A stretch of 64,000 bases of DNA from an uncultured bacterium (GTDB lineage Bacteria; Acidobacteriota; Thermoanaerobaculia; Multivoradales; J023), in the NCBI GenBank assembly GCA_965366625.1, contig CBDUGP010000038.1, positions 4,239-68,238 on the forward strand. Direction: 5' to 3'. The notes under the pieces were generated by a model. It did no database searches. It was given only the letters and a program-made list of their open reading frames with translations, and was not told the DNA's origin. Positions 1 through 64,000 of this stretch are shown here, in pieces (position 1 is the first letter of the stretch; every line of letters begins with the position of its first letter). The position numbers and the translations under genes are program-made.

Positions 1-9
1 GCGAAGGTC

Positions 10-1215
10 TTGGCGCGCCAAGAGCAACAGCGCAAACAGCGGGCACGGTCGTCCTCAAAGACATCCGGTCGCCATGCAACCCAATTGGTGCTGCGTTTGC
101 CGGAGCTGCGCCTGCGCTTCCCCAACACCCTGGACCGCTACATTCTGATTCGCTTTTTCAATGTTCTGTTGGTCGCTCTGTTTTCCGGTCTGTCGGTCTA
201 CCTGGTCGCGGACCTGACCGAGAACGTGGAAGACATTCTCCAGAATAAAATTGCCTCCAGCGTCATCTTCGACTACTACCGCTATAAGAGCTTCTCGATC
301 ATTTACGAGATCGCGCCGATCATCGTCTTGGTCACGACCCTGACGACCTTCGGATTGTTGTCGCGTACCAACGAGGTTACTGCCTGCAAGGCAGCGGGCA
401 TCAGCCTGTATCGAATGTCGGTGCCGGTGCTCGTAGCGGCTGCGTTGCTCGCGTTCTTGGCCGGAACCTTGCAGTCTGAGGTCTTGCCGGCTGCCAACAG
501 CCGGGTGACCGAACTCAAGGCGGTGATCAAAGGGCAGGAAGGTCAATCGATCCTGCACCCAGGGCGACGGGCCGATCGACTTTGGCTCTACGGTAAAGGG
601 AATCAGCTCTACAACTATTCCTTCTACGACACCAAACGCCGAGAGCTGCACAACCTTCAAATCTTCAAATTCGACCCCGATTACAGGATGGTCGCCCGGC
701 TTCGGGTCGAGAAGGCCACCCACATCGAAAATGGCTGGTGGACTTTTTCCAAGGGCTGGGCCCGGACTTTCGAGGGGCGGGAGATCACTGGCTTCTCCAC
801 CTTCGATACGCCGGTCAAGTACCGCCTTCTGGAGCCGCCTGAGTACTTTGCCGGGGGGCTGAAACCTCCCGATGAAATGAACTTTGCCGAGCTGCGGGAA
901 TACGTCAACGAACTCAAGGCCAGTGGTCAAGAGGTACCGAGCCTCGAAGTAGAGCTCTACAACAAGATCGCCTACCCCTTCATCTCTTTGGTCATGGCCC
1001 TGGTGGCCTTGCCCTTCGCTTTTCGCTTGGGACGCCACGGCGCCTTATATGGCATTGGGATCTCGCTGGTGCTGGGCATCATCTTGCTGGTTGTATTGTC
1101 GGTGTTCACTGCGCTCGGCAACAATGCGATCCTGCCGCCTCTGGTGGCCATATGGAGCCCTGCGGCCATCTTTGCCGTCTTTTCCCTCTATCTCTTCTTG
1201 GGGGTTAGAAGCTAG
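10..1215 (+). CDS. LPS export ABC transporter permease, LptF/LptG (YjgP/YjgQ) family; N-terminus may lie upstream of the window or at an internal alternative start
   Basis: Typical LptF/G N-terminal motif 'LDRYILIRFFNVLLVALF', multiple TM segments, C-terminal periplasmic beta-jellyroll-like region; ORF opens at window edge. Confidence 0.8.
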   Translation: MARQEQQRKQRARSSSKTSGRHATQLVLRLPELRLRFPNTLDRYILIRFFNVLLVALFSGLSVYLVADLTENVEDILQNKIASSVIFDYYRYKSFSIIYEIAPIIVLVTTLTTFGLLSRTNEVTACKAAGISLYRMSVPVLVAAALLAFLAGTLQSEVLPAANSRVTELKAVIKGQEGQSILHPGRRADRLWLYGKGNQLYNYSFYDTKRRELHNLQIFKFDPDYRMVARLRVEKATHIENGWWTFSKGWARTFEGREITGFSTFDTPVKYRLLEPPEYFAGGLKPPDEMNFAELREYVNELKASGQEVPSLEVELYNKIAYPFISLVMALVALPFAFRLGRHGALYGIGISLVLGIILLVVLSVFTALGNNAILPPLVAIWSPAAIFAVFSLYLFLGVRS

Positions 1216-1242
1216 TACAGGCGCACAGGCCTCATGAATACG

Positions 1243-1285
1243 AAAACGCCGGTGAGGGATTACTCCCCCACCGGCGTTTCTATTG
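1243..1285. terminator. Bidirectional intrinsic terminator between convergent LptF/G (+) and metK (-)
   Basis: Perfect stem aaacgccggtg...caccggcgttt (11 bp) with 14-nt loop; U-tract on minus-strand side (ttttcgtatt) and weaker on plus side (tctatt). Confidence 0.5.
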
Positions 1286-1302
1286 GAACCCTGTGATGCG
1301 GA

Positions 1303-2451
1303 TCAGCCGACAGCTGATTTGAGGTCGTCGACGTGGTCGAGATGCTCCCAGGTGAACCCCTCTTCATCGCGGCCGAAGTGGCCGTAGGCGGCCGTCGGAA
1401 GGAAGACAGGACGGCGCAGCTGAAGGTGATCGATGATGCCCTTGGGCGTCAACGGGAAGATGTCGCGCACGACGGCTTCCAGGCGACGATCGTCGACGGT
1501 TCCGGTGCCGTAGGTGTCCACCTGGATCGAGACCGGATCGGCGACGCCAATGGCGTAGGCCAGCTGCACCAGGACCCGCTCCGCGAGTCCGGCGCCGACC
1601 AGGTTCTTGGCGATGTGGCGTCCCATATAACTGGCGGAGCGATCGACTTTTGTCGAGTCTTTACCCGAGAAGGCGCCGCCGCCGTGAGCACCCATGCCGC
1701 CGTAAGTGTCGACGATGATCTTGCGCCCGGTCAGGCCGCAGTCCCCTTGGGGGCCACCGACGACGAATCTGCCGGTGGGATTGACGTGAAAGATGACGTC
1801 GTCGTCGAGCAAGTTGGCCGGCACCGTCGGGCGAATCACCTTTTCGATGATGCCGTTGCGAATGTCGTTTTGGCTGACGTCGGGGTCGTGTTGGGTGGAG
1901 ATGACCACCGTGTGGACACGCTTCGGGGTGTTGCCTTCATATTCGACGGTGACCTGACTCTTGCCGTCGGGCCGCAGCCAGGACAAACCGTTGGCCTTGC
2001 GCACAGTCGCCAGGCAGCGGGTCAAATGATGAGCAAGGGTGATCGGCAAGGGCATCAGCTCTTCGGTCTCACGGCAGGCGTAACCGAACATCAGACCTTG
2101 ATCACCTGCTCCACCCGGGTCGACGCCCATAGCGATATCCGGGCTTTGAGGGTCGATTGCCGACAATACAGCGCAGCTGTTGTAGTCGAAACCCGTGGCC
2201 GCATCGGTATAACCAATGTCTTTGATGGTCTGCCGTGCGATGCCGGGAAAATCGATGTAGCCGTTGGTGGTGATCTCACCGGCCAGCACGACCAACCCGG
2301 TATTTACCAAGGTCTCACAAGCCACTCGGCTATGGGGATCCTGCCTCAGGGCTTCGTCGAGGACGGCGTCGGAAATCTGGTCGGAGACCTTGTCGGGATG
2401 GCCTTCCGTGACCGATTCAGACGTAAAAAGATAACTGCTTGCCTCTGTCAT
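1303..2451 (-). CDS. metK: S-adenosylmethionine synthetase
   Basis: N-terminal '[24 protein letters not shown]', '[12 protein letters not shown]', C-terminal '[17 protein letters not shown]'-like motif; full-length 382 aa; AAGGAG Shine-Dalgarno 9 nt upstream. Confidence 0.95.
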
Positions 2452-2688
2452 AACACAGACACTCCTTCGGGAAGGTCATCAAGTGGGGCCAGTATTCGGG
2501 CGCGGAAGCTTGAAACGCGTGGTGATGCTTGGGCCGCGCCGGCGGTGAATCTCGGATTGAACCCGAGACTTGGAGCTCGCTTTTTTGGGATTTGCGGTCT
2601 CGCGATAGGTGTGCAAAAGACACCGTTGAGGGCGGGATCCTACCAGACGGTCAAAAATAGGGTCAATCGAATTGGTCTAAGGATTGGC

Positions 2689-3345
2689 TCAGCTGGAAAA
2701 GCGCGGGTACAGAAGACTGCATAAGGCCAAAAAGACCGCTTGGCTCGAAGTGGTCCGGCGATTTTCGGCGTTGCCGGTGATGGCTTGAACCATGCCCCGT
2801 CCCCGACGTGTACTCGGGAAAACCAGGGGGTGTCCCGGTCTACCGGCGGCGTGTAGGACAGAGTCGGGGATTTGGACTCCCCCGCTGCTACCCCAGGCTT
2901 GTTCATAGATTGGGGCAGCGTCCTCGTCAGAACCGAGCATGTCGATCACCGCCCAGCTCTGGACCACATGTCTGATGTCGGAGTGGCCGGCTGAGGTGCG
3001 GCCGGCTGAGGTGCGGCCGGCTGAGGTGCGGCCGGCTGAGATCTCCGAAAGTCCCTCTTCACACGCGACGATAAATAAGGTGCCAGGCTCTTGCTGCCGA
3101 GCGATTCCAACCAAATCCCGCGCGGCATCTAGGGTCTCGGAATCGGTCATGGGCAGCTCTGGTCTGCCTTCTAGCTGCAAGAGCCGAACCGTGAGCGGTG
3201 GATCCTTTTCGAGCACGTCGTGCAGGTAGCGTAGGAATCCATCCCGCACCCCGAGGCTTTTTTCCGGCGAATGCCCACGTACTGCCACGGTGACTTCCAA
3301 TCCGGATTGGAAACGATGCCAGATGCCCTTAATATCGTCACCCAT
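2689..3345 (-). CDS. Putative non-canonical purine NTP phosphatase (inosine/xanthosine triphosphatase, DUF84/YjjX-like) carrying an in-frame (AGRTS)n repeat insertion
   Basis: 'LEVTVAVRGHSPEK', 'PMTDSETLDAARDLVGIARQQEPGTLFIVACEEGL' and C-terminal 'QAVFLAL' resemble E. coli YjjX blocks ([38 protein letters not shown] ... QAVILAL); start chosen at internal Met, boundary uncertain. Confidence 0.45.
   Translation of the reverse strand: MGDDIKGIWHRFQSGLEVTVAVRGHSPEKSLGVRDGFLRYLHDVLEKDPPLTVRLLQLEGRPELPMTDSETLDAARDLVGIARQQEPGTLFIVACEEGLSEISAGRTSAGRTSAGRTSAGHSDIRHVVQSWAVIDMLGSDEDAAPIYEQAWGSSGGVQIPDSVLHAAGRPGHPLVFPSTRRGRGMVQAITGNAENRRTTSSQAVFLALCSLLYPRFSS
2986..3041. repeat. 15-bp tandem repeat gccggctgaggtgcg x3.7, in-frame inside the DUF84-like CDS
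   Basis: Directly visible perfect copies at 2986, 3001, 3016, partial at 3031; encodes SAGRT pentapeptide repeats on the minus strand. Confidence 0.9.
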
Positions 3346-4165
3346 GATCAATAGCCGACAAAATAGATGGGTGAAGGATATTCGCCGCCTGCGTCGAAGT
3401 AAAGGACCGCGGGTTTTGCTGGAAGGCCCACACCTAGTGGGCGAAGCTCTCTCGGAAGGGCTTGATCTCGAAGCGGTTCTGGCCACGCCGGGGTTTCTGG
3501 AGAGTACCCAGGGCCAGCGTTTGGCCGAGGGTTTGGAGCGCCCGCCTTTGATGATCGACCCGCGGCTTCTGGACGAGCTATGCGATAGCGATTCCCCGCG
3601 TGGAGTTCTCGCCATCGGGGTCTTGCCCAAGTCTGACCTGGCAGAGATCGACCTTAGGCAGAACGGTCTTTATGTTTTTGCCGACGGATTGCAGGATCCA
3701 GGAAATCTGGGGGCATTGGCGAGGGTCGCAGAGGCGGCCGGCGCTGATGCCCTGATTACCGGCCCCGGCACTTGTTTCGTCGGCCATGCTCGTGCCCTAC
3801 GGGCATCAGCCGGCAGCTTGCTTCGATTGCCCCATGCCACGGGCATTGAAGCGGTGGAGCTGTGTCGGCATCTCGTGGACCTTTCCCCAACTTGGGCCAC
3901 CTTATCTCCCAGAGGCGGCACCTCGATTTATGATCTCAGCTGGCAAGAGACCATGGTCTTGGTGGTGGGAGCCGAGGGGCCGGGAGTTTCCGAGGCGGCT
4001 CTCGAGTTGACGAACCTTTCCGTCACGATTCCAATGGCGGGCAATGTCGAGTCGCTCAATGCCACGGTTTCCGCGGCCGTGGTTCTATTCGAGAGACAAC
4101 GTTGTTTGGCTGAACGTCGTTCGGCTGAACGTTATTTAGCTGAAGGCTGTCTGAGTGCTGAGTAG
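3344..4165 (+). CDS. TrmH/SpoU family RNA 2'-O-methyltransferase
   Basis: SpoU_methylase motifs 'VFADGLQDPGNLGALARVAEAAGADALI', 'VVGAEGPGVS', 'IPMAGNVESLNATVSAAVVLFE'; start at internal Met (MINSRQNRW); ORF extends to 3290. Confidence 0.8.
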   Translation: MINSRQNRWVKDIRRLRRSKGPRVLLEGPHLVGEALSEGLDLEAVLATPGFLESTQGQRLAEGLERPPLMIDPRLLDELCDSDSPRGVLAIGVLPKSDLAEIDLRQNGLYVFADGLQDPGNLGALARVAEAAGADALITGPGTCFVGHARALRASAGSLLRLPHATGIEAVELCRHLVDLSPTWATLSPRGGTSIYDLSWQETMVLVVGAEGPGVSEAALELTNLSVTIPMAGNVESLNATVSAAVVLFERQRCLAERRSAERYLAEGCLSAE

Positions 4166-4270
4166 CTGTCTGAGTGCTGAGTAGCTGTCTAAATGCTGAG
4201 TAGCTGTCTGAGTGCTGAGTAATAGTAGCCGTCGGCGAATGTCGGCGAATGTCGGCGGCAATGTCGGCGC
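4108..4270. repeat. Compound tandem-repeat array at the TrmH 3' end / convergent gene junction: 15-bp unit x2 (4108-4137), 19-bp unit gctgtctgagtgctgagta x4 (4146-4221), 10-12-bp unit gtcggcgaat x3.5 (4231-4270)
   Basis: Perfect and near-perfect direct copies visible in sequence; TrmH stop codon lies inside first 19-mer. Confidence 0.9.
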
Positions 4271-4292
4271 GCCGACCCAGAACAGAGGCGGT

Positions 4293-5312
4293 CTAGTCGT
4301 CCGCGGGCACGAATTTGACTTGGAACATAAGAGGCCAGAATTTTCCGGTAAGCCAAAAGGTCTCGGAGTCGGCGTCATAGGCAATGCCGTTCAGCACGTC
4401 GACCAGCCGACTCTCCTCCGGCTTCAGCAGCCCTGACGCTCGGATCACCGCGTTGACCCGGCCGGTTTCAGGATCCAATCGCACGATCCGCTCTTCGCCC
4501 CAGACGTTGGCGTAGATCTGACCATCGACATATTCCAGCTCGTTGATTCGCGGCAGAGGCCGGCCTTCTAGGGTCACCTCCACCGTCCGAAGCCAGCGAA
4601 AATCCTCGCGATCTCGGAAGGTGATCCTGGGTGAGCCGTCACTCATGATCAGCTGCCGGCCGTCAAAAGTGAGCCCCCACCCTTCTCCGTTGTATCCCCA
4701 CTCGTCGATCGGATTCAGGGTTTCCGGATCAAAGACCAGTGCCAGTCCTGCTTTCCAAGTCAGCAAGACCAACTTGCCGTCGACCAGGGTCAGACCCTCG
4801 GTGAAAAGGTGACGTTCCAGGTTGTGGCGAACCAGAATCTCACCGGTTTCCGGCAGCGTGCGCCGGATGCTCGACTTCCCATAGAGCCCGGTCGACTCGA
4901 AGAGTTCGCCATCGTGCCATTGCAGCCCCTGGGTGAAGGCTGTTGGATCATGGGGATAAGAAGCCAAGACCTGAATCGAAAGCTGCTGCACAATTTCTCC
5001 GGGAGACGCCTCGACGGCGCCAGTGCTCTTTCCGGGCGGGAGGCTTGTAGGCCTGGGGCTCGAGGGACTCGAAACGGATTCGGAGTTGGGCGGATCTGAA
5101 TCGCGGGTGGTGGGCGGGTTCGAGTCTTCCCCTATTTCATCCGTTTCAGGCGCCGCGGGGGCGCAGCCACAGGCACCGAGGATCAATATCGGCAAGATGA
5201 GACCGACTGCACCTATCTTAGTACTAATCCCCTTGCCACTAAGGCTACGGCTCCAAAACCCCGCCGCCCGCGGCCTTGGCCGGCTCACGGCTCGTTCTCG
5301 CTGAATCCACAT
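4293..5312 (-). CDS. Glutaminyl-peptide cyclotransferase family lipoprotein (glutamine cyclotransferase, beta-propeller type)
   Basis: Lipobox-like 'ILGACGC', then 'YPHDPTAFTQGLQWHDGELFESTGLYGKSSIRR', 'GEGWGLTFDGRQLIMSDGS', 'DGQIYANVW', 'FWLTGKFWP' typical of plant/bacterial glutamine cyclotransferases; true start uncertain (28-nt overlap with upstream gene). Confidence 0.75.
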   Translation of the reverse strand: MWIQRERAVSRPRPRAAGFWSRSLSGKGISTKIGAVGLILPILILGACGCAPAAPETDEIGEDSNPPTTRDSDPPNSESVSSPSSPRPTSLPPGKSTGAVEASPGEIVQQLSIQVLASYPHDPTAFTQGLQWHDGELFESTGLYGKSSIRRTLPETGEILVRHNLERHLFTEGLTLVDGKLVLLTWKAGLALVFDPETLNPIDEWGYNGEGWGLTFDGRQLIMSDGSPRITFRDREDFRWLRTVEVTLEGRPLPRINELEYVDGQIYANVWGEERIVRLDPETGRVNAVIRASGLLKPEESRLVDVLNGIAYDADSETFWLTGKFWPLMFQVKFVPADD

Positions 5313-7879
5313 CCGAGCCCATGGGTCTTGGTGCGGCCGGGGGCATCGGACGAGCTGCCGATGGGGCTACCCGGGGGAGACGGAGGGGCGCCGCCAACTT
5401 GCAAGTCCGTGTCGAAGGGACGATCCGAGAATCGATCGATCGTTGTGGCCAGCCACTTCTCGTGTCCTCCGCCGCCGGCCAATTGATCGCTGAGCTGCTC
5501 GAGGTATTGGTCGACCCGGAATCGAACTTCACCTGAGACCTGATGGTCGGCGCTCAAGATCATTAGGTGATGGAGAAAGAGTCTCTGGACTTCTCGGCGA
5601 ATTCCGGCCTGCCGGGATGTCTCTTGAGCCGGCGCGAAGACCTGCTCAGAAATTTTCGAGATAATCTCCCAAGGGCCGGGCATCATGGGTTGACGGCGGT
5701 TGAAATCCGCTGCCCGCGCCAAACGCTCGGGATTTAAGAGCGCAACCAACACTTGGTCAGCGGCGGTAGCCGCGGCGCCGAGCGGGTCGAAAATCAGCTC
5801 CGAAGCACCCTGAAACATCTCGCGGTTGCGTGGGTAGCGGAACGGCCGCGGGGCCATGAGCTCGATGATTCGATCCGGAAGGTCGAGATTCTTGGGCTCC
5901 AGCATGCGCAATACGACGTCCAGTGCACGCTCCTGGCGTGCCGCGGAAATGGGCGTCGTCACCGCTTGTCCGTCGCCGTTGATGGCATAGGAATATTCCA
6001 GGCCACCGACGGTCTTGACGGCGGCATCGAGCTGGTATCGATGGTACAAATAGACTGGCGCCAAAACCTCCTGCAGCAAGGCAACTGGCTGTCCTTTCGC
6101 TAAATTATCGAGGCCGAATCGGTCCAAGGCCCGTTCTCTCACGATTAGGATTTCTTCCAGCGCTTCCACGGCATCAGACCCGTTGTCCCACAGGCTGGCG
6201 CGGGGATCCGACGCTCCGGGAGGCCTAGCGTCTTCATCGGTGAGGAAGAGCAGACCTTCATTCAGGGATTCTTGGACAATGGCATCGAGGCTCTGCTGCT
6301 GCTCGGTGCCGGCTCCGAGTTCGCTGTAGCCGTAGCGGATCGAAAGCACGTCCCACTTCCCCACTCCAATCCCGTAGGCCTTGGAGGCGTCTAAGCTTCC
6401 GTCCTCAGAGGCTTGAATCCACGGGGCTGGATAGTCCATGACCGATTCCCGATCGCCATAAGTCGAGGCTGCGAAGTTGTGGGTCAGGCCAAGGGTGTGT
6501 CCGACCTCGTGGGCTGCCAGCTGCCGAATTCTCGCCAAGGCCAGCTCCAATGGATCGTTCGGACCTCCTTTGCCGGTCTCACCGGCGCCGAATAGGCCTT
6601 CGAAGATCAACCGATCTTGGCGCACACGCAACGAGCCGAGGCTGACGTGACCTTTGATGATCTCACCGGTCCGGGGGTCGGTGATGGCGTTGCCGTAAGA
6701 CCATCCCCGAGTCGATCGATGGACCCACTGGATCACGTTGTATCTGATGTCCAAAGGATGGACGTCTTCGGGCAAGAGCTTGACCTGGTAACCGTCGATG
6801 AAACCGGCCTCTTCGAAGGCTTTCGACCACCAGCGGGCTCCTTCGAGCAGCGCGCTCCGAATCGGCTCGGGCGCGCCGTGGTCGACGTAATAAATGATCG
6901 GCTCCACCGCCTTTGATTTGGCGGCTCCCGGATTTTTCTTGATGAGTCGATGGCGTGCGATCCATCGTTTCTGAATCGGCTCGGTCAAAGGTGCCGCATA
7001 ATCCGCGTAATCCGGACCGAAGAACGCCATTCTAGGATCGGCTCGGCGCGGCTCAAAGCCATCGTCCGGCAGGCGGATCAAGGAATGGTGTTGGACCAAG
7101 CTAAAAGACCCACCGGTGGGCGCGGTTTGTTGGATCAGCTCCCCCGGCTCGTCGGCATCGAGCTGGTAGGTCAAAAGGGCTTCCAGCTCAAGGTTGTCGG
7201 GGAACGATAGACAAGCTCCAAAGTCCACGGCGGACCTATCGACATCCAGGCTGTAGCGTCCCTGTTCCGTTTCGCGGGTGGTGGCTTCGACTTGGTGAGC
7301 ATCTCGGATCAGGAAGGGGGCGATGTCCACTAGAACGGAGCCATCCTCATTTTTTGCCGCAACTGCCCCGGCCCACAGCACCGAAGGCGCAAAGCTTTCG
7401 GCGGTCGCCAGCCGTTCGCCGGCTTCTGTGGTGTCGGCACGAAAGTCGAGATTGGCGGCTTGAAAAAGGACCCTATTTCCCAGGACTCGAATGTCGATGA
7501 TGTAGGTATTCTTGATTTGGCCTCGATCGAGACCGACGGGATTTGAGCCTAGGCCTGTCCTCAGGCCTTCGACATAAAGAATCCGTTCACTCACGTCGCC
7601 TGCCGCTGGGGCGGGCAGGCGCAGCCAATAGCTGCCTCGATCCGGATCGGGATAGGTCGTTAGAAAACCGGCCTTGGCACTCAGACCTCGGGTTTTCTTG
7701 TCGACGGTCGGTAGATCGTCATCGCTGGGGTCACTCTCGTCAGAGTGGCTTTGGTCCTTTTTTTCGGGTCCCGGTTCTGCTGAGGAACCCTGGGCAGCCG
7801 GCGGAATAAGCCAGCTCCAACCGAGACACAACAGCCCAAAAAGAGCGACAAGGATAGATGACGATGAATGGCGCGGCAT
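5285..7879 (-). CDS. Secreted zinc-dependent metalloprotease (DUF5117/DUF4953-type)
   Basis: Signal peptide MPRHSSSSILVALFGLLCLGWSWLIPPAAQG with GGAGGA RBS 5 nt upstream; zincin motif 'HEVGHTLGLTHNF' plus downstream 'VMDY'; 864 aa. Confidence 0.85.
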   Translation of the reverse strand: MPRHSSSSILVALFGLLCLGWSWLIPPAAQGSSAEPGPEKKDQSHSDESDPSDDDLPTVDKKTRGLSAKAGFLTTYPDPDRGSYWLRLPAPAAGDVSERILYVEGLRTGLGSNPVGLDRGQIKNTYIIDIRVLGNRVLFQAANLDFRADTTEAGERLATAESFAPSVLWAGAVAAKNEDGSVLVDIAPFLIRDAHQVEATTRETEQGRYSLDVDRSAVDFGACLSFPDNLELEALLTYQLDADEPGELIQQTAPTGGSFSLVQHHSLIRLPDDGFEPRRADPRMAFFGPDYADYAAPLTEPIQKRWIARHRLIKKNPGAAKSKAVEPIIYYVDHGAPEPIRSALLEGARWWSKAFEEAGFIDGYQVKLLPEDVHPLDIRYNVIQWVHRSTRGWSYGNAITDPRTGEIIKGHVSLGSLRVRQDRLIFEGLFGAGETGKGGPNDPLELALARIRQLAAHEVGHTLGLTHNFAASTYGDRESVMDYPAPWIQASEDGSLDASKAYGIGVGKWDVLSIRYGYSELGAGTEQQQSLDAIVQESLNEGLLFLTDEDARPPGASDPRASLWDNGSDAVEALEEILIVRERALDRFGLDNLAKGQPVALLQEVLAPVYLYHRYQLDAAVKTVGGLEYSYAINGDGQAVTTPISAARQERALDVVLRMLEPKNLDLPDRIIELMAPRPFRYPRNREMFQGASELIFDPLGAAATAADQVLVALLNPERLARAADFNRRQPMMPGPWEIISKISEQVFAPAQETSRQAGIRREVQRLFLHHLMILSADHQVSGEVRFRVDQYLEQLSDQLAGGGGHEKWLATTIDRFSDRPFDTDLQVGGAPPSPPGSPIGSSSDAPGRTKTHGLGCGFSENEP

Positions 7880-8016
7880 GAAGCTTCCTCCAGCGGAATT
7901 TCGATGGGGTTGCGGGATGTTGACCCGCGGGCGCAGCATATAACGATCTGTTCTCATGTAGGCTTGGCAGGACTTTGACTCATCCTACCTGCCGCTAAAA
8001 ACTCCGAGGAACTCCA

Positions 8017-9876
8017 ATGCCTTGCAGCCGTCTAATTACCCGTTCTTTCGCTGTCTTATCCATCTTATCCATCCTTTTCCGCTCGAGAATCCCACGCGTC
8101 GGGGTGGTCGTCGCTCTCTCGGCCCTGGTCGCGGTCTCCTTCCCTCTCAGCCTCAAGGCCCAGGACACGCCCCAACCTCTAACCGGAGAGGGTTCGGCCC
8201 CGGCCGAAAGCACCGAGCTAGCGGAACCTGAAGTAGAGGTTCCGCCGGAGCTGAGCACCGCCCGGGCGACCATGAGGACCTTCTTGGAAGCTTTCGATCC
8301 CGAGAAAGCTCCTGAGGGCTGGAATCCACTGGATCGGGGCGCCTACTGTTTGGATCTGAGCTTCTTGGGGGATGACCTGCGGAAGAACCAGGGGCGTGAA
8401 GCGGCGGCCCAGTTGAAGGAAACCCTCGACCGCACCGCTTTGATCGATTTCGCAGAGATTCCAAACGAGCCAAACGGAGAACCCTGGAGTCTTCACATTG
8501 TCGAAGACTATGAAGTGAAAATCGCCCCGGACGAGCATGGGCGTTGGCTCTTTACCAGCAAGACCGTCGAGCAATTGCCCGCGGTACTCAGAATCGTTCG
8601 AGATCGCAATGTGGTGGAAGGGGTCAAGGACGCAGGGCCCCGAACCTTCTCCCAATGGATTCGCTCCAAGATGCCGAATTCCATGCTCTCTGCACCCTTC
8701 ATCTTGGAGACTTGGCAATGGCTGGGCCTGCTGTTGTTGATCTTGCTCGGTCTTGTGGTGGATCAATTCATCACCCGATCGGTCCAAGCAGCGATCCAAG
8801 GTTATCTCAGCCGACGAATGGAGCAGATCGATCCGGAAGAGCTTCACCGGGCCCTTAGACCGCTGGGCCTCTTGGTCGCCGGCCTGGTTTGGTGGCCCGG
8901 CCTTTTCTGGCTCGGTCTGCCGATTTGGTTGTTGAAGATCTTGGTGGTGGCGGTGAAATTCGTCGTGACGATCGCCTTTGTTTGGGCGGCCTATCGAATG
9001 GTGGACATCGTCGCCGCGATTTTTCAGGTGCGGGCAGAGCGCAGCGCCAATCGGTTCGACGATCTATTGGTGCCGCTATTTCGCAAATCCTTCAAGCTGA
9101 TGGTTGGCGCTATTGGTTTTGTGTTCATCGCCGACAACTTGGACGTCGACATCACCAGCCTGGTGGCAGGCCTCGGCATCGGGGGCCTGGCATTGGCTCT
9201 GGCCGCCCAAGATGTGGTGCGAAATGTCTTCGGCTCGCTGACGGTGATTTTGGATCGCCCGTTCTCGGTCGGAGATTGGGTGGTGATCGGCGATGTCGAA
9301 GGCACGGTGGTTGAGCTGGGCTTTCGATCGACGCGGATTCAGACTTTCTATGATTCGACCATCACCTTACCCAATGCCAATCTTATTTCCGCGTCGGTCG
9401 ACAACCTTGGTGTGCGCACTTATCGTCGATGGAAGACCATGTTGTCTCTGACCTACAACACGCCGGCCGACAAGGTGGAGGCGTTTTGCGAGGGAATTCG
9501 AGAGCTGATTCGGCTCCATCCCTACACCCGCAAAGACTCCTTCCACGTCTATCTGAATCAGTTCTCTGCTTCATCGATCGATGTCCTGGTTTATATGTTC
9601 TTCCACACTCCGGATTGGGCAACGGAGCTGCGGGAACGCCATCGCCTGGCCCTCGACATCATGCGTTTGGCCCGAGATCTGGGCGTGGAATTCGCCTTCC
9701 CCACCCAAACGGTCTACCTCCAGCGCTCCGGCGAAGCGGAGACTCTTGGGGCAACCGATGGTTATGGCCGGTACCTGACGGATGTCCGAGCCGATGCGCA
9801 GACACGAGCCCGTGCCCTTGTCGAGGGGGCTCTCGAGGGCAAGACTCCCCCGCCCGTTGGGGTCGAGGAAAAGTGA
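8017..9876 (+). CDS. Mechanosensitive ion channel, MscS family, with N-terminal signal peptide and periplasmic domain
   Basis: MscS beta-domain 'VGDWVVIGDVEGTVVELGFRSTRIQTFYDSTITLPNANL', upstream TM helices; GAGGA RBS. Confidence 0.85.
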   Translation: MPCSRLITRSFAVLSILSILFRSRIPRVGVVVALSALVAVSFPLSLKAQDTPQPLTGEGSAPAESTELAEPEVEVPPELSTARATMRTFLEAFDPEKAPEGWNPLDRGAYCLDLSFLGDDLRKNQGREAAAQLKETLDRTALIDFAEIPNEPNGEPWSLHIVEDYEVKIAPDEHGRWLFTSKTVEQLPAVLRIVRDRNVVEGVKDAGPRTFSQWIRSKMPNSMLSAPFILETWQWLGLLLLILLGLVVDQFITRSVQAAIQGYLSRRMEQIDPEELHRALRPLGLLVAGLVWWPGLFWLGLPIWLLKILVVAVKFVVTIAFVWAAYRMVDIVAAIFQVRAERSANRFDDLLVPLFRKSFKLMVGAIGFVFIADNLDVDITSLVAGLGIGGLALALAAQDVVRNVFGSLTVILDRPFSVGDWVVIGDVEGTVVELGFRSTRIQTFYDSTITLPNANLISASVDNLGVRTYRRWKTMLSLTYNTPADKVEAFCEGIRELIRLHPYTRKDSFHVYLNQFSASSIDVLVYMFFHTPDWATELRERHRLALDIMRLARDLGVEFAFPTQTVYLQRSGEAETLGATDGYGRYLTDVRADAQTRARALVEGALEGKTPPPVGVEEK

Positions 9877-9909
9877 GGACTCGATCGAAGAGCAAGCCGA
9901 GTCAAGCGA

Positions 9910-9951
9910 TTCAGGCCCAGCGGATCGAGCCCAGCGGTTCAGGCCCAGCGG
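9910..9951. repeat. 14-bp direct repeat (ttcaggcccagcgg / atcgagcccagcgg / ttcaggcccagcgg) between convergent MscS and kinase genes
   Basis: Visible in sequence. Confidence 0.8.
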
Positions 9952-11679
9952 CTAGGTCGATTTGCCGGCCGCAATCAACTCGGCGATCTCTCTTTTTAGG
10001 TCGCGGGTGCGGTAGGGCTTCTTGAGGAAGCGTGTGTAGGGGTCGTCGGTGGTGCTGAAGCAAGCTTCGTTGCTGCTGAAGCCGCTCGACAGCAATACCG
10101 GTAGCCGGGGCCGGATTTCGCGCAGGCGAGCCAGGAGTTCATCGCCGGTCATCCGGGGCATGGTGATGTCGAGCAAGAGGGCGGCGTAGCGGTCCGGGTC
10201 CTGCTGCAGCACATCCCAACCTTCTTGGCCGTCCTCGGCCAAGTCGACCGAATAACCGGCCATTTTTAGGGTCGTTTGAGCGATGCCACGCACGGCCTCT
10301 TCGTCATCGATCACCAAGATCGTACCTTTGGCGGGAGAGGTGGGCTCGAATTCAATCGGCTCCATGTCGGAGGTGTCGGATTCAGCAGGTCTGGGAATCG
10401 GCAGAAGGACTCTGATGGCGGTGCCGCGACCCGGCTCGGTATCCACCATCATGAATCCGCCGTGACCGAAGATGATCCCTTGAACTGCGGCCAGACCGAG
10501 CCCTCGTCCGGTCAGCTTGGTGGTGAAGAAAGGGTCGAAGACCCGTGGCACGACCGAGGGTTCGATGCCACAGCCGTTGTCCCAAACTTCGACGAAGAGA
10601 TAGGTGCCGGTGCTCGGTTTGGTTTGGAAGATGGCGCGCTGCAAGTCCGGCGTGTCGATGTGGGCCACTCCGGTTTCCAGACGGATCCGCGGTTGCCGGC
10701 GCCTAGTGTTTGGGGCAGCGTCTTGGGACGTGGCGTTAGCGGATCCCGGGCCCAGGGCTTCGGTTGCATTGAGCAGCAGGTTGGTGATCACTTGCCGAAT
10801 TTGGGTTGGATCTCCCGACATGGTCGGCAGCCCGGCCGCACCGCTGACCTCCAGCTCGATCTGCGATTTTTGGATGGTTATGGCCCATTGCGCAACGTCT
10901 CGGGTCAAAGCGGAAAGGTCAATGCTCTCGCTGGTGTTTTTGCCCTTGCCGGCATAAGCGAGCAGATTGCGAACTAGGATCGCCGCGTAGTCTGCGGCAT
11001 TGGCGATTTCCTGCACGATCGGAGCAACTTGGGAATCTTCCGGCAGTTGGAGCTTGGCGACATCCACCAGTCCGAGAATCGCGGTCAGCACATTGTTGAA
11101 GTCGTGGGCCAAACCACCGGCGAGGATTCCCAAGCTTTCGTTTCTCTGGGTGCTGCGCAGCCGTTCCTTGAGGGCTCGACGTTCCTCCGCCGCCAAGTTT
11201 TCGACGGTTAAGTCATGGACGAGGGCGCTGAAGAGCCAGGGGCTGGGATCCTGGCCCTCGACGCTCTCCCGCTCGGCGAAGACAACGGTATGGCTGTCGA
11301 TAGCGCGGCCGTCCGTGGCAGTCCAGGTTAGGCTGAGTTCGGGATTCTTGGATGCGTCACGGCTGCTCGGGTCCGAGCCGTTCGAGGTCGGCTTTTGGCT
11401 AGCGGTAAAAGCGGTCAGGGCTGCGCGCAGATTTTCGAGGTCCTCTGCCGCCAACAGATCCTCGAGGTTCTTGCCCCGGGCATTGGCGGAGTCGAGGGCC
11501 ACCATGGTCAACCAAGCCCGATTGCCACTTCGAATGGTCAGATCCTGTTCGAATCGCACGACCCCTTCGCGGATTTGGTCGAGCAAGGCACGGGAAAACG
11601 ATACCTCTCCGCCTAGGCTCACTGCATTCGCCTGGGAAGGCATTGGCTGGGTATCGATGGTGGATGTTGGGCTCTTCAC
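9952..11679 (-). CDS. Hybrid sensor histidine kinase / response regulator (cytoplasmic sensor - HisKA - HATPase_c - REC)
   Basis: H-box 'LAGGLAHDFNNVLTAILG', HATPase 'GCGIEPSVVPRVFDPFFTTKLTGRGLGLAAV', receiver 'ILVIDDEEAVR...LLDITMPRMTGDEL'; GTG start. Confidence 0.85.
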   Translation of the reverse strand: MKSPTSTIDTQPMPSQANAVSLGGEVSFSRALLDQIREGVVRFEQDLTIRSGNRAWLTMVALDSANARGKNLEDLLAAEDLENLRAALTAFTASQKPTSNGSDPSSRDASKNPELSLTWTATDGRAIDSHTVVFAERESVEGQDPSPWLFSALVHDLTVENLAAEERRALKERLRSTQRNESLGILAGGLAHDFNNVLTAILGLVDVAKLQLPEDSQVAPIVQEIANAADYAAILVRNLLAYAGKGKNTSESIDLSALTRDVAQWAITIQKSQIELEVSGAAGLPTMSGDPTQIRQVITNLLLNATEALGPGSANATSQDAAPNTRRRQPRIRLETGVAHIDTPDLQRAIFQTKPSTGTYLFVEVWDNGCGIEPSVVPRVFDPFFTTKLTGRGLGLAAVQGIIFGHGGFMMVDTEPGRGTAIRVLLPIPRPAESDTSDMEPIEFEPTSPAKGTILVIDDEEAVRGIAQTTLKMAGYSVDLAEDGQEGWDVLQQDPDRYAALLLDITMPRMTGDELLARLREIRPRLPVLLSSGFSSNEACFSTTDDPYTRFLKKPYRTRDLKREIAELIAAGKST

Positions 11680-12031
11680 GATTTGCTCAGCTCAATGGGA
11701 GATAGGCTCGGAGCGAGCCGGTGCCCATATTGGGGTTCGACCTAAACGGGGGGGATTCTTTGGGTGCGTCGGGGGGCAGCGAGTTGAGACCGTTGTACCA
11801 GAGGTGGAGACAATCAACAAGGGGGGAGGCTCGCACCTGGCTCCTCAGATGACCCCACCAGCCGGCTCCATCAGATACGCATCTGCTTCAAATTCGTTAC
11901 CATTTGCTTCTTAGAGTAAGGCCTGGGCACCGTCTGCGTAAGTCTTAATCAAGGGGGTGGGCCGAGCCGGCAAACCCTCTCCACGATACACGCCACATGG
12001 ATAGATACGCGCTCGAAAAGGAAAAAACGCC

Positions 12032-13750
12032 ATGAGCTTTGATTTGGACTCCTCAGACCCAGATTCTCGCAAGACTGCCGGCATACGTTGGTGGCCCGGT
12101 TTGTTAGTGGGTCTACTGACCCTGGGAGCCTTGATCCGCGCCCATCTCGGGGAAGCGACCGACCATCAACAACTTTTTCTCAAAACGGTCACTTTCTTGG
12201 CGCTGGGTGGGTTCGGTCTGCTGCTGTGGCTCCTGCTGCTGTCCCGACTTCCGGGTCGGGTCAGGCTCAGAATCCTCATGGCAACCATCGTAGTGGTCGG
12301 CGGGTTCGTGGGCCTCTTCAAAATTAAAGGAGTGTCTGGAAACTTAGTGCCGATCCTGGAATTCCGTTGGGCCGGCGAATCTACCTACGAGGAAGTCCGA
12401 GGCCGAGCTCCTGCGGAAGTCTCCCCGGATGACTTTCCACAATTCATGGGCCCCAACCGCGACGGAATCATAAGCGAGGCCCGCCTGGCGCGGGACTGGC
12501 AGAGGCAACCTCCCAAGGAGCTGTGGCGAATCGAGGTCGGCGAGGCTTGGTCCGGTTTCGCAGTGGTCGGCAATGCCGCGGTGACGTTGGAGCAGCAGGG
12601 TGAGGTGGAGGTGGTGTCGCGCTACGATCTCGCTACCGGCGAGGTGGTTTGGACCCAGGGCATTCCGGCCAAATTCGAAACCGTCATCGGCGGAAACGGG
12701 CCGCGGTCGACCCCGACGATCCACCGCGGCACGGTCTTTGCTTTTGGCACGCTCGGGGATCTGCGAGCCCTGGACCTCAGTTCGGGAGAGCTGAAGTGGC
12801 ATCGCCGGTTGCAGGACGATCACGGCGCCAAGGCGCCGGATTGGGGCTTCACGTCTTCCCCACTGATCGTCGAACGCCTACAAGAAGAAAGCGATCTGGT
12901 GGTCGTGTCTACCGGCACCGACGGAAAGTCCTTGGTGGCCTACGACGCAAACTCCGGAGAGCCGGTCTGGGCAGGAGGCGACGATCGGGTGGGCTACTCG
13001 TCTCCTTCGCTTCATGAGCTTGGGGGCGTTCCCCAAATCGTAATTTTCAATGGAACCACCGTGGCTTCCCACTCCTCCACCGACGGCCGAGTCTTGTGGT
13101 CCCTCGATTGGCCGGGTGACCATCCCCATGTGGCACAGCCCGTAGCGTTGCCGGGCGATCGATTGCTGATCTCGAGCGGATATGGTCACGGCTCCAAGCT
13201 GATTCGAGTTTCTCGGCAAGTTTCGGAGGCCCAAGGGACGGACTCAAATGAAACCGGTTCTGGTGAGCCCCAGACCCTGGAGTCCGGGGATTCAGAAGCT
13301 GCCGAAAAGGATTCCGAGTCGTCAGTGACTGAGTCTTCAGAGACTGGGTCTTCAGAGACCGAGGGTGAGACCACCGTTTGGTCCGTGGAAGAGCTTTGGG
13401 AGAGCCGCGGGCTCAAGGCAAAATTCGCCAATTTCGTGAGCTTCGAGGATCGGATTTATGGCCTGGATGACGGGATCTTGGTCTGCCTCGACCCGGAAAC
13501 CGGCAAGAGGTGTTGGAAACGGGGTCGATATGGTCATGGCCAAATGCTGCTCGCCGGCGATTTACTGTTGGTGCAAACGGAAAAGGGCGAACTCAAGCTG
13601 ATCGAGCCCAATCCCGACGAGCTGCGCGAGCTGGCTGAGCTGAAGGTCTTGGACGGCAAGAGTTGGAACACCATGGCGCTGTCCGGCAATCGTTTGCTCT
13701 TGCGCAACGCCGAGCAGGCGGTTTGTTTGGAGCTGCCCCAAGCCGAGTGA
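12032..13750 (+). CDS. PQQ-like beta-propeller repeat protein (BamB/outer-membrane-associated type) with N-terminal TM anchor and an acidic Ser/Glu-rich insertion
   Basis: Repeated 'G.VVW...' / 'GELKWH' propeller blades, 'DGRVLWS', 'GKRCWK'; AAAGGA RBS. Confidence 0.75.
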   Translation: MSFDLDSSDPDSRKTAGIRWWPGLLVGLLTLGALIRAHLGEATDHQQLFLKTVTFLALGGFGLLLWLLLLSRLPGRVRLRILMATIVVVGGFVGLFKIKGVSGNLVPILEFRWAGESTYEEVRGRAPAEVSPDDFPQFMGPNRDGIISEARLARDWQRQPPKELWRIEVGEAWSGFAVVGNAAVTLEQQGEVEVVSRYDLATGEVVWTQGIPAKFETVIGGNGPRSTPTIHRGTVFAFGTLGDLRALDLSSGELKWHRRLQDDHGAKAPDWGFTSSPLIVERLQEESDLVVVSTGTDGKSLVAYDANSGEPVWAGGDDRVGYSSPSLHELGGVPQIVIFNGTTVASHSSTDGRVLWSLDWPGDHPHVAQPVALPGDRLLISSGYGHGSKLIRVSRQVSEAQGTDSNETGSGEPQTLESGDSEAAEKDSESSVTESSETGSSETEGETTVWSVEELWESRGLKAKFANFVSFEDRIYGLDDGILVCLDPETGKRCWKRGRYGHGQMLLAGDLLLVQTEKGELKLIEPNPDELRELAELKVLDGKSWNTMALSGNRLLLRNAEQAVCLELPQAE

Positions 13751-13759
13751 GGGCATCCA

Positions 13760-16324
13760 TCAAAGCTTGGCGCCGGCGGGACCCAGATTGGGTACCACCC
13801 GTTGGGTCAACAAATGGCGAATTTGGCTGACGCTGCTGGTGGTCATGAGCTGCTGGAGCTCCTGGCCGTCCAAGCCGGCATAGGTCGAGGAGCCGTCGAA
13901 GGTCTTGAGCAAAGTCGACTTGAGGTCGGCTAAGGTTTCATGCAGGGATTGGTATTCCTGCTCCAGGTGCTGCCGAGCCGCTTCCTCTCCCAGCTCTTCG
14001 ACTAAGCCGACCTGGATTTCCCTCAGGTACACGTTGTCGGGGTGGTTGAGCTGGTGATCGAGGCAAATCAGCTCGAAGGGGCTGCTGTCCTCGGCCTCCT
14101 GGATCCAAGAAACCAACCGGCGAGCGGCGCCGCCGAAGCTCGAAAGCACGAAGACCGGTTTACCTGCGCGGTGCATTTGGCAGATCCCCTCCAACACCCC
14201 GGAGGCGAACCCGCTCCAGCCGTAGGGCTTCCCACCCAAAGCCACCATGGCTTCGGAGTCTTCGGCGATCCTGCGGCGCATGGCGCTCAAGCTCCGGCCT
14301 CGCCAGAGGGCTCGTTGCGATTCAGTCATCTGATCTTGGGACTCGCCTTCGGATAGGTCTTCGGCGCGCACGTCATGGAAAGTGCAAAGACCGTGCAGGT
14401 CGGCGCGGGTGGCGGTGTCGGTGCTCTGGTAGAAATCCCAGGCTTGATAACTGTGGACGAAGGTCTCCGGTTGAGCTTCCGACCGATGGGAGACTTCATG
14501 GCTACCGGAGAACATCATGCCGGCCGCGTCGAGCACCGAGACCAAAAATTCCCGGGTTTGGGTGCGCAACAACACACCCCCGTATGAGAGCCGGGCCCGG
14601 GCTCCGATCAAAGCAGTGGCAAGCCGATACACGGCATCGTCGAGGTGCTCGGGGCCATAACCCAGGGCATAGAGTTCGTCGAGCTCCGGATCACCGACAG
14701 AAAGGGCGACCATCGGAGCACGGTCCAGCTGAAGCTCATCGAATTCCGGATCTTTGCGCAGGGAAGTCGGCTGGTGGTCGGGGTTGCGAAATTCCATCGC
14801 CAGCTCTTCCACCGACATGAATTGAACGGATTCTCCCCAATAATTTTGTAGGCGCAGCTCGTCACTTTGGGCCAGACCGTGACCGGGGTAGATCACCAAG
14901 GACCTATCCAGGGGACTCCGAGTTTTGGCCTTGCCGTCGCTCTCTTGGGGTTTTCGAGCGGGATAGGCCCATTCCATCAGGGTATAGGGATCGGGAACCC
15001 AGGTTAGGAAGTGGACCTCCAGCTCTTCTCCATCCGCAGCCTGCCGATGGCGTCCCGTGTGTCGGGCCAACAGGAGGGCATGGCGAGCCTGAATCTCCGC
15101 CCGCAGGGCTTCCAACATGACTCGGTCGAGGATCTCGGCGATGGCCTCCGGATCGTCTCGCCAACGGACGATCGGCGTGCCAGACATCTCCGGCAGCAGC
15201 CGGCTCCAACCCTGGCCCAGGGTGTCGACAATGACTGTCGGCTGGATCCACCAAATGCAATCCAACGCCCAGGCCTCTCCGGCAGTCGACCGATTCGGCG
15301 GACTCTGCTCGGGGCCGCCCGGCTCGGGGCGAAACACGGTGCTGATCTTTCGAGGATGCCTTGCCCGGCGGATTTCCTCCCGGCACCAATACCTAGACGC
15401 GTAGAGATCCCCGAAGATGGCGATGAACGCGGCCGTGCGCTCGCCGGCTGCCGACACCATGGGATCTTGCCAATGGGCGCCCCAATCCAAATCGGTGGTG
15501 TCGAAAAAGGTGTCGATCTGCCCTTGATTGAGGGCCTCCGCGCGGATTTTTTCCGCCACGCCGACACCGCTTTCACGGTCCCCCTTGGCATGGCTCAAGA
15601 AAACGGACCTGGGCAGGAGATCCGCCCTGAGAGGGTCCCGGCGCAGGCGCAGCTCGCGTACCAAGGTTTGAACCAGGAAGCGACGAATCCGTTGGGCACG
15701 ACGATCCCGGCGGCGCAGTGCGGCTTGTTCGGGATCCACTCCCCGATCGTCGTCGTCCCAGCGGTCGACGCGCACCGCATTGATGGCGCTGATCACGGGG
15801 GCCAGGCGCGAGATGCTCGAGTGGAGCTGGACCGGGATCAGCAACACCCGGCCGCCGGCTTGCCGGGGTCGTGTTGGCGGGCCACCGCTGTCGTCTTGCG
15901 GCAAGCTCTGGCGATGGAGCTTGCCGACGCCGTAAAGCCAACCGCGCCAATCCCCATCGTTGACCATGTGCTCGTCGACCAAGGGTATGACCACATTGAT
16001 CTCGGCATGCTCGAATTGAATCGGACGATGCGGGCTCTCCCAGTCGGACTGGTTTCCGGGCTCGTCCTGCTCGCGGCTTTCGGCGCCGCCGTAGGTCTCA
16101 TGGATCTTCGAGGAATAGCGGGGTGTCAAGGGGCCGCAGCGATAGTAGACCGGCACCCCGGCTCCCGACCGCTCCACCGCCGTGCTGGGTTTTCGGAACC
16201 AATCGTAGACGGCCTTGGCTAAGTGAGCACCGTCCGTACAGTCGGGATGCCAGGCTACGTAGATGGTCAAGGGGCCGGTGGGACCGGGACCTCGGTGCTT
16301 TTTGTTCGCCATTCGCTTGTTCAC
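13760..16324 (-). CDS. TIR-like + TIR domain protein with ~480-aa uncharacterised C-terminal region (candidate defence/NADase protein)
   Basis: aa ~20-130 'LTIYVAWHPDCTDGAHLAKAVYDWF...INVVIPLVDEHMVNDGDWRGWLYGV' (TIR-like pattern); aa ~235-320 'VFLSHAKGDRESGVGVAEKIRAEALNQGQIDTFFDTTDLDWGAHW...AAFIAIFGDLYASRYWCREEI' (canonical TIR betaA/alphaA and S.WC.EE alphaC with glutamates); C-terminal Gly-rich patches 'LSYGG', 'LGGKPYGWSG', 'VLSSFGGAARRL'; GTG at 16324 or ATG at 16312. Confidence 0.8.
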   Translation of the reverse strand: MNKRMANKKHRGPGPTGPLTIYVAWHPDCTDGAHLAKAVYDWFRKPSTAVERSGAGVPVYYRCGPLTPRYSSKIHETYGGAESREQDEPGNQSDWESPHRPIQFEHAEINVVIPLVDEHMVNDGDWRGWLYGVGKLHRQSLPQDDSGGPPTRPRQAGGRVLLIPVQLHSSISRLAPVISAINAVRVDRWDDDDRGVDPEQAALRRRDRRAQRIRRFLVQTLVRELRLRRDPLRADLLPRSVFLSHAKGDRESGVGVAEKIRAEALNQGQIDTFFDTTDLDWGAHWQDPMVSAAGERTAAFIAIFGDLYASRYWCREEIRRARHPRKISTVFRPEPGGPEQSPPNRSTAGEAWALDCIWWIQPTVIVDTLGQGWSRLLPEMSGTPIVRWRDDPEAIAEILDRVMLEALRAEIQARHALLLARHTGRHRQAADGEELEVHFLTWVPDPYTLMEWAYPARKPQESDGKAKTRSPLDRSLVIYPGHGLAQSDELRLQNYWGESVQFMSVEELAMEFRNPDHQPTSLRKDPEFDELQLDRAPMVALSVGDPELDELYALGYGPEHLDDAVYRLATALIGARARLSYGGVLLRTQTREFLVSVLDAAGMMFSGSHEVSHRSEAQPETFVHSYQAWDFYQSTDTATRADLHGLCTFHDVRAEDLSEGESQDQMTESQRALWRGRSLSAMRRRIAEDSEAMVALGGKPYGWSGFASGVLEGICQMHRAGKPVFVLSSFGGAARRLVSWIQEAEDSSPFELICLDHQLNHPDNVYLREIQVGLVEELGEEAARQHLEQEYQSLHETLADLKSTLLKTFDGSSTYAGLDGQELQQLMTTSSVSQIRHLLTQRVVPNLGPAGAKL

Positions 16325-16372
16325 CCTTGTGGTCGGAAGGAAGACTGCTCTCGATGGGTTTGATGGGTTGGT

Positions 16373-17527
16373 TCATCGTTTGCCGGCAAAAACCTGAACC
16401 CAAAGAATCTTGAAGTCGCCGTCCTTTTCGCCCAGGGCCATGCCAGTGCCGATTTCCCTCAATTTTCGGTGGAGGATGTTGGCGCGGTGTCCCGGGCTGG
16501 CCATCCAGCCCTCCATCACCTGTTCCACTCCGGTTTGGCCGCTACCCAAATTCTCGGCAACCCGAGGCGGTTCATAGCCGATTCTGTTTACCCGATCCCG
16601 GACCGATTTTCCTTCGGGAGAGGTATGGCCATAAAAACCACGTTCGAGCATATCTTCTGCGTATTTTTGAGCCACGCGATCCAACGCAGGGTGGCTATCG
16701 AGAGGGCGTAGGCGCAGCTTGCGTCGCTCTTGATTGACGAGAGTTAGAACCTGTTCGCGTACTTTTGAGAGATCGCTCAGAGGTCGAGTGGCGTCTAAAT
16801 AGTAGGCGACCCTGGAGGTGGCCGCGATGAGGTAGTAGAACCTGAGGCGCCCGAAGTCGGCGCTGCCGATGCCGAGATGTTGCAGACTCGGGTTGTGGAG
16901 ATTGTCAAAGGTGTGACGTGCACGGACCATCCATGAGTCGACCCATGGCCCCGGCTCACCGGCTCCACCGGCGTAATAGGTGGTGGTGATTTCGAAGTAG
17001 ATATAACCGCGCGCTTCGAGCAAGGCGGCAGCTCGGTCCGCGGACAGGTCGACCCCCAACCAACTGCCCGAGCGGACCACCTCATCGGCAAAGGTCTGAG
17101 CCACTGCTTGGACGTCGGGGTGGCGAAGGAAAGGCTGCAAGCCGAGCGCGATCCGTTCGTTCTGGATTCGTTGCGCCAAATAGGCCGAGATGGGATCGGA
17201 ATCCGCGACCCTAGGAGAGGCAGGTTCGGCGTCGGTCTCTACGTTGGTCTCTACGTTGGTCTCTACGTCGGTCTCTACGTCGGTCTTGAAGTCGGTTCCT
17301 TGACCCAACGAAACCGCCGCCGTCGTTGAGCAAAACCAAAGAAGGCAGATGGCTGCCGCTCGCAACCATCTGCCTTCTACTGGGGACCTAGCAGTCTCGG
17401 ACTTAGCAGTCTCGGACCTAGCAGTCTCGACCGCGTTCGCGTTGACCACTACCGAGCCGGCCACGGACCGTGGGCGTTCATTGGGCGGTCTTCTCCACCG
17501 CACGGAGGTCGGCTGGGATCCGTTCAC
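16373..17527 (-). CDS. Secreted CAP/SCP (PR-1/YkwD-like) domain protein, two CAP-like modules, with VETD/VETN and ETAKS peptide repeats
   Basis: C-terminal 'YGHTSPEGKSVRDRV...GENLGSGQTGVEQVMEGWMASPGHRANIL' CAP signature; signal peptide 'RWLRAAAICLLWFCSTTAAVSLG' only at aa 53, so start may be an internal TTG (~17362). Confidence 0.75.
   Translation of the reverse strand: MNGSQPTSVRWRRPPNERPRSVAGSVVVNANAVETARSETAKSETARSPVEGRWLRAAAICLLWFCSTTAAVSLGQGTDFKTDVETDVETNVETNVETDAEPASPRVADSDPISAYLAQRIQNERIALGLQPFLRHPDVQAVAQTFADEVVRSGSWLGVDLSADRAAALLEARGYIYFEITTTYYAGGAGEPGPWVDSWMVRARHTFDNLHNPSLQHLGIGSADFGRLRFYYLIAATSRVAYYLDATRPLSDLSKVREQVLTLVNQERRKLRLRPLDSHPALDRVAQKYAEDMLERGFYGHTSPEGKSVRDRVNRIGYEPPRVAENLGSGQTGVEQVMEGWMASPGHRANILHRKLREIGTGMALGEKDGDFKILWVQVFAGKR
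17234..17293. repeat. 12-bp tandem repeat ggtctctacgtt x5 inside CAP gene (encodes VETD/VETN x4)
   Basis: Visible in sequence. Confidence 0.9.
17387..17431. repeat. 15-bp tandem repeat cctagcagtctcgga x3 in CAP gene 5' region (encodes ETAKS/ETARS repeats, or lies in the leader if the internal start is used)
   Basis: Visible in sequence. Confidence 0.9.
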
Positions 17528-18965
17528 TCGTAGGTGATAAATCCAGGGTTCATGATGCCGTCGGGGTCAAAGGTCTTCTTCGCTGCCTTGAATCTTTCCC
17601 AGGTCTCGGTGCCGAAGTGGTTCTCCCAATCCTCGGGGGTGTTGAAGGTGATGTACCCCGACAAGTAACGCTTGCCGCCGTAGCCGATGGAAAGCTTGCT
17701 GACCATGTCGAGGTTTTCGAGCGCCATGTCGAGAAATTGAGGCGGAACCGCCGGCAAGATGCCCCAACCCATGACGAAATCTCCGCCCGGATGTTTGAAG
17801 AAAGGCACGTCGGAAGTATCACCACGGGAGGGCCAGAGCAGGATGTGTCCCGCCGGGCCCAGGCTTTGGGGCGGCAAGTTGTCGAGCGCGAATTCGATGA
17901 ACTCTTGGGCTTTGTCCCACGGCAATACGGATTCCATCCAAGGGTGGGCCATTTGCCAATTGCCGGAGTTGTGCCAGATCTCGAAGACCGGCTCTAGTCG
18001 ACGACAGAATTCTTCTTGGGTGTATTCGTCGGTTTGCAGGTGGCGATGGAAGTTGAGGTCCTTGAGCAGCTCTTCGTCGTTCGGCTCCTCTCCTTCCTCG
18101 TACTCCACGGTCAAGAACATGGGGTAGGTCCAATAGGCGTAGAGCTGAGCACCCTCCCTCAATTTCAAGCCGTCACCGATTCGTTTCATGAAGATCGGGC
18201 ACGGGGCACAGCGGGACTCGAGGGTGTGGAAGCGGGTGTCGTTCGGATCCATGACGCTTTCTGCGTCTTTCATGAACACACCGAGGTCGTCGTAGAGCAG
18301 GTGGTACATGCGGATCTTCTGCAGCGGCGCAGCTTGGTTTTCACCCGGGTGATGATGCCGAATTGGCTGAGCCCGGAGCGTACGCTGTTGAATAGGTCGG
18401 CATTCTCTTCCCGCGAGCAAGTGACGATGTCACCGGCTCCGGTGACCACCTCAAGTTCGATGGCGCTGTCGGCTTGGGTGCCGTATTTGTAGGAAGCGAC
18501 ACCGAGACCTGCCACTGAAGTGGTTCCGGCAATACTCACCCCGAGATTGTTGGTGAGCACCGGGGGCACAAAACCCATCGGCACGACTTTGACCACCAGA
18601 TCGTGCCAAACCACCCCACCGTCACAATCGGCGTAAAGTTCATCTTCGTTGATGCTGTGGATGGTTTGCATGGCGCTGGTATCGACCACCACACCGCCGT
18701 TGGTGGTGCTTTGCCCGGTCTGGGTATGGCCTTGGCCACGGGCCACGATCGGAACCTTGAATTTTCGGCAGTAGCGAATCACCTCTGCGACTTCTGCGGC
18801 GTTGGTGCAACGGGCGATGGCGCCGGGGGTTTGGAAGACCACCTTGCCGAAGTCGGTCTCAAATTTTGAGCGCTCGTCTGCACGTAAATCGATACGGTCG
18901 CCGAATGCCTCGGCAAGTCCTTGGATAGCTTTCGACAAAGCCTCTCCTTCGGCCATGGAACTCAT
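17524..18965 (-). pseudogene. Cytokinin dehydrogenase-like FAD-linked oxidase split by a 1-nt frameshift near 18328-18335 (pseudogene or sequencing error)
   Basis: ORF 18270-18965 = FAD_binding_4 (PCMH) domain 'VPIVARGQGHTQTGQSTTNGGVVVD...GIITRVKTKL' then junk; ORF 17524-18420 in another frame resumes 'AAPLQKIRMYHLLYDDLGVF...KRYLSGYITFNTPEDWENHFG...FDPDGIMNPG' = CKX cytokinin-binding C-terminus. Confidence 0.6.
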
Positions 18966-19128
18966 ATTTCTTCCTTTTCAGTAGGGTATTCGTTGCTGGA
19001 GCTCGGATGCTCAATCTGGGTGGGAGAACCGTCGACGGGCCGTTGAGCAGCTAGGGTGGCTCTCTGGGCTCTCTTCGTGGGATCGCTGGATTCGGTTTCG
19101 GGCGGCGGGGCCATATCTCGCCGGACCT

Positions 19129-19479
19129 TTAAGGGGCCGCGGAGCCTTCCGCGTGCAGGGCAGCGTCGAGATCGGGATAGGTCGGAAAGAGTCCGTCGAT
19201 CTGGGCGACCTTGAGCAGCTTGCAGATGCGATCCGAAGGTGAAACCAGGATCAGCTTTCGGTCGCGCTCGGCGAAGCGGGAAAGGTATCCCACCAGCTCG
19301 CCGATTCCCGTCGAATCGATGTAGTTGATCTTCGACAGATCCAAGAGCACATGCCCTTCATCTCTTTCTAAGGTTCGTTCTAGGCTCTGAACCAAAAACT
19401 CGGCGCTTTGGCCGAGCTTAATGATGCCTTCCACGCTCAAGAGCACCATCTCGTCCACTCGTCGCTTGTCGATGATCAC
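19129..19479 (-). CDS. STAS-domain anti-sigma-factor antagonist (SpoIIAA-like)
   Basis: 'LDLSKINYIDSTGIGELV' with conserved phosphorylatable Ser/Thr context; 116 aa. Confidence 0.85.
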   Translation of the reverse strand: MIIDKRRVDEMVLLSVEGIIKLGQSAEFLVQSLERTLERDEGHVLLDLSKINYIDSTGIGELVGYLSRFAERDRKLILVSPSDRICKLLKVAQIDGLFPTYPDLDAALHAEGSAAP

Positions 19480-19696
19480 GTCGAGGATCGTCCATTTGAG
19501 AAAAAAAGTCGTCGGAGCGCCCGAACTCTTCTGCGGTTGGGCTCGGTCGGTCCGGGGCTTCCAGGAAACGCCGCAACTCTAACATAATCCCTTGTCCTAG
19601 AAGGCTGGGCCGGTCTGCTCTATCCAGGCCCTAATGGAGGACGAGGTGTAAGGCACAGAGGTCTCTCCGAAGTGCTTGCCGGTATAAGATGCCTCC

Positions 19697-20158
19697 ATGA
19701 TTCGCCTGGGCATCGTTTCGGATACACACGGTCAATTGCGGTCGCGCGTTTTAGAGCAATTGGACGGATGCGACCGCATTTTGCACGCCGGAGACGTGGG
19801 TGATGCCACGATTCTCGACCGCTTGGGCGAACTCGCACCCACGGACGCCGTGCGGGGCAATGTCGATTTCGGGGATCGGCTGAGCGCGTTGCCGGCGGTG
19901 ATTTCCGGCTCAGCTGAGCAGGTCGCCTATCGCATGATCCACCAACGGGAGCATGTTCCCGTCGACTGGCAGAGTTCGGCGCAGTTGATTATTTATGGCC
20001 ACAACCATCGACCCGAACTCGAGTGGCGCGGGCGCACCCTGTGGTTAAACCCGGGGGCGGCGGGCCCGCGCCGATTCCACCTACCCCTGACCGTCGCCGT
20101 GGTCACGATCCACGAATCCCAGATGGTGCCGGAGATCTTTTCGGTGGAGCCCGAATGA
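19697..20158 (+). CDS. YfcE/MJ0936-family metallophosphoesterase
   Basis: 'MIRLGIVSDTHG', 'ILHAGDVGD', 'RGNVD', 'IIYGHNHRP' calcineurin-like motifs; 153 aa. Confidence 0.85.
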   Translation: MIRLGIVSDTHGQLRSRVLEQLDGCDRILHAGDVGDATILDRLGELAPTDAVRGNVDFGDRLSALPAVISGSAEQVAYRMIHQREHVPVDWQSSAQLIIYGHNHRPELEWRGRTLWLNPGAAGPRRFHLPLTVAVVTIHESQMVPEIFSVEPE

Positions 20159-20481
20159 GCTTAAACGACCTGACCTTGGAGGACCCGGCTCTCTGGATCG
20201 CCTTGATCACCATGGTCGGCGCTGTCACCTTGGTTGCAGCGGTAGCGAAAAACGTGGTGTCGAGGTTGCGGTCTCGTTCCCAGGAGCTTCGCGAGCAGGA
20301 CGAGCTGCTTTCCCGTCGGTGCGACGAACTCAGCCATCGACTCGATCAATGGACCACCCGAGATCGCATCGATCATTTGTCGGATCTGGTGCGTGCGGGA
20401 GTGCGCGGGGGTCGGTTGGAGCCGGAGGTCGGTCGTCAGCTCGAAGCTTACCTCCGAGAATTGCGCTCCCCCGAGGCCTGA
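20155..20481 (+). CDS. Small membrane protein, hypothetical
   Basis: Internal Met 'MSLNDLTLEDPALWIALITMVGAVTLVAAVAKNVV' (one TM helix then coiled/charged tail); ATGA overlap with upstream stop and TGATG overlap with downstream start. Confidence 0.4.
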   Translation: MSLNDLTLEDPALWIALITMVGAVTLVAAVAKNVVSRLRSRSQELREQDELLSRRCDELSHRLDQWTTRDRIDHLSDLVRAGVRGGRLEPEVGRQLEAYLRELRSPEA

Positions 20482-21620
20482 TGCGCGTCGGCTTCGACCT
20501 CTCCAAGGCCCACCATGCCGACGGAATCGGTACCTGGCAACGGGAAATGGGCCGGGCCTTGGCTGAACAGGTCGAACACCGCGGCGAGCCCGTTGCCCTC
20601 CAAGCTTTGTCTCTGACTGCTCCTTGGAGCCCTACTGCGCTAGGCCTGATTCAAAAAGCCATGGGCAGTCAGGCAAGCCTTTTTCAGTGGCCTGGGCTTT
20701 CGGCATCGACCGGCGGGTCCGGCATCGCACGATCCCAGGAGATTGCGGGATCCGAGGAGATCGTGATTTCCTCGGCCTGGGCCGTGCCCCCGGGTTTCGG
20801 CGGCACCTTATTTTTCGTCGTCCACGATTTGACCTTCTTGACCCATCCCCACTGCCATACCGAGGCGAATCGCTTGCATTGTTTAGCAGGCTGGCTGCGG
20901 GCGGCTTTGGTGGCCGAGGGTCGCTTTTTGGCCGTGTCCCAGGCCACCGCGGATGTGCTCTCGGGTTGGTTGCCGGCCGAGGGGCGAACGTCTGTGATCC
21001 ACAACGGGGTGAGCCCGTTTTGGCGTCCTTTGGAGCGAGACGAAGAGCGAGACGAGGTGGCCGGCATCCTCGACACTTCCTTCACCCTGCGGCCGGATGG
21101 TTTCGTCTTGAGTGTGGGCTCTTTCGAGCCGCGCAAGAACCTCGACGGCTTGTTGACCGCACATCAACGGCTGCCCGACGAGCTGCGTCAACGATTCCCG
21201 CTAGTGTTGGCCGGCAGCCAGGGCTGGAAGAACGAGCGACTTATGGCACGGTTGGATCGAGACCCTCAGGTCCGGGTCTTGGGTCGGGTCAGCGAGGGGG
21301 AGCTATTGGCTCTATATAACGGTGCGGCAGTCTTTGCGTATCCTTCCCTGGCCGAGGGTTTCGGTTTGCCGGCGGCGGAAGCCTTGGCCTGTGGGACTGC
21401 AGTTTTGGCGTCCAATTCCTCCTCCCTGCCCGAGGTGGTCGGAAAAGCGGCGGAAATGGTGGATCCCGAGCTGCCCGAGGCCATATCCTCAGCCCTTGCG
21501 AAGTTGCTCACGGATTCCCAAATGCGACAGGATCTGGCCGACCGGGGGCCCGCCCAAGCAGCACGGTTCTCTTGGCAAAAGTCGGCCGCAAAGCTCTTGG
21601 ATCTGATCCTCGATCCTTGA
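20481..21620 (+). CDS. Glycosyltransferase family 4 (GT-B, GT1 superfamily)
   Basis: 'SFEPRKNLDGLL', 'LVLAGSQGW', 'AAVFAYPSLAEGFGLPAAEALACGTAVLASNSSSLPEVVG' (E-X7-E region). Confidence 0.85.
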   Translation: MRVGFDLSKAHHADGIGTWQREMGRALAEQVEHRGEPVALQALSLTAPWSPTALGLIQKAMGSQASLFQWPGLSASTGGSGIARSQEIAGSEEIVISSAWAVPPGFGGTLFFVVHDLTFLTHPHCHTEANRLHCLAGWLRAALVAEGRFLAVSQATADVLSGWLPAEGRTSVIHNGVSPFWRPLERDEERDEVAGILDTSFTLRPDGFVLSVGSFEPRKNLDGLLTAHQRLPDELRQRFPLVLAGSQGWKNERLMARLDRDPQVRVLGRVSEGELLALYNGAAVFAYPSLAEGFGLPAAEALACGTAVLASNSSSLPEVVGKAAEMVDPELPEAISSALAKLLTDSQMRQDLADRGPAQAARFSWQKSAAKLLDLILDP

Positions 21621-21700
21621 CGGACCCGGAGAACCGAAGATCTCGACGAGCCTCCCGGCTCAAATCTATCCAGCCCCCGGGCCTTAGACGGAACCATCGG

Positions 21701-24301
21701 ATGACGACACCCCTCAACGCCTGCACCATCGTGTCGAAGAATTACATCTGTTATGCGCGGGTGTTGTGCGACTCGTTCTTGGACCATCACCCGGACGGAC
21801 GGTTCTTCGTGTTGTTGGTGGATCGCAACGACGGCTCGATCGACGTCGATGGGGAAAAGTTCACGCTCTTTGAAGCGGAAGACCTTGCCAACATCCCCCG
21901 TCGGGATGCGTTTCTCTTCAAATACACGTTGTTGGAGTGCAATACGGCGGTCAAACCCTTCTTCCTCGAGCACCTGATCGAGGCCTACGACCTGCCGAAT
22001 CTGGTCTATTTCGATCCGGACATCATGATCACCGGCAGCCTCGACCAGCTGGCCCAGTATGTCGAGCAGTATTCGGTGGTGCTGACGCCACATTTAACCG
22101 ACCCGATCGAAGACCAAGCCTTTCCCAACGAGCAGGCGATCCTGCAATCCGGCTCTTATAATTTGGGCTTCGTGGCCTTCCGAACCACCGAAACCAGCCG
22201 ACGTGTGATCCGCTGGTGGCAGGAACGCCTCTACGACAAATGTGTGGTGCGCATTGCCGACGGTTTGTTCGTCGATCAAAAGTGGATGGACTTGGTGCCG
22301 GGCATGTTCGGTGGGCTGACCGGTGAGGTCCTGGTGCTCAACCATCCGGGTTATAACGTCGCCTATTGGAATCTTCACGGACGTCGGGTCACCATGGGAC
22401 CCGACGGTCCGGAGTCGAACGGCATGCCCTTGGTGTTTTTTCACTTCAGTGGCATTCGTCCCGAGAGCTTGGACGGCGTTTCGAAACACCAGGATCGATT
22501 CGAACTCTCGGATATCGGCGAAGCAGCCCAGCTTTACCGCGAGTACGCGGACAAGGTGATCAAAGCCGGCTATTTCGACTGTCGTCCCTGGCCCTATGCC
22601 TTCGGCCGATTCGATAACGGCGTGCGAATTCCCGACGCGGCGCGATCGCTCTTTCACGGCCTGACACCCGGTGAGCAGGCCACTTTCCATAATCCGTTCA
22701 CCACGGGGGGGGCGAACGCCTTCTTTGACTGGCTCAACCAGCCGGTTCCGGGCGCCTCGGTGTCTCGGCTTCTCCATCATCTCTACCAAAGCCGGAGCGA
22801 TCTCAACTTTGGCGACATTCTGCGCGAGCCCGGCTGGGTCGCGTATTCGGCTTGGCTGGCGGAATACGGACGTCACGAGCTGAATCTCGATCCGGAGATG
22901 CTGCGAGGATTGGATCTCAATCCAGGAGATTGGCTCACCCCCGTCGGGCTCAAGCGCCGAATTCGACATGGCCTCAAGCGGGTCTATCATTCAGGGCTGG
23001 GAAAGCAGGCCAAGACCCTGCTCAAGCGGAGTCTGGGTCCTGAACGCAGCCGTCGATTGAAGACACGGCTGCGCAAACCCGTGCCGGTCGCCGCCACCGC
23101 CGGCTCTGGAGTGGGCCACTCTAACCGCGGGATCGAGGTGAACTCTCTAGGTCTGAACTTGGTGGGTTACCTCGACGCGGAAACGGGCATGGGGCAAGCA
23201 GGTCGCTCGTTGGTGGCAGCTTGCAGAGCGGCGGCCATTCCCGTTTCACCCCACACTCTCGAGTTGGGGGTGGTGGCTCGGCGTCAACATACGGCCTTTG
23301 CCGGGGCGACGAGCGACTTTGAGCATGGGATCAATCTCTTCGTGGTCAACGCCGACCAAGCCCATGCGGTGCGCGATCACCTGGGGCGAGACGTTTACCA
23401 CGGCCGATACAATATCGGTCTGTGGCTTTGGGAGCAGGAGCGCTTTCCCGACAGCTTGCGCGGCGCGTTCGAGCTTTACGACGAAATCTGGACTCCGAGC
23501 AGCTTCTGTGTCGACGCGATCAGCGCGGTTTCGCCGGTGCCGGTGCGTCGGATTCCTTTGCCGGTCACAAGTCCCGAGGGCGCGGCAGACGGGACGGATC
23601 GAGCCGTCGACGACTTGCGTCGCGAGCTGGACTTGCCCCAGGGCGCGTTCGTTTTCCTGTTCATGTTCAGCTTTTTGTCTTATGCGCAGCGCAAGAATCC
23701 GGAGGCGGCGGTCCAAGCCTTCAAACAAGCTTTCGGCGATGCGCAAGATCGGGTTCTGGTGCTCAAGACCTCCCAAAAGGACTTTGCCCCCGAGGCCTAC
23801 GATCGGTTGGTGGCGAAGATCGGCGGCGCCGACAACATTCGCTTGATCGACGACTACTATTCGTCGGAGCAGGTGGAGACCTTGACCCGGGCTGCAGACG
23901 CATACCTTTCCCTGCACCGCTCGGAGGGGTTCGGGCTGACGCTGGCGGAAGCCATGGTCCAGGGCAAGCCGGTGGTCGCCACCCCGTATTCTGGGGTCAC
24001 GGATTTTTTCAACGTCAACAATGGATATCCCGTCCGGTACCGGCTGGTCACCCTTGAGCAAGACGTCGGTCCCTACCCCGCCGGCAGCGTCTGGGCCGAT
24101 GCGGACGTCGACCACGCAGCCGAGCAATTGAAGAGATTGGTGGCCGACGACCAAGAGAGGGCTGCTCTCGCCCGGCGGGCGCAGCAGGACATTCGCGACC
24201 TCTTGAGCCCTGAGACCGTCGGCGCCGCCATGAAGCGCCAGTTGACCGAAGTCCTCCGGCGGGATGGATTCAAAAAAACGCTGTCAATGCCCCTGGGCTG
24301 A
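21701..24301 (+). CDS. Bifunctional glycosyltransferase: N-terminal GT-A-like nucleotide-sugar transferase domain + C-terminal GT4 domain
   Basis: N-term 'CTIVSKNYICYARVLCDSFLDHHPDGRFFVLLVD...YFDPDIMI' ; C-term 'LSLHRSEGFGLTLAEAMVQGKPVVATPYSGVTDF'; ATG at 21701 (MTTPLNAC). Confidence 0.75.
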   Translation: MTTPLNACTIVSKNYICYARVLCDSFLDHHPDGRFFVLLVDRNDGSIDVDGEKFTLFEAEDLANIPRRDAFLFKYTLLECNTAVKPFFLEHLIEAYDLPNLVYFDPDIMITGSLDQLAQYVEQYSVVLTPHLTDPIEDQAFPNEQAILQSGSYNLGFVAFRTTETSRRVIRWWQERLYDKCVVRIADGLFVDQKWMDLVPGMFGGLTGEVLVLNHPGYNVAYWNLHGRRVTMGPDGPESNGMPLVFFHFSGIRPESLDGVSKHQDRFELSDIGEAAQLYREYADKVIKAGYFDCRPWPYAFGRFDNGVRIPDAARSLFHGLTPGEQATFHNPFTTGGANAFFDWLNQPVPGASVSRLLHHLYQSRSDLNFGDILREPGWVAYSAWLAEYGRHELNLDPEMLRGLDLNPGDWLTPVGLKRRIRHGLKRVYHSGLGKQAKTLLKRSLGPERSRRLKTRLRKPVPVAATAGSGVGHSNRGIEVNSLGLNLVGYLDAETGMGQAGRSLVAACRAAAIPVSPHTLELGVVARRQHTAFAGATSDFEHGINLFVVNADQAHAVRDHLGRDVYHGRYNIGLWLWEQERFPDSLRGAFELYDEIWTPSSFCVDAISAVSPVPVRRIPLPVTSPEGAADGTDRAVDDLRRELDLPQGAFVFLFMFSFLSYAQRKNPEAAVQAFKQAFGDAQDRVLVLKTSQKDFAPEAYDRLVAKIGGADNIRLIDDYYSSEQVETLTRAADAYLSLHRSEGFGLTLAEAMVQGKPVVATPYSGVTDFFNVNNGYPVRYRLVTLEQDVGPYPAGSVWADADVDHAAEQLKRLVADDQERAALARRAQQDIRDLLSPETVGAAMKRQLTEVLRRDGFKKTLSMPLG

Positions 24302-24360
24302 TGGTTTTGTGGATTCGGTCGTACTGATCCGGCCGACGAACGTGATCGATAGGAGACGGA

Positions 24361-25254
24361 ATGGTTTCGGAAATCTTTGACCCCGAAAAATGGCAGCAGG
24401 TACCGGGTTTCGACTTTAAGGACATCACCTACCATCGGGCCAAAGCCCACGGCACGGTGCGGATTGCCTTCGATCGTCCCGAGGTGCGGAACGCGTTCCG
24501 TCCGCCGACCGTCGACGAGCTCTACAGGGCTTTGGACCATGCCCGCCAAAGCACCGACGTGGGCTGTGTTCTGCTGACCGGCAACGGACCGTCGCCCAAG
24601 GATGGTGGATGGGCCTTCTGTTCCGGGGGGGATCAGCGAATTCGCGGCAAGGACGGCTACCAATACGTCGACTCCCAGGGCGGATCGGAGCCCGGCCGCC
24701 TAGGACGTCTCCATATTTTGGAAGTGCAGCGGCTGATCCGTTTCATGCCCAAAGTGGTGATCGCGGTGGTGCCCGGCTGGGCCGTGGGCGGGGGGCACAG
24801 CTTGCACGTGGTTTGTGACATGACCTTGGCCAGCCGAGAGCACGGGATCTTCAAACAAACCGACGCCGACGTGGCGAGCTTCGACGGAGGTTATGGCTCG
24901 GCCCTACTGGCACGGCAAGTGGGCCAGAAGCGCGCGCGGGAGATCTTTTTCATCGGCGGGAATTATTCGGCGGAGGAAGCCCATCAGATGGGCATGGTCA
25001 ATGCGGTCGTCGACCACGCCGAGCTGGAAGACTTTGCCCTGGAATGGGCCCGAGAGATCAACTCAAAGAGCCCGACCGCCATGCGCATGCTGAAATTCGC
25101 CTTCAACGCCGTGGATGACGGCATGGTCGGTCAGCAGATCTTCGCCGGCGAAGCCACACGACTGGCCTATATGACCGACGAGGCCGAGGAAGGCCGGGAT
25201 GCTTTCGTCGAAAAGCGTGCCCGAGATTTTTCCCGTTTCCCTTGGCATTATTGA
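24361..25254 (+). CDS. menB: 1,4-dihydroxy-2-naphthoyl-CoA synthase
   Basis: Crotonase fold with MenB hallmarks 'FCSGGDQRIRG', 'VVIAVVPGWAVGGGHSLHVVCDMTLAS', C-terminal 'FVEKRARDFSRFPWHY'. Confidence 0.9.
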   Translation: MVSEIFDPEKWQQVPGFDFKDITYHRAKAHGTVRIAFDRPEVRNAFRPPTVDELYRALDHARQSTDVGCVLLTGNGPSPKDGGWAFCSGGDQRIRGKDGYQYVDSQGGSEPGRLGRLHILEVQRLIRFMPKVVIAVVPGWAVGGGHSLHVVCDMTLASREHGIFKQTDADVASFDGGYGSALLARQVGQKRAREIFFIGGNYSAEEAHQMGMVNAVVDHAELEDFALEWAREINSKSPTAMRMLKFAFNAVDDGMVGQQIFAGEATRLAYMTDEAEEGRDAFVEKRARDFSRFPWHY

Positions 25255-25272
25255 CCGCGCCGGAGCCGATTC

Positions 25273-26643
25273 CTACGGCAAGACCCTCAGGAGTGAGCTA
25301 CCTCCGGGAGCATTGACCTCGGCCCGGACGGCGCCCAGCTCGCGGAGCTCTGGGGCCGAATCGAGGATCGGCACCGCCGTGACTCCGTCTGGGCGAAGGG
25401 ATTCGAGGCTGCACCTTCCAAGCTCCCCTTCAAGCTGCGTGTCGTTTAGGGATGGCTCGAATTTAGCGAAGACCCGGATGTAGTTGTCGGTCAAACCGGT
25501 CCAGAAATCTCCCCTCCGCTCCTCCCAGACCACGCTGGCGGTTTCGCCGAGTCGGCTTTGCCAGAAAGCTCGCTCGCTCTCCGCCCCGGCTCCACGCAGG
25601 ATCGCGGTCCGCTCTTTTTTGACCTGATGCTCCACCGGGTCGGGCAGGGTTTCGGCGTGGGTTCCTTGGCGGGGCGAGAACGTGAAAATGTGCGGCCGAG
25701 CAAAGGCCAGGTGCTGCACGAATTCAAGGCTCTCGGCAAATTCTTCGTCGGTTTCCCCGGGGAAGCCCACGATCACATCGGTGGTCAGAGCCAATCCCGG
25801 AATGTGCGCCCGTAGCTTCTCCGCCAAGGCTCGGTATTGATCGGCGGAATAGGGGCGACGCATTCGCTTGAGGGTGGCCGAGCAGCCGCTTTGTAACGAC
25901 ATGTGGATGTGGCGGCAGAGGCGAGGGTCCTGCCAAAGATCCAATAGGCGGTCGTCGAATTTCCACGGCGCGATGGACGTCAGGCGCAATCTGGGCACGG
26001 ACGTGCGCTGTAGGATCATCGAAACCAGGTCGAAGAGTCTTCTGCCCGCGTGCTCGTATTCTGAGATTTGCACCCCGGTGACAACCACTTCACGGTATCC
26101 GCCATCCGCCAGGGCCTGCACCTCTGCCACCACATCTTCGACGGAGCGACTCCGTTGGCGTCCTCGGGTGGTGGGGATGATGCAGAAGGAGCAGCGCATA
26201 TTGCAGCCGTCTTCCACCTTCACCAACGCCCTGGACAGGCCAAAGTCGAGTGGCACGTAGGGAATCGCCAGGGGTTCGGCGCTTTGGGCCTGGGGTATCC
26301 GGTCGGGAAAGGCCTCATGGACCTTCTGGAGCAGGTCGTCTTTGAGATCGTTGGTGACCAAGAGATCGACTCCGGCCAGGGCTGCCGCCTCTTTCGGAGC
26401 TTCGGTGGCATAACAGCCGGTCAACACGGTTTTCATGTCCGGATTCAGGCGATGGCCGCGACGTGCGGTTTTTCTGGAATCCCGGGCGGCCAGATGGGTC
26501 ACGGTGCAGGAATTGACCACATGTAAGTCGGCTTCGGACAAGGATGGAGCGAGGCTGTGACCCGCCGCCAGAAATTGTCGCGACAATCGGTCGACTTCAG
26601 CTTGATTGAGCTTGCAGCCCAAATTAGTGAAAAAAACTCGCAT
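25273..26643 (-). CDS. Radical-SAM methylthiotransferase, MiaB/RimO/MtaB family (MtaB-like)
   Basis: UPF0004 'MRVFFTNLGCKLNQAEVD', radical SAM 'GCNMRCSFCIIP', C-terminal TRAM-like region. Confidence 0.85.
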   Translation of the reverse strand: MRVFFTNLGCKLNQAEVDRLSRQFLAAGHSLAPSLSEADLHVVNSCTVTHLAARDSRKTARRGHRLNPDMKTVLTGCYATEAPKEAAALAGVDLLVTNDLKDDLLQKVHEAFPDRIPQAQSAEPLAIPYVPLDFGLSRALVKVEDGCNMRCSFCIIPTTRGRQRSRSVEDVVAEVQALADGGYREVVVTGVQISEYEHAGRRLFDLVSMILQRTSVPRLRLTSIAPWKFDDRLLDLWQDPRLCRHIHMSLQSGCSATLKRMRRPYSADQYRALAEKLRAHIPGLALTTDVIVGFPGETDEEFAESLEFVQHLAFARPHIFTFSPRQGTHAETLPDPVEHQVKKERTAILRGAGAESERAFWQSRLGETASVVWEERRGDFWTGLTDNYIRVFAKFEPSLNDTQLEGELGRCSLESLRPDGVTAVPILDSAPELRELGAVRAEVNAPGGSSLLRVLP

Positions 26644-26785
26644 GTGGGAAGGCATCTCTCTACGTCCGGCTGGGCTAGATCGGGTCCAGCAGCAGACTTG
26701 AAGGGGGAAGAGCCTGGCGCAGCGGGATCCCGGCGGAAGCTGATCGTAACATGGGGACGAGCAGGTGGAACTCTCGGGAACCGGC

Positions 26786-28321
26786 TCAAATTTTCGAAAT
26801 CTCGGCCGAACCCAGCAGCTCTTTGGCCCCGGGATAGCCCTTCAGAAGTACCGCTCGCACCGTCTCGTGGACCAGGGGGCGCAATCGGCGTGCTGCCTGT
26901 TGTGCGTTCAGGTTTGCTCGGTGGGTCGCCAAGCTCTGCCACATCTCTTGCCATTCCGGATGGCGTGCCTTGAGTTCGGCGGTGACGGCGTCCAACCACC
27001 GGCGCGATGCTTCATGGTCACGAAATTCCCCCCGACCGCGGCCGAAATGGGCGACGGCCAAATAGCGCAGTAGGGCTTGGGCGGCCAAAGAGTCGAGAAA
27101 AGTCTGGGACCAGGCCACGGAAGGCATCTTGTCGCCTTTGACCAGCCGATAACCCCGCGCCAGCCCGGCGCCTCCGACCGCACCGAGAATTGCTCCAGCC
27201 AGCATACCTCCGCCGAAAGTCAGCCCGCCGGCCAGCAAATCCGCGGCCAGCCCGCCGACCGCGCCGGAGACTACTCCGCCCAATAGGGCTCCACGTTCCG
27301 TATCGAGGGCATCCTCCCCTTCCACCGAAAAGGCGTCGAGCTGTTTGTCGATTTCGGCGGCCACCGTGCCTTCCAATTGATGGCGAGCCAAAAGTTCGGA
27401 CATCAGGTCCTCGCTGCCGTCGACCGCCCGCCGGCCGAGCGCCGCCATGGCCGCATCCTTCTCCGCTCGACTCGGGCGTCGGCTGGCCAGGGACTCTCGG
27501 TCGAGGGCCGCGCCGGCCAAATAGCCGGCGATGGCCTCGACGCAGCGATCCATCACGTCGAGGTTTCGGCGATTCCAAGCTTGTCTCAGCTCGTGCATCA
27601 AGGGCCGCGACGGCTCGGGCAGCAATGGCTCTAGATCCCGCAGCAGGTGATCTTCTTCGACCCAACAGCGGTTGTAGGCGTCGAGGGCCCCCACACCACG
27701 AACCACTTGGAAGCGCCGTGTGTGGTCTCGCCAACGTTCGATTCGCGGCGTCAGGGGTTGGTTTTGAAAGCTGGTATCGCCGGTTTGGTTGAGCAGAATC
27801 CATACCGGTACGTCGAGCCAATCCAGCAGGGCGAGTTCGTGGTCTACATAGCCGGCTTCGTCGGGCTCTTCGGTGGCGTTGACCAAATACAGGACCAAGT
27901 CCGCCTGCTCGCGCACATTGAGGGTCGCCTGCTGGGAGCACCAAAAAGGTCGATCGGTGTAGCGGTCCCAGGTTTGTTGCAGGAACCACCAAACCGGGCG
28001 ATCCGACCGCCGGAGGCGCTGGAGCAATCGGGCGGAGTCGCCGAAGCCAGGGGTATCTGCCAACAACAAGCGAGAGCCGGAGTCGAGCTGAATCAGCTCG
28101 AAGATCTCGGCCTGATCGGTAACGTGGGCTTGATCCAGAACTTGGCCGACGTCCCGCCGAAGCAAGGTCCTGGCCAGACTGGTTTTTCCCACATTGGTGT
28201 GGGAAACCAAGCTGAGGGTGATGTCGGTAGGCGCCGGCAGAGAAGGCTCAGTGGGCTCAGTGGGCTCAGCTTCGGACAGCTTCGGCTGCGGTGAATGCTC
28301 TGTTGAGTTTTCCGGGCTCAT
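26786..28321 (-). CDS. DUF3482-type membrane GTPase
   Basis: P-loop 'LVSHTNVGKTSLARTLL', G3 'LADTPGFGDS', long linker, C-terminal Gly-zipper TM 'GALLGGVVSGAVGGLAADLLAGGLTFGGGMLAGAILGAVGGAGLA'; start at MSPENS overlapping upstream stop (ATGA). Confidence 0.65.
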   Translation of the reverse strand: MSPENSTEHSPQPKLSEAEPTEPTEPSLPAPTDITLSLVSHTNVGKTSLARTLLRRDVGQVLDQAHVTDQAEIFELIQLDSGSRLLLADTPGFGDSARLLQRLRRSDRPVWWFLQQTWDRYTDRPFWCSQQATLNVREQADLVLYLVNATEEPDEAGYVDHELALLDWLDVPVWILLNQTGDTSFQNQPLTPRIERWRDHTRRFQVVRGVGALDAYNRCWVEEDHLLRDLEPLLPEPSRPLMHELRQAWNRRNLDVMDRCVEAIAGYLAGAALDRESLASRRPSRAEKDAAMAALGRRAVDGSEDLMSELLARHQLEGTVAAEIDKQLDAFSVEGEDALDTERGALLGGVVSGAVGGLAADLLAGGLTFGGGMLAGAILGAVGGAGLARGYRLVKGDKMPSVAWSQTFLDSLAAQALLRYLAVAHFGRGRGEFRDHEASRRWLDAVTAELKARHPEWQEMWQSLATHRANLNAQQAARRLRPLVHETVRAVLLKGYPGAKELLGSAEISKI

Positions 28322-29778
28322 GGTCGGCTTTCTCGCTGAGGCCAGAGGGCTTCGGCGGCGTTCTCGAGGTGAAGGCTCAAGGTCTCGGATTGATCCAGTT
28401 CGAGAAAGGCGACCGGCAGCTCGACGTGATCCAGAACCCGCTGCCAAGCCCGTCTTCGGGATTCGATGCGCCCACCGGAGTCGTCACTGAGTCTCTTTTT
28501 GAACGGAGACTCGTCGATCACCACCAAGAGCGACTGGCCGTCGACCCGTTGGTTGCGCAAGTTTTCGAGCCATTCTCCATGCACTTCCAGCTCGGGGGTT
28601 TGTCCGGCGCTGAATACCGCCACCCGCAGACCCGCCCCACCGGCTTCGGGCAGCTCGTCGCCGTAGCTGAGGTTCGGTGCCGTTTGAATTTGTGCCCTTG
28701 CGCCCACGAGATCCAAGAGCAAAGTCCTCAGGGTAGTCAGGGTCTTCTCGGTCGCACGGTAGCTGTAGAGCAGGATCTGAACTTTTTCCTCGCGGGTATC
28801 CACCGAGGCTTCCAGGCGCCGAATGTAGCTGTCCTGGAGATCGAAGGCCACTCGGCGGCGCCAAAGCTGAATGCGCAGCAAATCCCAGCCGGCCAGCAAG
28901 AGGCGCGGCACTCCGACTCCGAGGCCTGCGATCAAAGCCCAGGCATGGATCCAGGGCGCTGCGGGGCCGGAAGCGGGCGCAGCGATGGTGGCGGCCGAGG
29001 GCAGGTCCAAATCCAGGATGGCTCGGGCCGGTGCCAGCAGGGTCGCCAGAAATCCGTCCACCACCTCGACGCCCAAGAAAGTGCTTTCCCAGGTCGCCCG
29101 ATATTCGAACGCGACGCCTCGGGCGTACATGCCGACGATGACCCCGAGCACGGCCATCAATGCACCGAGATGGAATGCGGCGCGAATGCCCGCTGCAAGG
29201 GCCGGTTGCGCGATGGGCAGCCAAGCGCCAACGAAGCTGCGATGGATTCTCGCTTCGAGGCCTGTGTCGTCGGAGTTCGAGGCTCGACCGGAAGCCAGGG
29301 GTGAAAAGCGCTGCCACCAAGGTGCGTCGGCCGTTTCCCTCCGAGGAATCAAAAAGCGGATCGACATCCAAAGATAAATCGCGAGATTCCAAAGCAAGAG
29401 ACCCACCAAGGGTGGTGCCAGGATGTTGACCGCTCGGTTTGGACCGAGGGCGTTGGTGGCTAAGCCGAAAGCGAAGGCGGGAATCAACAATGCGGCCAAC
29501 CAGCGGAGAGGAATCTCGCGGCTTTGCAAGCGTCGCCACAGGTCGGGCCGGGTTTTGTGCAAACGTTCGACGATGGCCCTTGCTCGTAAGGCCAACCATT
29601 GTTTGGGGTGTGCATGCTCGGCGATGGCTTCGCGGGTCGCGTTCCGTCGCCACTGGACGGGAACCAATACCCCCTCCCGATCCTCCTGCTCCAACGCCCG
29701 CGCCAGCAGTACGTTTCGGGCATTGCCGGCGGAGAGGCGAAAGGTCGACATGGGTTCAGTCGTGGTCTGCTTCCCCAT
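28318..29778 (-). CDS. DUF2868-type membrane protein (partner of DUF3482 GTPase)
   Basis: Multiple TM helices, no catalytic motif recognised; adjacency and 4-nt overlap with DUF3482 gene; start ambiguous (Met at 29778/29793 with GGGGAAG RBS inside a 15-bp repeat, or 29751 coupled 4 nt after KS stop). Confidence 0.55.
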   Translation of the reverse strand: MGKQTTTEPMSTFRLSAGNARNVLLARALEQEDREGVLVPVQWRRNATREAIAEHAHPKQWLALRARAIVERLHKTRPDLWRRLQSREIPLRWLAALLIPAFAFGLATNALGPNRAVNILAPPLVGLLLWNLAIYLWMSIRFLIPRRETADAPWWQRFSPLASGRASNSDDTGLEARIHRSFVGAWLPIAQPALAAGIRAAFHLGALMAVLGVIVGMYARGVAFEYRATWESTFLGVEVVDGFLATLLAPARAILDLDLPSAATIAAPASGPAAPWIHAWALIAGLGVGVPRLLLAGWDLLRIQLWRRRVAFDLQDSYIRRLEASVDTREEKVQILLYSYRATEKTLTTLRTLLLDLVGARAQIQTAPNLSYGDELPEAGGAGLRVAVFSAGQTPELEVHGEWLENLRNQRVDGQSLLVVIDESPFKKRLSDDSGGRIESRRRAWQRVLDHVELPVAFLELDQSETLSLHLENAAEALWPQRESRP

Positions 29779-31414
29779 CCAGGTCTTCCTCATCCGGGTC
29801 TTCCCCATTCGCGCCGAGCCCATCCAAGGGCCTCGAAACCACGCATGCGTTGATGCCGCCTACTCCCATGGACAGCTTGCCCACCGGACCCTGGGGTGCC
29901 GGGCATTCCCGATCGAATACGAAGTGGTCGTGTACTTCGGCGATTTGGGAGTTCAGTTCACCCTGGGCCAAGGGCGTCGGAAAGAGTCGGCCCCGTTGGT
30001 AGCCCAAATATTGGGCGGTCAGTTCCCAGCCACCGCCCGCGGACATGCCGTGGCCGAAGGTCCCCTTTCGAGCCGAAACCAACACGGATTCGGGCATTTC
30101 GGAGCGCACCATCTCCACTTCGTTGAAGTCTCCCGGGGTGGCCGTGGCGTGGAGATCCCACGACGTTATCGAACTCGGGTCGACCGCCGATTCTTTGAAA
30201 GCGAGGTGCATGGCGGTGGTCGGCCCGTCTTTCGAAGGGGTGATGATGTGGTCTGCGTCCGAGGTCACACCGACCGCTACCGGCTCCATGCCCAAGGGTT
30301 TGAAACCCTTGCTTTCCAAGACCTCCCGGGCGCCGACGATCCACACCACCGCGCCGCCGGCGATGTGAGTGCCGCGCAATTGAGTCAGGGGTTTAGAAAG
30401 CTGAGCGTCGGCAGAGATCACCCTGGCGTTGTAGAAACCACCCACCGTGAGGGGGTGGGGCGCGGGGTCCGTCGCGCCGATCACCACGGCGTCGGCTTCG
30501 TTCCGGCGGATAGCGTCAAGGGCCAATTTCAGGGTGACCCCGAAGGTCGAGCAGGCCGCGCCCACCGCCAGGGTAGCTCCGGTGATGTGGCCCAACATGG
30601 AGATCTGGGCCGCTGCAATATTGTCGATATTCCAAAGCAAGTTAGAAGAGACGGCCTGCCAAGGGGGCAGAGGCACTCCCCACTTCTTCTCCAGTCGTCG
30701 CAGACGCCGTTGTTTTTCCTTGATCGCCGACAGCTTGCCGGACTCCACGTCGCCCTCCACCGCCACGCCTTCAATTTCCCGTTGTTCGGCTAGAAATTGC
30801 TGAAGCTGCGGGCTATGGCCGGCCCAGAACTGCCACCAGGCATCCTCGAGTTCGTCTCGCTCGTCCTCATGGGCTCCGTGGGGAGAGGTGGGAATTTCGG
30901 CTGCGACGACCGGTGGAGCCCCGAAGAGCTGCTCGGGTTCGAGGGCCTGGCCGCCCTCATGGGCGCGGCGAGCGGAATTGTTGTCCACTCGGGCCCAAAA
31001 TCGATTCCAACGCCGTTGGGCGCGGTAGAGCGAGAGGGACTGCTGATATTGGACGTCCAGGTCACCGAGACCGGTGCCGATATAGACGTGGGTTCGGGTG
31101 CCGAGGCTTCGAAGCTCCTCCTCTAATCCCGGATTTTGTCCCAGGGCTTGGATGAAGCTACCGATGGCATATTGAATCGGACTTCCCATTTTGCTTTCGA
31201 GCTGGGAGAAACGATTGGGTTTGAATCGCTCGATGACCCACTCCCGGTAAACCGAAAAATCAAATTCCGGTACGCCCACCAGGAAATTGTTCGGGCCGAA
31301 GCCGTCGAACGATCCGAGCCAGGAATCGGCCTCCGTCAGCCGGTCGGCAAAGGCGTCGATATTCGGTGAGCGGGGCGCTACCAAGCCCCAACCATAGATT
31401 CCCACTTTACGCAC
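29756..31414 (-). CDS. Beta-ketoacyl-[ACP] synthase (FabF/FabB-like elongating KS) with ~120-aa insertion and acidic C-terminal tail
   Basis: Active-site Cys 'GATLAVGAACSTFG', His 'HATATPGDFNE' and 'KGTFGHGMSAGGG' (Cys-His-His triad); GTG start with AAGGAG RBS. Confidence 0.8.
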   Translation of the reverse strand: MRKVGIYGWGLVAPRSPNIDAFADRLTEADSWLGSFDGFGPNNFLVGVPEFDFSVYREWVIERFKPNRFSQLESKMGSPIQYAIGSFIQALGQNPGLEEELRSLGTRTHVYIGTGLGDLDVQYQQSLSLYRAQRRWNRFWARVDNNSARRAHEGGQALEPEQLFGAPPVVAAEIPTSPHGAHEDERDELEDAWWQFWAGHSPQLQQFLAEQREIEGVAVEGDVESGKLSAIKEKQRRLRRLEKKWGVPLPPWQAVSSNLLWNIDNIAAAQISMLGHITGATLAVGAACSTFGVTLKLALDAIRRNEADAVVIGATDPAPHPLTVGGFYNARVISADAQLSKPLTQLRGTHIAGGAVVWIVGAREVLESKGFKPLGMEPVAVGVTSDADHIITPSKDGPTTAMHLAFKESAVDPSSITSWDLHATATPGDFNEVEMVRSEMPESVLVSARKGTFGHGMSAGGGWELTAQYLGYQRGRLFPTPLAQGELNSQIAEVHDHFVFDRECPAPQGPVGKLSMGVGGINACVVSRPLDGLGANGEDPDEEDLDGEADHD

Positions 31415-31528
31415 AGAAGCTCCTTATAGCTTGCGCCTTTTCTCGGTCCAAGAGTCGAAAGAGTCGAAAAAATAGACCGCTCGAAAGCCGACGGATTATG
31501 CCACTCCGCCGAAGCGCCGATCGATGAT

Positions 31529-33370
31529 TCACGGTTTCGTGACCGAAGCCTGAAAGTCGGAAGATGACGAGCTGGACAGGTTTCGGTGTTGGTAGAGCCG
31601 GCCGTCCTCGAATCCCAGACCCCGATAGTAATGTCGAGTTCCGATCGCCGAGATGACCGCCAGGTTCTCGAATCCTTCCTCACTTGCCAAGCTCGCCGCC
31701 TCGTCCACCAAACGGCGTCCTAAGCCCAGGTGTTGTGATTTCCCGCGTCCCTCTTCTCCGGCCACCCCGCCAAAGGCCACGATGCCGCCATAAACGTGGA
31801 CCTCGCGAATCATGGCGCTGCGGCCCAATTCTTCGAGGAAGACAGCTTCCGCAGGCAGTGACAATCGGCAGAAACCCACAATCTTGTCGCCGGGGGTTAC
31901 GAATTGGAGAAAGATCTCGTCGCCGATCGAGGTTTGATAACGGGTTTTGGTTAGTCTCAGCTCGTCCGGATCCACGGCCCCGTCTCGAATCTCACGAGCC
32001 CGAATGTCACGGCTTTGGCGGCCTGTGTCCCGCAGCCGTCGCTCGACCACTTCCCGAAAGTTGGTGATCTTATTGCCGTCGACGATGTCGTCACCGGGGA
32101 TGTCCCGAACAATCCGAGTCAGGCGACAATATTCGGGGGTTTTGAGCATGGCTTCGGTGATCACCTCGAGAAGCTCGTCCTCGGTGTACGGACGCCACAG
32201 CCCGGATTCGAATTGCTGCATCAGCTCAGCGGTCTCGATCAAGCTACAGGGATAGATCTTGAGTTCGTCGGGTCGAAAGTCCTTGTCGCCGAAGAGTCGA
32301 TCGTAATCTTTGATGTCGTTCTGCGGATCGGAGCCGTAGAGATTGGGCATCCAATGGGCGTGCAGCTTGAATCCCGCTTGGCGGAGCAGCCGCACTGCGC
32401 GTCGAGTCGCTGCCACATCGTGGCCTCGTTTGTTGGCCTCCAAGACCTTGTCGTCGAGGCTTTGGAAGCCGATTTGAACTTTGGTGCAGCCGAGCCGTCG
32501 CACCCTTTCGACCTCTTGCTCATCGATGTGGTCGGGGCGGGTCTCGATCACCAAACCGACGCAGCGGGCGTCGGCGGATTCGTTGAGTTCTTGCGCGGCT
32601 TCCAGCTCCTCCCAGGTGGAAGATGCCTCGTGCTCTACCATGGCCTTGCCCAACCCACGGCCCAGGTAGGCGGACACCATTTGATTGTAGGTACGTTCCA
32701 TGGAATTGCCGGCGACCTCACCCTCAATGGCCGCAAAGTCGAAATCGCCGCTAATCCGAGCCGGTAGCTCGTCGGCCTTCTTGGGCGAGAAGTCGTTCAT
32801 CGCGTCGAAACAGCGTCGAATGAACCAGATCTGGTAGTCCTCAGGGTAGAAGGACCAAGTTCCACCGAGGATGATCATCTCGACCTTATCCGCTCGGTGT
32901 CCGTTGTGATGGTAGGTCAGCAGCCGGCCCAAGGTTTGGCCGTAGGGGTCGAATTGGTGCTGGGCCGCCCGTTGGGCTCCCGGCTCCCGTGCCAAATAGC
33001 TCTTGGGCATGCGCACGTCGTTGGGGCAGAAAATGCACTTGCCGGGGCACGGATAGGGCTGGGTGAGCACGGTCACCGGGGCCACGCCTGAGAGCGTGCG
33101 AATGGGCTTCATCCGGATCCGCGAGACAAATTCCTGCTCTTCGGTCCAGCCGAAGCGGTCGGCGAATCGTCGGAAAGCCCGAATGATTTCGCTTTTGGAG
33201 TATGCTCCCCCACCCATCTTCGGATGCCGCCGGATGATTCGATGGTAGCTTTCGCGGTCCAACGAGGGCGCGGATTGTAGATCCTCGATCAGGGGCACGA
33301 GGTGTGCCTCGTGGGCCTCGGGATCGAAGCTCAAATAGGAGCGGTGAGATTGCAGGTCTAGGGTCGGCAT
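31529..33370 (-). CDS. Elongator Elp3 homologue (radical SAM + GNAT acetyltransferase; tRNA U34 carboxymethylation-type enzyme)
   Basis: Radical SAM cluster 'CPGKCIFCPND', Elp3 hallmark 'VIETRPDHIDEQEV...GCTKVQIGFQSLDD', C-terminal GNAT 'HLGLGRRLVDEAASLA'. Confidence 0.9.
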   Translation of the reverse strand: MPTLDLQSHRSYLSFDPEAHEAHLVPLIEDLQSAPSLDRESYHRIIRRHPKMGGGAYSKSEIIRAFRRFADRFGWTEEQEFVSRIRMKPIRTLSGVAPVTVLTQPYPCPGKCIFCPNDVRMPKSYLAREPGAQRAAQHQFDPYGQTLGRLLTYHHNGHRADKVEMIILGGTWSFYPEDYQIWFIRRCFDAMNDFSPKKADELPARISGDFDFAAIEGEVAGNSMERTYNQMVSAYLGRGLGKAMVEHEASSTWEELEAAQELNESADARCVGLVIETRPDHIDEQEVERVRRLGCTKVQIGFQSLDDKVLEANKRGHDVAATRRAVRLLRQAGFKLHAHWMPNLYGSDPQNDIKDYDRLFGDKDFRPDELKIYPCSLIETAELMQQFESGLWRPYTEDELLEVITEAMLKTPEYCRLTRIVRDIPGDDIVDGNKITNFREVVERRLRDTGRQSRDIRAREIRDGAVDPDELRLTKTRYQTSIGDEIFLQFVTPGDKIVGFCRLSLPAEAVFLEELGRSAMIREVHVYGGIVAFGGVAGEEGRGKSQHLGLGRRLVDEAASLASEEGFENLAVISAIGTRHYYRGLGFEDGRLYQHRNLSSSSSSDFQASVTKP

Positions 33371-33470
33371 GGTTGGGCTCTGGGGAGGTGACGGCTCTTC
33401 GGAACCGAAGAATGGGGCCCGATGAAGCTATCACGAATAGTTGTGGGCCTTACGACGGCCGAGGGAGCAG

Positions 33471-34244
33471 ATGGACGAAGATACCCGCCAGGCTCTGCTG
33501 AGCATCAATAAGCGCTTTTACGACGATTATTCCGACAGTTTTGGTGCCAGTCGCCAGAGACCCTGGCCGGCTTGGCAAACTCTGCTGGGTGATCCCAACA
33601 GCCCCGGGCAGGGTTCGTCGGATGAGCCCCTCAAGATTTTGGATGTGGGCTGTGGCAATGGTCGATTCGGCGCCTTGGTGACGAGCCTGGTCGATCGACC
33701 CGTGCACTACGTCGGTGTCGACCACAGCGCCGGCTTGTTGGACCAAGCGCGGGTGGATCTGAGCAGCAGAGTTGAACGGTTGCGGCTCGAGCAGCTCGAT
33801 CTCGGTGACGCGGATGCCAGACCTCCTGAACTCAAAGGCGGTTTCGACATCATCGGTATCTTCGGGGTTTTGCATCACCTGCCGGGAGAATCACATCGGC
33901 GCGGCCTGTTGAACCGGCTCGGCAGCCGATTGGCGCCTGGTGGACAGCTGTGGGCCTCCTGGTGGATGTTGCACCAAACCTCTCGTTTTGAAAAAAAGGT
34001 GGTGCCGTGGCATCGGTTGAGGGAAGAGAAACCACCCCTGGCAATGCCCGATCCCGACCTGCTCGAGCAAGGCGATACCCTATTGTCGTGGCAACGAGAC
34101 GGATTCGGCTTGCGCTACCTTCACTTCCCGTCAGGGCCGGAAATCGATCGCCTCCAACGGCTGGAGAATCTTGATTTCGTCAGAACGCTCGAATCCGATG
34201 GCCCGACCGGACGGGAGAATCTCTACCTCGTTTGGACATGCTAA
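33471..34244 (+). CDS. Class I SAM-dependent methyltransferase, Trm9/ALKBH8-MT-like
   Basis: 'FGASRQRPWPAWQTLL...ILDVGCGNGRF' matches Trm9 block 'FSxTRYKPWPxVxxFL...DVGCGNGKY'; divergent to Elp3; start 33441 or 33471. Confidence 0.6.
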   Translation: MDEDTRQALLSINKRFYDDYSDSFGASRQRPWPAWQTLLGDPNSPGQGSSDEPLKILDVGCGNGRFGALVTSLVDRPVHYVGVDHSAGLLDQARVDLSSRVERLRLEQLDLGDADARPPELKGGFDIIGIFGVLHHLPGESHRRGLLNRLGSRLAPGGQLWASWWMLHQTSRFEKKVVPWHRLREEKPPLAMPDPDLLEQGDTLLSWQRDGFGLRYLHFPSGPEIDRLQRLENLDFVRTLESDGPTGRENLYLVWTC

Positions 34245-34319
34245 TATCCCGCCGCCTCTTTCCGGTCCTACCCCATCTCTTTCCGGTTCTACCTTATTCT
34301 CGGCCGAAGAACTTTCGTC

Positions 34320-35081
34320 ATGATTCGATTGCGCGCGCTTTTTAGAACTCTTCTCGTCCTGATCGCCACTGTTTTGGGTTATTCCGGGTGTTGGGTGGCC
34401 AAGGGCATTGGTCTTTTCTCTAAGGAAGCAGGACGGCGGCATCGCAACGCCGTCTTTCGTGCTTGGGCCTGGCGCTTGTGTCGCTATTTCGGAATGCGAG
34501 TGACCGTAGAAGGGACTCCACCCAGCGGCAGATTCTTCCTGGTGGTGAATCATGTCGGTTATGTCGACATTCCCTTGATTGCTACCGCCGTGGACGCAGC
34601 GTTCGTCGCCAAGGCTGACCTAGCCCGTTGGCCCTTCGTCGGCAAAGTGCTGGCGGCCGCAGACACCATTTTCATTGATCGCGCCCGAAAGAAAGACGTC
34701 TTGCGCGTGATCGGTCAGGTAGAGGATGCCATGGATCGAGGCCTGGGCGTGGTGCTCTTTCCCGAAGGCACCAGCGGCAAAGGTGACGAAATTCTTCAGT
34801 TCAAACCTTCTCTGTTGCAATTCGCGGTCGAAGGGGGGCATGAGGTCTATTACGCAACCCTCGAATACCGGACCCAGGACGGCGATTTGCCGCCTAGCGA
34901 AGGGGTGTGTTGGTGGGGCGATGAGGATCTGCTCCCCCACTATCGTCGATTGAGCTGCTTGCGTGGGGGCATTGAGGCAGTGCTTCGATTCGGAGAGCGG
35001 CCGATTGTCGGCCAGGATCGGAAAGTGCTGGCCGAGCAACTGCGGGAAGGCATGCTGGAATCCTTCCGGCCGATGCCCTGA
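34320..35081 (+). CDS. 1-acyl-sn-glycerol-3-phosphate acyltransferase (PlsC family)
   Basis: Acyltransferase motifs 'VNHVGYVDIPL' (HX4D variant), 'FIDR', 'VLFPEGTSGKG'. Confidence 0.8.
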   Translation: MIRLRALFRTLLVLIATVLGYSGCWVAKGIGLFSKEAGRRHRNAVFRAWAWRLCRYFGMRVTVEGTPPSGRFFLVVNHVGYVDIPLIATAVDAAFVAKADLARWPFVGKVLAAADTIFIDRARKKDVLRVIGQVEDAMDRGLGVVLFPEGTSGKGDEILQFKPSLLQFAVEGGHEVYYATLEYRTQDGDLPPSEGVCWWGDEDLLPHYRRLSCLRGGIEAVLRFGERPIVGQDRKVLAEQLREGMLESFRPMP

Positions 35082-35342
35082 ATCCCATGAGGCAGCTTGC
35101 TGGGGCCCGTCCAGTTTTGGCCTTTTCGAGGATCTAGAAGGCGCGGCGCGCCGGGGGCGCCCAGCCGAGCACGAAAAGCGAGCGTGTCTCAGCGATACAA
35201 CGTATAAATCGGCTTAAGATCTTACACATCAGCAATTTACGACGGTACTGCAGCGGTGGCGCGAGGTCGGAGCGACGCGCGCAGGGCGCCGCGCCGGCCC
35301 ACCGAGAATCCATTCCTGGATGGGCCCTTGCTAGACGAAGAT

Positions 35343-35903
35343 CTAGCCCAAAGCGTTGGCCCTGAGCAGGGCGACCACGGTCTTGGCGTCTTGAATCTCC
35401 CCATCCAAAGCTAGTCTGACGGCCCGTTCGAGGGGCATCTTAATCACCGTCAGCAGCTCATCCTCTTCTAAGGCCTGGGTACCTGGTTTCAAGTCGGTTG
35501 CCCGGTAGAGCCAGATCTTCTCGTCGGCAAATCCCGGCGTGGTGAAGATCCAACCCAGCGGAGCCAGGTTTCCGGGCACGAAACCCGTTTCCTCTTCGGT
35601 CTCCCGAGCCGCACAATGCTCCGGCTTCTCACCCGGGTCGAGCTTGCCCGCGGGTATTTCCAGAATCCAGCCGCCCGCTGCATGTCGGTATTGTCGAACC
35701 AAGAGGACCTGCCCAGAGTCCAGAACCGGCAGCACCGCCGCGGCTCCAGGATGTCGAATAACTTCTAGATCCCAAACCTTGCCGTCGGGTAGCTCGACGG
35801 ACTCGACACCGACATCCAGTACTTTTCCGCGAAAGACCTGGCGTCTATTGATAGGGCGCCGATTTGGTGGGCGCCGATCTGAAGGTTCGGAAGCTTCGCT
35901 CAT
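35343..35903 (-). CDS. NUDIX hydrolase (ADP-ribose pyrophosphatase-like)
   Basis: Nudix box 'GKLDPGEKPEHCAARETEEETG'; start at MSEASEPS. Confidence 0.85.
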   Translation of the reverse strand: MSEASEPSDRRPPNRRPINRRQVFRGKVLDVGVESVELPDGKVWDLEVIRHPGAAAVLPVLDSGQVLLVRQYRHAAGGWILEIPAGKLDPGEKPEHCAARETEEETGFVPGNLAPLGWIFTTPGFADEKIWLYRATDLKPGTQALEEDELLTVIKMPLERAVRLALDGEIQDAKTVVALLRANALG

Positions 35904-35930
35904 GGGGCTCGCTCGGGTTGTATGTTGGTG

Positions 35931-35982
35931 GGCCGAAGGTTTGCTCGGGAAAGATAGGCCGAAGGTTTGCTCGGGAAAGATA
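35931..35982. repeat. Perfect 26-bp direct repeat x2 (ggccgaaggtttgctcgggaaagata) upstream of the NUDIX gene
   Basis: Visible in sequence. Confidence 0.9.
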
Positions 35983-36068
35983 ACGCACAAAAACGCAGAA
36001 GCGGCGCTTTATGCGCCGCTTCTGCGAATCTCGGTCGAGGGTTGTTGTCGGCAAGGCGCCTGCAAGGC

Positions 36069-36554
36069 TCAGTTCGCAGCGTCCTCGTTGTCCGCCTCGT
36101 TCAGATTCAGAGTCGCCCGATCTTCTTCCGACAAGAATTCCTTGTCCACCAACAGCTGAACCACATGTTTGAGCGTTCGCGCGGAACGTTCAAGCTTCCG
36201 CTGAAGCGACTCGGTGGTGATGCCGGGTTGAAGATCTTTTTGGGCAACCTCGGCTCCGAATGAGCCCTTGCCGCCGCGACTGTTGTTGCCGTAAGCCTCG
36301 TTGTGCTCCATGCCGTCACCTTCGGAGAAGCGGTAAAGCTCCTTGTAGAAGTCGGCTGGTTCAACATCGATGACTTGAAGAATTCTAAGGACCTGCTCAA
36401 CTCGCAAGGATTTCTGCTTGGTGAGCAGTTGGCTGATGTAACTCCGACCCCAGGCCAGCTCTGCTTGAACCTGAAGTTGGGTGAATCCTTGCTCACGAAT
36501 CTTGTTTCGGAGCAGGGTCAAGGTTCGGTCGAGTTCTCTTTCAACAGGGATCAT
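36069..36554 (-). CDS. XRE-family helix-turn-helix transcriptional regulator
   Basis: N-terminal HTH 'QGFTQLQVQAELAWGRSYISQLLTKQKSLRVEQVLRILQVI'; 161 aa. Confidence 0.8.
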   Translation of the reverse strand: MIPVERELDRTLTLLRNKIREQGFTQLQVQAELAWGRSYISQLLTKQKSLRVEQVLRILQVIDVEPADFYKELYRFSEGDGMEHNEAYGNNSRGGKGSFGAEVAQKDLQPGITTESLQRKLERSARTLKHVVQLLVDKEFLSEEDRATLNLNEADNEDAAN

Positions 36555-36936
36555 GATGGCTCAAGATTTTACTGATTACTATGGATTTGGCAAGAACAAA
36601 TTTCACTAAACACAAATATCCGCAGAATCTTGGAATTTCAAAGGTGTATTTGAATAGTCCAGAGGTTCTTTGAAAAGTTGACTTTCACTTTCTTTGCAGA
36701 ATCCGCGTGCCTTGTGAAGACTAATAACCGTTGTGACCCTCATTTGAATCTCCTTGCCGTATTGTTTCTTGCTCTGCGATTGACTCATTCCACGATGCGC
36801 CCGTTCATTTATCTGCGCTCGTCGAATCAGGTCACTCTTCCCCGCCTCGATGCATCGAGTATACGCCTTACTTACGCCTTTTGCAAGAAAACTTACGCCC
36901 TGCTTACGCCTCTTACGACGATCTACAAATACGAAG
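36555..36936. promoter_or_regulatory. AT-rich island (~40% GC vs >60% surroundings) upstream of the XRE regulator, with four copies of cttacgcc
   Basis: Composition visibly shifts; octamer cttacgcc recurs at ~36866-36920; contains a possible 60-aa ORF (36606-36788, minus). Confidence 0.3.
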
Positions 36937-39687
36937 CTATTGAATTAGAATTTCGAGTCGTGAACCCAAGGCCTTTAGATCTCGAATCGAGCTTCCCGAC
37001 TTGGACAGATCAAAGACCAGGCGAAGTTCTTGGCCGGGATGAAAGCCGAGCCGAATTCTCTTCAGCTCGTCGGTACCTACCGCAATCTCGCTTTTCGGGA
37101 AATTTTCCACGCCCAAGAGCGAGACCATCTCTCGATCGGCAGCCCAGGCCAAAGGATCATGGCGAAAGTCGTCGTTTGAGAACGAATCCGAGAATTGGAT
37201 CGTAATCCGGGTTCCTTGAGAGCTACGGCTCCAATCAATACCGGTTACAGCGCGGGCGCCGCCAATTGCCTGTGCCTGAGCAGCCCGATCCCGGTTTGGC
37301 GGTGGGGTCGGCGGAGGTACCGTCGCAGTCGCCGGCTCGATAGCAGGCGAAGACGTTTGACGCGCCGGTTCGTCAAACGCGGGAGCCACGACTTCAGGGG
37401 CAGTCTCAGTGATCGAGCCCCCAGGGTCGAGACCGGTCTCAGAACCGCTGTCGATCTCCGGCTCTGCCCCAACTTCAATCATTTCTTCTTGAAGCAGATC
37501 TTCCTCTCCGGTGGATTCGGCTTCGGCCCCAGAGGGGTCGACGGCGGGAGCGGGCTGGTGCTTCGGCGCCTTTCTGTTGCCTGCCTGGGCCACTACCTGA
37601 GAGTCGCTGCCGCTGCTCAATCCGACTAAGCTGGAAAGGGTGGCGCGGAAGAAATACACCCCAGCGACCAGCGCCGCCACGAGGCCCAGAGCAATGAGGT
37701 ACCGCCCAGCGCCTTTGCGGGGGGGAGGAGCAAAATCCTCACCTTCGGTCATCCAAGAATCGTCTTCTTGATCCGAATCCGGCCAGGGATCCACGAAATC
37801 AGCAGTGTGTGAGATCGGAGGCGGAGCCCCTCCAGCAGGGTCGGATGTCGAATCGGCAGGGTGGGTGCTGAAGAGAGAGCTGCCCGATGACCCGTCGTCT
37901 GTCGCCGAACTCAGAGGCTCCGACGGAGCAGCCGAGGCCCCTTGAGGTTCCGCGACCCCTTGGGGAACTCCCAATTCGCTTACCTTCTCAAAGGACGGTG
38001 AATCGAAAGACGAAGAATCGAAAGACGGTGAATCGAAAGAAGCCGCCTCGAAAGAAGGAGCTGCCGTGGCGACCTCCTCCCTCGGCGACTGCTCTGAGGT
38101 CGTCGCCGGAGTCGAGTCTGAGCTAAAGGACGATAGGGACGCGGTAGGAAGTACGTCGGTGCTCTCGGGAACCGCAGCGGCATCAAATTCAGACGACCCA
38201 GCAGAAGCATCATCGAATGACGGTGCTGCCGGCGGCTCAAAAGCCGGCATCTCGGCCGTCGGCTCGAAGGTCGGCATCTCGGCCGTCGGCTCGACATCGA
38301 ATGAGGGTTGGTCGAAGCTCGTTGGTGGCTCCCCCATCGAGGCACCTTTGCCGAACGAGATTTCCGCCGTGGGCTCAATGTCTGCCGTGGGCCCAATGTC
38401 TGCCGTGGGCTCAATGTCTGTTGGGCCCGCAGGGCTTTCCGAGCCTGCCAGGCCGCCGGGTCCGACAGGTGCCTCAAACGCAGGCGCTTCAAAACCAGGC
38501 TCGTCGGTCTCTGCTGAGCTGCCGACCAGGCTGAGTTGAGAGTCTGGGGCAAGGGTTGCGGGACCTGGATCAAAGGATATTTCCTCCGGCGGAGGGTCAA
38601 AATCGATCACCGGGTCTTCCAGCTCCACCGTGGCCTCGACCTCGTCCGCAGCCTCCATCATGCTGTCTTCGAGAGAAATTTCGCGCTTGTCAGGTGTCCC
38701 GGAGGCAGCACCTTGGGCCGGCGGATCCATGCTTGGAGCTTCGGCCGCCAAGAATAGTTCTGGCGCGGGATCCGCGGGCGGCGTTGAGAGAGGCAGAACT
38801 CCTTGGTGAGCTTGATTGGAACCTATCAAGGTCGGCTCCTCGGCGGAAATGTCTTCGAGTTTGAATTGTGTATCTGGACTCGAAGCCAAATGCGGCTTGG
38901 GAGTGCTCGAAGGAACTTTCTCCTCGATCGGAGGTGCCACCGGAGTCAATACTTGATTCGAGGAGACGGGTGGAACCGAAGGTGCGGCCGGCTCGGACGC
39001 GGCCGGCTCGGGGGCGGTCTGCTCAGATGCCGCAGCCGGAATCGTCGGGCGAATGGTATTGACCGCCTTTTCGACTTCTGGATCCGACTCCTCTGCCAGT
39101 AGGTCCCGCGGAACGCCCGGGAGCTTTTTGCCCCAGGGGGCGTCGAATCCCAATTGGGCTTGCTTCTGAACCGGAAGTTCTGCGGGGTTGGGCAAGCTCG
39201 GATTGACCTCTTGGACCGAAGTTCCCACCAACGTCGGCTCTTCCTCGCCCAGGGGATCGGGATTCACCGACATTTCCGAATCCGCAGAGATTCCACCCTC
39301 AGCAACTCTGTCCACCTCGAACGGAGGACCTCCTGCTTTCACCTGTTCCTCAAGCAACTTGAGCACCAGCTGGCGACCACTTTCGTCGATGGCCGTAAAT
39401 CGAACCCCCATGCCGGCCGGAGAATCCGGACCGAGGTCGTTGGGACGTTGCCACACCACAACCCCTTGTCCATGCAAGAGTCGGAAGCCGTCGGTCAACT
39501 TGAATTCGAAATGGACCTCAGTGCCGATCGGCCGAGGACGGTGAGTCTTAATGAAAACGCCGCCTAAGGAAATGCCGGCCCGATACTCTTCAACGAACGA
39601 AGAGAATTTCTCGAATCGAAGGGTGACATGTCCTTCCGGAGGAATCTGGCGGCGGAAAGAACCTGTTTCGTTGGGGCCGTCGGTCAT
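36937..39687 (-). CDS. PilZ domain - disordered repeat region - TM helix - C-terminal AMIN domain protein
   Basis: PilZ 'RRQIPPEGHVTLRF...AGISLGGVFIKT'; TM 'GRYLIALGLVAALVAGVYFF'; C-terminal 'RITIQFSDSF...RLVFDLSKSGSSIRDL' AMIN-like; repeat peptides DIEPTA x3, PTAEMP(T/A)FE x2, SFDSPSFDSSSFDSPSF. Confidence 0.75.
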   Translation of the reverse strand: MTDGPNETGSFRRQIPPEGHVTLRFEKFSSFVEEYRAGISLGGVFIKTHRPRPIGTEVHFEFKLTDGFRLLHGQGVVVWQRPNDLGPDSPAGMGVRFTAIDESGRQLVLKLLEEQVKAGGPPFEVDRVAEGGISADSEMSVNPDPLGEEEPTLVGTSVQEVNPSLPNPAELPVQKQAQLGFDAPWGKKLPGVPRDLLAEESDPEVEKAVNTIRPTIPAAASEQTAPEPAASEPAAPSVPPVSSNQVLTPVAPPIEEKVPSSTPKPHLASSPDTQFKLEDISAEEPTLIGSNQAHQGVLPLSTPPADPAPELFLAAEAPSMDPPAQGAASGTPDKREISLEDSMMEAADEVEATVELEDPVIDFDPPPEEISFDPGPATLAPDSQLSLVGSSAETDEPGFEAPAFEAPVGPGGLAGSESPAGPTDIEPTADIGPTADIEPTAEISFGKGASMGEPPTSFDQPSFDVEPTAEMPTFEPTAEMPAFEPPAAPSFDDASAGSSEFDAAAVPESTDVLPTASLSSFSSDSTPATTSEQSPREEVATAAPSFEAASFDSPSFDSSSFDSPSFEKVSELGVPQGVAEPQGASAAPSEPLSSATDDGSSGSSLFSTHPADSTSDPAGGAPPPISHTADFVDPWPDSDQEDDSWMTEGEDFAPPPRKGAGRYLIALGLVAALVAGVYFFRATLSSLVGLSSGSDSQVVAQAGNRKAPKHQPAPAVDPSGAEAESTGEEDLLQEEMIEVGAEPEIDSGSETGLDPGGSITETAPEVVAPAFDEPARQTSSPAIEPATATVPPPTPPPNRDRAAQAQAIGGARAVTGIDWSRSSQGTRITIQFSDSFSNDDFRHDPLAWAADREMVSLLGVENFPKSEIAVGTDELKRIRLGFHPGQELRLVFDLSKSGSSIRDLKALGSRLEILIQ

Positions 39688-40064
39688 CTTTGAATTCGCT
39701 GGCTCCGGCTTCCGGGGCTAATGTGAATGGCTCACGTCAGCAATTGGAGGCCATGGGTTTTATTTCACCTGCTGCCTAGTAGGCGGGTGTGCTTTGAGCG
39801 GCAGTCTATCGCAAAGGAAAGTTTTGCTCACGTGCGTAGAATGGATTGGCTCGTGGGCACGTAAATATGCATCAGGTCGAGATTCTGGGCAAAATCTCGG
39901 CCGATCGAAAATGGACCCACGAGCGACCCACGCCGTCCGCGACTTGCCCGCAAACCGATGAAAGAGTGACTCGGTGCCGAGCCCGGTGGACCGCCCAACT
40001 TGTTGAGCATCCGCCGACCCTGGGCTACCATGCAAATGTGAGCAGCCGAACCGACCGCCGAACC

Positions 40065-41387
40065 ATGGACGAGCTGATTCTCCTGCCCGAGGATCAGGCG
40101 ATTCACGCATTCTTCGACGATTTGGATCGAATCGTGTTGTTGCGACTTTTGGTCGTGGTGGCAGTGGCTTCGGTGGCCGGCATAGTCGCGCTGCTGGTCG
40201 AGGGCTCCCCTCTTTGGCTGACCCTGCCCGCGCTTGCCCTGATTCTTGTGCGGGTCATCTTCTCAGCCTCGCGCCAAGCCTACTTCGAGCGTCACTTTCG
40301 TCCGATACTGTTGGCATATCTATTGCTGCACGGAATCGGCATCCGACTCTTTATGATGCTCAAGTGGCCCGACTTCTATTTGGTTCTCGATTATTTGCTA
40401 CCCCTGGTCCTGATCTTTTTCTGTCTGCGCCAGCTTCACCTCTTCTTGTTGCTCGGGCCGATGTGGGGAATCTCCGCGGGCCGTGACCTTGTTTCAGCGC
40501 TGATGGGTGCTTCGGAAGTTCAGGTCTTGCCGCTGATCGCAGTCAGCACGGTTTGCTTGGTGGTGTTTTTTTGGGTCGGCCGACAAACCCGGAAGCGACG
40601 CCGGGACTTCCTGTTGGTTTGGCGCCGGGAGCACCAAAGGCATCGCGAACGTCATCGAATGCAAGGGGAATTGGATGAGGCGCGCAGGATCCAGCTCAGC
40701 ATGCTGCCGCGCAGCGATCCGTCCCATCGCTTTTTCGACATCGCGGGTATCTCGATTCCAGCCAGTGAGGTAGGCGGCGACTACTACGAGTATTTTCAGT
40801 CCGGAATCGATCGCCAAGCGGTGGTCATCGCCGATGTCGCAGGACACGGTGTGGCCAGCGGTCTGCTGTTGGCGGGCGTTCGCAGCTGCCTCTATTTGCT
40901 CAAGGACTCACCCCACCGGCCGGTCGAAGTGTTGGAAAAGTTGGATCGCGTGGTTCGAGAGACCACCGGCCGACGCGAATTTGTGACCATGCTCTACGCC
41001 CTCTTCGATCCCCAACGGGGTGAGGTCAGCCTGGCATCCGCCGGTCATCCGCCGCTGCTCAGATACGTGGCTGCGACCGGCCAAGTAGAAGAAGCGGCCT
41101 TCTGCTCCCTGCCTCTCGGCACCCGATTGCGCCAGAGCCTAGAGGAAGTCCAAGTGCCCTATGCCACCGATGACATTTTCTTGCTCTACACGGACGGGAT
41201 CGCAGAGACGGTCAACAGCAAAGGTGATCTCTACGGCAACGAGCGGCTGTCTGGGCGCCTGAAGGCGACCGCTCACGACCGGACCGCAAAAGAGATTCGA
41301 GACACCCTTCTCGGAGATGTTTGGAGCTTCAAGGCGGACGGTGAGCAAACCGACGACATCACCCTCGTGGTCGTCAAGGTTCGCTGA
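40065..41387 (+). CDS. Membrane-anchored PP2C-type Ser/Thr phosphatase (SpoIIE/RsbU family)
   Basis: 'IPASEVGGDYYEYF', 'IADVAGHGVASGLL', 'LYTDGIAE', 'DDITLVVVKV'; N-terminal 5-6 TM segments; start at MDELILL. Confidence 0.85.
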   Translation: MDELILLPEDQAIHAFFDDLDRIVLLRLLVVVAVASVAGIVALLVEGSPLWLTLPALALILVRVIFSASRQAYFERHFRPILLAYLLLHGIGIRLFMMLKWPDFYLVLDYLLPLVLIFFCLRQLHLFLLLGPMWGISAGRDLVSALMGASEVQVLPLIAVSTVCLVVFFWVGRQTRKRRRDFLLVWRREHQRHRERHRMQGELDEARRIQLSMLPRSDPSHRFFDIAGISIPASEVGGDYYEYFQSGIDRQAVVIADVAGHGVASGLLLAGVRSCLYLLKDSPHRPVEVLEKLDRVVRETTGRREFVTMLYALFDPQRGEVSLASAGHPPLLRYVAATGQVEEAAFCSLPLGTRLRQSLEEVQVPYATDDIFLLYTDGIAETVNSKGDLYGNERLSGRLKATAHDRTAKEIRDTLLGDVWSFKADGEQTDDITLVVVKVR

Positions 41388-41403
41388 AGCTCGGTATCCC
41401 CAA

Positions 41404-41467
41404 GAGCGGCACCGGCAAGGAGCGGCACCGGCAAGGAGCGGCACCGGCAAGGAGCGGCACAGGCAAG
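41404..41467. repeat. 16-bp tandem repeat gagcggcaccggcaag x4 immediately downstream of the phosphatase stop
   Basis: Visible in sequence; last copy has one substitution. Confidence 0.9.
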
Positions 41468-41480
41468 ATGGGGTCAACGC

Positions 41481-41508
41481 AAAAAACCCCGGAGGTTCCG
41501 GGGCTTTA
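41481..41508. terminator. Bidirectional intrinsic terminator (strong for minus-strand tRNA-Glu transcript)
   Basis: Stem ccccgga-ggt-tccgggg flanked by aaaaaa (=UUUUUU on minus) and cttta on plus. Confidence 0.7.
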
Positions 41509-41599
41509 AGGTGGGAGTCGCGGGTCCGAATTTGGAGCGTCTCACCGAGGTGTCGACTGAGAGATGATCGCTGGCCTTTCAAGGCCTGCTTAGAATCTA

Positions 41600-41676
41600 G
41601 TGGTACCCCCAACGGGATTCGAACCCGTGTCGCCAGCTTGAAAGGCTGGTGTCCTAACCTGGCTAGACGATAGGGG
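41600..41676 (-). tRNA. tRNA-Glu (anticodon UUC), CCA encoded
   Basis: Reverse complement folds as cloverleaf: acceptor gccccta/tgggggt, anticodon stem ccagc/gctgg with loop cTTTCaa, T-arm acggg-ttcgaat-cccgt, 3' CCA. Confidence 0.85.
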
Positions 41677-41813
41677 CACGCAAAACGTGCCGGCCGGGCG
41701 GGTGTGCTCACCTCCGCGGCGGACGCGCAATGTAGCACAGAGCCGGTTTGTTTTCCAAGAGGTAATTTCAAGTCGAGTCTTCCGAAGTCCATTCAGCCGC
41801 CAATTGCCCCGAT

Positions 41814-43739
41814 TCAAGATCCGAACAATCCAAAGGCGAGTCGCGCCAACTGCCCTAGTCCCAAAGCCAAAACGCATGGCCACACACTAAGGGCCCGCTC
41901 CCGAATACCGCCCAAGGAGAGTCCGGTGAGCAGGGAGCCACCGATCATCAACGGCCAATGCCAAGCCTCGGGAACCTCAAAACCGTGAGGCGAGATCCAC
42001 AGCAGGGAGAGGCCGCAAGTGGCGGCGGCAAAGAAGGCGGCGGCATAGAAATTTGGCCGCGAGATGAACCACCTGCCGCCGGCGGTCTGAACCGGGTGGT
42101 CGAGGATCAGCAAACCGTGAACAAGGCCGCGAAATCCGAGTTCAACCGCCAGGGCGATGAGCAAAGAGGCGATAACCGTGACCCCCAGAGCCCCCCGGTC
42201 GGCGGGCAGCTCGGCTGGAATCCAGGCACCACCTGCTACAGCGCCGATCAGGACCAGGGGCACTAGGAACCACCAGTCGATACCCGCAGGGCGACGCCAG
42301 CCGTAGAGCCACATCCATCCCCTAGACACTTGGCGGGTCAATAGCCAGGCAGCCAAGCTCACGACCAACGCCGCCGCCCCCATTTCCATGGCGAGGCCTT
42401 GGGGAGTCGCCGCCGACATCTCTAGATTCCGCAGCCCCACTACGCTGACTCCTCCCACCAGCGCCAGGACCAAGATCCAAAGGGCCGAAGTGGCCAGTCG
42501 TTGAAGATGTTGAACGGGACGGACTTTTTTATAAGTCAGCTTGAGGATCTTAGCGATCTCACGTGCGGACAAGCCGGTTCCCGTTGGACGCGGGGAGCCG
42601 CCGATGTCGTCGGAGCCCCCCCATCGTTTGGAAGCCGGCCGACCATCCACCGCAGGGTCTAAGAGATTCAACTTGTTGTAAGCCGATTCAAGCTCAATGC
42701 CCGACAACGCAGCCACCCGGCGCAAGGTGTAGTGATTACGGTCTTTCTGCAAGGCGACGATACCCAAGCGATCGCCCCAGACTTTCTTGAGACGTTTTTC
42801 TACATCGTAGATTCCGCCGTCGTCCCGGCAAACTACCGCCACCTTGCCTTGGCCGATCTCCACATGGCCGTATTCTTTGTCGATGCTCGAATAGTCTTGA
42901 AAGTCGGAGCCACGAAAAACGAGCTTGTCGATTTCCAACAACATCTCGCGGGTATAACCCGCCAAGTCCTTGGTGCCCCAGGTGCCCGTAGCTTTGCTTT
43001 CTAGCTCGATGGCGTGAAGGGCGTCCAATCGCTCCATTTCTACCGCCAAGGCCGCCTGCGGTAGTCCGCACAGCTCGGCGATTTCCAGGCCGTTGGCGTC
43101 GATCGCGCCTTCCAAGCGAATCAAAGGAATAATGCGATCCCGAGTTTCTGGGCTCAGATTTCGCAAGCGCCGGTGGTTGAGCAAGATCCAAATGGCAAAA
43201 ACCGTGTCGAGGTCCGGCTCGTTGGCATAGACCGTCCAGTCGCCGACATCCAGCTCCAGGCCCTTGCACACCAAGATCAGTGCTTGTTCGCAGGTGGCCA
43301 AGGTGAAAGCGCGAGAGCAGCCCTGATGGTGATCGAGATTGAAGAGGTGGGCATTGTCGTCGACCAGCGGCGCGAAGGCGCCGGCGCCGTCCAGCAAAAT
43401 GGAGCGGGCAGGCAGCTTGCGGGCCTCCGCTTCCGAGAAGCTAAAGGAGCGGTTGAGGTGGACGGCAATGCCCGGTGCTTCTCGGCAGACCAAAGCCGGG
43501 CCGGTGTCCTTCTCCCGAATGTCGTAGCGGTCGGGAATATCTTCGGGGCCCTTTTCGAGCCCTGCCAATACGCCGATGTGACTGCTGTCGAAGGGCACCA
43601 AACCGCCCCGGGGTGAGCCCTTTTTGGAAGTGGACACGATGCTCCCGCCGGCTTTTGATGGAACATCCGACTGGCCTTCCACATCGGCATGGCTACTGTC
43701 GGTCGGGTCTTGGGAGTCCGATTCTCTCAATGGCATCAC
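41814..43739 (-). CDS. Fusion of a DHH-family-like phosphoesterase domain (possibly degenerate) and a CPBP (CAAX/Abi) intramembrane glutamic protease domain
   Basis: 'LLDGAG', 'NLDHHQG' (DHH motif III), 'WGGSDDIGGSP' (motif IV-like); C-terminal TM bundle with CPBP motifs 'AVELGFRGLVHG' (EExxxR-like) and 'FAAATCGLSLL...PHG'. Confidence 0.65.
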   Translation of the reverse strand: MMPLRESDSQDPTDSSHADVEGQSDVPSKAGGSIVSTSKKGSPRGGLVPFDSSHIGVLAGLEKGPEDIPDRYDIREKDTGPALVCREAPGIAVHLNRSFSFSEAEARKLPARSILLDGAGAFAPLVDDNAHLFNLDHHQGCSRAFTLATCEQALILVCKGLELDVGDWTVYANEPDLDTVFAIWILLNHRRLRNLSPETRDRIIPLIRLEGAIDANGLEIAELCGLPQAALAVEMERLDALHAIELESKATGTWGTKDLAGYTREMLLEIDKLVFRGSDFQDYSSIDKEYGHVEIGQGKVAVVCRDDGGIYDVEKRLKKVWGDRLGIVALQKDRNHYTLRRVAALSGIELESAYNKLNLLDPAVDGRPASKRWGGSDDIGGSPRPTGTGLSAREIAKILKLTYKKVRPVQHLQRLATSALWILVLALVGGVSVVGLRNLEMSAATPQGLAMEMGAAALVVSLAAWLLTRQVSRGWMWLYGWRRPAGIDWWFLVPLVLIGAVAGGAWIPAELPADRGALGVTVIASLLIALAVELGFRGLVHGLLILDHPVQTAGGRWFISRPNFYAAAFFAAATCGLSLLWISPHGFEVPEAWHWPLMIGGSLLTGLSLGGIRERALSVWPCVLALGLGQLARLAFGLFGS

Positions 43740-43835
43740 CTCGGCGCCGGCGTCGGGATGAGCGAGCGCCGTGGGCGGATCAGTCTACATCTTAGGGTGG
43801 CCAATTATAGCCCCACTGGGATCTGCAAAGGAGCC

Positions 43836-46718
43836 TCAGTGGCGGGGAGAAGAGCCGGGACCGTCCAGGGCCTGGCGAATTTGCTTGGCCAAACCATTGG
43901 GAGTAAAGGGCTTCTGAATCAGCCGAGTGCCGTCCTCCCCTAATCGTTTGCCCAGGATCGACTCCTCGTTATATCCAGACATGAAGACCACCTTCATCGC
44001 CGGGCTCAGGCTCAGGAGGCGGGCTGCCAGCTCAGGGCCTTTCATATGCGGCATGATGACGTCGGTCAGCAGCAGGTCAATTTTGGATTTATGAGATTTG
44101 AACAAAGCCAGCGCTTCGGAGCCCCCGGCAGCCCTCAAGACCCGGTACCCCTTGGACTCCAAAATTTCACACGCCACCATGCGCACACTGTCCTCATCCT
44201 CGACCACCAGGATCGTCTCGTCGCCGACATCCGAGGTGGGCTCGAAGCTGCTGCTCTCCTCGCGCAGGGAGCGGCTTTCTTGGGCTACGGCCGGCAGCAG
44301 GATCCGGAAGCTGCTACCGGTTCCGACATTGCTGGCGACCCGAATATATCCCTTGGATTGATTGATGATGCCATAGACCATCGACAGTCCCAGGCCTGTG
44401 CCCTTACCCAATTCTTTGGTGGTGAAATAGGGCTCGAAAATCCGGTGCAGCAGTTCGGGATCAATGCCGGTTCCCGTGTCGCGGATGGTCATCGACACAT
44501 AGCGACCGGGCGGGATGGCGCCTTGTTGGGGATCCTCGTCCACGTGGTCCAAGGCCGAGAGAGCCGTCGAAATCGTGATCGATCCACCTTCGGGCATGGC
44601 ATCGCGGGCGTTGACCGCGAGATTCATGATCACCTGGCCCATCTGACCGGGGTCGATCTTGACCACCGGCAATCCTTCGGCCAGCTCGGTTTGGACCTCG
44701 ATGTGCTCGCCCGTCAATCGGCGGAGCATTTTTTCCACGTCGGTGATCACTGTATTTAGGTCCATGGTGCGAGCTTCCATGACCTGCTGACGGCTGAATG
44801 CGAGGAGCTGTTTGGTCAAGGAAGCCGCCCGATTGCCGGCATCCCGAATATCGGACAGATATTTGTGGAGAGTTTCATCGGACCGATAGCGAGCGATGAG
44901 CAAAGAGCTATAACCCAGGATCACCGACAGCAGGTTGTTGAAATCGTGAGCGACACCCGCAGAGAGTCGACCGATCGCCTCCATTTTCTGGGATTGCACA
45001 AGTTGCTCCTGCAACCGCCGATTCTCCTCGACTTCCTGGCGCGCCATCTCCACCAGACGAACATTTTCGATCACCGGGGCGATCTGATTGCCCAGTTGGG
45101 TCAAGAGTTCGATGTCGCTGCGCGGATAGAAATCGTCCGGATCCCGGCGGCCCAAGAGCCAAAGGCCGATGACTCGATCTTGGGTGGCGAGCGGAATGCA
45201 CAGCCTGACCCAAGGAAAACGTTCGTCGGCGGCAAGGTTCAAGGATTTGAAGGGCCGTACCCGCACTCGTAACCTGCGCAGCTCTTCGACGGTCGGAAGC
45301 TCTCCCACCAAATCTTGCTCGTAAATGGAGGTCACCCGGCCGTCCTCCATGGCGTAAAGGGCCGACCGGCGCACCATCAGGGTCGGCAAGATTTCTGTGC
45401 AGATCACCTTCCGAAGATTGGACCGGTTGAAGGACGACGGGATGAGCTCCGCGAATCGGCTCAGGACCTGATGGGGTTTGTAGTGAATGCCGTAGATTTG
45501 CCGATCCACCAGGCGCTCGAGTCGCTGTCGCAAGGGCCCGGCCACCAGCAAAAAAAACAAAGAAATCGCTAGGCTGAGCTGCAGCTGATCGCTCGGTTCT
45601 TGAACCCATCGTGAGCAGATCATGAAAACTGCCACGAACGTCGTGATGTAGAGGGAATAGAAGCCGTAGGAACTCAGAATGCGATTGGCGCGGAATTCGA
45701 CCATTCCAGAGCCATGCCGATAGAGAGCATAAAGATAAGAAAACGGCCAGAAAGGCAAGATCGACACAAACAGCACGCCGTTGAGGGTCGCGTAGAGGGA
45801 AGAACCGAGGTTCCCTTCGGTTTGGGTCACAGAAATCAAGACCTGAAGCATGATCGGTAGGAGACCGACACCAATCCCGAACAACAACAACCGATTGATG
45901 ATCCGATGGGAAATCTTGTCGCCGATCAACAGCCGAAGCAGCAGCAAACAGACCGATAAGAGAATAGAAAGGCAGATCGGCACAACGACCCAGATCTGGC
46001 TCAGATTCACTACGTAATCGACCAACGCCAACGCACCACACGCCACATAACCAGGAATGAGCACGATTCTTTCGAGGGCCTTGAAGCGCCGATTCGGCAA
46101 GATCAGATGCAGGTGCAAGAGGAGCGGGGCAAAGGCCCAGATCACGAAGCGGAAAACAATGGCGCTGTAGCCGGCTTGGGTCGCCGACAATAAACCCGAT
46201 GCCCCCCAAACGGCGACGTTGTAGTAGAGCGACACCAAGACCAGCCATTGGGCGTCCCTAGGCCGTAGAAAAATGACCGCCAGCGTGCCTGCGAGCCAAA
46301 AAACCGCCGGGAAGACCCACACTAAGCTCGAGGTTTCGAGTATTTCAGTCTGGGTCTGCGGTCTAGTCCAAATCGTTCGTTCGACTCCATTGCGGACAAA
46401 CGTTACGGGATGATCGACATTTGGCTGTTCTCTGAAGTCTCGGAATAGGGGAATGCTGCGATCGTGGGCGACAGTTTCCCGATCCACGGTTCCCAGACTG
46501 AGGACTCGATCCCCCATGGCCAAGCAGCCTTCGGGCTTCTTCTTGCAATCCGGGTCCACCTCCAAGACCTGCCAGGTTGAAGGATGGAGCACGAAGCGCA
46601 GGTTGGGACGGCTGAAGTCGAGGTAGGCGTAGTAGAGGCAGCACAGCAGAACAAGGAAAGATATCGCCAACAAGGCGACGTCCGATCGGCCTAAGGTGGA
46701 CAAACGAGCTTTGAACAT
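43836..46718 (-). CDS. Hybrid sensor histidine kinase: N-terminal 7TM sensor domain - GAF - HisKA - HATPase_c - REC
   Basis: ~8 TM helices; 'VAHDFNNLLSVILGYSSLL' H-box; 'DTGTGIDPELLHRIFEPYFTTKELGKGTGLGLSMV'; receiver 'ILVVEDEDSVR...LLTDVIMPHMKGPEL'. Confidence 0.85.
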   Translation of the reverse strand: MFKARLSTLGRSDVALLAISFLVLLCCLYYAYLDFSRPNLRFVLHPSTWQVLEVDPDCKKKPEGCLAMGDRVLSLGTVDRETVAHDRSIPLFRDFREQPNVDHPVTFVRNGVERTIWTRPQTQTEILETSSLVWVFPAVFWLAGTLAVIFLRPRDAQWLVLVSLYYNVAVWGASGLLSATQAGYSAIVFRFVIWAFAPLLLHLHLILPNRRFKALERIVLIPGYVACGALALVDYVVNLSQIWVVVPICLSILLSVCLLLLRLLIGDKISHRIINRLLLFGIGVGLLPIMLQVLISVTQTEGNLGSSLYATLNGVLFVSILPFWPFSYLYALYRHGSGMVEFRANRILSSYGFYSLYITTFVAVFMICSRWVQEPSDQLQLSLAISLFFLLVAGPLRQRLERLVDRQIYGIHYKPHQVLSRFAELIPSSFNRSNLRKVICTEILPTLMVRRSALYAMEDGRVTSIYEQDLVGELPTVEELRRLRVRVRPFKSLNLAADERFPWVRLCIPLATQDRVIGLWLLGRRDPDDFYPRSDIELLTQLGNQIAPVIENVRLVEMARQEVEENRRLQEQLVQSQKMEAIGRLSAGVAHDFNNLLSVILGYSSLLIARYRSDETLHKYLSDIRDAGNRAASLTKQLLAFSRQQVMEARTMDLNTVITDVEKMLRRLTGEHIEVQTELAEGLPVVKIDPGQMGQVIMNLAVNARDAMPEGGSITISTALSALDHVDEDPQQGAIPPGRYVSMTIRDTGTGIDPELLHRIFEPYFTTKELGKGTGLGLSMVYGIINQSKGYIRVASNVGTGSSFRILLPAVAQESRSLREESSSFEPTSDVGDETILVVEDEDSVRMVACEILESKGYRVLRAAGGSEALALFKSHKSKIDLLLTDVIMPHMKGPELAARLLSLSPAMKVVFMSGYNEESILGKRLGEDGTRLIQKPFTPNGLAKQIRQALDGPGSSPRH

Positions 46719-47713
46719 CAGGTCGAACCGATCAGGTGATCGATATCACCGAGGTTGAGCCGTTCGAATAGCCGCCTGAGTGGCTGAGCTTGGTAGTCGA
46801 GCAGCTCGACCAAACTGCCTTCGTGAGGCAGACCCAGCCCTGCCACGTGCTCGATGCCCTTTTTGTAGGACTCCACCAAGCGAAAGGCGCAATAGCTCAC
46901 CGCGCCGCTCCGAACCAGGATCTCCTGAGCATCCTTTAAGGCCTGAAAATCGTTCAAGTCCATTGCAACACGGTCCGCAAATTCGTGGAATTTAGCTCGC
47001 TCTTCATGCTCGGCCACTCGAGCAAAAAGAATCGGCAGGCATCCGTGTCGACGTTGCCAATCGGTGGTTGCGGGGCGGGCGAGCGCGTCCCCTAGGTCGT
47101 CGTTGATTTGTGCGATTTCCCCCAAGGACACACCGAGTTCCCCGACCCGCCGGGCCTGCTCCTCCGTCGCCCCTGCCAAGATCGCCCCGAGGAATAGGGC
47201 GCAACGGAATAGCGGCGGGGTCTTTAGGCCAACAATTCGCCAATACTCATCTTCGCCATCGGGATCGAGGGCGTCGAGGTACTGACCGAAGCCGGTTCCC
47301 AGGACCGTTTCGTGCAACTGCGAATGCATCATGGATAGGGCTGCGGCCGAGGCGTCCGATCGGCTCAAACACGCTCCTGCAGCAGCCTGGAAGGCCGTCG
47401 CCAGATTGAAAGTCGGTCCGAACCCGAGACTTCGGTGTAACCCATTGGGGTCCTCATCTAAGACGTCATCCACCAAATGAATACTGTAATGAAGGCAGAG
47501 AATTGCCGCTGCGCCGGGAAATCCAATTTGCCAATCGGAGCCGAATGCTCCGCCGGCGTGGCAAACATACTCCCAGCTCGGCTTGATTCCGGACCTGAGG
47601 GGTCGGCCGAGCAAGCGATCAAAGTCAGGCCAGGAAGCGACTTCGGGAATCGAGCGGATGATCTCGACGACCTTGTCGTATGTCCAGGCGGATCGTTCTT
47701 GATGTCCGTCCAT
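46718..47713 (-). CDS. Class I isoprenoid (polyprenyl/terpene) synthase family protein
   Basis: Two Asp-rich motifs 'LVDDVLDED' and 'INDDLGDA'; stop overlaps kinase start (ATGA). Confidence 0.65.
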   Translation of the reverse strand: MDGHQERSAWTYDKVVEIIRSIPEVASWPDFDRLLGRPLRSGIKPSWEYVCHAGGAFGSDWQIGFPGAAAILCLHYSIHLVDDVLDEDPNGLHRSLGFGPTFNLATAFQAAAGACLSRSDASAAALSMMHSQLHETVLGTGFGQYLDALDPDGEDEYWRIVGLKTPPLFRCALFLGAILAGATEEQARRVGELGVSLGEIAQINDDLGDALARPATTDWQRRHGCLPILFARVAEHEERAKFHEFADRVAMDLNDFQALKDAQEILVRSGAVSYCAFRLVESYKKGIEHVAGLGLPHEGSLVELLDYQAQPLRRLFERLNLGDIDHLIGST

Positions 47714-47849
47714 GGGTCCGCCTTGCACAAAATCCTACCGATGAAACCCCCGTGAGGATCCCAGCCATTATATGGGTAGGCCAACCCCCTACCAAGTCTG
47801 CCTCAACCTAGTTTCCACCCTGCCTCCCGAGGATCCGGGCAACAGCCTC

Positions 47850-49985
47850 TCAGGGGTGGTCGGCGTTTGCCAACGCAGGATGGAGCAAGATGTGGGTCTG
47901 ATCCACTTCGAGTCCCGGCAAGCTTTGCGCGAGGCCGTCGGGCCACCGAGCCTCGATCCCCAATACCTCGGTCTCGGTTCCTAAGCCAAATGTAAGGATC
48001 GTCTCCGACTGGGATAAATATCCCCGGGTCGGTGTGACCTCTTGCCGCTGACGCCCGGCCGCGGTCAGGATTTCAACCTGGGCTCCGAAAGCCCAAGGGT
48101 TTGGCTCGGGAGCCTCCAGCCGAAGCCGAATCCAATGACCGTCACTTTGCAGCCGGCGGGCCAGGTGCTCGCGATCCAGCTCATTGCGCAAAATAGTGGG
48201 CCGGCCGGAAGGCTGGGTCAGGACGAGGTCCAAATCACCGTCGCCGTCCAGGTCAGCGAAGGCGGCACCTCGTCCAGCCCTCGGTTTGGCGAGATCTCCT
48301 AAAACATCGACATCGGCCGGCTTGAACTTACCGTCGCCCTCGCCCCAAAGGAGCTGAGCGGGTTGACGATAGCTTTGGGAAGGGTCCAAGTCGGCAATTT
48401 GATCCTCCACATGACCGTTGATCTGCAGCAGGTCGAGCCGCCCATCGAGGTCGACGTCGAGTAGCAGCACGCCAAACGTGAGCACATCGCGGCTGGCGGG
48501 TCCCAATCCCGAAGCTGCCGACTCGTCGACGAAGAATTCTCCCCCACTGTCGCCGACATAGAGGGAACTCGTCTCCTGGGAGAAGTTGCCGACCAGGAGA
48601 ATCGGCCGGAGTATGGGTTGATTATGACGCGGCTGCTGAATAGACGGTTGCTGAATAGGCTGGGCGGGTCTGCGCAGGAAGCCGCTATCCAAACCCATGG
48701 AGCCGGTCGCTTTGCCGCCCGCATCATAAGCCAGGCCCACCCACTCCCCCACTTCTTCGAAGCCGCGGCCGGCCCCGCGGTTGCGGAACAGAAAATTGGC
48801 GGTGGTGTCGTTGGCCACCCACAGGTCCGTCCAGCCATCGCCGTCGATGTCGCTGGGTTTGACCGCAAGGGCTTTTCCGGTCGGCTCGGCCCCCGGGTCC
48901 TTGGGCACCCAAATACCGAACTCCTTGCCAACGTCTTCAAACCGCCCCTGACCGTCGTTCAGGAACAGCCGGGAGTGGGTGCCGCTGTATTCCTGAGGTG
49001 GCGCGTAGGCCCGTCCGATACCTTCGACGTGAAAATTGAGCTGTCGTTCAATGGCCGGTGACCAGCTGACGTAATGGCAGACGAAAAGATCTAGATCTTG
49101 GTCTCCGTCCGCATCGAAGAAAGTCGCACCCGTCGACCATGAATTGGAATCGTCGGCCAGACCCGAGCTGTCGGTGATCTCGACGAAAAATCCACCGTCG
49201 TTGCGAAAGAGCCGAGAACCACCGACCGCCGAGATGAATAGGTCCAAGTCATGATCACCGTCGATATCGCCCACCGCCGGGCCCATTCCATAGAGGGTTA
49301 CGTTCAGCCCCGACTCACGGGTGACGTCCTCGAAACGGCCTGTGCCGTCATTGCGAAAAAGCCCGAGCGAAGCCCGAGGCTCACTCGCTGTGCCGGCGAA
49401 GGCCGACCACGAGCTGCCACCGACGAAAAGCAGATCCGGATCGCCGTCTTGGTCTAAGAGATCGACGAAGGCCACGCCCCCGCCCATGGTTTCCGGCAGT
49501 AGCTTCTCTCCCGCGGCCCCATTGCGAAACTCGAAGTCGATACCCGCTTCAAGGGTGATGTCCGTGAACAAACCCCGCGGGATGACCTCAGCAACGGACG
49601 AGTCCGTCTCGGACGAAAGGGGAAGCACTTTCGCTTCGGAACCCACCGGTGTCGTGGACTCCAAGGGATTTACCCGGCTCACCGACTCCGGTACCGACAT
49701 CGAGGGTGTATCGATGCTCGACTCGAGCACAGGCGATCGATCAAAACCGTAATCGGCCGCCTGCAGGAGCCCAGGGTTTTCGGATGCGATCTGGGCGTTA
49801 ATTGGCCACATCCAATGCAGGCTCAGGCCATATAGGCTCAGGCCATACAGGCTCAGGCCGCACAGAAGAAACGCGATCGGTCCACACCAAACCCATGCGG
49901 AGAGTTGGCCGCGCTTTCCATCTCGGGCAGCATCCATCGACGGGTCAGAGCGCCTAACGATGATCGGCCGATTCCGAGATCTCAT
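47850..49985 (-). CDS. CRTAC1-family protein (FG-GAP/VCBS beta-propeller + ASPIC/UnbV C-terminal domain)
   Basis: Repeated 'DxDGDGxxDL' FG-GAP loops ('DIDGDHDLDLFI','DADGDQDLDLFV','DIDGDGWTDLWV','DLDGDGDLDLVL'); C-terminal 'GYLSQSETILTFGLG' ASPIC motif; (LSLYG)x3 in signal peptide. Confidence 0.8.
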   Translation of the reverse strand: MRSRNRPIIVRRSDPSMDAARDGKRGQLSAWVWCGPIAFLLCGLSLYGLSLYGLSLHWMWPINAQIASENPGLLQAADYGFDRSPVLESSIDTPSMSVPESVSRVNPLESTTPVGSEAKVLPLSSETDSSVAEVIPRGLFTDITLEAGIDFEFRNGAAGEKLLPETMGGGVAFVDLLDQDGDPDLLFVGGSSWSAFAGTASEPRASLGLFRNDGTGRFEDVTRESGLNVTLYGMGPAVGDIDGDHDLDLFISAVGGSRLFRNDGGFFVEITDSSGLADDSNSWSTGATFFDADGDQDLDLFVCHYVSWSPAIERQLNFHVEGIGRAYAPPQEYSGTHSRLFLNDGQGRFEDVGKEFGIWVPKDPGAEPTGKALAVKPSDIDGDGWTDLWVANDTTANFLFRNRGAGRGFEEVGEWVGLAYDAGGKATGSMGLDSGFLRRPAQPIQQPSIQQPRHNQPILRPILLVGNFSQETSSLYVGDSGGEFFVDESAASGLGPASRDVLTFGVLLLDVDLDGRLDLLQINGHVEDQIADLDPSQSYRQPAQLLWGEGDGKFKPADVDVLGDLAKPRAGRGAAFADLDGDGDLDLVLTQPSGRPTILRNELDREHLARRLQSDGHWIRLRLEAPEPNPWAFGAQVEILTAAGRQRQEVTPTRGYLSQSETILTFGLGTETEVLGIEARWPDGLAQSLPGLEVDQTHILLHPALANADHP

Positions 49986-50009
49986 GGAATCCAGGGGTCG
50001 AGTTCGGGC

Positions 50010-53000
50010 TCAAGGTGAACTCGCAGCTCCCACGGCCCCCGCCCCACCCTTTGCCGAATCTGCGGTCTGCGCCGTCTGAGCAGGCACCGGAATTTCGTCG
50101 GCGTCGGCGCCGAAGGGGCCATTCACCAGCAGCTCGAAGGGTTCGGAGCGGCGCACGGACGGATCGGTTTCGAACTCAAAGGCTCCAGGCCTCTGAAGGT
50201 CGTAAAGCACGATGGCTTCAGCTGCGTGGTTGGCGGCTGGATCGGCAGCCCGAGCCACGGCAACCGCTTGGTCTCTGGCGTTATCGTCGATTTTGTACTT
50301 TTGGTAGAGTTCGAAATGCTCCGTCGCTTGCTGCTCGTTACCCAGCTCCTTATGCAACAAATATAAGTTGTAGTGGGCTGAGACGTGCTCCGGATCGAGG
50401 CCGAGCACACGCTCGAACATCACTTTTGCTTTTCCGATCAGCTCCAGCTTTTGGGGCTGGCGCTGCTCGCCTCTCTCCTGCCGGGCCCGCTCGTAAAGGG
50501 TCTGCCCTAGCTCCGCCAACACCCGATAGTCCTGGGAGAAATCGAATCCGCGACGCCGGGTTTCGGCGTCGTCGAGGTTCAGAATGTTCTCGAAGTTGGC
50601 GATCGCCTCGTCTAGGAAGCCGTTCTGCTTGTTGACCAAACCGGTGAACCAGGCCACGGTCCATGCGGGAGAGGCGGGCGACCCTGAAATCGGGTGAGCT
50701 TTTGACGCCCGCTCCAATGCTTGGATGGCTTGGTCTTGCACGGTTCCTTGGGCAAAGTACACCCGAGCCAAGTTGAGCGCGCCTTCCGTCCGCCCGAGCT
50801 GCTCCACCTGGGTGAAGGCGTGCTCCGCTTGTTTCAGCTCACCTTTCGATTTGCCACCCTTGCGCAGGAGACCGATGCCGTAATCGTTCCAGCGCATCCA
50901 AGGGTCGGCGGTGGCCGGCAAGGGATTGTCCAACGGTCCGTGAGCGAAGCCTTCCACAGGGAACGTGATCCGATCCTCGGCCAAGGTCAAAATCGGCAGA
51001 TCGTTGACCCATTTCGGATTGTCTTCCACCAGAGCCATATAGGTCGTGTCGAATTTGCGGTATTGCAAACGGGCTTCTACCCGAACCGGCCCTACGACCC
51101 CTTCAGGAACGGAGAACTTGAAGTGCACCGAGTCCGCCGCACCGGGAGGAATCTGGTGGTTGTAGAGGGCGACGAAGATATCTTCGGCGTTCCTACGATC
51201 GATCCGGCGACCGTGACGATCCAGAACATAGGCGTTGACGAAATGGGACCATGGATCGACCCGATTCTGCTCCCCCAATCCCCCGATTCGGCCGATCGTA
51301 CGAACTCCGTCGGAAAATTCGGCGATCATGCGGACATCGAGCCAAACCTGATTCGAGTCGGCGGTCCCTTGGGTAAAGAGATGGCCCATCTTGGCGGTGC
51401 GAATCACGATGTCGAGCAGATAGTCCTGACCCGGCCGCAGCTCGGGCACCGACGGCCGAAGCGGAGCGATTGGGGTGGCGTCGATGGTGCCACCCTCTTT
51501 CAAGGCGAAAATGTCCAGACGCATCACGTCCCGATTGAACTCAGCTTGCCGTTGGTTGACCCATTCCGGCATGCCGAGCAGCTTGGGGATGGCGGTATTG
51601 GCACTCGCGAATTGATGGTCGTGGACTTTCAGGGAGCCGTCACCATCGAAATCTTGGGCGCCGAATTGCTCCGAAGGCCGTCGGGGCATGTGGCAGCCAT
51701 TGCAATTCTCTTGCGCCGCGGGTGGGTAATAGAAGCTGGTCACCCCGTGGCCGGACACGCCCGACAAATGGTAAGCATCGTAGTGATTCTGGCCCCGCAG
51801 CCATTTGTAATTGTTCAGCTCTTCAGGCAGGTGAACTTTGTGGCAGCTGCCGCAGAATTCCGGGGTCTTGTGCAGGGGTTTCAAGAATGTGCGCTTGTGG
51901 AATTCCGGCTTGGCCTTCACCAACTGTTGGTTGAGCCATTGCAAGGACTCCGACTCCGAGCCGGCGAAGGGATAGTGGGTGGGCTCCTCGATGGTGTAGT
52001 CGGAATTGCCACGCACCGAATTCACGTGGGTAATGGCGTGGCAAACGGTGCAGGTAATGCCGGCCTGGCCGGCCGGGTCGTTGACGTCGTCGAAATCCGG
52101 ATCGTCGAATTTGCCGCTGAAGAAAACCACTGGATCATGACAGCCGGCGCAAAAACGGGACGCTTGCACATTGCCGTCGCGAGCCTCAGCCATCCGACGT
52201 GTTCCATCCACGGAAAATTTATAGGGTGGGTTGTTGAACGAGCTGAAGCGGTGCATGGAAACCGCCCAGGTTTCATGGCTGTCCTCGTGGCATTTCTGGC
52301 AATACTGGTCGTTCATGAGAACTTCTTCGGGGATGAAATCACCGGTCGCCGTGCGGGATAACGACGGGAAGAAATATTGCTCCCCAGATTTTGGTCCCTC
52401 GACGTTCCATTGACGGGGATCCTGGGCCTGCCAAACCACCATGATCGCGGCGAAAACCGCTGCCACCACTGCCCATCGGCGTCCTACCTGCCATTTGATC
52501 TTCTTGCCGGCCAAGCGATGCAGCACAAATAGCCAGCCCGCGAGCAGAGGCGTGATCACATGTATCCAATATGCGATCGAGCGAGTGGTGGGATCCTTCA
52601 CCACGATGACCCCTTCGAGCCGGGTCAGCACCACCCCCGACACCAACAGCAAGATCACCATCACAAAGAGGGCGTAACCGGCCTTGACCGCCCGCCGATT
52701 ACGGCGGTCGTAGGTGTTGTACATGTGGATGAAGCCGAAGATCAGGGCGGGCAGCAGAATTAGGACGCCGAGCACCAAGTGGACCAAGAACATGTTCATG
52801 TAGAACCAGTTCTGAAACGTCTTGCCGGTGGTGCTTTCGAGGATCGATACCCCGATCAGGTAGGTCGAGTTAATGGCCAGGAGGGCAAAGAGCCCGAAAA
52901 CCAGGCTCAGGACCCGTTGCAGCTTGGGGCCGACCGCCTTCTTGTACCGTCTTTTCTTGGGAGCCGGCGTCTTGGTGGGTTCGGCGGGTTTCGACTGAGA

Positions 53001-53015
53001 ATTTTCGGTGCTCAT
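50010..53015 (-). CDS. Membrane-anchored multihaem c-type cytochrome (5 CxxCH) with C-terminal TPR repeats
   Basis: CQKCH, CAGCH, CTVCH, CGSCH, CNGCH; N-terminal 4 TM helices; C-terminal TPR-like 'AHYNLYLLHKELGNEQQATEHFELYQKY'. Confidence 0.8.
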   Translation of the reverse strand: MSTENSQSKPAEPTKTPAPKKRRYKKAVGPKLQRVLSLVFGLFALLAINSTYLIGVSILESTTGKTFQNWFYMNMFLVHLVLGVLILLPALIFGFIHMYNTYDRRNRRAVKAGYALFVMVILLLVSGVVLTRLEGVIVVKDPTTRSIAYWIHVITPLLAGWLFVLHRLAGKKIKWQVGRRWAVVAAVFAAIMVVWQAQDPRQWNVEGPKSGEQYFFPSLSRTATGDFIPEEVLMNDQYCQKCHEDSHETWAVSMHRFSSFNNPPYKFSVDGTRRMAEARDGNVQASRFCAGCHDPVVFFSGKFDDPDFDDVNDPAGQAGITCTVCHAITHVNSVRGNSDYTIEEPTHYPFAGSESESLQWLNQQLVKAKPEFHKRTFLKPLHKTPEFCGSCHKVHLPEELNNYKWLRGQNHYDAYHLSGVSGHGVTSFYYPPAAQENCNGCHMPRRPSEQFGAQDFDGDGSLKVHDHQFASANTAIPKLLGMPEWVNQRQAEFNRDVMRLDIFALKEGGTIDATPIAPLRPSVPELRPGQDYLLDIVIRTAKMGHLFTQGTADSNQVWLDVRMIAEFSDGVRTIGRIGGLGEQNRVDPWSHFVNAYVLDRHGRRIDRRNAEDIFVALYNHQIPPGAADSVHFKFSVPEGVVGPVRVEARLQYRKFDTTYMALVEDNPKWVNDLPILTLAEDRITFPVEGFAHGPLDNPLPATADPWMRWNDYGIGLLRKGGKSKGELKQAEHAFTQVEQLGRTEGALNLARVYFAQGTVQDQAIQALERASKAHPISGSPASPAWTVAWFTGLVNKQNGFLDEAIANFENILNLDDAETRRRGFDFSQDYRVLAELGQTLYERARQERGEQRQPQKLELIGKAKVMFERVLGLDPEHVSAHYNLYLLHKELGNEQQATEHFELYQKYKIDDNARDQAVAVARAADPAANHAAEAIVLYDLQRPGAFEFETDPSVRRSEPFELLVNGPFGADADEIPVPAQTAQTADSAKGGAGAVGAASSP

Positions 53016-53184
53016 GAATCGCTAATCTCGATGCCTAAAGGCGTCAATGGCTAGGTAGGTAGGGTTGGAAACCCCATTTGGAACCAACGAAGCGCCTATC
53101 TTACCCGGTCATCGGTCCGATGGCTGTCAGAATTTACCGCCAGCCAGAACCTACGGCAAGCCAGGACATACCGCCGGCCAGGAT

Positions 53185-54591
53185 CTACCGCGGGCCAGGA
53201 CCTACGGGCACCGTTGCCGCGGGATCGCCCAATATGATGTGGGATCGGGCGTCGCAGTAGGCGGACCAAAGCTCGAGAAGCTCCAAGGATTCGAAATCGC
53301 CGTCGCCCGCTCCCAGGCTTTCGGCCACCAGACGGGTGGCGAGTTCGGCGTGCCGTTGGGCAAAGGCTTCCATGGCCAAACCCACCGGAAGCCCCTTGAG
53401 CAGCTGGCTCAGAACCTCGCCAAAGCAATGGGCTTGACCGTCCTCAAAACCACCGAAGCTGTGGCTCGGCATGGCCCGGTCGACGTGGGCGATCACCGCG
53501 CCGGCTCCGCCCGCCGGGTGGCTCAACAGCCGCTGGGGCAGACGGGCCACGAACGGATCGTTCGCGAGCAGCCTGCGCTCCCCTCGCCGGTCCTTGCCGG
53601 GAGCGCCGAAGGTGTCCAATCTGGGAGTGCCGGCCGTATGGCAACCGAATAGGACGAAAATCCTGCCCGCCAAAGAGGCGTTGTCGGGTACATCGGAGGC
53701 GGCAAAGTAGTGTTTGGAATAGGCGGGCCCGGTGCCCGGCCAATCCGCACAGACGATCGCCCCTTGGCAAGGGCGAAGGCGGGCGTTCTCGGGTTTGAAG
53801 AGGGCGGCATGGCCAATGGTCATCACCACCTGTGAGCTGCCGTCGGTGAGGCTGCGGCTCAACCTCTCTTTGGTGGCGGCCCGGCCATCGAAGCGCCGAG
53901 AGCGAATGCCTTGATGGTTGAGAGCCCGTTCCAACGGGTCGACGAGGGCGCGTCTAGCGGTGTCCGTGGCGGGATCGAGCCCTTGGTTTTCAGGGCCATG
54001 TCCGACCGAAAAGAGATCGAGATCGTAGGTCCGGCGAGTCGCCCGCTTCTCCGCCTCGATCAGCCCTTGGGCATAACGGGCGTAAGCCTCCGGCGAGGGC
54101 AATTCCAACCGGCCGGTGGCGTATTGCAGGTCGAGATCGAATTGAAATCCATGGGGAATCTCTTCGGGGGAGCCCACCAACAACAAGTAGTAGGGCACCG
54201 TCGAGGGAACCACCGGCCCGGGTCCGGCGCGCAGTCGCGACAAAAAGGTGCCCGGCCCTTCCCGGGGCACGTACGTCAGGCGACGGAATAGTGGACCGAC
54301 CTGCTCGCGGCGCCAGTCCAGAAGCGGCTCCAAAGCCTCGACGATCGCTGGGTCGACGGAGCGATGAAAGACGGCTCCCCAGCCGGCCTGGCGCAAATCC
54401 GTGGGGTCGAGGTCGGCCCTCAGTCTGCGACTGCGGGCGATCACGGACTCGAGCCCACGCGGCGCCAGGTCGGGATAGAACGGCCGGCCGGTCTCGGCAT
54501 CCATGCCGAGAAACCGCAGGGCGATTCTGTCCTGCCCCGTTTGCAAACGGGGCACCTGACGGACGGCGGGCTCGAGGTCCTTAGTTTTCAT
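53185..54591 (-). CDS. Hypothetical protein; possible clan-CD-like cysteine peptidase (candidate His/Cys dyad)
   Basis: 'VVMTIGHAALF' ... 'RIFVLFGCHTAGT' His-then-Cys arrangement ~56 aa apart, 'YYLLLVGSPEEIP' block; no firm family assignment. Confidence 0.4.
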   Translation of the reverse strand: MKTKDLEPAVRQVPRLQTGQDRIALRFLGMDAETGRPFYPDLAPRGLESVIARSRRLRADLDPTDLRQAGWGAVFHRSVDPAIVEALEPLLDWRREQVGPLFRRLTYVPREGPGTFLSRLRAGPGPVVPSTVPYYLLLVGSPEEIPHGFQFDLDLQYATGRLELPSPEAYARYAQGLIEAEKRATRRTYDLDLFSVGHGPENQGLDPATDTARRALVDPLERALNHQGIRSRRFDGRAATKERLSRSLTDGSSQVVMTIGHAALFKPENARLRPCQGAIVCADWPGTGPAYSKHYFAASDVPDNASLAGRIFVLFGCHTAGTPRLDTFGAPGKDRRGERRLLANDPFVARLPQRLLSHPAGGAGAVIAHVDRAMPSHSFGGFEDGQAHCFGEVLSQLLKGLPVGLAMEAFAQRHAELATRLVAESLGAGDGDFESLELLELWSAYCDARSHIILGDPAATVPVGPGPR

Positions 54592-54609
54592 CGCATGTAG
54601 GGCGGGTTC

Positions 54610-54786
54610 TCAGCCGTCCTCGGTTTCGTCCAAGGGCTCGTCGGCTCCTTCCAACGGCAGGCCTCCCCCCGCCTTGGCGGTATCGTCGGTCTGGGTTGGA
54701 TCACCCGGCGGATCGTCGCCCGCCCGCCAGGGCCAGAACGGCTTCGGTCCCGGATTGGATCCTCGGTGTTCGAGCTGTAAAGACAT
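54610..54786 (-). CDS. Small acidic protein (58 aa), hypothetical
   Basis: ATG preceded by AAAGGAGA RBS at optimal spacing; 'MSLQLEHRGSNPGPKPFWPWRAGDDPP...EPLDETEDG'. Confidence 0.35.
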   Translation of the reverse strand: MSLQLEHRGSNPGPKPFWPWRAGDDPPGDPTQTDDTAKAGGGLPLEGADEPLDETEDG

Positions 54787-54880
54787 CTTGATCTCCTTTC
54801 CCCTCAGTCTCCCGAATTGCGGCCGCGGCAAAACGGGAAATTTGATTGGCTGCGCTTCGATGTCTGAACCTGACTCAAGT

Positions 54881-57772
54881 TCAGTGACGAAACGGCGGCC
54901 CACTAATCGATTTCGAAAAGGATAGAAACCGATCGCTGGAAAAGGTTCGTGCCGTGGAGGACTTTCTCGTAATCTCTCGTGGGCCACGACGAGCGGCGTT
55001 GAGATCACTGCTTTCCAGGACTTCGTTCCGGTGCATTGAGCCGTCGCCGATCAAGACGAAACCGGCCCAATACGCGGGGTCAGCCCAGGTGCCGCCGTCC
55101 AACATGGCCAGCTGGGCGGCGCGCAAGGCCTCGGCAGGCGCAAGCTCGAGGTCGATCAGCTGCCGATATAGCTCGATCATCAGCTCAGCGGTCGGCGCAT
55201 CGGCCACCTGCCAAAGGCTTGCCACCACCGACGCAGCACCCGCTTTGAGAAATCCCCGGGGCAAGGCCATCGTGCCCTCCCCCGCCAGAATCTCACCCAG
55301 GGCCGTGTCGCAGCCCGCCAGGCTGACCAAATCCGCCGACAAAGTCAGTCGATCCAAGTCCCCCAGGCGCAAGGATCCGTCGATCCGGCGACCCTTGGGA
55401 TCGACCCTCGACAGCTCGATGGCGGCGAGGTCCGGCGCTTCCGGATCGACCTGGGCGTGGGTGCCGAAATGCACGAATCGACTGGCGGCCAGGTGACCGC
55501 CCAAGACCCACTCCTTAGAAGCCGCGAGTCCGGTGCGCGGCTGGAAACCCCGCGCTCGGGCGATCGCGTTGGCTTCTACGCCGGAAGCCTCTAATCTCGG
55601 CAACTCTATGCTCCAAAAGTCTGACCTTGGTGAGCTGTCGGGGTTCGATCCGGCACTTCGCCGATCTCCGCGAGTGGCTCCCCCTCCTGCCTGAGGCCGG
55701 GGGCTGCGGGAGTCTTGGAAACCGTAGATGGGATCGGCCACCACCGTCAGCAAATTTCCTTGGCGGGACGCTCGCTCACGGGCTCGGCTGCGGATGGCCG
55801 CCACCGTGGACACGGAATAGGAAAGGCTGATCGGATGGTCGCGCAGCATTGGATGCCCTTCTTTTCCCGGTTTCGGCAGCACCGCAAAGGGCACCGTGGC
55901 CAATGCACCCTCGACCACAATCGATAGGGGGCGCCCCGGCCGCAAGCGGTCGACTACCGGGCCCAGCAGCGCTTCGGACAGGGCTCGGGCTTCGGCGTCG
56001 GAGCGGGAACGAGCCGCAGGACCTTGGGCCAAGTACCGGAGCAGGGCTCCGGCCGCAGCTTCGAGATCCTCGCCAGGGGGCAAGCCGTCGTGCAATTGGA
56101 AATCATCCCGATCGACCGACCAAAGCAAGCTGCGCTCGGCGCCGGGCCAATAGACCAACATCAATACGTCGGGTCCCAATAGCTCCTGCGTGGCTTTCAG
56201 GTCTAGGCTCGGTGCCCCTTCCGCCCCGGCAACCCGACGCATTTCCGCTTCCAGGCCCGCCAAAGTCAGCCTTAGCTCCTTCGCTCGGGTCAGCGCGACC
56301 GTCGGGCTGACGCCCATGCCTATGCTGTCGTCCATGTTCGCGTCGCCGGAGGCCGAGCCCTCTCGGTCGAGAGGCCCCAATTCGAGGATCTTCAGAGCTG
56401 CGTCCAACTCGGCACGAATGCCGTCCAGCCGGGCGCTGAACTCGGGTCCAGCGGCAGAGCGGATGGCATCGATCGGCCAGATCAAGTGGTCTAGAAGACT
56501 GCGGGCGCGGGCCAGCTCGGCCACCTCGAACGCTTCCCGTGCCCGTCCGCGGGCGGCGAGGGAAAGTACGAATAGGTCGAGCATGTGTCGTCGGCGAGCG
56601 AAGAACGGTAACAACAACTCCCCTTGGCCCGAGGTCCTCAGGGCCTCAAAAGTGCCCAAGAACCATTCCATCGACACGTCCATCTGCGGCCACAGGCCCA
56701 GGGCCTCGAAGGCCTGGGCTTGCACGTGCAGGTTGTGCAAGCTCAGGTTTGGATCCCCTAGACCCGCCTGTCTGGCGATCCGGGCCGACCGGCGGCTGGT
56801 TCGTATGGCCGACTCAGGATTTCCGAGTCGGAGCCACGCGTCCGCTTGGTTGCCGATCGCGTGGGCCCGATTGAGGGGATTTTGGGCGTCCTTCGCCGCG
56901 CGTCCGAAGAACTCCAGGGCCGCCTCGGCTCGTCCAGCTGCCAGGTGAAGGATTCCCAAGGCGTCCAGCCCGGGTACTTCGGAAAGGGAGGCCGAACGGC
57001 GCATTTCCATGGCTTCTTCGAGCACTTCGGAAGCGGATTCCAGCTTGCCTTGCTCGGTGAGTAATCTGCCGCTCCAGGTGAGGCAAATGGAAATGGCCAA
57101 CCGGCCGCTATTTGACGATCCCAGAGCCCGTAACCGATCACAGGCTTGGTCCAAGGTCTGGCGCGCCGCGCGCCATCGACCCATGCGCAGGTAGAGAATG
57201 CCCACATTCAAATGGGAATTGGCCCACTCCGAGACCTCACCGAGATGCCGCCACAACAGCCGTGCCCCCGCCAGGTGCTCCAAGGCCTGACGCAGATGCT
57301 GTCGTCGGCTTTCGAGCAGGGCCAGATCATTGAGCAGACCGGCCACCGACCGAGCGGAACCGACCCGGAAGGCGGATTCCAGGGCTTGCAAATAAGCGTG
57401 GCTCGCCGCGGACGGATCGCGTTCGGCCCAAAGGTCGCCCAGCAGGCCGAGCAGAGTTGCGCGCCCGCATCCGAGCTGGTCGCGTTCGAGCTGCTCGGCC
57501 ACCGACGAGATATCTCTTCCCAGCTTTTTGAGAGTGGCCGCCGGCACCGCCGCCTTCGCCGATCGAACGGCCTCTATCCGTTCCAGCAGCGGGGTCACCC
57601 GTGGGTCCTCAGGCTGCCCCGCACAGGGCTGATCGGGGGCATCCAGAAGCATCAAGACTTCCGGCGCCACCGCTTCGGGACTGACGGGAATCGGCTCTCG
57701 GGTATCGCAGCCCCAAAGAGCGAGGAGCGCGATCCAAAGGGCTGACCTGGCGACTGCCTGTGGATCGCCCAT
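54881..57772 (-). CDS. Lipoprotein with N-terminal TPR array and C-terminal CHAT (caspase-HetF-associated with TPRs) protease domain
   Basis: Lipobox 'LLALWGC'; many TPR-like helical repeats; CHAT dyad 'SRFVHFGTHAQVD' and 'LVSLAGCDTALG'. Confidence 0.85.
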   Translation of the reverse strand: MGDPQAVARSALWIALLALWGCDTREPIPVSPEAVAPEVLMLLDAPDQPCAGQPEDPRVTPLLERIEAVRSAKAAVPAATLKKLGRDISSVAEQLERDQLGCGRATLLGLLGDLWAERDPSAASHAYLQALESAFRVGSARSVAGLLNDLALLESRRQHLRQALEHLAGARLLWRHLGEVSEWANSHLNVGILYLRMGRWRAARQTLDQACDRLRALGSSNSGRLAISICLTWSGRLLTEQGKLESASEVLEEAMEMRRSASLSEVPGLDALGILHLAAGRAEAALEFFGRAAKDAQNPLNRAHAIGNQADAWLRLGNPESAIRTSRRSARIARQAGLGDPNLSLHNLHVQAQAFEALGLWPQMDVSMEWFLGTFEALRTSGQGELLLPFFARRRHMLDLFVLSLAARGRAREAFEVAELARARSLLDHLIWPIDAIRSAAGPEFSARLDGIRAELDAALKILELGPLDREGSASGDANMDDSIGMGVSPTVALTRAKELRLTLAGLEAEMRRVAGAEGAPSLDLKATQELLGPDVLMLVYWPGAERSLLWSVDRDDFQLHDGLPPGEDLEAAAGALLRYLAQGPAARSRSDAEARALSEALLGPVVDRLRPGRPLSIVVEGALATVPFAVLPKPGKEGHPMLRDHPISLSYSVSTVAAIRSRARERASRQGNLLTVVADPIYGFQDSRSPRPQAGGGATRGDRRSAGSNPDSSPRSDFWSIELPRLEASGVEANAIARARGFQPRTGLAASKEWVLGGHLAASRFVHFGTHAQVDPEAPDLAAIELSRVDPKGRRIDGSLRLGDLDRLTLSADLVSLAGCDTALGEILAGEGTMALPRGFLKAGAASVVASLWQVADAPTAELMIELYRQLIDLELAPAEALRAAQLAMLDGGTWADPAYWAGFVLIGDGSMHRNEVLESSDLNAARRGPREITRKSSTARTFSSDRFLSFSKSISGPPFRH

Positions 57773-57781
57773 GGCGGCCGA

Positions 57782-58627
57782 TTAATCCTGAAAGCGGACG
57801 TCGAAGGAATAGGCGGCGAAGATCGAGCCGCTTTCCGGATCCCGGAGCTCAACCGTCGCTTGGCCGGGTTGCAGGTGGCCCACCGATACCATCAGCATGT
57901 AATGGCCTTCCTCTTGGAGCTTTACGGACGTCTGTGGCAGCGCATCATCACCTTGGGTCAAAGTGGCCTCGGCCACCGCCGGTAAATCGAAACCCAGATC
58001 CAAGCGGGAAGGTGGATTGAGGGTCAGGACCACCGACGAGATTTGACGGCTCACGTGCAGAGTCGATGTTTGCCCAGTGGACGAACGTTTCGGACCCGCC
58101 GAGGCACCGAGGGATAGCGACTCGGATTCGAGGTTGCCGGACATCGCGGGTGCCTTCGGCTCCATCAGCGCGATCGTCAGGCCGGAGGCGAGCACCATGG
58201 AGGCTGCCAAAGAGATAAGCGGATTGCGCGCAACGAAGGACCGGAAGCGAGAGGGCCATGGTCGCAGATTGGGCTCGCCGGTGGCGAGTGCCGCGGTTTG
58301 TAAGGTTTGTGCGGTTTGTGGCCGTGAGATCTCCGGCTCGCCCGTCGATTCCGCGGCGGTGGCTGCTAGAAAGCGCTGCCAGGCGGCCGACTGCTGCTCG
58401 GCGTCGACCCCGGCAGCGGCCTCGAGTTCCTCCGGGCGGTCGACGTCCAAAAGGGCCTGAGCGAGGTCCGGGTTCGCCACCAAGGCCCTGCGGGCACTCT
58501 CGGCGGCCTCACCGTCGAGCCGGCCTTGACCCAAAGCCATCAACGTGGCGAAGTCGAGTTCGGGCTCGTCTAGGGTCTCGGTGGCCGAGCGCAGGGCTTC
58601 TTCCAGCTCCCGTTCGTCGAGGCTCAT
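57782..58627 (-). CDS. Putative membrane anti-sigma factor
   Basis: Position immediately after ECF sigma gene with ATGA overlap; N-terminal cytoplasmic helices, single TM 'LISLAASMVLASGLTIALM', C-terminal periplasmic domain; no ZAS motif. Confidence 0.55.
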   Translation of the reverse strand: MSLDERELEEALRSATETLDEPELDFATLMALGQGRLDGEAAESARRALVANPDLAQALLDVDRPEELEAAAGVDAEQQSAAWQRFLAATAAESTGEPEISRPQTAQTLQTAALATGEPNLRPWPSRFRSFVARNPLISLAASMVLASGLTIALMEPKAPAMSGNLESESLSLGASAGPKRSSTGQTSTLHVSRQISSVVLTLNPPSRLDLGFDLPAVAEATLTQGDDALPQTSVKLQEEGHYMLMVSVGHLQPGQATVELRDPESGSIFAAYSFDVRFQD

Positions 58628-59226
58628 GGGTTGCCGTCCTTTCCGACCTCAACCTCGGACCAAGGTTCTTTCAACCTTTCCTCGAGCTGTTTTTTGGCCT
58701 GAAAGATCTGCGATTTTACGGTGTTGACCTCAATGCCCAAGAGACGAGCGATCTCCCGGTATTTCAATCCATGCACAATCCGCAGGTGCAGGGCATGCCT
58801 GCGGCCTTCGGGCAATTGGCGAATTGCCGCTTGCAGCTGGTGTCGCCGCTCGTCTTCGAGCAATCGATCTAAGGCGGAGTCCCCCGCGGGCCGGGCTTCA
58901 GCCGCTTCCGCGGTATCTTCCTCCGACGCCAGGGACAACGGTCGCACCTGACGTTTGAGGGTCCGGGAGGCTCGCAAATGATTCAGCCACACATTGCCGG
59001 CGATCGAAAACATCCAAGTGGCGTCCGACGCCTCTCGACGAAAGCGATCAAACCCGCGATAGGCGTTGAGCAGGGTTTCCTGCACGAGATCCTCGCTCTC
59101 GGATTCCGAGCACCCTCGGTTGAGAAAGAAACCCAAAAGCGGCCCATAGAAAGTGTCAAAGAGAGCTCGAAAAGCAAGTTGATCAGCCCCCGGGAGCTCC
59201 TCCCGCAAGGCGGAGTCCTTCCCCAT
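58624..59226 (-). CDS. ECF-subfamily RNA polymerase sigma-70 factor
   Basis: Region 2 'DLVQETLLNAYRGFDRF', region 4 'LPEGRRHALHLRIVHGLKYREIARLLGIEVNTVKSQIFQAKKQL'; start at MGKDS. Confidence 0.85.
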   Translation of the reverse strand: MGKDSALREELPGADQLAFRALFDTFYGPLLGFFLNRGCSESESEDLVQETLLNAYRGFDRFRREASDATWMFSIAGNVWLNHLRASRTLKRQVRPLSLASEEDTAEAAEARPAGDSALDRLLEDERRHQLQAAIRQLPEGRRHALHLRIVHGLKYREIARLLGIEVNTVKSQIFQAKKQLEERLKEPWSEVEVGKDGNP

Positions 59227-59345
59227 ATCCCGTCTCCAATCCAAAACTCTGGATTCGGTTTGGTATTCAGGGGTCAGAATAGCAGAAAAGTTTTTCCATC
59301 GTGCCCCTTGGAACGATTGGCTGAAGCACCTCAACCCTGCACCTG

Positions 59346-61319
59346 CTAGACCCTGCGGCGCAGGTGAATGGCTCGGCGAACGCAGGTCCAGTCGTCGCGG
59401 TGGCGTAAGGCGGGCTGGATTCTGCCTAGGGCGAGCAGACTCTCCAAACGGTTGGCACCTCGATTAGCCGCTTCTCGATGGGCCACGGCAACATTCTCAG
59501 GCTCATGGATTTCGGTGGTGATCCAAGAAAAGTCCGTCGGGCTGGTGGTGGCAAACACCTTGAGGAATCCCAAACCCTGGGGCGGTTCCCCAGGGTGGGA
59601 AGGCGGCGGCAGCTCTTCAGCGGGCGGGAAGATCAGCTCGAGCTCGTCGTAGGTTTGTTTGCCAATACTCAACTGAAGCCCCGGCAGCAACAGCTCGGCG
59701 CCACCGGGCTCCGGAAAAATCTGGGTGACGTGGTCGCTGAGGCCGAAATCGAGCACATACACGTAGAGGCCGTCCGGATAGGAATGCTCCAGGTCGATGG
59801 CCAGAAGATCGCCTTCTAGAAACTCGGTGGAAAAACCGTCCTTGGACGGGGCCCGCTCCCAGACTCCGTCGCCCTTGCCTGTGAGCAACTGCAGGTCGAG
59901 GAGACCGCCCAAGCGGCTGTGGGGATCGCAATTCTCGAGCTGGAGACCGAGCCGGGCACGGGCACGGCGTTCGAGGCGCTCCAAGCATCCGGCCCCGTGG
60001 GATTCTGCCGGTAGAGCAAGCCTTGCGCCGAGGTGGTCCGTGGCCTGTCCGTCAGGCCAAAGGTGCAGGGATTCGGGCGGAATCGGCTCGTCGATCCCCA
60101 ACTCCCGTAAATACGGTGACGAGCGAACCTGCGTAAGGAGGCGGCTGACTTCGGCCTCGGGCTTTGCAAGCAAATCGCAGTGGATCGCCACCGGCAACCG
60201 TCGGTCTCCGTAGGCGGCTTCGACTTCCAGCGCCCACAGGGTCCCGTGGTCGATCTCTGGGTCACTCGGAACGGCCATGTCTACGGCAGCGGCTTCGTCG
60301 ATCTGCAGCAGGCTTTCGAACGGGCCCACTTCCGAGAGTTCGAAGGGGCCCCAGCCGGGCGTCGCTGCCAAATCTGTGGTCTCTGTGGGCAACAGGCGCC
60401 AGCGGGAACCAGGGCTCAGGCCGAGGGCTGCTCCGCCGGAGAGCACCCAGCGATCGGCGGACCGGCGGCGGGCCTTCAAATGCCGGGCGAAGGGCAACCG
60501 CTCCAGGCCGAAAACCCGTCGCTCGCCGTCGCCGAGCAACATCGGCCATTGCTCGATGCCCTCGGCGGCCAAGGTCGCGGCTGCCCGCTCAAAGACCTGG
60601 CGCGCGCCCATGCCGCTCTGCATTTGCTCCAGGGCCTGGACCAGCGCCCAAGTCCACTCACCGAAAAAACTGCCGGCCAGTTCTCGCTCACCCGCCAATT
60701 GATCGTCTCGGCAGGCCGCAAAGATCAACCGTCGACGGGCCACGGCATTTTTAAATAACGACCTTTGAGGATTTGCTGAGCGAAGGGCTCGACGACTGGC
60801 GGTGGGCCCGGGAGGCGGTAGACGGCGGATTCGCGTTGCGGCATGGCTGCGGTGAGCGTGTCCGGAGTGACAACAATCGAGGTTGATCGTCACGAACGCG
60901 CCGCGGCGCTCCAAACCCGCCAGCCGTTGGGCGATTTCGTGATCGGAGATGTCGCCGCTGAAACCGACACCGTCCCGGCGACCGTCGTAGGGCACCCAGG
61001 TTTCGTCCAAGCCGTCGGCTTCGTCGCCGTGGACGTCGAGAATTTGGGAGCCGTGACCGCTGAAGTGGATCACCACTTGATCGCCGTCCCCGGCTCGTGC
61101 CACTAGCTCGTCCAGGGACCTGAGGATCGAGTCACGGGTGGCGTCGGCGTCCACCAAGATCCGAAGATGCCGGGCTTCGAAGCCAAATTTGCCCCGCAGC
61201 ACCCGGCCCAGGGCCCGGACGTCGTTGGCGGGCCCGAGCAAGCGGGCCCGCTCGCCGATTCGTGGATATTCTCCGATGCCGATCAACAATCCGAATCGGC
61301 GCGGGCTGCCCGCACTCAT
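59346..61319 (-). CDS. Caspase (peptidase C14) domain protein with C-terminal DUF4384-like beta-sandwich region
   Basis: 'FGLLIGIGEY', His 'VIHFSGHGS', Cys 'INLDCCHSGH'; C-terminal 'YPDGLYVYVLDFGLSDHVTQIFP'. Confidence 0.8.
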   Translation of the reverse strand: MSAGSPRRFGLLIGIGEYPRIGERARLLGPANDVRALGRVLRGKFGFEARHLRILVDADATRDSILRSLDELVARAGDGDQVVIHFSGHGSQILDVHGDEADGLDETWVPYDGRRDGVGFSGDISDHEIAQRLAGLERRGAFVTINLDCCHSGHAHRSHAATRIRRLPPPGPTASRRALRSANPQRSLFKNAVARRRLIFAACRDDQLAGERELAGSFFGEWTWALVQALEQMQSGMGARQVFERAAATLAAEGIEQWPMLLGDGERRVFGLERLPFARHLKARRRSADRWVLSGGAALGLSPGSRWRLLPTETTDLAATPGWGPFELSEVGPFESLLQIDEAAAVDMAVPSDPEIDHGTLWALEVEAAYGDRRLPVAIHCDLLAKPEAEVSRLLTQVRSSPYLRELGIDEPIPPESLHLWPDGQATDHLGARLALPAESHGAGCLERLERRARARLGLQLENCDPHSRLGGLLDLQLLTGKGDGVWERAPSKDGFSTEFLEGDLLAIDLEHSYPDGLYVYVLDFGLSDHVTQIFPEPGGAELLLPGLQLSIGKQTYDELELIFPPAEELPPPSHPGEPPQGLGFLKVFATTSPTDFSWITTEIHEPENVAVAHREAANRGANRLESLLALGRIQPALRHRDDWTCVRRAIHLRRRV

Positions 61320-62500
61320 GGCGACGAGGAGCTGTCCTCTTCCGGACGCACGAAATCGCCGACCTTAAGACCCTTGCAACCTTCTGTGATCACCGCCGTC
61401 GCCATGAGTGGGTCCACGGTGGTGACTTTCAGGCTGCCGATGACCTCTTGACTAAAACCCAGGCTCTTGCCGCTCTCCGGGTCGATCATCTCCTTGCCCT
61501 TGCGCACCGCCCGGAAGACCTGCCCTTTAGACACGCCGCGGTTCTCACCACCGTTCAAGATCACCAAATCACCCGTGACGTCCACCACCGCCCCACGCCA
61601 GGGCCTGACCTTCAAGTCGTTGGCGATGGCGTAAGAAGCCTTGTTGAGACAAGCGGCCAGGGCGTAATTGACCGGGCTGATGTCCTGTTGACCAAAGAAC
61701 GGTAGCCGAATCGATCGATTCCTGGAGGTAGCGCGAAATGTGTCGGCAAAAGAGACCTCAGCGGTTTCCGTATCCACCACCCGGAGGGATAAAGCGACCT
61801 CGGCAATCGACTTGCCGACGCCTGGAATTCCGCGGGTCTTTTTCTTTGGGGTCCATTCGTTGATGCTGGTAAAGAGGATGTAGTCGGCGCCCAAATTGCG
61901 GCCGATTTGCGCTGCACTTTGGATGGTCACCCGTTCGCTTTCACCGAAATCCTGCTCCGCCAGGACCGTTTCGAGCTGCTTGCGCTCAATCACGTCGAAA
62001 CGGTTGGTATTGAAAATACTCGAAGTCAACATATCTTCGATGGCTTGCAGCGGCGCAACCGAGGTGCGATAGACCATTTGCCAGAAGCCCAGGCTATGGC
62101 TGGTCTCCGTGGAGTGCATTCCGATCTTGTCGATCACTTTCCAAACCGCGATGCGGCTGCGGTTGCCGGTGAAGTCCGTGAATTCCAGGGTCATCCAATC
62201 TTCATCGGAATTTCTTTCGATTGGTTTGAGCAAGTGGTAACGATGGCCTTGCTCATCTTTGACATAACCCTCCCACTTGCCCGAATCCTGGAACGGTGTC
62301 TTCTTGGCGGCGGCCTCAGCGGCCTTCTTCTTTTTACTTTTGGGCAACGCTTCTGCAGCCGGGGCAGTGATCGTGCCCAAAACCAAAGCGACGGCTAGGC
62401 CGACCGCAGTCCAACGGCCGGTCCAACGGCTACGTCGGCCAAAGGACGATCCGAGTTTGATCGGGCTCAACATGAGTTTGCACATCTTTCTCTCCTCCAT
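61316..62500 (-). CDS. CsgG/LpoB-fold lipoprotein (curli-secretion-like / TolB-N-like)
   Basis: 'DVIERKQLETVLAEQDFGESERV...IGRNLGADYILFTSINEW' signature; signal peptide; ATGA overlap with caspase gene. Confidence 0.55.
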   Translation of the reverse strand: MEERKMCKLMLSPIKLGSSFGRRSRWTGRWTAVGLAVALVLGTITAPAAEALPKSKKKKAAEAAAKKTPFQDSGKWEGYVKDEQGHRYHLLKPIERNSDEDWMTLEFTDFTGNRSRIAVWKVIDKIGMHSTETSHSLGFWQMVYRTSVAPLQAIEDMLTSSIFNTNRFDVIERKQLETVLAEQDFGESERVTIQSAAQIGRNLGADYILFTSINEWTPKKKTRGIPGVGKSIAEVALSLRVVDTETAEVSFADTFRATSRNRSIRLPFFGQQDISPVNYALAACLNKASYAIANDLKVRPWRGAVVDVTGDLVILNGGENRGVSKGQVFRAVRKGKEMIDPESGKSLGFSQEVIGSLKVTTVDPLMATAVITEGCKGLKVGDFVRPEEDSSSSP

Positions 62501-62579
62501 TCAGAGCTTCGTCCCCTCGCCGAACCGGCGGGGATCCATTAGGGCCACGGGAGGGTAGAAACGTCTTCTCTAGGAAGGT

Positions 62580-63926
62580 TCATGGCGAGCCGCCTGAAAC
62601 CGAGGCGGATACCTCGCTCAGGCGAGCCGTCATCAGCCGATAGCGGTATCTGTCGGGATTCGAGCTGCTGAAGAGGAGGTCAAAGGCCTCGTCACCGTCG
62701 AAGCTACCGGCAAACTCCAGCCAGATCCGTCGGCGGGCGCCCCGAGCGAGTGTCTGCTCCACCACTCCCCGGCCGATCGGGCCTCTGTTGGTGGCTTCCA
62801 AGCGGAAGGTCTGGCCGCCCATGATCAGCTTGGTGGCTTGGGGGTCGTAACCCACGTTGAGAGATTGGGACCCTTCGTTGTAAAGCTCGATATGCCAGCG
62901 CAGCCGTCGATTGCCCAGCCGGTCGATGGCGACCAATTTGGCCCGCAGACCCGGGAGGGTGGTTTCGATTTCGTGCTGGCCTTCCGCCAGCTCGAAGGAA
63001 GCGATCGAAACTTCCTCGGTCTTCGAATAACTTTCCGGGTAGTCGGGCAGCTTAATTTGTAGGTTCTGGGCTGCGAGGGCGCGTCCGCGAAGGGTGAGTT
63101 CAAAGACCGAGGCCCCATTGCGCGGCGATTCCGTTTCGAGCCACAGATCATGACCCAACCCCGGAAGAAGCTCAGCTCCGGCCCCGTGTCCGATCACCCG
63201 ATATTGTCGACCGATCACATCGACCAAGGCTGTGCTTCCGGGCAACAAACCGACGGTCCGCGGGCGCCGACCCTGGTTGAGCAAAAGGATATTGAACCGC
63301 ATGCGATCGTCGGTGAAGAGGTCGATACTGTGCAAACGGGCGGAAAAATCTCCGGAAACCGTCTTGAGGGCGAGATCCATGGGTAGGCGCAAGGCTCCCG
63401 GCGGCGCCCCGGCGGCCGGTTTCCGAGGTGCCGGCCATTTCAAATTGCCGACTCGGGCGGGTTCGAAGGTCGAGCTCTTGGGCACCGCCGACTGCAACCA
63501 AAGGGTCAGAGCTCCGGCGTCGGCAAAGGGAGCCTCAAAATCTAGTTGGGAAACAGCCCGGGCGCCCGCCAACAGCTCGGCACGGAATCCTTCACGTTTT
63601 ACGTCCGCCTTGGGCTGGGCGGCGAGCAGATCGTAGCGGCGGCCTTTTGAATCCGAGACGTAGATCTTTGGATAGTCCAACCCCCACAACAAATCGTCAG
63701 CCGTGCGATTCCACAAACTCAACCGCCAGCGCATTCGGCGTGAAGGTAAGGCCTCAATCGCGACGATTTCTCCCTTCAATCCCTTGAGACTAGAGTCGAT
63801 AGGCACAGCTTTCGCGAGCAGATTCGAGTCGTTGGATTTGGCTATTGCCTTACCGGCCAAGCCATCGATTTTCAGCTCCGCGTTTTGGAATCGCACACCG
63901 CTCGACGCCTTGGTCGCCAGGCGCAA
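62580..63926 (-). CDS. Hypothetical secreted protein with three internal ~100-aa repeat modules
   Basis: Recurrent 'R(M/L)RW.(L/I).L.N...' blocks: 'RRMRWRLSLWNRTADDL', 'RMRFNILLLNQGRRP', 'RRLRWHIELYNEGSQS'; first gene of the minus-strand cluster. Confidence 0.45.
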   Translation of the reverse strand: MRLATKASSGVRFQNAELKIDGLAGKAIAKSNDSNLLAKAVPIDSSLKGLKGEIVAIEALPSRRMRWRLSLWNRTADDLLWGLDYPKIYVSDSKGRRYDLLAAQPKADVKREGFRAELLAGARAVSQLDFEAPFADAGALTLWLQSAVPKSSTFEPARVGNLKWPAPRKPAAGAPPGALRLPMDLALKTVSGDFSARLHSIDLFTDDRMRFNILLLNQGRRPRTVGLLPGSTALVDVIGRQYRVIGHGAGAELLPGLGHDLWLETESPRNGASVFELTLRGRALAAQNLQIKLPDYPESYSKTEEVSIASFELAEGQHEIETTLPGLRAKLVAIDRLGNRRLRWHIELYNEGSQSLNVGYDPQATKLIMGGQTFRLEATNRGPIGRGVVEQTLARGARRRIWLEFAGSFDGDEAFDLLFSSSNPDRYRYRLMTARLSEVSASVSGGSP

Positions 63927-64000
63927 GGTAAAGCTGGTGGCTCCGGGTTTTGGTGGGCCGAAGTCGAACCAGGGTTCTGCCCGGAGGCCCCGTCGGAGAC

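Follow-up and report, generated by a model that had tools for sequence, protein, structure and literature searches.

TIR and SLOG domains in described systems

The effector of type IX Thoeris, ThsJ, is described as 'TIR and SLOG'; in B. subtilis, ThsJ and ThsB protect the cells from phage SP82G (Yirmiya et al., bioRxiv 10.64898/2025.12.03.692087). Added 3'cADPR triggered no ThsJ toxicity in the same study, a point against the ligand-gated reading given below. ThsA of type I Thoeris is a SIR2-SLOG protein, in which E403 and glycine backbone atoms (G289, G399) bind 3'cADPR (Manik et al.). Type III Thoeris consists of several TIR proteins and a SLOG effector (van den Berg et al., 2024). TIR-SAVED (CBASS/type III CRISPR), TIR-STING and SARM1 likewise have a nucleotide sensor fused to a TIR domain, and their NADase activity needs TIR-TIR assembly.

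The gene described here lies in a 64-kb stretch of DNA, the whole of which was analysed and is called the window below. Its product has the same module order as ThsJ: an N-terminal region with an H-P motif, a TIR domain with the W-x-x-x-E glutamate and a SLOG domain of the cluster 2/3 group. The two sequences are very distant, and ThsJ is shorter (623 aa vs. 850-854 aa). A BLASTP of the window protein against ThsJ of B. cereus VD021 (BcThsJ) returned a 60-aa motif only, a nearly uninformative result that called for profile methods. BcThsJ is colinear with the HMM of the window protein's family (E = 9e-23), and hhalign matched it with 96.8% probability, over the SLOG domain only. For the SLOG domain of BcThsJ, cluster 3 gives a slightly better score than cluster 2.

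The enzymatic module of the window protein is a TIR domain where ThsA has SIR2, and its SLOG domain is cluster 2 and not STALD (no SIR2 or STALD match at E <= 1). It also differs from ThsA in its extra pseudo-TIR and in lacking an adjacent ThsB. Type III Thoeris, too, joins TIR domains with a SLOG-containing effector, but spreads them over several genes, with the TIR proteins encoded separately, whereas the window gene has no TIR genes beside it. The only NCBIfam match to type III Thoeris was ThcB4, a TIR protein, which scored 19.3 bits where the cutoff is 220. Structure searches place TIR-SAVED, TIR-STING and SARM1 among the neighbours of both TIR-fold domains of the window protein; the sensor is however SLOG, not SAVED, STING or ARM, CD-NTase or CRISPR context is lacking, and a second, degenerate TIR fold is carried in the same chain.

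Assignment to a known system was rejected, as the NCBIfam TIR matches were far below threshold and PADLOC returned no system for the window protein. Its two weak PADLOC matches, ThsB1 (E = 0.033) and PDC-S66 (E = 0.0024), fall on the TIR region, and ThsA is not among them. The architecture itself is not new. Pfam curates SLOG cluster 2 as a family (PF18163), TIR-SLOG systems are cited in the accessible literature and ThsJ is a validated effector, so the "undescribed" fused protein proposed in an earlier note on this DNA is better seen as a case of a known fusion.

Gene and domain organization

The gene and its modules are located as follows.

13760..16324, minus strand: whole ORF, 854 aa from GTG 16324 in the ORF listing
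15638..16276, minus strand: N-terminal cryptic TIR-fold domain, aa ~17-229
15056..15613, minus strand: catalytic-type TIR domain, aa ~238-423 (Pfam core aa 241-328)
15374..15376, minus strand: codon of E317, predicted catalytic glutamate of the WCxxE motif (conservation and Roq1 alignment)
14720..15049, minus strand: middle α/β linker, aa ~426-535 (model secondary structure and conservation table)
14087..14713, minus strand: SLOG domain, cluster 2, aa 538-746, with a predicted nucleotide-ligand pocket
13766..14074, minus strand: C-terminal helical region, aa ~751-853 (model secondary structure, pLDDT 80-96)

The ORF lies where the earlier note placed it; it is on the minus strand and gives 854 aa from a GTG start. 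An alternative start, ATG 16312, is preceded by an AAGGG Shine-Dalgarno-like motif and gives a protein of 850 aa. A database protein of 850 aa (P0001) is 100% identical to the window protein and matches the ATG 16312 start, which we judge from the sequence to be the more likely of the two. Against a 73%-identical orthologue, dN/dS is 0.13 for the whole ORF and 0.08-0.17 in each of its modules, with dS near saturation (~1.4). The ORF is real and the gene is under purifying selection. It encodes four modules, i.e., a cryptic N-terminal TIR fold, a canonical TIR domain, an α/β linker and a SLOG cluster 2 domain with a helical tail; the structure models were built on shallow alignments (15-17 sequences).

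The canonical TIR domain is matched by TIR_2 (PF13676; aa 241-328) at 36.4 bits against a cutoff of 28, and the region of aa ~238-423 has a TIR fold. Its WCxxE motif aligns with the WCLEEL motif of Roq1. E317 is invariant in 17/17 aligned sequences and present in 64/65 in a larger alignment, and the whole TIR signature is nearly invariant across the 65 proteins. The earlier reading of this domain as a TIR of NADase type, with its catalytic Glu conserved, is supported, and the window protein probably cleaves NAD through the E317 TIR.

The N-terminal domain is different. The earlier note had read it as a TIR-like block and expected TIR_2 or TIR-like matches for aa 20-330. The fold is there, although it was recognized by fold search only, and the TIR_2 match covers aa 241-328; the N-terminal domain itself has no Pfam match at E <= 5 and no sequence-profile similarity to TIR domains. 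A tandem TIR at the sequence level was rejected, as hhalign gave a probability of 4.8% between the N-terminal domain and the canonical TIR; all other domain pairs were negative too. An insert at aa ~64-103 is disordered, and the domain closes with a long helix (aa 198-229). The fourth residue past the invariant W126, equated with the catalytic position by motif register and not by structural superposition, is L, I or V family-wide, and no acidic residue is conserved in the W126 helix across the family. As the catalytic Glu is missing, we predict that the domain is a pseudo-TIR without activity.

The linker has no Pfam match. P444, D/E445 and P480 are conserved family-wide, and the subgroup of longer proteins to which the window protein belongs (the long clade, see below) adds G-H-G after P480 (PGHG). 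The C-terminal helical region has no significant Pfam match either, but is conserved within the family (dN/dS 0.17).

The remaining ~480 aa, first thought to match no family, include a clear SLOG domain: aa 538-746 match SLOG cluster 2 (PF18163) at 98.3 bits against a cutoff of 25.3 (E = 7e-28), and the same family is carried by 16/16 full-length homologues of the first search. The earlier guess of a SLOG-type Rossmannoid C-terminal module was thus correct. The domain adopts the Rossmannoid fold typical of SLOG, complete with Gly-rich loops and a conserved acidic residue. Conservation is seen at Y581-G-G583, R683, G698, G705, G709, E712 and F730-G-G732, and across 65 proteins there is hardly any variation in the Gly-rich loops, R683 or E712. 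Position 713 is Gly in the window protein vs. Glu in 64/65 relatives, which counts against a ThsJ-type reading.

A SLOG domain of this kind could be an enzyme. LOG enzymes have a catalytic Arg/Glu pair, which the invariant R683 and E712 recall, and Foldseek matched the window protein to a LOG structure (5its). The accessible literature includes the proposal that some SLOG domains break the 1'-ribosyl N-glycosidic bond in ADPR derivatives, and nucleotide-processing genes (Nmad2, MazG_C, UDG-like) are frequent in the operons of shorter relatives. The SLOG domain would then be a LOG-like N-glycosidase that processes the TIR product, and the protein would make or destroy a signal instead of being a terminal effector. 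We find this improbable. The best solved structural match of the SLOG part is the non-catalytic, ligand-binding SLOG domain of ThsA (179/196 residues aligned), where the same motif residues bind 3'cADPR, and no conserved downstream effector gene adjoins the long clade.

Taken together, the modules are consistent with a ThsJ-type NAD+ hydrolase of the cytoplasm that has several domains, is gated by a ligand and operates without a dedicated ThsB, a reading to which we give an even chance.

Family clades and linkage to ThsB

We surveyed 80 reference-genome loci of the family. The genome scan was seeded by an 8-sequence subset of the alignment and two peptide patterns, and is therefore biased towards members that keep those patterns; ORFs were called crudely, taking the longest ORFs greedily. 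UPGMA on identities gave an unrooted split into two clades. In the short clade (~675 aa), which includes the P. macerans-type layout of type IX Thoeris, a ThsB-type TIR gene lies within 3 kb in 45/49 loci, and the P. macerans type IX ThsB is 52% identical to the ThsB-like neighbours (E = 1e-31). In the long clade, the same was found in only 1/26 loci (Fisher p = 1e-14). ThsB, the signal generator, is the defining second component of Thoeris. An HMM derived from ThsB had no match in 24/26 long-clade loci. This absence covers the flanks of the loci (±8-10 kb) and the 64-kb window. TIR-SLOG fusion is already known, and the ThsB-less long clade is a variant of that design.

The family, with about 1,100 cluster representatives at E <= 1e-30, is patchy across more than 10 phyla. 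Long-clade members are widespread, with Acidobacteriota, Planctomycetota and Myxococcota among their phyla; GCA_030431255.1 is one of the long-clade genomes. Short-form relatives lie on plasmids. Some long-clade members are genuine two-gene splits, and ATGA-type stop/start overlaps were found in at least 8 loci. These overlaps suggest that the TIR half and the SLOG half are functionally tied.

A ThsJ-like NADase may also be an orphan, still dependent on a nucleotide signal from ThsB-type TIR proteins encoded elsewhere in the genome or, in some relatives, by clustered TIRs. The sister short clade is almost always linked to ThsB, the SLOG pocket residues are still conserved, and larger TIR genes occur near some long-clade loci: P0008 adjoins TIR, CbiA-TIR and TIR-WD40 genes, P0014 adjoins a TIR-CHAT-AAA_16 gene and a paralogue, and P0018 adjoins TIR and TIR-FGE-sulfatase genes. 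We nonetheless consider an orphan effector unlikely. No small ThsB-like gene lies within 3 kb in 25/26 long-clade loci, the 64 kb of the window hold no second TIR ORF, and Thoeris signal generators and effectors are normally operon-linked, so that their unlinking across many phyla would be unusual.

Genomic context of the window gene

The earlier note saw no obvious partner gene, and none was found here: the 64-kb window contains no further ORF of TIR, SLOG or ThsB-like type, and PADLOC had no defence match among the 13 neighbouring genes scanned. The CAP gene that had been proposed as a possible co-transcribed partner is found beside the TIR-SLOG gene in just one relative, which is 73% identical and fully syntenic. 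It is absent from all more distant loci examined, and the partner reading was rejected for this reason. The 73%-identical orthologue shares the local gene order, and an orthologue of 50% identity shares part of it (FAD oxidase and STAS nearby). Neither defence nor mobile-element genes occur near the gene, the one tRNA is distant, and the GC content of the gene is similar to that of its surroundings. A housekeeping-like, syntenic chromosomal context with zero PADLOC matches is atypical for a defence gene. For the long clade, the earlier expectation that bacterial TIR proteins of this size are typically immune effectors remains an expectation, set against a vertically conserved context.

The conserved gene order, the lack of defence or mobile-element neighbours, the unremarkable GC content and a dN/dS of 0.13, as expected of a stably maintained gene, would suit a non-immune protein. 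It could be a chromosomal NAD+/nucleotide-linked switch in stress, dormancy or development that serves endogenous TIR-SLOG signalling in Acidobacteriota, Planctomycetota and Myxococcota. This we doubt, since the patchiness over more than 10 phyla and the plasmid-borne short forms argue against it, as do neighbours that vary by lineage without a conserved pathway partner; the closest characterised relatives are also all anti-phage. An immune or NAD-targeting role is plausible by homology to Thoeris components.

Possible mechanism and significance

In a ThsJ-type hydrolase that lacks a dedicated ThsB, the SLOG cluster 2 domain would be the receptor for an ADP-ribose-derived nucleotide. Binding of the ligand would change the conformation or oligomeric state of the protein, the catalytic TIRs (Glu317) would assemble into active sites, and the resulting degradation of NAD+ may lead to growth arrest or abortive infection. 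The degenerate N-terminal TIR would most likely be a built-in partner for TIR-TIR packing, acting as a scaffold or as an auto-inhibitor of the active TIR.

The lack of a dedicated ThsB gene in the long clade favours a self-contained mode, in which the protein, or its two-gene split version, would sense its own trigger. The product of the TIR domain could possibly feed back on the SLOG pocket of the same protein. The more specific proposal, that the ThsB-less clade, as one gene or as a translationally coupled pair, is a self-sufficient TIR-SLOG switch for immunity or NAD signalling in which the dead TIR pairs with the active TIR and the SLOG domain senses an ADPR-type nucleotide of its own, host or phage origin, is tentative and we hold it to be possible rather than likely. 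If true, it would amount to a one-protein Thoeris, and could explain why 3'cADPR alone failed to activate type IX ThsJ.

TIR-SLOG proteins are a validated class of Thoeris effectors, of which ThsJ was not triggered by 3'cADPR. The long clade keeps the catalytic and pocket residues, has apparently dropped ThsB and also exists as a clean two-gene split. It is therefore a natural experiment on how TIR NADases are gated, on the role of a hidden second TIR fold and on TIR-SLOG proteins outside classical defence islands. For annotation, what carries the bare label 'TIR domain-containing protein' in these phyla turns out to be ThsJ-like.

An unannotated neighbour family of ~190 aa (c5), absent from the window, recurs at 8 loci.

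Domain structure and conservation

The target ORF lies where the earlier note had placed it, at 13760..16324 on the minus strand, and encodes 854 aa from a GTG start (16324). An ATG at 16312 is preceded by an AAGGG motif and gives an 850-aa protein that is 100% identical to the database protein P0001, and for these reasons it is the more likely start. Comparison with the 73%-identical orthologue gives a dN/dS of 0.13 for the whole gene and 0.08-0.17 per module. Thus, the gene is functional end to end.

Pfam detected TIR_2 at aa 241-328 (36.4 bits; cutoff 28) and SLOG cluster 2 (PF18163) at aa 538-746 (98 bits, E=7e-28). These matches bear out the TIR and SLOG-like modules of the earlier note, and they assign to a known family the C-terminal half that it had regarded as uncharacterised. 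PADLOC and NCBIfam returned only weak, sub-threshold TIR matches to the protein. With 17 aligned sequences as input, AlphaFold2 gave a confident model (pTM 0.83, mean pLDDT 78) comprising:

aa ~17-229, N-terminal α/β domain
aa ~238-423, TIR domain
aa ~426-535, small α/β linker
aa 538-746, SLOG core
aa ~751-853, helical tail

Among 65 full-length members, a TIR signature (F242, S244, H245, K247, D275, D306, Y308, R311, W313, C314, E317) and the SLOG pocket motifs (Y581-G-G583, R683, G698, G705, G709, E712, F730-G-G732) are near-invariant. The WC-EE glutamate previously proposed as catalytic is E317, which is essentially invariant. In ThsA, 3'cADPR is held by the glutamate E403 and by backbone atoms of glycines corresponding to the SLOG motifs of this family (Manik et al.).

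Residue 713, in the SLOG GV.EE motif (window ~14186..14188), is Gly in the window protein and Glu in 64/65 relatives. The close relative P0002 has Gln at this position; E712 is kept in the window protein.

Family size and clades

A word-indexed search found only 17 relatives, with TIR_2 and SLOG cluster 2 in all 16 full-length ones. The family is large: at E<=1e-30, an exhaustive profile search recovered 1,143 cluster representatives. Of the top 150, nearly all match end to end (660-900 aa). Scanning one genome per species gave 130 confirmed relatives, the nearest in a Thermoanaerobaculia MAG (73% identity). The 80 loci kept cover Acidobacteriota, Planctomycetota, Myxococcota, Cyanobacteria, Bacillota, Pasteurellaceae, Neisseria, Verrucomicrobiota and others; short-form members were also found on plasmids.

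ORFs were called in the 80 loci and clustered to find recurrent neighbours. The commonest is a ~183-aa ThsB-type TIR protein (Pfam ThsB_TIR/TIR_2; PADLOC ThsB1 up to 199 bits). Identity clustering divides the family into a short clade (~675 aa) and a long clade (780-880 aa) that includes the window protein. A small ThsB-like gene occurs within 3 kb in 45/49 short-clade loci (92 genes in total) versus 1/26 long-clade loci, a strongly significant difference (Fisher p=1e-14).

A five-gene set recurs in the short clade: ThsB, Nmad2 (PF18753), TIR-SLOG, MazG_C (PF18722) and a UDG-like gene (L051, L052, L062, L065, L070-L073, L086; each time at about 7-12 kb). It is an extended, nucleotide-processing form of the type IX-like operon, and the available text of Yirmiya et al. 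does not mention it. In both clades, an unannotated ~160-220-aa family (cluster c5) directly adjoins several TIR-SLOG genes. It has no match in Pfam, PADLOC or NCBIfam and is missing from the window. Members lie at:

L013, 10391-10921
L017, 7297-7950
L046, 4425-5009
L047, 7290-7874
L043, 7249-7725

Some long-clade members are grouped with other large TIR-domain proteins (L008 10548-15752; L006 10671-17687; L093 197-6689), with TIR, CbiA/ParA-TIR, TIR-WD40, TIR-CHAT-AAA_16, TIR-FGE-sulfatase and tandem TIR-SLOG paralogues.

About a dozen long-clade loci, most of them from Planctomycetota, encode the protein in two genes, as a pseudoTIR-TIR product (~400 aa; pseudoTIR being the N-terminal TIR-fold domain) and a SLOG product (~300-370 aa). 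Both ORFs were called in nine of them: in six the stop and start overlap briefly, in an ATGA-type or similar manner, one has a 5-nt gap and two have longer apparent overlaps, probably from over-extended start calls. Split pairs with ATGA-type or short overlaps were noted at L019, L022, L023, L025, L026, L028, L038, L046 and L047, and L028 has two such pairs. The exhaustive search also found matching ~400-aa representatives. The split versions are genuine fissions and thereby link the two halves functionally.

Relationship to type IX Thoeris

The earlier note had thought the architecture undescribed. TIR-SLOG antiviral systems are, however, cited in the comparative-genomics literature, and Yirmiya et al. 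(bioRxiv, December 2025) give type IX Thoeris two components, ThsB and ThsJ, the latter annotated "TIR and SLOG". In that study, the Bacillus cereus VD021 system shields B. subtilis against phage SP82G; its ThsB produces 3'cADPR, yet adding 3'cADPR did not set off ThsJ toxicity. Standalone TIR proteins were discarded there.

The ThsB-like neighbours (cluster 1) match the P. macerans ThsB sequences published for type IX (52% identity, E=1e-31). A sequence 100% identical to the validated B. cereus ThsB was found; the gene downstream of it encodes ThsJ (623 aa, TIR_2 plus SLOG), whose SLOG domain scores higher as cluster 3 (69 bits) than as cluster 2 (53 bits). This ThsJ is colinear with the HMM of the target family (E=9e-23) and matches its SLOG domain in hhalign (96.8%), although in pairwise comparison it is very distant from the window protein. 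The window protein thus has the architecture and probably the mechanism of ThsJ, yet it lacks the adjacent ThsB that defines type IX Thoeris. ThsJ-type TIR-SLOG effectors are known; new here is the ThsB-less long clade, fused or split, whose proteins carry a cryptic second TIR fold.

The best-supported reading is that the protein is a SLOG-gated TIR NADase. The predicted SLOG pocket would take up an ADPR-derived nucleotide, the protein would reorganise or oligomerise, and the catalytic TIR (E317) would break down NAD+. The dead N-terminal TIR fold may be a packing partner within the same chain, scaffolding or auto-inhibiting. Alternatively, the SLOG domain could itself be catalytically active, LOG-like, and process the TIR product. 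The protein could also be an orphan effector that responds to TIR proteins encoded elsewhere. We favor a self-contained mode over reliance on a distal ThsB, since ThsB is missing at 25/26 diverse long-clade loci, though in Thoeris the generator normally shares an operon with the effector.

Genomic neighborhood

The gene stands alone, as the earlier note had it: the 64-kb window holds no other TIR, SLOG or ThsB-like ORF, and PADLOC had no match among 13 neighboring genes. No tRNA was found close to the gene. The neighbors (hybrid histidine kinase, PQQ β-propeller, CAP/YkwD protein, FAD oxidase, STAS, Metallophos_2, glycosyltransferases) are syntenic with the locus of the 73% orthologue. This housekeeping-like, syntenic context speaks for another alternative, a non-immune physiological NAD/nucleotide switch. 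The CAP gene, once suggested as a partner, is missing from every locus more distant than the 73% orthologue and is therefore rejected as one.

Compared with the intact orthologue in L001 (481 aa), the FAD_binding_4/cytokinin-dehydrogenase-like oxidase gene (window ~17524..18965, minus strand) carries a frameshift: aa 1-217 and aa 217-480 align in different frames at 92-94% identity, with the junction near ~18315-18321. The shift marks either a pseudogene or a mistake in the assembly. A hairpin with a 17-bp stem, followed by a T-rich tract (17340..17378, minus strand), ~145 nt past the oxidase stop codon, may be the oxidase terminator. It falls in the 5' portion of the long ORF called for CAP (16373..17527), whose true start is probably further downstream, as the orthologous CAP protein has only 302 aa. 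The oxidase and STAS genes lie near TIR-SLOG even in the 50%-identical homologue P0007 (L095 1-1261; window 17524..19479), either because synteny persists within the lineage or because a CKX-like oxidase is linked to a LOG-superfamily domain.

Long-clade members repeatedly have calcineurin-like phosphoesterase (Metallophos) genes beside or near them (L094 4464-6023; L004 6616-7803; window 19697..20158), and at the locus of the relative P0010 such a gene has a 4-bp overlap with the TIR-SLOG stop codon. Speculatively, such a gene could be an ADPR/cADPR-hydrolysing accessory. Two downstream glycosyltransferases (L001 2259-6029, orthologous to window 20319..24301) match Pfam GT4-conflict (PF20706) as well as generic GT4 families, and the GT4-conflict matches are probably cross-family similarity.

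Follow-up and report, generated by a model that had tools for sequence, protein, structure and literature searches.

What two adjacent genes encoding membrane proteins do, and whether their place among tRNA-modification genes bears on their function, is the question raised by a minus-strand run of genes in the 64,000-nucleotide stretch of acidobacterial DNA analysed here (the window). An earlier note on this DNA had read the run as Elp3, ketosynthase, DUF2868, DUF3482 and MtaB, all co-directional, and open reading frames and family models agree with that order (Table 1). The 4-nt overlap reported between the two membrane-protein genes is also present, as an ATGA that, judged from the sequence, is read as translational coupling of the DUF2868 and GTPase genes. 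The DUF2868 gene likely starts at ATG 29778, which gives a 486-amino-acid product identical to the database gene call P0121; AGGAAG lies 6 nt upstream, and the resulting MGK start is common to the homologue P0124. With this start the 3' end of the ketosynthase gene overlaps the DUF2868 gene by 23 nt, whereas the 4-nt spacing proposed earlier for this junction is obtained only with ATG 29751.

Table 1. Positions in the window of the two genes, of their domains and motifs, and of the neighbouring genes.
Feature	Positions	Strand	Basis or remark
MtaB methylthiotransferase gene, neighbour outside the module	25273-26655	-	TIGR01579, 375.3 bits (cutoff 357)
GTPase gene, MMR_HSR1-type G domain then DUF3482, 511 aa + stop	26786-28321	-	ORF from ATG
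GTPase, C-terminal beta-hairpin and helical domain, residues 393-511	26789-27145	-	AF2, pLDDT 90-97
GTPase, glycine-zipper TM hairpin, residues 341-392	27146-27301	-	Hydropathy, conservation
GTPase, helical stalk, residues 219-340, first part of DUF3482	27302-27667	-	AF2 helices
GTPase, G domain, residues 33-218	27668-28225	-	Conservation, Foldseek, profile against PDB
GTPase, G4-like motif N178-Q-T-G181	27779-27790	-	
GTPase, G3 D89-TPGFG-94 (motif DTPGFGD)	28040-28057	-	F93 at catalytic-Gln position
GTPase, G1 S40-HTNVGKT-S48	28178-28204	-	
ATGA stop/start overlap	28318-28321	-	DUF2868 TGA 28320-28318 over GTPase ATG 28321-28319, 4 nt
DUF2868-family gene, 486 aa + stop	28318-29778	-	ATG 29778; other ATGs 29823, 29751
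4-TM protein ORF at longest extent	28318-29823	-	ORF list
DUF2868, C-terminal alpha/beta domain, residues 301-486, cytoplasmic	28321-28878	-	AF2, Foldseek, hhalign
DUF2868, four-TM domain, residues 89-300	28879-29514	-	Hydropathy, conservation
DUF2868, N-terminal helical domain, residues 1-88, cytoplasmic	29515-29778	-	AF2: strand 10-15 then four helices
Divergent ketosynthase, neighbour outside the module	29756-31414	-	PF00109 + PF02801
Bacterial Elp3 (radical SAM/GNAT), neighbour outside the module	31529-33370	-	TIGR01211, 481.8 bits (cutoff 350)

The context had been taken earlier as a hint of a role in membrane or translation stress; the pair would then work on the ribosome or together with the tRNA-modification enzymes encoded alongside. 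The co-directional arrangement without predicted terminators between the genes, a synteny kept in four to eight related acidobacterial loci, and the fact that the nearest relatives of the G domain, Der and Era, are ribosome-assembly GTPases would all fit such a role, as would the '50S ribosome-binding GTPase' label in Pfam. Loci carrying the pair were compared (80 loci, at least eight phyla), and the Pfam families of their closest neighbours, two genes to either side, were counted. The ketosynthase and Elp3 were found to flank the pair only in eight closely related acidobacterial loci; Elp3 was upstream in only seven acidobacterial loci and MtaB downstream in only four (L001, L002, L004 and L005), and all three were absent near the pair in every non-acidobacterial locus. 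The commonest neighbour family reached at most 6 of 123 genes upstream and 4 of 135 downstream, no tRNA or ribosome family recurred among these 258 genes, and the GTPase has no KH or other RNA-binding domain, its regions outside the G domain being membrane-bound and helical. As the ketosynthase and Elp3 travel with the pair in close acidobacterial relatives alone, the hint of translation stress is unsupported, and we consider such a role extremely improbable. The setting of the pair amid tRNA-modification genes is accidental and local to this lineage.

The ketosynthase deserves separate mention. The earlier note had raised the conservation of its coupling to the DUF2868 gene: it holds within the acidobacterial clade (L001-L008), where the two genes overlap or abut in all eight loci, but not beyond it. 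The enzyme is divergent (118 bits with the FabF model, cutoff 494), and by eye its translation contains motifs that point to a complete Cys-His-His triad. In this lineage the pair might have been recruited to lipid or polyketide metabolism, for example to export the ketosynthase product or insert it into the membrane, and one class B fusion locus (see below) does lie amid genes of fatty-acid and CoA metabolism. However, the ketosynthase is not beside the pair in the other ~70 loci, a ketoacyl-synt domain occurs in only 2 of the 123 sampled upstream neighbours, and neither an acyl carrier protein nor any other lipid gene is conserved in the vicinity, so that this recruitment appears highly unlikely.

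The pair itself is much more constant than its surroundings. Species-level genomes yielded at least 566 loci, and the close homologues listed had E-values from 0 to 1e-130, far from anything that chance would produce. Of the 76 loci that have upstream sequence, 75 carried the DUF2868 gene ahead of the GTPase gene in the same orientation; it was directly upstream in 71 of these 76 informative loci, with an inserted gene or a gap in four more. In 39 of 70 loci the two genes could share an NTGA overlap, and in most others the junction falls within ~30 nt. The two proteins have co-diverged (r = 0.92 between pairwise-identity matrices), and natural single-chain fusions carry PF11067, PF01926 and PF11981 together (P0241, P0244, P0246-P0249 and an ORF of locus L041); fused forms stand alone on their contigs. 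The tight coupling suggested by the earlier note is supported, and DUF2868 and the GTPase constitute a self-contained and widespread two-gene unit. As that note had stated, no function is known for it: no functional study of either DUF was present in the literature searched. Profile searches, which might have assigned the proteins to characterised families, claimed neither of them, and sequence, profile and fold comparisons with Pfam, NCBIfam, PADLOC and the PDB gave no characterised family for either. The YcjX/YcjF proteins of Escherichia coli form a conserved and likewise uncharacterised pair, a P-loop NTPase with a partner in the inner membrane; the likeness is in concept only, as neither protein of our pair matched DUF463 or DUF697 even at E-values up to 10.

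The downstream gene encodes a DUF3482 protein, as proposed earlier (PF11981, 69.6 bits, cutoff 29.2; PF01926, 38.5 bits), identical to the 511-residue database protein P0001; its AF2 model has a mean pLDDT of 79.4 and a pTM of 0.79. The deviant P-loop SHTNVGKTS, the DTPG motif and the glycine-zipper segment described for this protein were all found in the translation. Across phyla, all 81 sequences compared have DTPG and 79 have the P-loop SHTNxGKT; the motif residues of the G domain are at least 95% conserved in this set, with G1, G2 (H66-V-T68) and G3 invariant, and G5 is L-D214-A215. The best Foldseek matches are the G domains of EngA/YphC, MnmE, EngB, IF2 and Era, and a profile search against the PDB gave Der (8.3e-5) and Era (9.3e-5). 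Sequence and model together place the G domain in the Era/EngA type, that is, with Era, EngA (Der), MnmE and EngB, its best matches in sequence, profile and fold. These belong to the TEES (TrmE-Era-EngA-YihA-septin-like) class, in which a hydrophobic residue replaces the catalytic Gln; here the residue is F93, where Ras has Gln. The Asn of GxxNxGK[ST] in G1, the Thr of G2 and the DxxG of G3 are likewise present. Unlike Era and EngA, the protein has Ser for the first Gly of the P-loop, a ~45-residue helical insert after switch II (96-139), and an NQxG sequence at G4 that lacks the guanine-specifying Asp (NQxG in 79 of 81 sequences, NKxD in none of 81). Instead of a KH or other RNA-binding domain it has the stalk, hairpin and tail described below, and all equivalog models score far below cutoff (e.g. 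Era, 21.8 bits against 237). The K+-activated TEES GTPases are marked by two Asn residues (PMC3466195), of which our GTPase has one (N43), the residue five after the G1 lysine being an invariant Arg.

Outside the G domain no PDB fold was matched by Foldseek. The stalk comprises helices 220-233, 236-273, 285-313 and 320-332, mostly with pLDDT above 90. The only hydrophobic stretch of the protein (344-391) contains the glycine zipper, GALLGGVVSGAVGGLAADLLAGGLTFGGGMLAGAILGAVGGAGLARGY, with invariant G353, A354, G357, A360, D361, G365, G366, G370, G372, G376 and G380. Conservation within the protein peaks in this hairpin, whose mean identity to the window protein is 64% (G domain, 56%), a high value due in part to its Gly/Ala-rich composition; AF2 confidence is low here (pLDDT below 50 over 333-387). 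The C-terminal domain holds an invariant Y420-xxx-A424-H-F-G-R428-G-R430-G431 motif.

This architecture raises the possibility of a membrane-remodelling GTPase. Mitofusin, atlastin and BDLP combine a G domain, a helical bundle, a membrane hairpin and C-terminal helices, the domain order of the AF2 model, and glycine-rich hairpins such as that of Mic10 can oligomerise and bend membranes. Dimerisation of the G domains in response to nucleotide, with the C-terminal helices folding back, would then tether or fuse the cytoplasmic membrane, bend it or repair it, with DUF2868 as a receptor or regulator. Adjacent paralogous pairs are frequent among bacterial dynamin-like proteins, and in PADLOC the dynamin-like LeoA of bacteria (22.2 bits, E 1.7e-5) and LeoBC were matched weakly. 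On the other hand, there was no Dynamin_N match even at E-values up to 10, and no dynamin-family structure appeared among the top 50 Foldseek matches or in the profile search against the PDB; the best matches were instead Era, EngA, MnmE and EngB, and the G domain is small (~185 residues). Invariant polar residues in the TM segments and periplasmic loop of the partner, together with the extreme conservation of the hairpin, would not be expected of a simple anchor or wedge. We therefore regard remodelling as unlikely.

The upstream protein was placed in the DUF2868 family, as had been suggested, because its homologues match PF11067 (40 of 49); its own score (24.1 bits) is below the 26.8 cutoff, and the identical 486-residue P0121 bears a precomputed PF11067 annotation. 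Its AF2 model is confident (mean pLDDT 90.3, pTM 0.83). The hydropathy profile, with TM1 at ~89-112, TM2 at 116-145, TM3 at 193-225 and TM4 at 276-300, and the placement of K and R residues agree with an N-in/C-in topology, which would make both soluble domains cytoplasmic. The N-terminal domain has no Pfam match even at E-values up to 10, and conserves E30, R44, A47 and R65. The statement that this protein has no recognisable motif did not stand, since it has invariant residues facing the membrane or periplasm and a structured C-terminal domain. Invariant in the four-TM domain are W130-N131, H203, R220-G221, the loop Y226-x-A-x-W230-E-S-T233, W276-x-H278 and P291-R292; TM3-loop-TM4 is the best conserved segment (44%). 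In the C-terminal domain, G359, G373, P395-E396, D422, R437, R441-R442 and W445 are conserved.

A new point of the present analysis is the nature of this C-terminal domain, confidently modelled (pLDDT 90), which is probably paralogous to the G domain of the partner but lacks its P-loop, i.e. a pseudo-GTPase, a concept described elsewhere (PMC5593906, PMC12490416). None of 49 and none of 60 sequences has a Walker A motif, and acidobacterial members retain S-Y-x4-E-K-T where the G domain has S-H-x4-G-K-T. Foldseek matched the pseudo-GTPases CENP-M (E 5.6e-3, TM 0.54 on target) and IRGQ, as well as Rab5, RhoA and flavodoxin, with E-values of only 5e-3 to 0.1 and flavodoxin-like folds among the matches. 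An hhalign comparison with the G domain gave E 1.1e-3 and a probability of 20% with domain cuts, and E 0.012 and 3.5% with full profiles, statistically weak values that nevertheless share one register (pseudo-G/G: PYS/SHT, YGxE/FGDS, LAQTPExEVHG/VNAxEEPEEAGY, VVDES/LLNQTG, DL/LDA). Class B fusions have a genuine G domain at exactly the position of the pseudo-G domain. Like CENP-M and IRGQ, which are among its best fold matches, the pseudo-G domain combines a G-like alpha/beta fold with the lack of a P-loop; unlike them, it is bacterial, tethered to four TM helices and encoded beside an active paralogue, and its likeness to the eukaryotic pseudo-GTPases is statistically weak, with no detectable sequence similarity.

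Taken together, these data are consistent with an inner-membrane G-protein machine in which pairing of G and pseudo-G domains controls a shared membrane domain, a reading of the whole that we hold at about even confidence. The two genes would encode one self-contained machine unrelated to the flanking tRNA-modification genes, made of a 511-residue TEES-type (Era/EngA/MnmE) GTPase with stalk, glycine-zipper hairpin and C-terminal helical domain, and of a 486-residue N-in/C-in four-TM DUF2868 protein with a degenerate, P-loop-less G copy. ATGA coupling may keep the two proteins at 1:1 stoichiometry. We infer that the hairpin packs against the DUF2868 TM helices, so that six helices would make up one shared membrane domain. 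A heterodimer of G and pseudo-G domains is, we think, slightly more likely than not; nucleotide binding and hydrolysis at the single active site would make the two domains associate and dissociate at the cytoplasmic face, and the stalk would pass this motion to the membrane domain. In single-chain forms without a pseudo-G domain, G:G pairing could play the same role.

An envelope or membrane sensor is another alternative, in which the periplasmic DUF2868 loop senses a cue that G and pseudo-G relay to cytoplasmic targets, with neither transport nor remodelling. Its input and output surfaces might be the conserved loop motif YxAxWESTFL and the N-terminal domain in the cytoplasm, and a DUF2868 protein of Thiodictyon was differentially abundant between growth conditions (PMC6413534). 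Among the single-chain relatives, class C has persisted despite losing the P-loop, a frequent situation in scaffolding pseudo-enzymes; this also counts against the G-protein machine, as nucleotide turnover is not universally required. No regulator or target gene is conserved near the pair in the census of 80 loci, however, and the extreme conservation of the hairpin is hard to square with a pure relay; we find such a sensor quite improbable.

As output of the favoured G-protein machine, a nucleotide-gated conduit or transport-like activity is preferred to a mere anchor because the membrane parts are the best conserved and contain the glycine zipper and invariant polar residues (N131, H203, R220, E231, S232, T233 and H278 in DUF2868; D361 in the hairpin); gating as such is put forward tentatively. 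The logic would be that of FeoB, which also couples a TEES-type G domain lacking the catalytic Gln, through a helical domain, to a membrane domain, and the class B relatives, like FeoB, unite TM and G domains in one polypeptide. Unlike FeoB, the fusions have the reverse domain order, the pair has only 4+2 helices and a pseudo-G partner, and Pfam searches gave no match to FeoB_N or to the FeoB membrane domain. A heterodimer would contribute only six helices, a small number for a transporter, and would have to oligomerise. The pair belongs to families that are catalogued but uncharacterised, and for which a membrane machine driven by a G domain and its pseudo-G partner may be proposed.

Five co-directional minus-strand ORFs, the gene pair among them, were found by an ORF scan (see the table of features). 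The ATG of the GTPase gene overlaps the TGA of the upstream gene as ATGA, and the 511-aa product is identical to the database protein P0001. For the DUF2868 gene, ATG 29778 is the most likely start, because it gives 486 aa as in P0121 (the database copy of the window partner), because the MGK start is common to the related protein P0124, and because an AGGAAG lies 6 nt upstream. With this start the gene overlaps the ketosynthase gene by 23 nt; the 4-nt spacing between these two genes proposed in an earlier note applies to ATG 29751 only. With such small corrections, the gene pair described in that note was confirmed. A consensus scan for operon signals was uninformative: the promoter count was 0, and shuffled sequence had more terminators.

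Features of the window, of its two proteins and of compared loci (L numbers)
Feature	Sequence	Position	Strand	Remark
GT4 glycosyltransferase gene	window	21572-24301	+	909 aa
Enoyl-CoA hydratase/isomerase gene	window	24361-25254	+	ECH_1, 178 bits
MtaB	window	25273-26655	-	TIGR01579, 375.3 bits
P-loop protein (GTPase) ORF	window	26786-28447	-	start ATG 28321
Segment with motif YLAVAHFGRGRG	window	26789-27145	-	
Hydrophobic protein (DUF2868) ORF	window	28318-29823	-	
Beta-ketoacyl synthase	window	29756-31414	-	PF00109 + PF02801
Elp3	window	31529-33370	-	TIGR01211, 481.8 bits
tRNA-Glu(UUC)	window	41601-41677	-	13 kb away
G domain	GTPase	residues 33-218		AF2
Helical stalk	GTPase	residues 219-340		AF2
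Glycine-rich hydrophobic hairpin	GTPase	residues 341-392		AF2, low confidence
Beta-hairpin	GTPase			AF2
C-terminal helical domain	GTPase			AF2
Locus without upstream DUF2868 gene	L043	4073-5647		Verrucomicrobiales
Insertion at pair junction	L051	6775-7884		
Insertion at pair junction	L073	~6700-7860		
Insertion at pair junction	L028	7286-7930		
Gap ORFs at pair junction	L072, L078			
Class C single-chain gene	L081	3796-6183		
Class C single-chain gene	L082	3426-5813		

The GTPase matched PF11981 (DUF3482) with 69.6 bits against a threshold of 29.2 (E 3.8e-19, residues 213-478, profile positions 15-281 of 293) and, N-terminal to it, PF01926 (MMR_HSR1) with 38.5 bits over residues 38-178; both families were present in all 120 GTPase homologues among the matches listed. 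The partner scored 24.1-24.2 bits with PF11067 (DUF2868; E 3e-5), just below the threshold of 26.8, over profile positions 20-172 of 315 only. PF11067 was matched by 40 of the 49 aligned partner homologues (best 1.6e-18), several homologues bear the NCBI name 'DUF2868 domain-containing protein', and P0121 carries a precomputed PF11067 annotation. Both assignments had been proposed before: that to PF11981 holds above threshold, and that to PF11067 fails for the window protein alone and is reached through its homologues. A profile search with the partner alignment returned 2455 clusters at 50% identity, 1361 of them at E <= 1e-30, and the top 150 matches were, with few exceptions, almost full-length.

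No characterised family claims either protein (Pfam, NCBIfam, PADLOC, PDB sequence and profile searches, Foldseek against PDB). Apart from the two DUFs, Pfam searches of five sub-regions at E <= 10 returned only generic similarity to G domains. The GTPase is not an equivalog of HflX (22.5 bits against an NCBIfam cutoff of 216.75), Era (21.8 against 237), Der (17.7 against 306.7) or HydF (17.0 against 325.55). PDB sequence and profile searches detected, for the GTPase, only G-domain similarity to Der and Era, and no match for the partner. A literature search on both DUFs yielded incidental mentions and no functional study, in keeping with the statement that the function of the pair is unpublished; in P. 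aeruginosa, too, a DUF2868 gene lies next to a DUF3482 gene (PMC12864544).

A species-level genome scan detected at least 566 loci; the best match among these (83% identity) belongs to a Thermoanaerobaculia (Acidobacteriota) metagenome-assembled genome. The best 80 loci, on which the comparisons are based, span Acidobacteriota, Planctomycetota, Verrucomicrobiota and Beta-, Gamma-, Delta- and Alphaproteobacteria, and also include Methylomirabilota, Binatia, Eiseniibacteriota and the actinobacterium Agromyces. Four of these loci are cut at a contig end. In the window and in 75 of the remaining 76 informative loci, from many phyla, the DUF2868 gene precedes the GTPase gene on the same strand; the sole exception is L043, whose upstream genes resemble, by eye, a sugar-phosphate isomerase and a Gfo/Idh/MocA oxidoreductase. 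The two genes are directly adjacent in 71/76 informative loci, with an inserted gene or a gap in four. An NTGA stop/start overlap is available in 39/70 loci, and the remaining junctions are mostly within about 30 nt. The pairwise-identity matrices of the two proteins are correlated (r = 0.92). In conclusion, the DUF2868/DUF3482 pair is a self-contained module.

The tight junction can be broken, as insertions between the two genes show: an abortive-infection-like Abi_2 gene (187 bits) in Lautropia, a DUF4124 ORF in L028, and an ORF of about 190 aa encoding a zinc ribbon and a TM segment in Prosthecobacter.

The Elp3-ketosynthase-pair-MtaB run had been taken as a hint of a role linked to membrane or translation stress. 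Ketosynthase and Elp3 were found beside the pair only in the eight close acidobacterial relatives (L001-L008), and MtaB in four of these. When the two genes closest to the pair on either side were classified by Pfam (258 neighbours, 80 loci), no family came up more than 6/123 times upstream or 4/135 times downstream, and all-against-all ORF clustering of the 80 loci kept only clade-specific synteny around the pair. The tRNA-modification context is therefore clade-specific synteny and not a functional signal, and the hint was not borne out: a link to translation was rejected and we consider it highly improbable. The sole tRNA or Rfam match in the 64-kb window is the tRNA-Glu(UUC). The coupling of the ketosynthase and DUF2868 genes is conserved within L001-L008 and is absent beyond these relatives, and a clade-specific functional link between the two has a slim chance of being real.

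The ketosynthase, whose position between Elp3 and DUF2868 is kept only in L001-L008, is itself atypical. It has 552 aa and scores only 118 bits with the FabF model, where the cutoff is 494. Its match to the Pfam N-terminal ketosynthase domain does not start before profile position 145, and it contains an acidic/helical insert of about 125 aa (about residues 130-255); by eye, its Cys (AACSTFG), His (LHATATPGD) and K..FGH motifs seem intact. Beyond the other end of the run, the enoyl-CoA hydratase/isomerase gene, MenB-like by eye, is divergent to MtaB. The 909-aa protein has a C-terminal GT4 domain (PF00534 53 bits, PF20706 'GT4-conflict' 38 bits) and about 650 N-terminal residues without assignment.

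The AF2 model of the GTPase (pLDDT 79, pTM 0.79) is divided as listed in the table of features. Conserved at 95% or more across phyla are S40-H-T-N43-x-G-K-T47, H66-V-T68, D89-T-P-G-F-G94, N178-Q-x-G181, D214-A215, the hairpin glycines with D361 and, after the hairpin, the motif YLAVAHFGRGRG (Y420...A-H-F-G-R-G-R-G431), whose two arginines could be an arginine finger or a lipid-headgroup site. The canonical G1 (S40-HTNVGKT, with Ser for the first Gly), G2 Thr (T68) and G3 DxxG (D89-TPG) are present. The canonical G4 [NT]KxD is replaced by N178-Q-T-G181; NQxG was found in 79/81 sequences and NKxD in 0/81. As the guanine-reading Asp is missing, GTP specificity is not to be assumed, and from this motif the nucleotide may be other than GTP.

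At the position of the Ras catalytic Gln stands F93, which is at least 95% conserved; the protein thus carries the hydrophobic residue of HAS-GTPases, as do Era, MnmE and FeoB. K+-activated TEES GTPases of the MnmE, FeoB and EngA type have two conserved Asn, one in GxxNxGK[ST] and one five residues after the G1 lysine (PMC3466195); here the first is the invariant N43 and the second position holds an invariant Arg, R51. The best Foldseek matches were the G domains of EngA/YphC, MnmE, EngB, IF2 and Era, and the non-G parts had no Foldseek match in PDB. The large G domain of the dynamin superfamily was not found: Dynamin_N gave no hit at E <= 10, and neither the top 50 Foldseek matches nor the PDB profile search included a dynamin-family chain; there is a likeness to the bacterial dynamin-like LeoA in PADLOC, of 22 bits only. 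Membrane remodelling in the manner of mitofusin or atlastin is an unlikely output of the pair.

A role in defence was considered because of the LeoA match and the Abi_2 insertion in Lautropia. The PADLOC models of known anti-phage defence proteins gave the GTPase only 22.2 bits with LeoA and 14.7 with LeoBC, and no match for the DUF2868 protein or the ketosynthase. Such a defence system was rejected on these weak scores, the co-divergence of both proteins and the lack of defence-island neighbours.

The AF2 model of the partner is confident (pLDDT 90.3, pTM 0.83). Hydropathy and positive-charge distribution indicate four TM helices with both termini cytoplasmic. Invariant residues lie in and around the membrane (W130-N131, H203, R220-G221, W276-x-H278, P291-R292) and in a periplasm-facing motif (Y226-x-A-x-W-E-S-T233). 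The last 180 residues make up an alpha/beta domain, for which the best Foldseek matches included two pseudo-GTPases, CENP-M (E 5.6e-3, TM 0.54) and IRGQ (2.6e-2), and, at similar levels, flavodoxins; Rab5 and RhoA were also among the PDB fold matches. Comparison of this domain with the G domain of the GTPase by hhalign was statistically weak (E 1.1e-3, probability 20% with domain cuts; E 0.012, probability 3.5% with full profiles), and the register was the same in every run: V-x-V-P-Y-S with L-x-L-V-S-H-T, YGxE with FGDS, LAQTPExEVHG with VNAxEEPEEAGY, VVDES with LLNQTG, RRxxW with R...W, and DL with LDA. Acidobacterial sequences have S-Y-R-A-T-E-K-T at the position of S-H-T-N-V-G-K-T, and no Walker A motif ([GA]x4GK[ST]) was present in any of 49 + 60 family members. 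The C-terminal domain of DUF2868 is probably a pseudo-GTPase, i.e. a dead paralogue of the G domain of its partner (pseudo-G). The N-terminal domain of DUF2868 showed no relation to DUF3482 by hhalign.

Natural fusions were searched with the in-frame 1002-aa fusion of locus L041 as query. First, the database protein P0241 is a full-length natural fusion of 936 aa. Second, in the fusions of five Burkholderiaceae clusters (class B, 824-831 aa), the DUF2868 N-domain and four TM helices lead straight into a true G domain (SHTNVGKTT, DTPGFGD) followed by DUF3482, so that the true G domain occupies exactly the usual position of pseudo-G. Third, class C proteins (P0254-P0257, 787-804 aa) have the class B layout with a decayed P-loop, T-H-R-A-E-D-R-A instead of SHTNxGKT; the nucleotide site seems to have been lost a second time, independently, in this family. 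No additional partner gene was found on the contigs of classes B and C. The existence of fusions speaks for joint action of the two proteins as a unit and suggests that G:G pairing can replace G:pseudo-G pairing; class C shows that some lineages can do without nucleotide turnover. Class C genes adjoin a hybrid histidine kinase gene and an RsbR/STAS gene.

Architecture, conservation, coupling and fusion are established here; the outputs considered are proposals only. The GTPase and DUF2868 would form a translationally coupled 1:1 complex, in which the GTPase hairpin would join the four TM helices of DUF2868, and nucleotide-dependent association of the G and pseudo-G domains on the cytoplasmic face would act through the stalk on the membrane domain. 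Gene fusions, translational coupling and co-divergence support the predicted G:pseudo-G interaction indirectly. Mean identity to the window protein was 64% in the hairpin, partly a composition effect of this Gly/Ala-rich segment, against 56% in the G domain, and 44% in TM3-loop-TM4 of the partner; the hairpin and TM3-loop-TM4 are the best-conserved segments. The glycine zipper and the invariant polar residues of the membrane parts lead us to favour, tentatively, a nucleotide-gated conduit or a transport-like output, with a FeoB-like logic, while granting that it could well be wrong. That the pair would be a sensor or a relay is decidedly unlikely. YcjX/YcjF is an analogue of the pair only. It is conceivable, if rather doubtful, that the pair represents an unrecognised class of bacterial membrane G-protein machine, in which nucleotide-driven pairing of a G domain with its dead paralogue, carried by two separate membrane proteins or, in fusions, by a single one, would gate a glycine-zipper conduit or remodel the membrane.

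The single instance in the window adds little, being one more member of two catalogued, uncharacterised Pfam families. It is the family that is of interest, with members in Acidobacteriota, Planctomycetota, Verrucomicrobiota, Proteobacteria including P. aeruginosa, Methylomirabilota and Actinomycetota. The tRNA-modification context is removed as a misleading lead, and in place of two DUFs there is now a concrete testable model, whose elements are an Era-like G domain in which the motif for base recognition is unusual, a putative pseudo-GTPase paralogue on a four-TM partner, and a glycine-zipper hairpin that is strictly conserved. Structural work could start from the natural single-chain fusions, which are ready constructs. 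New here are the G/pseudo-G model, the single-chain relatives and the unusual G4 motif; they make the family experimentally tractable.

Follow-up and report, generated by a model that had tools for sequence, protein, structure and literature searches.

The window, by which we mean the whole 64,000-nucleotide stretch of Acidobacteriota DNA that was analysed, contains a divergent gene pair encoding an Elp3 homologue and a class I methyltransferase related to Trm9. The two genes and the region between them are laid out as follows.

31529..33370, minus strand: Elp3 homologue, 613 aa, with a radical SAM domain and a KAT/GNAT domain (TIGR01211, Pfam and PDB matches)
33371..33470, no strand: divergent intergenic region, 100 bp, presumed site of both promoters
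33471..34244, plus strand: Trm9-like class I SAM-dependent methyltransferase, 257 aa from its ATG (profile, Foldseek, hhalign and yeast Trm9 HMM)

The longest methyltransferase ORF spans 33441..34244 on the plus strand (267 aa), opens at TTG 33441, and contains both FGASRQRPWPAWQTLL and LDVGCGNGRF, the N-terminal block that a sequence-only reading of this DNA had likened to Trm9/ALKBH8. The true start is probably the ATG at 33471, since it follows a Shine-Dalgarno-like GAGGGAG at a distance of 4 nt and homologues open at MDEDT, among them a 257-aa protein (P0001) with 100% identity to the window methyltransferase. This leaves 100 bp between the divergent genes, or 70 bp with a start at TTG 33441, in agreement with the divergent arrangement and the distance of about 70–100 bp given by that reading. 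The 100-bp intergenic region contained no match to the sigma-70 consensus.

Elp3 architecture and distribution

Five segments of the Elp3 homologue are listed below; the characterized enzymes used for comparison are those of Methanocaldococcus infernus (MinElp3) and Dehalococcoides mccartyi (DmcElp3).

33101..33370, minus strand: N-terminal extension, about residues 1-90, before the GVAPVTV core; PDB and TIGR01211 matches begin at residue 75-76
33026..33049, minus strand: radical-SAM [4Fe-4S] motif C108-P-G-K-C112-I-F-C115, from alignment with CPHGKCIFC of MinElp3 and with 44 bacterial homologues
32609..32773, minus strand: clade-specific insertion, residues about 200-254 (~55 aa), with a conserved YN dipeptide (phmmer and MAFFT)
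31997..32014, minus strand: linker segment SRDIRA, residues 453-458, standing where archaeal/Dehalococcoides-type Elp3 has the zinc-binding CRCIRC
31718..31735, minus strand: acetyl-CoA-binding motif QHLGLG, residues 546-551, in the KAT/GNAT domain, aligned to QHMGYG of MinElp3

The 613-aa protein matched the NCBIfam ELP3 model TIGR01211 with 481.8 bits against a curated cut-off of 350, and residues 76-594 covered model positions 46-518 of 522. Pfam recovered Radical_SAM and Radical_SAM_C, with GNAT families under their gathering scores. Elp3 structures were matched in PDB by phmmer at 7e-103 to 6e-77, the best being MinElp3 (6ia8, 7e-103, 348 bits), and DmcElp3 (5l7j) matched at 2e-93. Cysteines C108, C112, and C115, spaced Cx3Cx2C, were invariant in 14/14 sequences of alignment A2 and in the 44 homologues. 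Q546, H547, G549, and G551 of the acetyl-CoA-binding motif were likewise invariant in alignment A2, and the motif was conserved in the 44 homologues. With a score that clears the cut-off by a wide margin, and with its three cysteines and acetyl-CoA-binding motif intact, the protein is as expected, and the earlier description of a full-length Elp3 with hallmark motifs is upheld.

The protein also departs from its characterized relatives. The insertion was missing from M. infernus Elp3 as aligned by both phmmer and MAFFT, and the phmmer PDB match splits around it into residues 75-200 and 255-594. No position of the zinc-binding Cys triad was kept as Cys in the clade alignment, where one homologue (L019) has a single Cys at this site. 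Eukaryotic Elp3 is also without the triad, so these cysteines do not define the whole Elp3 family. By alignment, the window Elp3 belongs to a distinct bacterial clade marked by an N-terminal extension, a ~55-aa insertion, and the loss of the zinc cysteines. The extension includes the basic stretches HRIIRRHPK and RAFRRFADR and is a candidate tRNA-binding segment by analogy with MinElp3, whose N-terminus (aa 1-75) binds tRNA (PMC6367351). MinElp3 (6IA8) is likewise a single protein without Elp1, Elp2, or Elp4-6 and with an N-terminal extension, but it has a Cx4Cx2C cluster motif and the three zinc-binding cysteines, lacks the insertion, and is archaeal where the host range of the window clade is bacterial. 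DmcElp3 (5L7J), also a stand-alone bacterial protein built of the same two domains, keeps the zinc cysteines and has no N-terminal extension (PMC6367351); the window Elp3 is the opposite on both counts and carries the insertion in addition.

Elp3 had been described in the sequence-only reading as rare in bacteria, an outdated view. Elp3 is encoded by at least 583 metagenome stretches and, among species-level genomes, by dozens from Acidobacteriota, Myxococcota, and Chloroflexota, whereas a 2020 review confines bacterial Elp3 to Dehalococcoides (PMC7663514).

Methyltransferase family and active site

Domain databases assigned the methyltransferase only broadly. Pfam returned generic class I domains (Methyltransf_12, 25, 23, 31, 11), and NCBIfam gave weak matches, all far under their cut-offs, that included CpaM, UbiG (28 bits, cut-off 103), UbiE (21, cut-off 216), CmoA (17, cut-off 193), and CmoB (17, cut-off 209). 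To our knowledge, neither database holds a curated Trm9-specific model. We ran a family profile built from 40 sequences against 177,635 PDB sequences. Trm9 (5cm2_Z) ranked first with 50.9 bits (E 1.1e-12), a modest margin of 6.6 bits over the next best match at 44.3, and UbiG (~38 bits), CmoA/YecO (32-37), and CmoM (8joz, 30.8) ranked below. Single-sequence phmmer placed Trm9 just fifth in PDB. An AF2 model of the methyltransferase (pLDDT 93.8) has a Rossmann-like order of predicted strands and helices, and a Foldseek search with it ranked Trm9 first, tied with YunM (TM 0.73 on target, highest identity 21%). Alignment by hhalign to yeast Trm9, the sequence of which was confirmed as Trm9p at 100% identity, had a probability of 98.3% (E 1.2e-14) over 216 columns and ran full length, taking in RY.H and N.[YW] at the C-terminus. 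An HMM made from yeast Trm9s only scored the window methyltransferase at 41.4 bits (E 2e-11) and recovered 131/132 family ORFs, with the best unrelated ORF at 21.4 bits. The family numbers about 1,957 clusters at 50% identity (E <= 1e-30), and some homologues of the window methyltransferase carry the JGI name TRM9.

These searches support Trm9 as the closest known relative of the window methyltransferase, with modest margins over other methyltransferases. The Trm9 signature anticipated by the sequence-only reading was recovered by profile, and the clustering with UbiE or CmoM that it had named as evidence to the contrary was not borne out. We rejected UbiE, UbiG, CmoA, and CmoM as identities for the enzyme, given the sub-threshold NCBIfam scores for UbiG, UbiE, CmoA, and CmoB and the PDB profile ranks, all below Trm9. 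CmoM of E. coli (8JOZ) is analogous in chemistry, as a bacterial class I enzyme that esterifies a U34 side-chain carboxyl (cmo5U to mcmo5U), but it works within the CmoA/CmoB pathway and has no link to Elp3.

Like the Trm9/ALKBH8 methyltransferase domain (5CM2, Y. lipolytica Trm9-Trm112), the bacterial family has a class I SAM fold with a DVGCGNG motif, an N-terminal F..(S/T)R..PWP, an HH dyad, a W after strand beta5, VPW, RY.H, and N.(W/Y), and its gene is tied to that of Elp3, the maker of the Trm9 substrate. It differs in its bacterial hosts, in an identity of only about 21-26%, and in having a conserved E.GD.LL.W strand instead of the variable eukaryotic insertion. The active-site features below are numbered on the 267-aa ORF (TTG start), with conservation counted over 121 family members.

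33552..33554, plus strand: R38, equivalent to R29 of yeast Trm9 (ScTrm9), in motif F..SR.RPWP.W; R in 120/121 family members and 20/20 Trm9 sequences
33642..33665, plus strand: SAM-binding motif I DVGCGNGR, residues 68-75, invariant in alignment A1 and aligned to DVGCGNGK of Trm9
33873..33878, plus strand: H145-H146, equivalent to ScTrm9 H115/H116; H in 120/121 and 121/121 family members
33963..33965, plus strand: W175, equivalent to ScTrm9 W145; W in 121/121 family members
34113..34124, plus strand: R225-Y226-L227-H228, equivalent to ScTrm9 R241-Y242-Y243-H244; R in 121/121 family members
34218..34220, plus strand: N260, equivalent to ScTrm9 N271; N in 117/121 family members

Mutagenesis identified eight residues essential to ScTrm9: R29, D72, H116, W145, W168, R241, Y243, and N271 (PMC4678810). 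Seven of the eight are kept, as R38, D94, H146, W175, W190, R225, and N260, in 91-100% of the 121 members, and the equivalents of ScTrm9 Y18 and H115 are conserved to the same extent. In ScTrm9, R29 has been proposed to orient the cm5U carboxylate (R29A keeps about 5% activity) and W145 to stack on U34 (W145A is inactive), while a docking model has H115/H116 contacting uracil O4 and the carboxylate (H116A is inactive) and N271 forming bidentate hydrogen bonds to uracil O2/N3 (N271A is strongly impaired); R241A and Y243A are also strongly impaired (PMC4678810). Y243 is the exception: it is L227 in the window, and across the 121 members the position is Cys 108 times, Leu 11 times, and Ala and Val once each. 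Five dispensable Trm9 residues were also compared; at four of these positions (H24, R122, E148, Q149) no residue reaches a majority among family members, and the fifth, K31, is Arg in 68/121. From hairpin topology, the W168 equivalent could be W217 rather than W190; both are about 90% conserved or better. W217 is part of a nearly invariant family-specific motif, E209/G211/D212/L214/L215/W217 (E.GD.LL.W), with no clear Trm9 counterpart in hhalign or MAFFT alignments.

Gene pairing and a candidate wobble-uridine pathway

We evaluated the linkage of the two genes from both sides. Elp3 lay within 10 kb of the methyltransferase in 51/69 evaluable genome loci and was directly divergent in 35, each with a gap of <400 bp. 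From the Elp3 side, the methyltransferase was divergently upstream in 57/70 evaluable metagenome loci, 54 of the 70 having a gap of <400 bp. By phylum, linkage was found in 9/9 evaluable loci of Acidobacteriota, 13/13 of Myxococcota, and 22/39 of Chloroflexota, where the other 17/39 had the methyltransferase without Elp3 inside 10 kb. Pairwise distances of Elp3 and of the methyltransferase were correlated (r = 0.79), with 0/999 permutations as high. The divergent Elp3-methyltransferase pairing is thus conserved from both search directions and in at least three phyla. Neighbour clustering around the pair revealed no other consistently linked genes. The Elp3 and Trm9 genes of Sulfolobus are also clustered (PMC6144793).

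Wobble xm5U chemistry is usually described as divided by domain, bacteria using MnmE/MnmG, and eukaryotes and some archaea using Elongator/Elp3 together with Trm9. We consider it likely that the divergent pair is a two-step wobble-uridine module of the eukaryotic/archaeal type, converting U34 to cm5U and then to mcm5U. In the first step, the stand-alone Elp3, with its radical-SAM [4Fe-4S] cluster and KAT domain, would add a carboxymethyl group to C5 of tRNA U34 to give cm5U, a role suggested by family membership; carboxymethylation chemistry has been shown for archaeal Elp3. The window itself encodes a U34 tRNA, tRNA-Glu(UUC). In the second, the Trm9-like methyltransferase would use SAM to esterify the cm5U carboxylate, yielding mcm5U, as homology, the retained uracil and carboxylate residues, and the gene pairing all suggest. 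The shared 100-bp divergent control region may keep both activities co-expressed. The two-step pathway that the sequence-only reading saw in this pair is supported by profile, structure, active site, and conserved pairing, with mcm5U as the predicted product. Weighing against it are the replacement of Y243, the modest lead of Trm9 over other class I enzymes, the Trm112-like ORF sought near the pair and not seen, the 17/39 Chloroflexota loci with no Elp3 inside 10 kb, the weak activity of DmcElp3, and the lack of direct bacterial evidence noted in the 2020 review (PMC7663514).

Eukaryotic Trm9 cannot function without Trm112, which also binds the archaeal enzyme. A crude motif scan, run on the window and 80 loci, found no Trm112-like zinc-knuckle ORF near the bacterial pair, and clustering revealed no conserved small neighbour. 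Because none was seen within the window, we speculate that the methyltransferase may work without this activator. A 2017 review reported no detectable bacterial homologues of Trm112-dependent methyltransferases (PMC5372719). The window and 108 related loci differ from this published view in having a Trm9-like enzyme with 7/8 essential residues that is divergently linked to Elp3. Whether bacteria from three or more phyla (Acidobacteriota, Myxococcota, Chloroflexota) produce mcm5U34, and possibly mcm5s2U34, through a zinc-free, inserted Elp3 and a Trm112-independent Trm9 is, in our judgement, evenly balanced. If they do, this would be the first route to mcm5U in bacteria; it might stand in for MnmE/MnmG or operate alongside them, and would bear on the origin of the eukaryotic Elongator/Trm9 route. 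It would carry a known pathway to new hosts without revealing a new mechanism. The pair makes bacterial mcm5U, Trm9 function without Trm112, and the role of the atypical Elp3 features testable, and offers simple, soluble two-protein systems for Elongator chemistry.

Coupling of the methyltransferase to Elp3 need not mean the Trm9 reaction. The enzyme might act on a different Elp3 intermediate or tRNA position or produce another final side chain, and the change of Y243 to Cys/Leu throughout the family and the E.GD.LL.W hairpin motif would then mirror an altered specificity. The unusual insertion and missing zinc cysteines of the Elp3 clade fit such a shift, and even in yeast the order of steps to mcm5U/ncm5U is reported as unsettled (PMC3110198). 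However, the family keeps every residue that in the Trm9 model recognizes the uracil (N271, H115), packs against it (W145), or binds the carboxylate (R29, H116, R241), which argues for the same substrate chemistry as Trm9 and makes a different reaction rather unlikely. Both proteins could instead serve a substrate other than U34, such as another RNA, a protein lysine, or a small molecule, with a purely evolutionary likeness to Elongator. Direct evidence for xcm5U in bacteria was lacking in the 2020 review, no bacterial cm5U derivative having been detected, and DmcElp3, the sole bacterial Elp3 assayed, was weakly active on tRNA (PMC7663514); the window clade departs from characterized Elp3s in three respects as well. 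We regard a non-U34 substrate as very improbable all the same, considering the full-length TIGR01211 match, the basic N-terminal extension resembling the tRNA-binding one of MinElp3, the uracil-recognition residues of the partner, and the finding that acetyl-CoA hydrolysis by bacterial, archaeal, and eukaryotic Elp3 is triggered only by tRNA (PMC6367351).

The idea of an unrelated class I housekeeping methyltransferase, of the UbiE/UbiG/CmoM or small-molecule type and beside Elp3 by chance, is strongly disfavoured, to the point of being scarcely credible. Class I methyltransferases do resemble one another, and the generic Pfam domains, the sub-threshold NCBIfam matches, and the fifth rank of Trm9 by single-sequence phmmer speak for it. 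Chance placement is nonetheless difficult to reconcile with divergent adjacency in 35/69 genome and 54/70 metagenome loci across three phyla, and the Trm9-specific N- and C-terminal motifs, the conserved active-site residues, and the profile ranking of Trm9 over UbiG, CmoA, and CmoM all favour the Trm9-like assignment.

A gene for MtaB was placed by the sequence-only reading in the same run as Elp3. It does lie in that minus-strand run, at 25273-26655, and matches TIGR01579 with 375.3 bits against a cut-off of 357. The wider linkage did not hold, and we rejected MtaB as a functional partner of the pair: it occurs near the pair in just 2/160 loci, both from close relatives, consistent with lineage-specific synteny.

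Elp3 and the methyltransferase are inherited as a divergent pair

31529-33370, minus strand: Elp3, 613 aa
33441-34244, plus strand: Trm9-like methyltransferase, 267 aa

Both ORFs proposed in the sequence-only reading were present in the ORF list at the expected place and in divergent orientation, and the peptide blocks it had quoted were found within the 267-aa ORF. Residues of the methyltransferase are numbered from the TTG at 33441 (ORF-267 numbering). Its start is most likely the ATG at 33471, because GAGGGAG lies just upstream and all homologues begin at the equivalent Met. This start leaves a divergent spacer of 100 bp to Elp3. No match to the sigma-70 consensus was found in the spacer by a promoter scan that is uninformative for this phylum.

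Elp3 was full length and carried the hallmark motifs, as had been claimed. It matched TIGR01211 (ELP3) in NCBIfam almost end to end at 481.8 bits (cut-off 350) and contained the radical-SAM cysteines C108, C112, and C115 and the acetyl-CoA motif QHLGLG, all invariant among bacterial homologues. All solved Elp3 structures in the PDB matched it, including those from M. infernus (MinElp3; 6ia8, 7e-103), Dehalococcoides mccartyi (DmcElp3; 5l7j, 2e-93), and eukaryotes (6e-81 to 6e-77). We compared the window protein and 44 bacterial homologues with MinElp3. The cysteine spacing was Cx3Cx2C in this clade (residues 108–115) and Cx4Cx2C in MinElp3, and the clade had an insertion of ~55 aa with a conserved YN (residues 200–254) that MinElp3 did not have. 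The three zinc-binding cysteines of the MinElp3 linker CRCIRC were missing from the clade (SRDIRA in the window protein, residues 453–458). The window Elp3 and its clade shared an N-terminal extension of ~90 aa, whereas DmcElp3 lacks the extension that binds tRNA in MinElp3 (Lin et al., PMC6367351). With this extension and without the linker cysteines, the window clade is therefore not of the Dehalococcoides type. By these features, the clade is atypical and departs from published generalisations on Elp3.

We scanned one genome per GTDB species for homologues of the methyltransferase and obtained 80 loci (numbered L001, L002, and so on). Elp3 was within 10 kb of the methyltransferase in 51 of the 80; 18 had none, and in 11 the upstream sequence was too short for a call. 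Most of the 51 pairs were directly divergent with <400 bp between starts (35), 14 were divergent with a spacer of 0.4–2.8 kb, and 2 had other arrangements. The pair was found in 9/9 evaluable Acidobacteriota, 13/13 Myxococcota or 'Deltaproteobacteria', and 22/39 Chloroflexota. In the remaining 17/39 Chloroflexota loci (L008, L010, L022, L023, L035, L041, L044, L053, L055, L070, and others), Elp3 was absent from the 10 kb around the methyltransferase. From the Elp3 side, metagenomes were searched with the Elp3 alignment, and among the matches listed the methyltransferase was divergently upstream of Elp3 in 57/70 evaluable loci, 54 of them within 400 bp. Elp3 and the methyltransferase have been inherited as a divergent pair. 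Their pairwise distances correlated across 90 loci (r = 0.79, reached in 0/999 permutations), which fits co-inheritance but would also be expected of any two vertically inherited genes.

The closest genome was a Thermoanaerobaculia MAG, with an Elp3 89.5% identical and a methyltransferase 66% identical to those of the window, which makes Acidobacteriota the most likely origin of the window. Family loci also occurred in bins labelled Pseudomonadales, Saccharibacteria/Patescibacteria, Spirochaetaceae, and Pleurocapsa (L034, L038, L040, L042, L056, L058, L064, L068). The labels seem to reflect mis-binning or mis-assignment and not a real host range.

Trm9 similarity and active site of the methyltransferase

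Pfam and NCBIfam identified the methyltransferase only as a generic class I SAM methyltransferase, and its NCBIfam matches, which included UbiG, UbiE, CmoA, and CmoB, were all far under their cut-offs. In a single-sequence phmmer search of the PDB, Yarrowia Trm9 (5cm2_Z) ranked just fifth, with an alignment that paired SRQRPWP with TRYKPWP and LHHLPGESHRR with IHHFSTPERRR. A family profile was needed to set Trm9 apart. We built one from an alignment of 40 homologues and searched it against 177,635 distinct PDB sequences. Trm9 was the top match at 50.9 bits (E 1.1e-12), with the runner-up at 44.3 bits and UbiG (~38 bits), CmoA/YecO (32–37), and CmoM (30.8) lower, placing the methyltransferase nearer to Trm9 than to these other families in the ranking. 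Foldseek with an AlphaFold2 model of the protein (pLDDT 93.8) also ranked Trm9 first, tied with YunM; Trm9 had the highest identity (21%) and a TM score of 0.73 on the target. Aligned by hhalign with yeast Trm9 (Trm9p at 100% identity, P0121), the family profile gave a probability of 98.3% (E 1.2e-14, 216 columns) and covered Trm9 residues 15–278, among them those of the C-terminal motifs RYYH and NWW. Since class I methyltransferases align well among themselves, the hhalign probability is not decisive by itself, and we gave greater weight to the ranking, the full-length coverage, and the active-site residues. Run over the 4,295 ORFs of the window and all loci, an HMM made solely from yeast Trm9 sequences recovered 131/132 family ORFs; the window methyltransferase scored 41.4 bits and the best unrelated ORF 21.4. 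The Trm9 signature that had been proposed for this protein was thus borne out by the profile searches, and membership in the Trm9 family is supported at the sequence level, with a modest lead over other class I methyltransferases in the database rankings.

Létoquart et al. (2015) made alanine mutants of conserved yeast Trm9 residues around the SAM methyl group. Function was lost in eight (R29, D72, H116, W145, W168, R241, Y243, N271), and seven kept wild-type zymocin sensitivity (H24, K31, H115, R122, E148, Q149, D270), although the in vitro activity of H115A was down to roughly one quarter of the wild-type level (PMC4678810). In their docking model, W145 stacks on the base, uracil is read by N271 (O2/N3) and H115 (O4), and the cm5 carboxylate is held in place by R29, H116, and R241 (PMC4678810). 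We aligned 121 family members with 20 Trm9 sequences using MAFFT. Seven of the eight essential positions were kept in 91–100% of the family, and R29, D72, H116, W145, W168, R241, and N271 corresponded to R38, D94, H146, W175, W190, R225, and N260 of the window protein. The exception was Y243, replaced by Cys in 108/121 members and by Leu in 11, the window protein among them. The equivalents of Y18, H115, and D270 were also conserved. The positions of the dispensable H24, R122, E148, and Q149 had no majority residue, and that of K31 was Arg in 68/121. Such a pattern would be expected of a family that shares with Trm9 the recognised substrate moiety, a uridine bearing a carboxyl group at C5.

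The sequence alignments paired W168 of Trm9 (VPW) with W190 of the window protein (VPW). Hairpin topology suggests that W217, in a conserved GD.LL.W strand, may instead be the real structural counterpart. Both tryptophans were ~90% conserved or better in the family.

A candidate cm5U/mcm5U pathway

Archaeal Elp3 and Elongator make cm5U34 with SAM and acetyl-CoA (PMC7663514, PMC6367351), and Trm9 methylates the cm5U carboxylate to form mcm5U (PMC4678810, PMC6367351). By analogy, the Elp3 of this locus would convert U34 to cm5U and the methyltransferase would convert cm5U to mcm5U, with both genes possibly co-regulated from the shared 100-bp spacer. The Trm9 ranking, the active-site residues, and the conserved pairing all favour the two-step U34 pathway put forward in the sequence-only reading, with mcm5U as its predicted product, and we think it fairly likely that the locus encodes a working pathway of this kind. 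Our main reservations are the Y243 substitution, a possible Trm112 requirement, and the modest margin of Trm9 over other class I methyltransferases.

Clustering all ORFs of the 80 loci identified no consistently linked third gene, such as Trm112 or thiolation enzymes, and a crude regex motif scan for Trm112 in the window and the 80 loci returned spurious matches only. Independence of the methyltransferase from Trm112 is a speculative proposal. A predicted membrane protein of ~136 aa, not Trm112-like, was between Elp3 and the methyltransferase in seven Chloroflexota loci (L013, L037, L061, L072, L074, L076, L048) and adjoined the methyltransferase in two more (L036, L057). A MutY-like gene followed the methyltransferase in seven loci, and kinases, an ABC ATPase, and an SDR were scattered. 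None of these was counted as belonging to the module. Pfam detected no MnmE, MnmG, CmoA, or CmoB among the main window ORFs from 10 to 57772 other than the small one at 41317–41673.

Elp3 and Trm9 genes cluster in Sulfolobus (PMC6144793), and a 2026 paper places Elp3 in 'numerous bacteria'. According to a 2020 review, bacterial Elp3 was confined to Dehalococcoides and direct evidence for xcm5U in bacteria is lacking (PMC7663514), and a 2017 review detected no bacterial homologues of Trm112-dependent methyltransferases (PMC5372719). Searches of open-access literature turned up no account of Trm9, or of an Elp3-Trm9 gene pair, in bacteria. The bacterial family is large (~1,957 clusters at 50% identity, E ≤ 1e-30), and four of the collected homologues carry the JGI automated name TRM9. 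We therefore do not rate the pair as a new mechanism; it is a known kind of system in new bacterial hosts, of real interest to specialists in tRNA modification.

Genes around the pair

13760-16324, minus strand: 854-aa protein with TIR_2 and SLOG cluster2 domains
17524-18965, minus strand: FAD-linked oxidase/cytokinin dehydrogenase-like gene in two overlapping ORFs
25273-26655, minus strand: MtaB (TIGR01579, 375.3 bits, cut-off 357)
26786-29823, minus strand: GTPase (MMR_HSR1)-DUF3482 fusion and a protein with a weak DUF2868 match, adjacent, between MtaB and the KAS-like gene
29756-31414, minus strand: beta-ketoacyl synthase (KAS)-like protein, 552 aa, ketoacyl-synt match from residue 259
36937-39687, minus strand: 916-aa protein, N-terminal PilZ followed by long low-complexity, repeat-rich sequence
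41601-41677, minus strand: tRNA-Glu(UUC), the only tRNA gene of the window
54881-57772, minus strand: large CHAT-domain protein with TPR repeats

MtaB was genuine and, as the sequence-only reading had noted, shares a gene run with Elp3, on the minus strand, with the KAS-like, DUF2868, and GTPase/DUF3482 genes between them. Only L001 and L050, the two closest relatives, had MtaB in synteny with the pair, and we rejected it as a member of a tRNA-modification operon. The GTPase/DUF3482 gene and, past the methyltransferase, an acyltransferase gene accompanied the pair in L001 and L050, the DUF2868 and KAS-like genes in L001, L050, and L020, and a Nudix gene, also past the methyltransferase, in L001 alone. 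These were likewise rejected as a module, being syntenic in close relatives only, and we treat them as lineage-specific synteny.

The GTPase/DUF3482 and DUF2868 mechanical ORFs overlapped by ~130 bp, and neither protein had a match in NCBIfam. The long N-terminal half of the KAS-like protein was unmatched, and its FabF-type NCBIfam scores were all far under their cut-offs. The tRNA-Glu(UUC) gene was 7.4 kb from the methyltransferase gene. This type of tRNA is an Elongator substrate in yeast, where it carries mcm5s2U34; its nearness to the pair is probably coincidence. The TIR_2/SLOG domains suggest an anti-phage or NAD-signalling defence gene. In the apparently split oxidase-like gene, FAD_binding_4 was at 18270–18965 and Cytokin-bind/FAD-oxidase_C at 17524–18420; a frameshift, a pseudogene, or an error of assembly could account for this.
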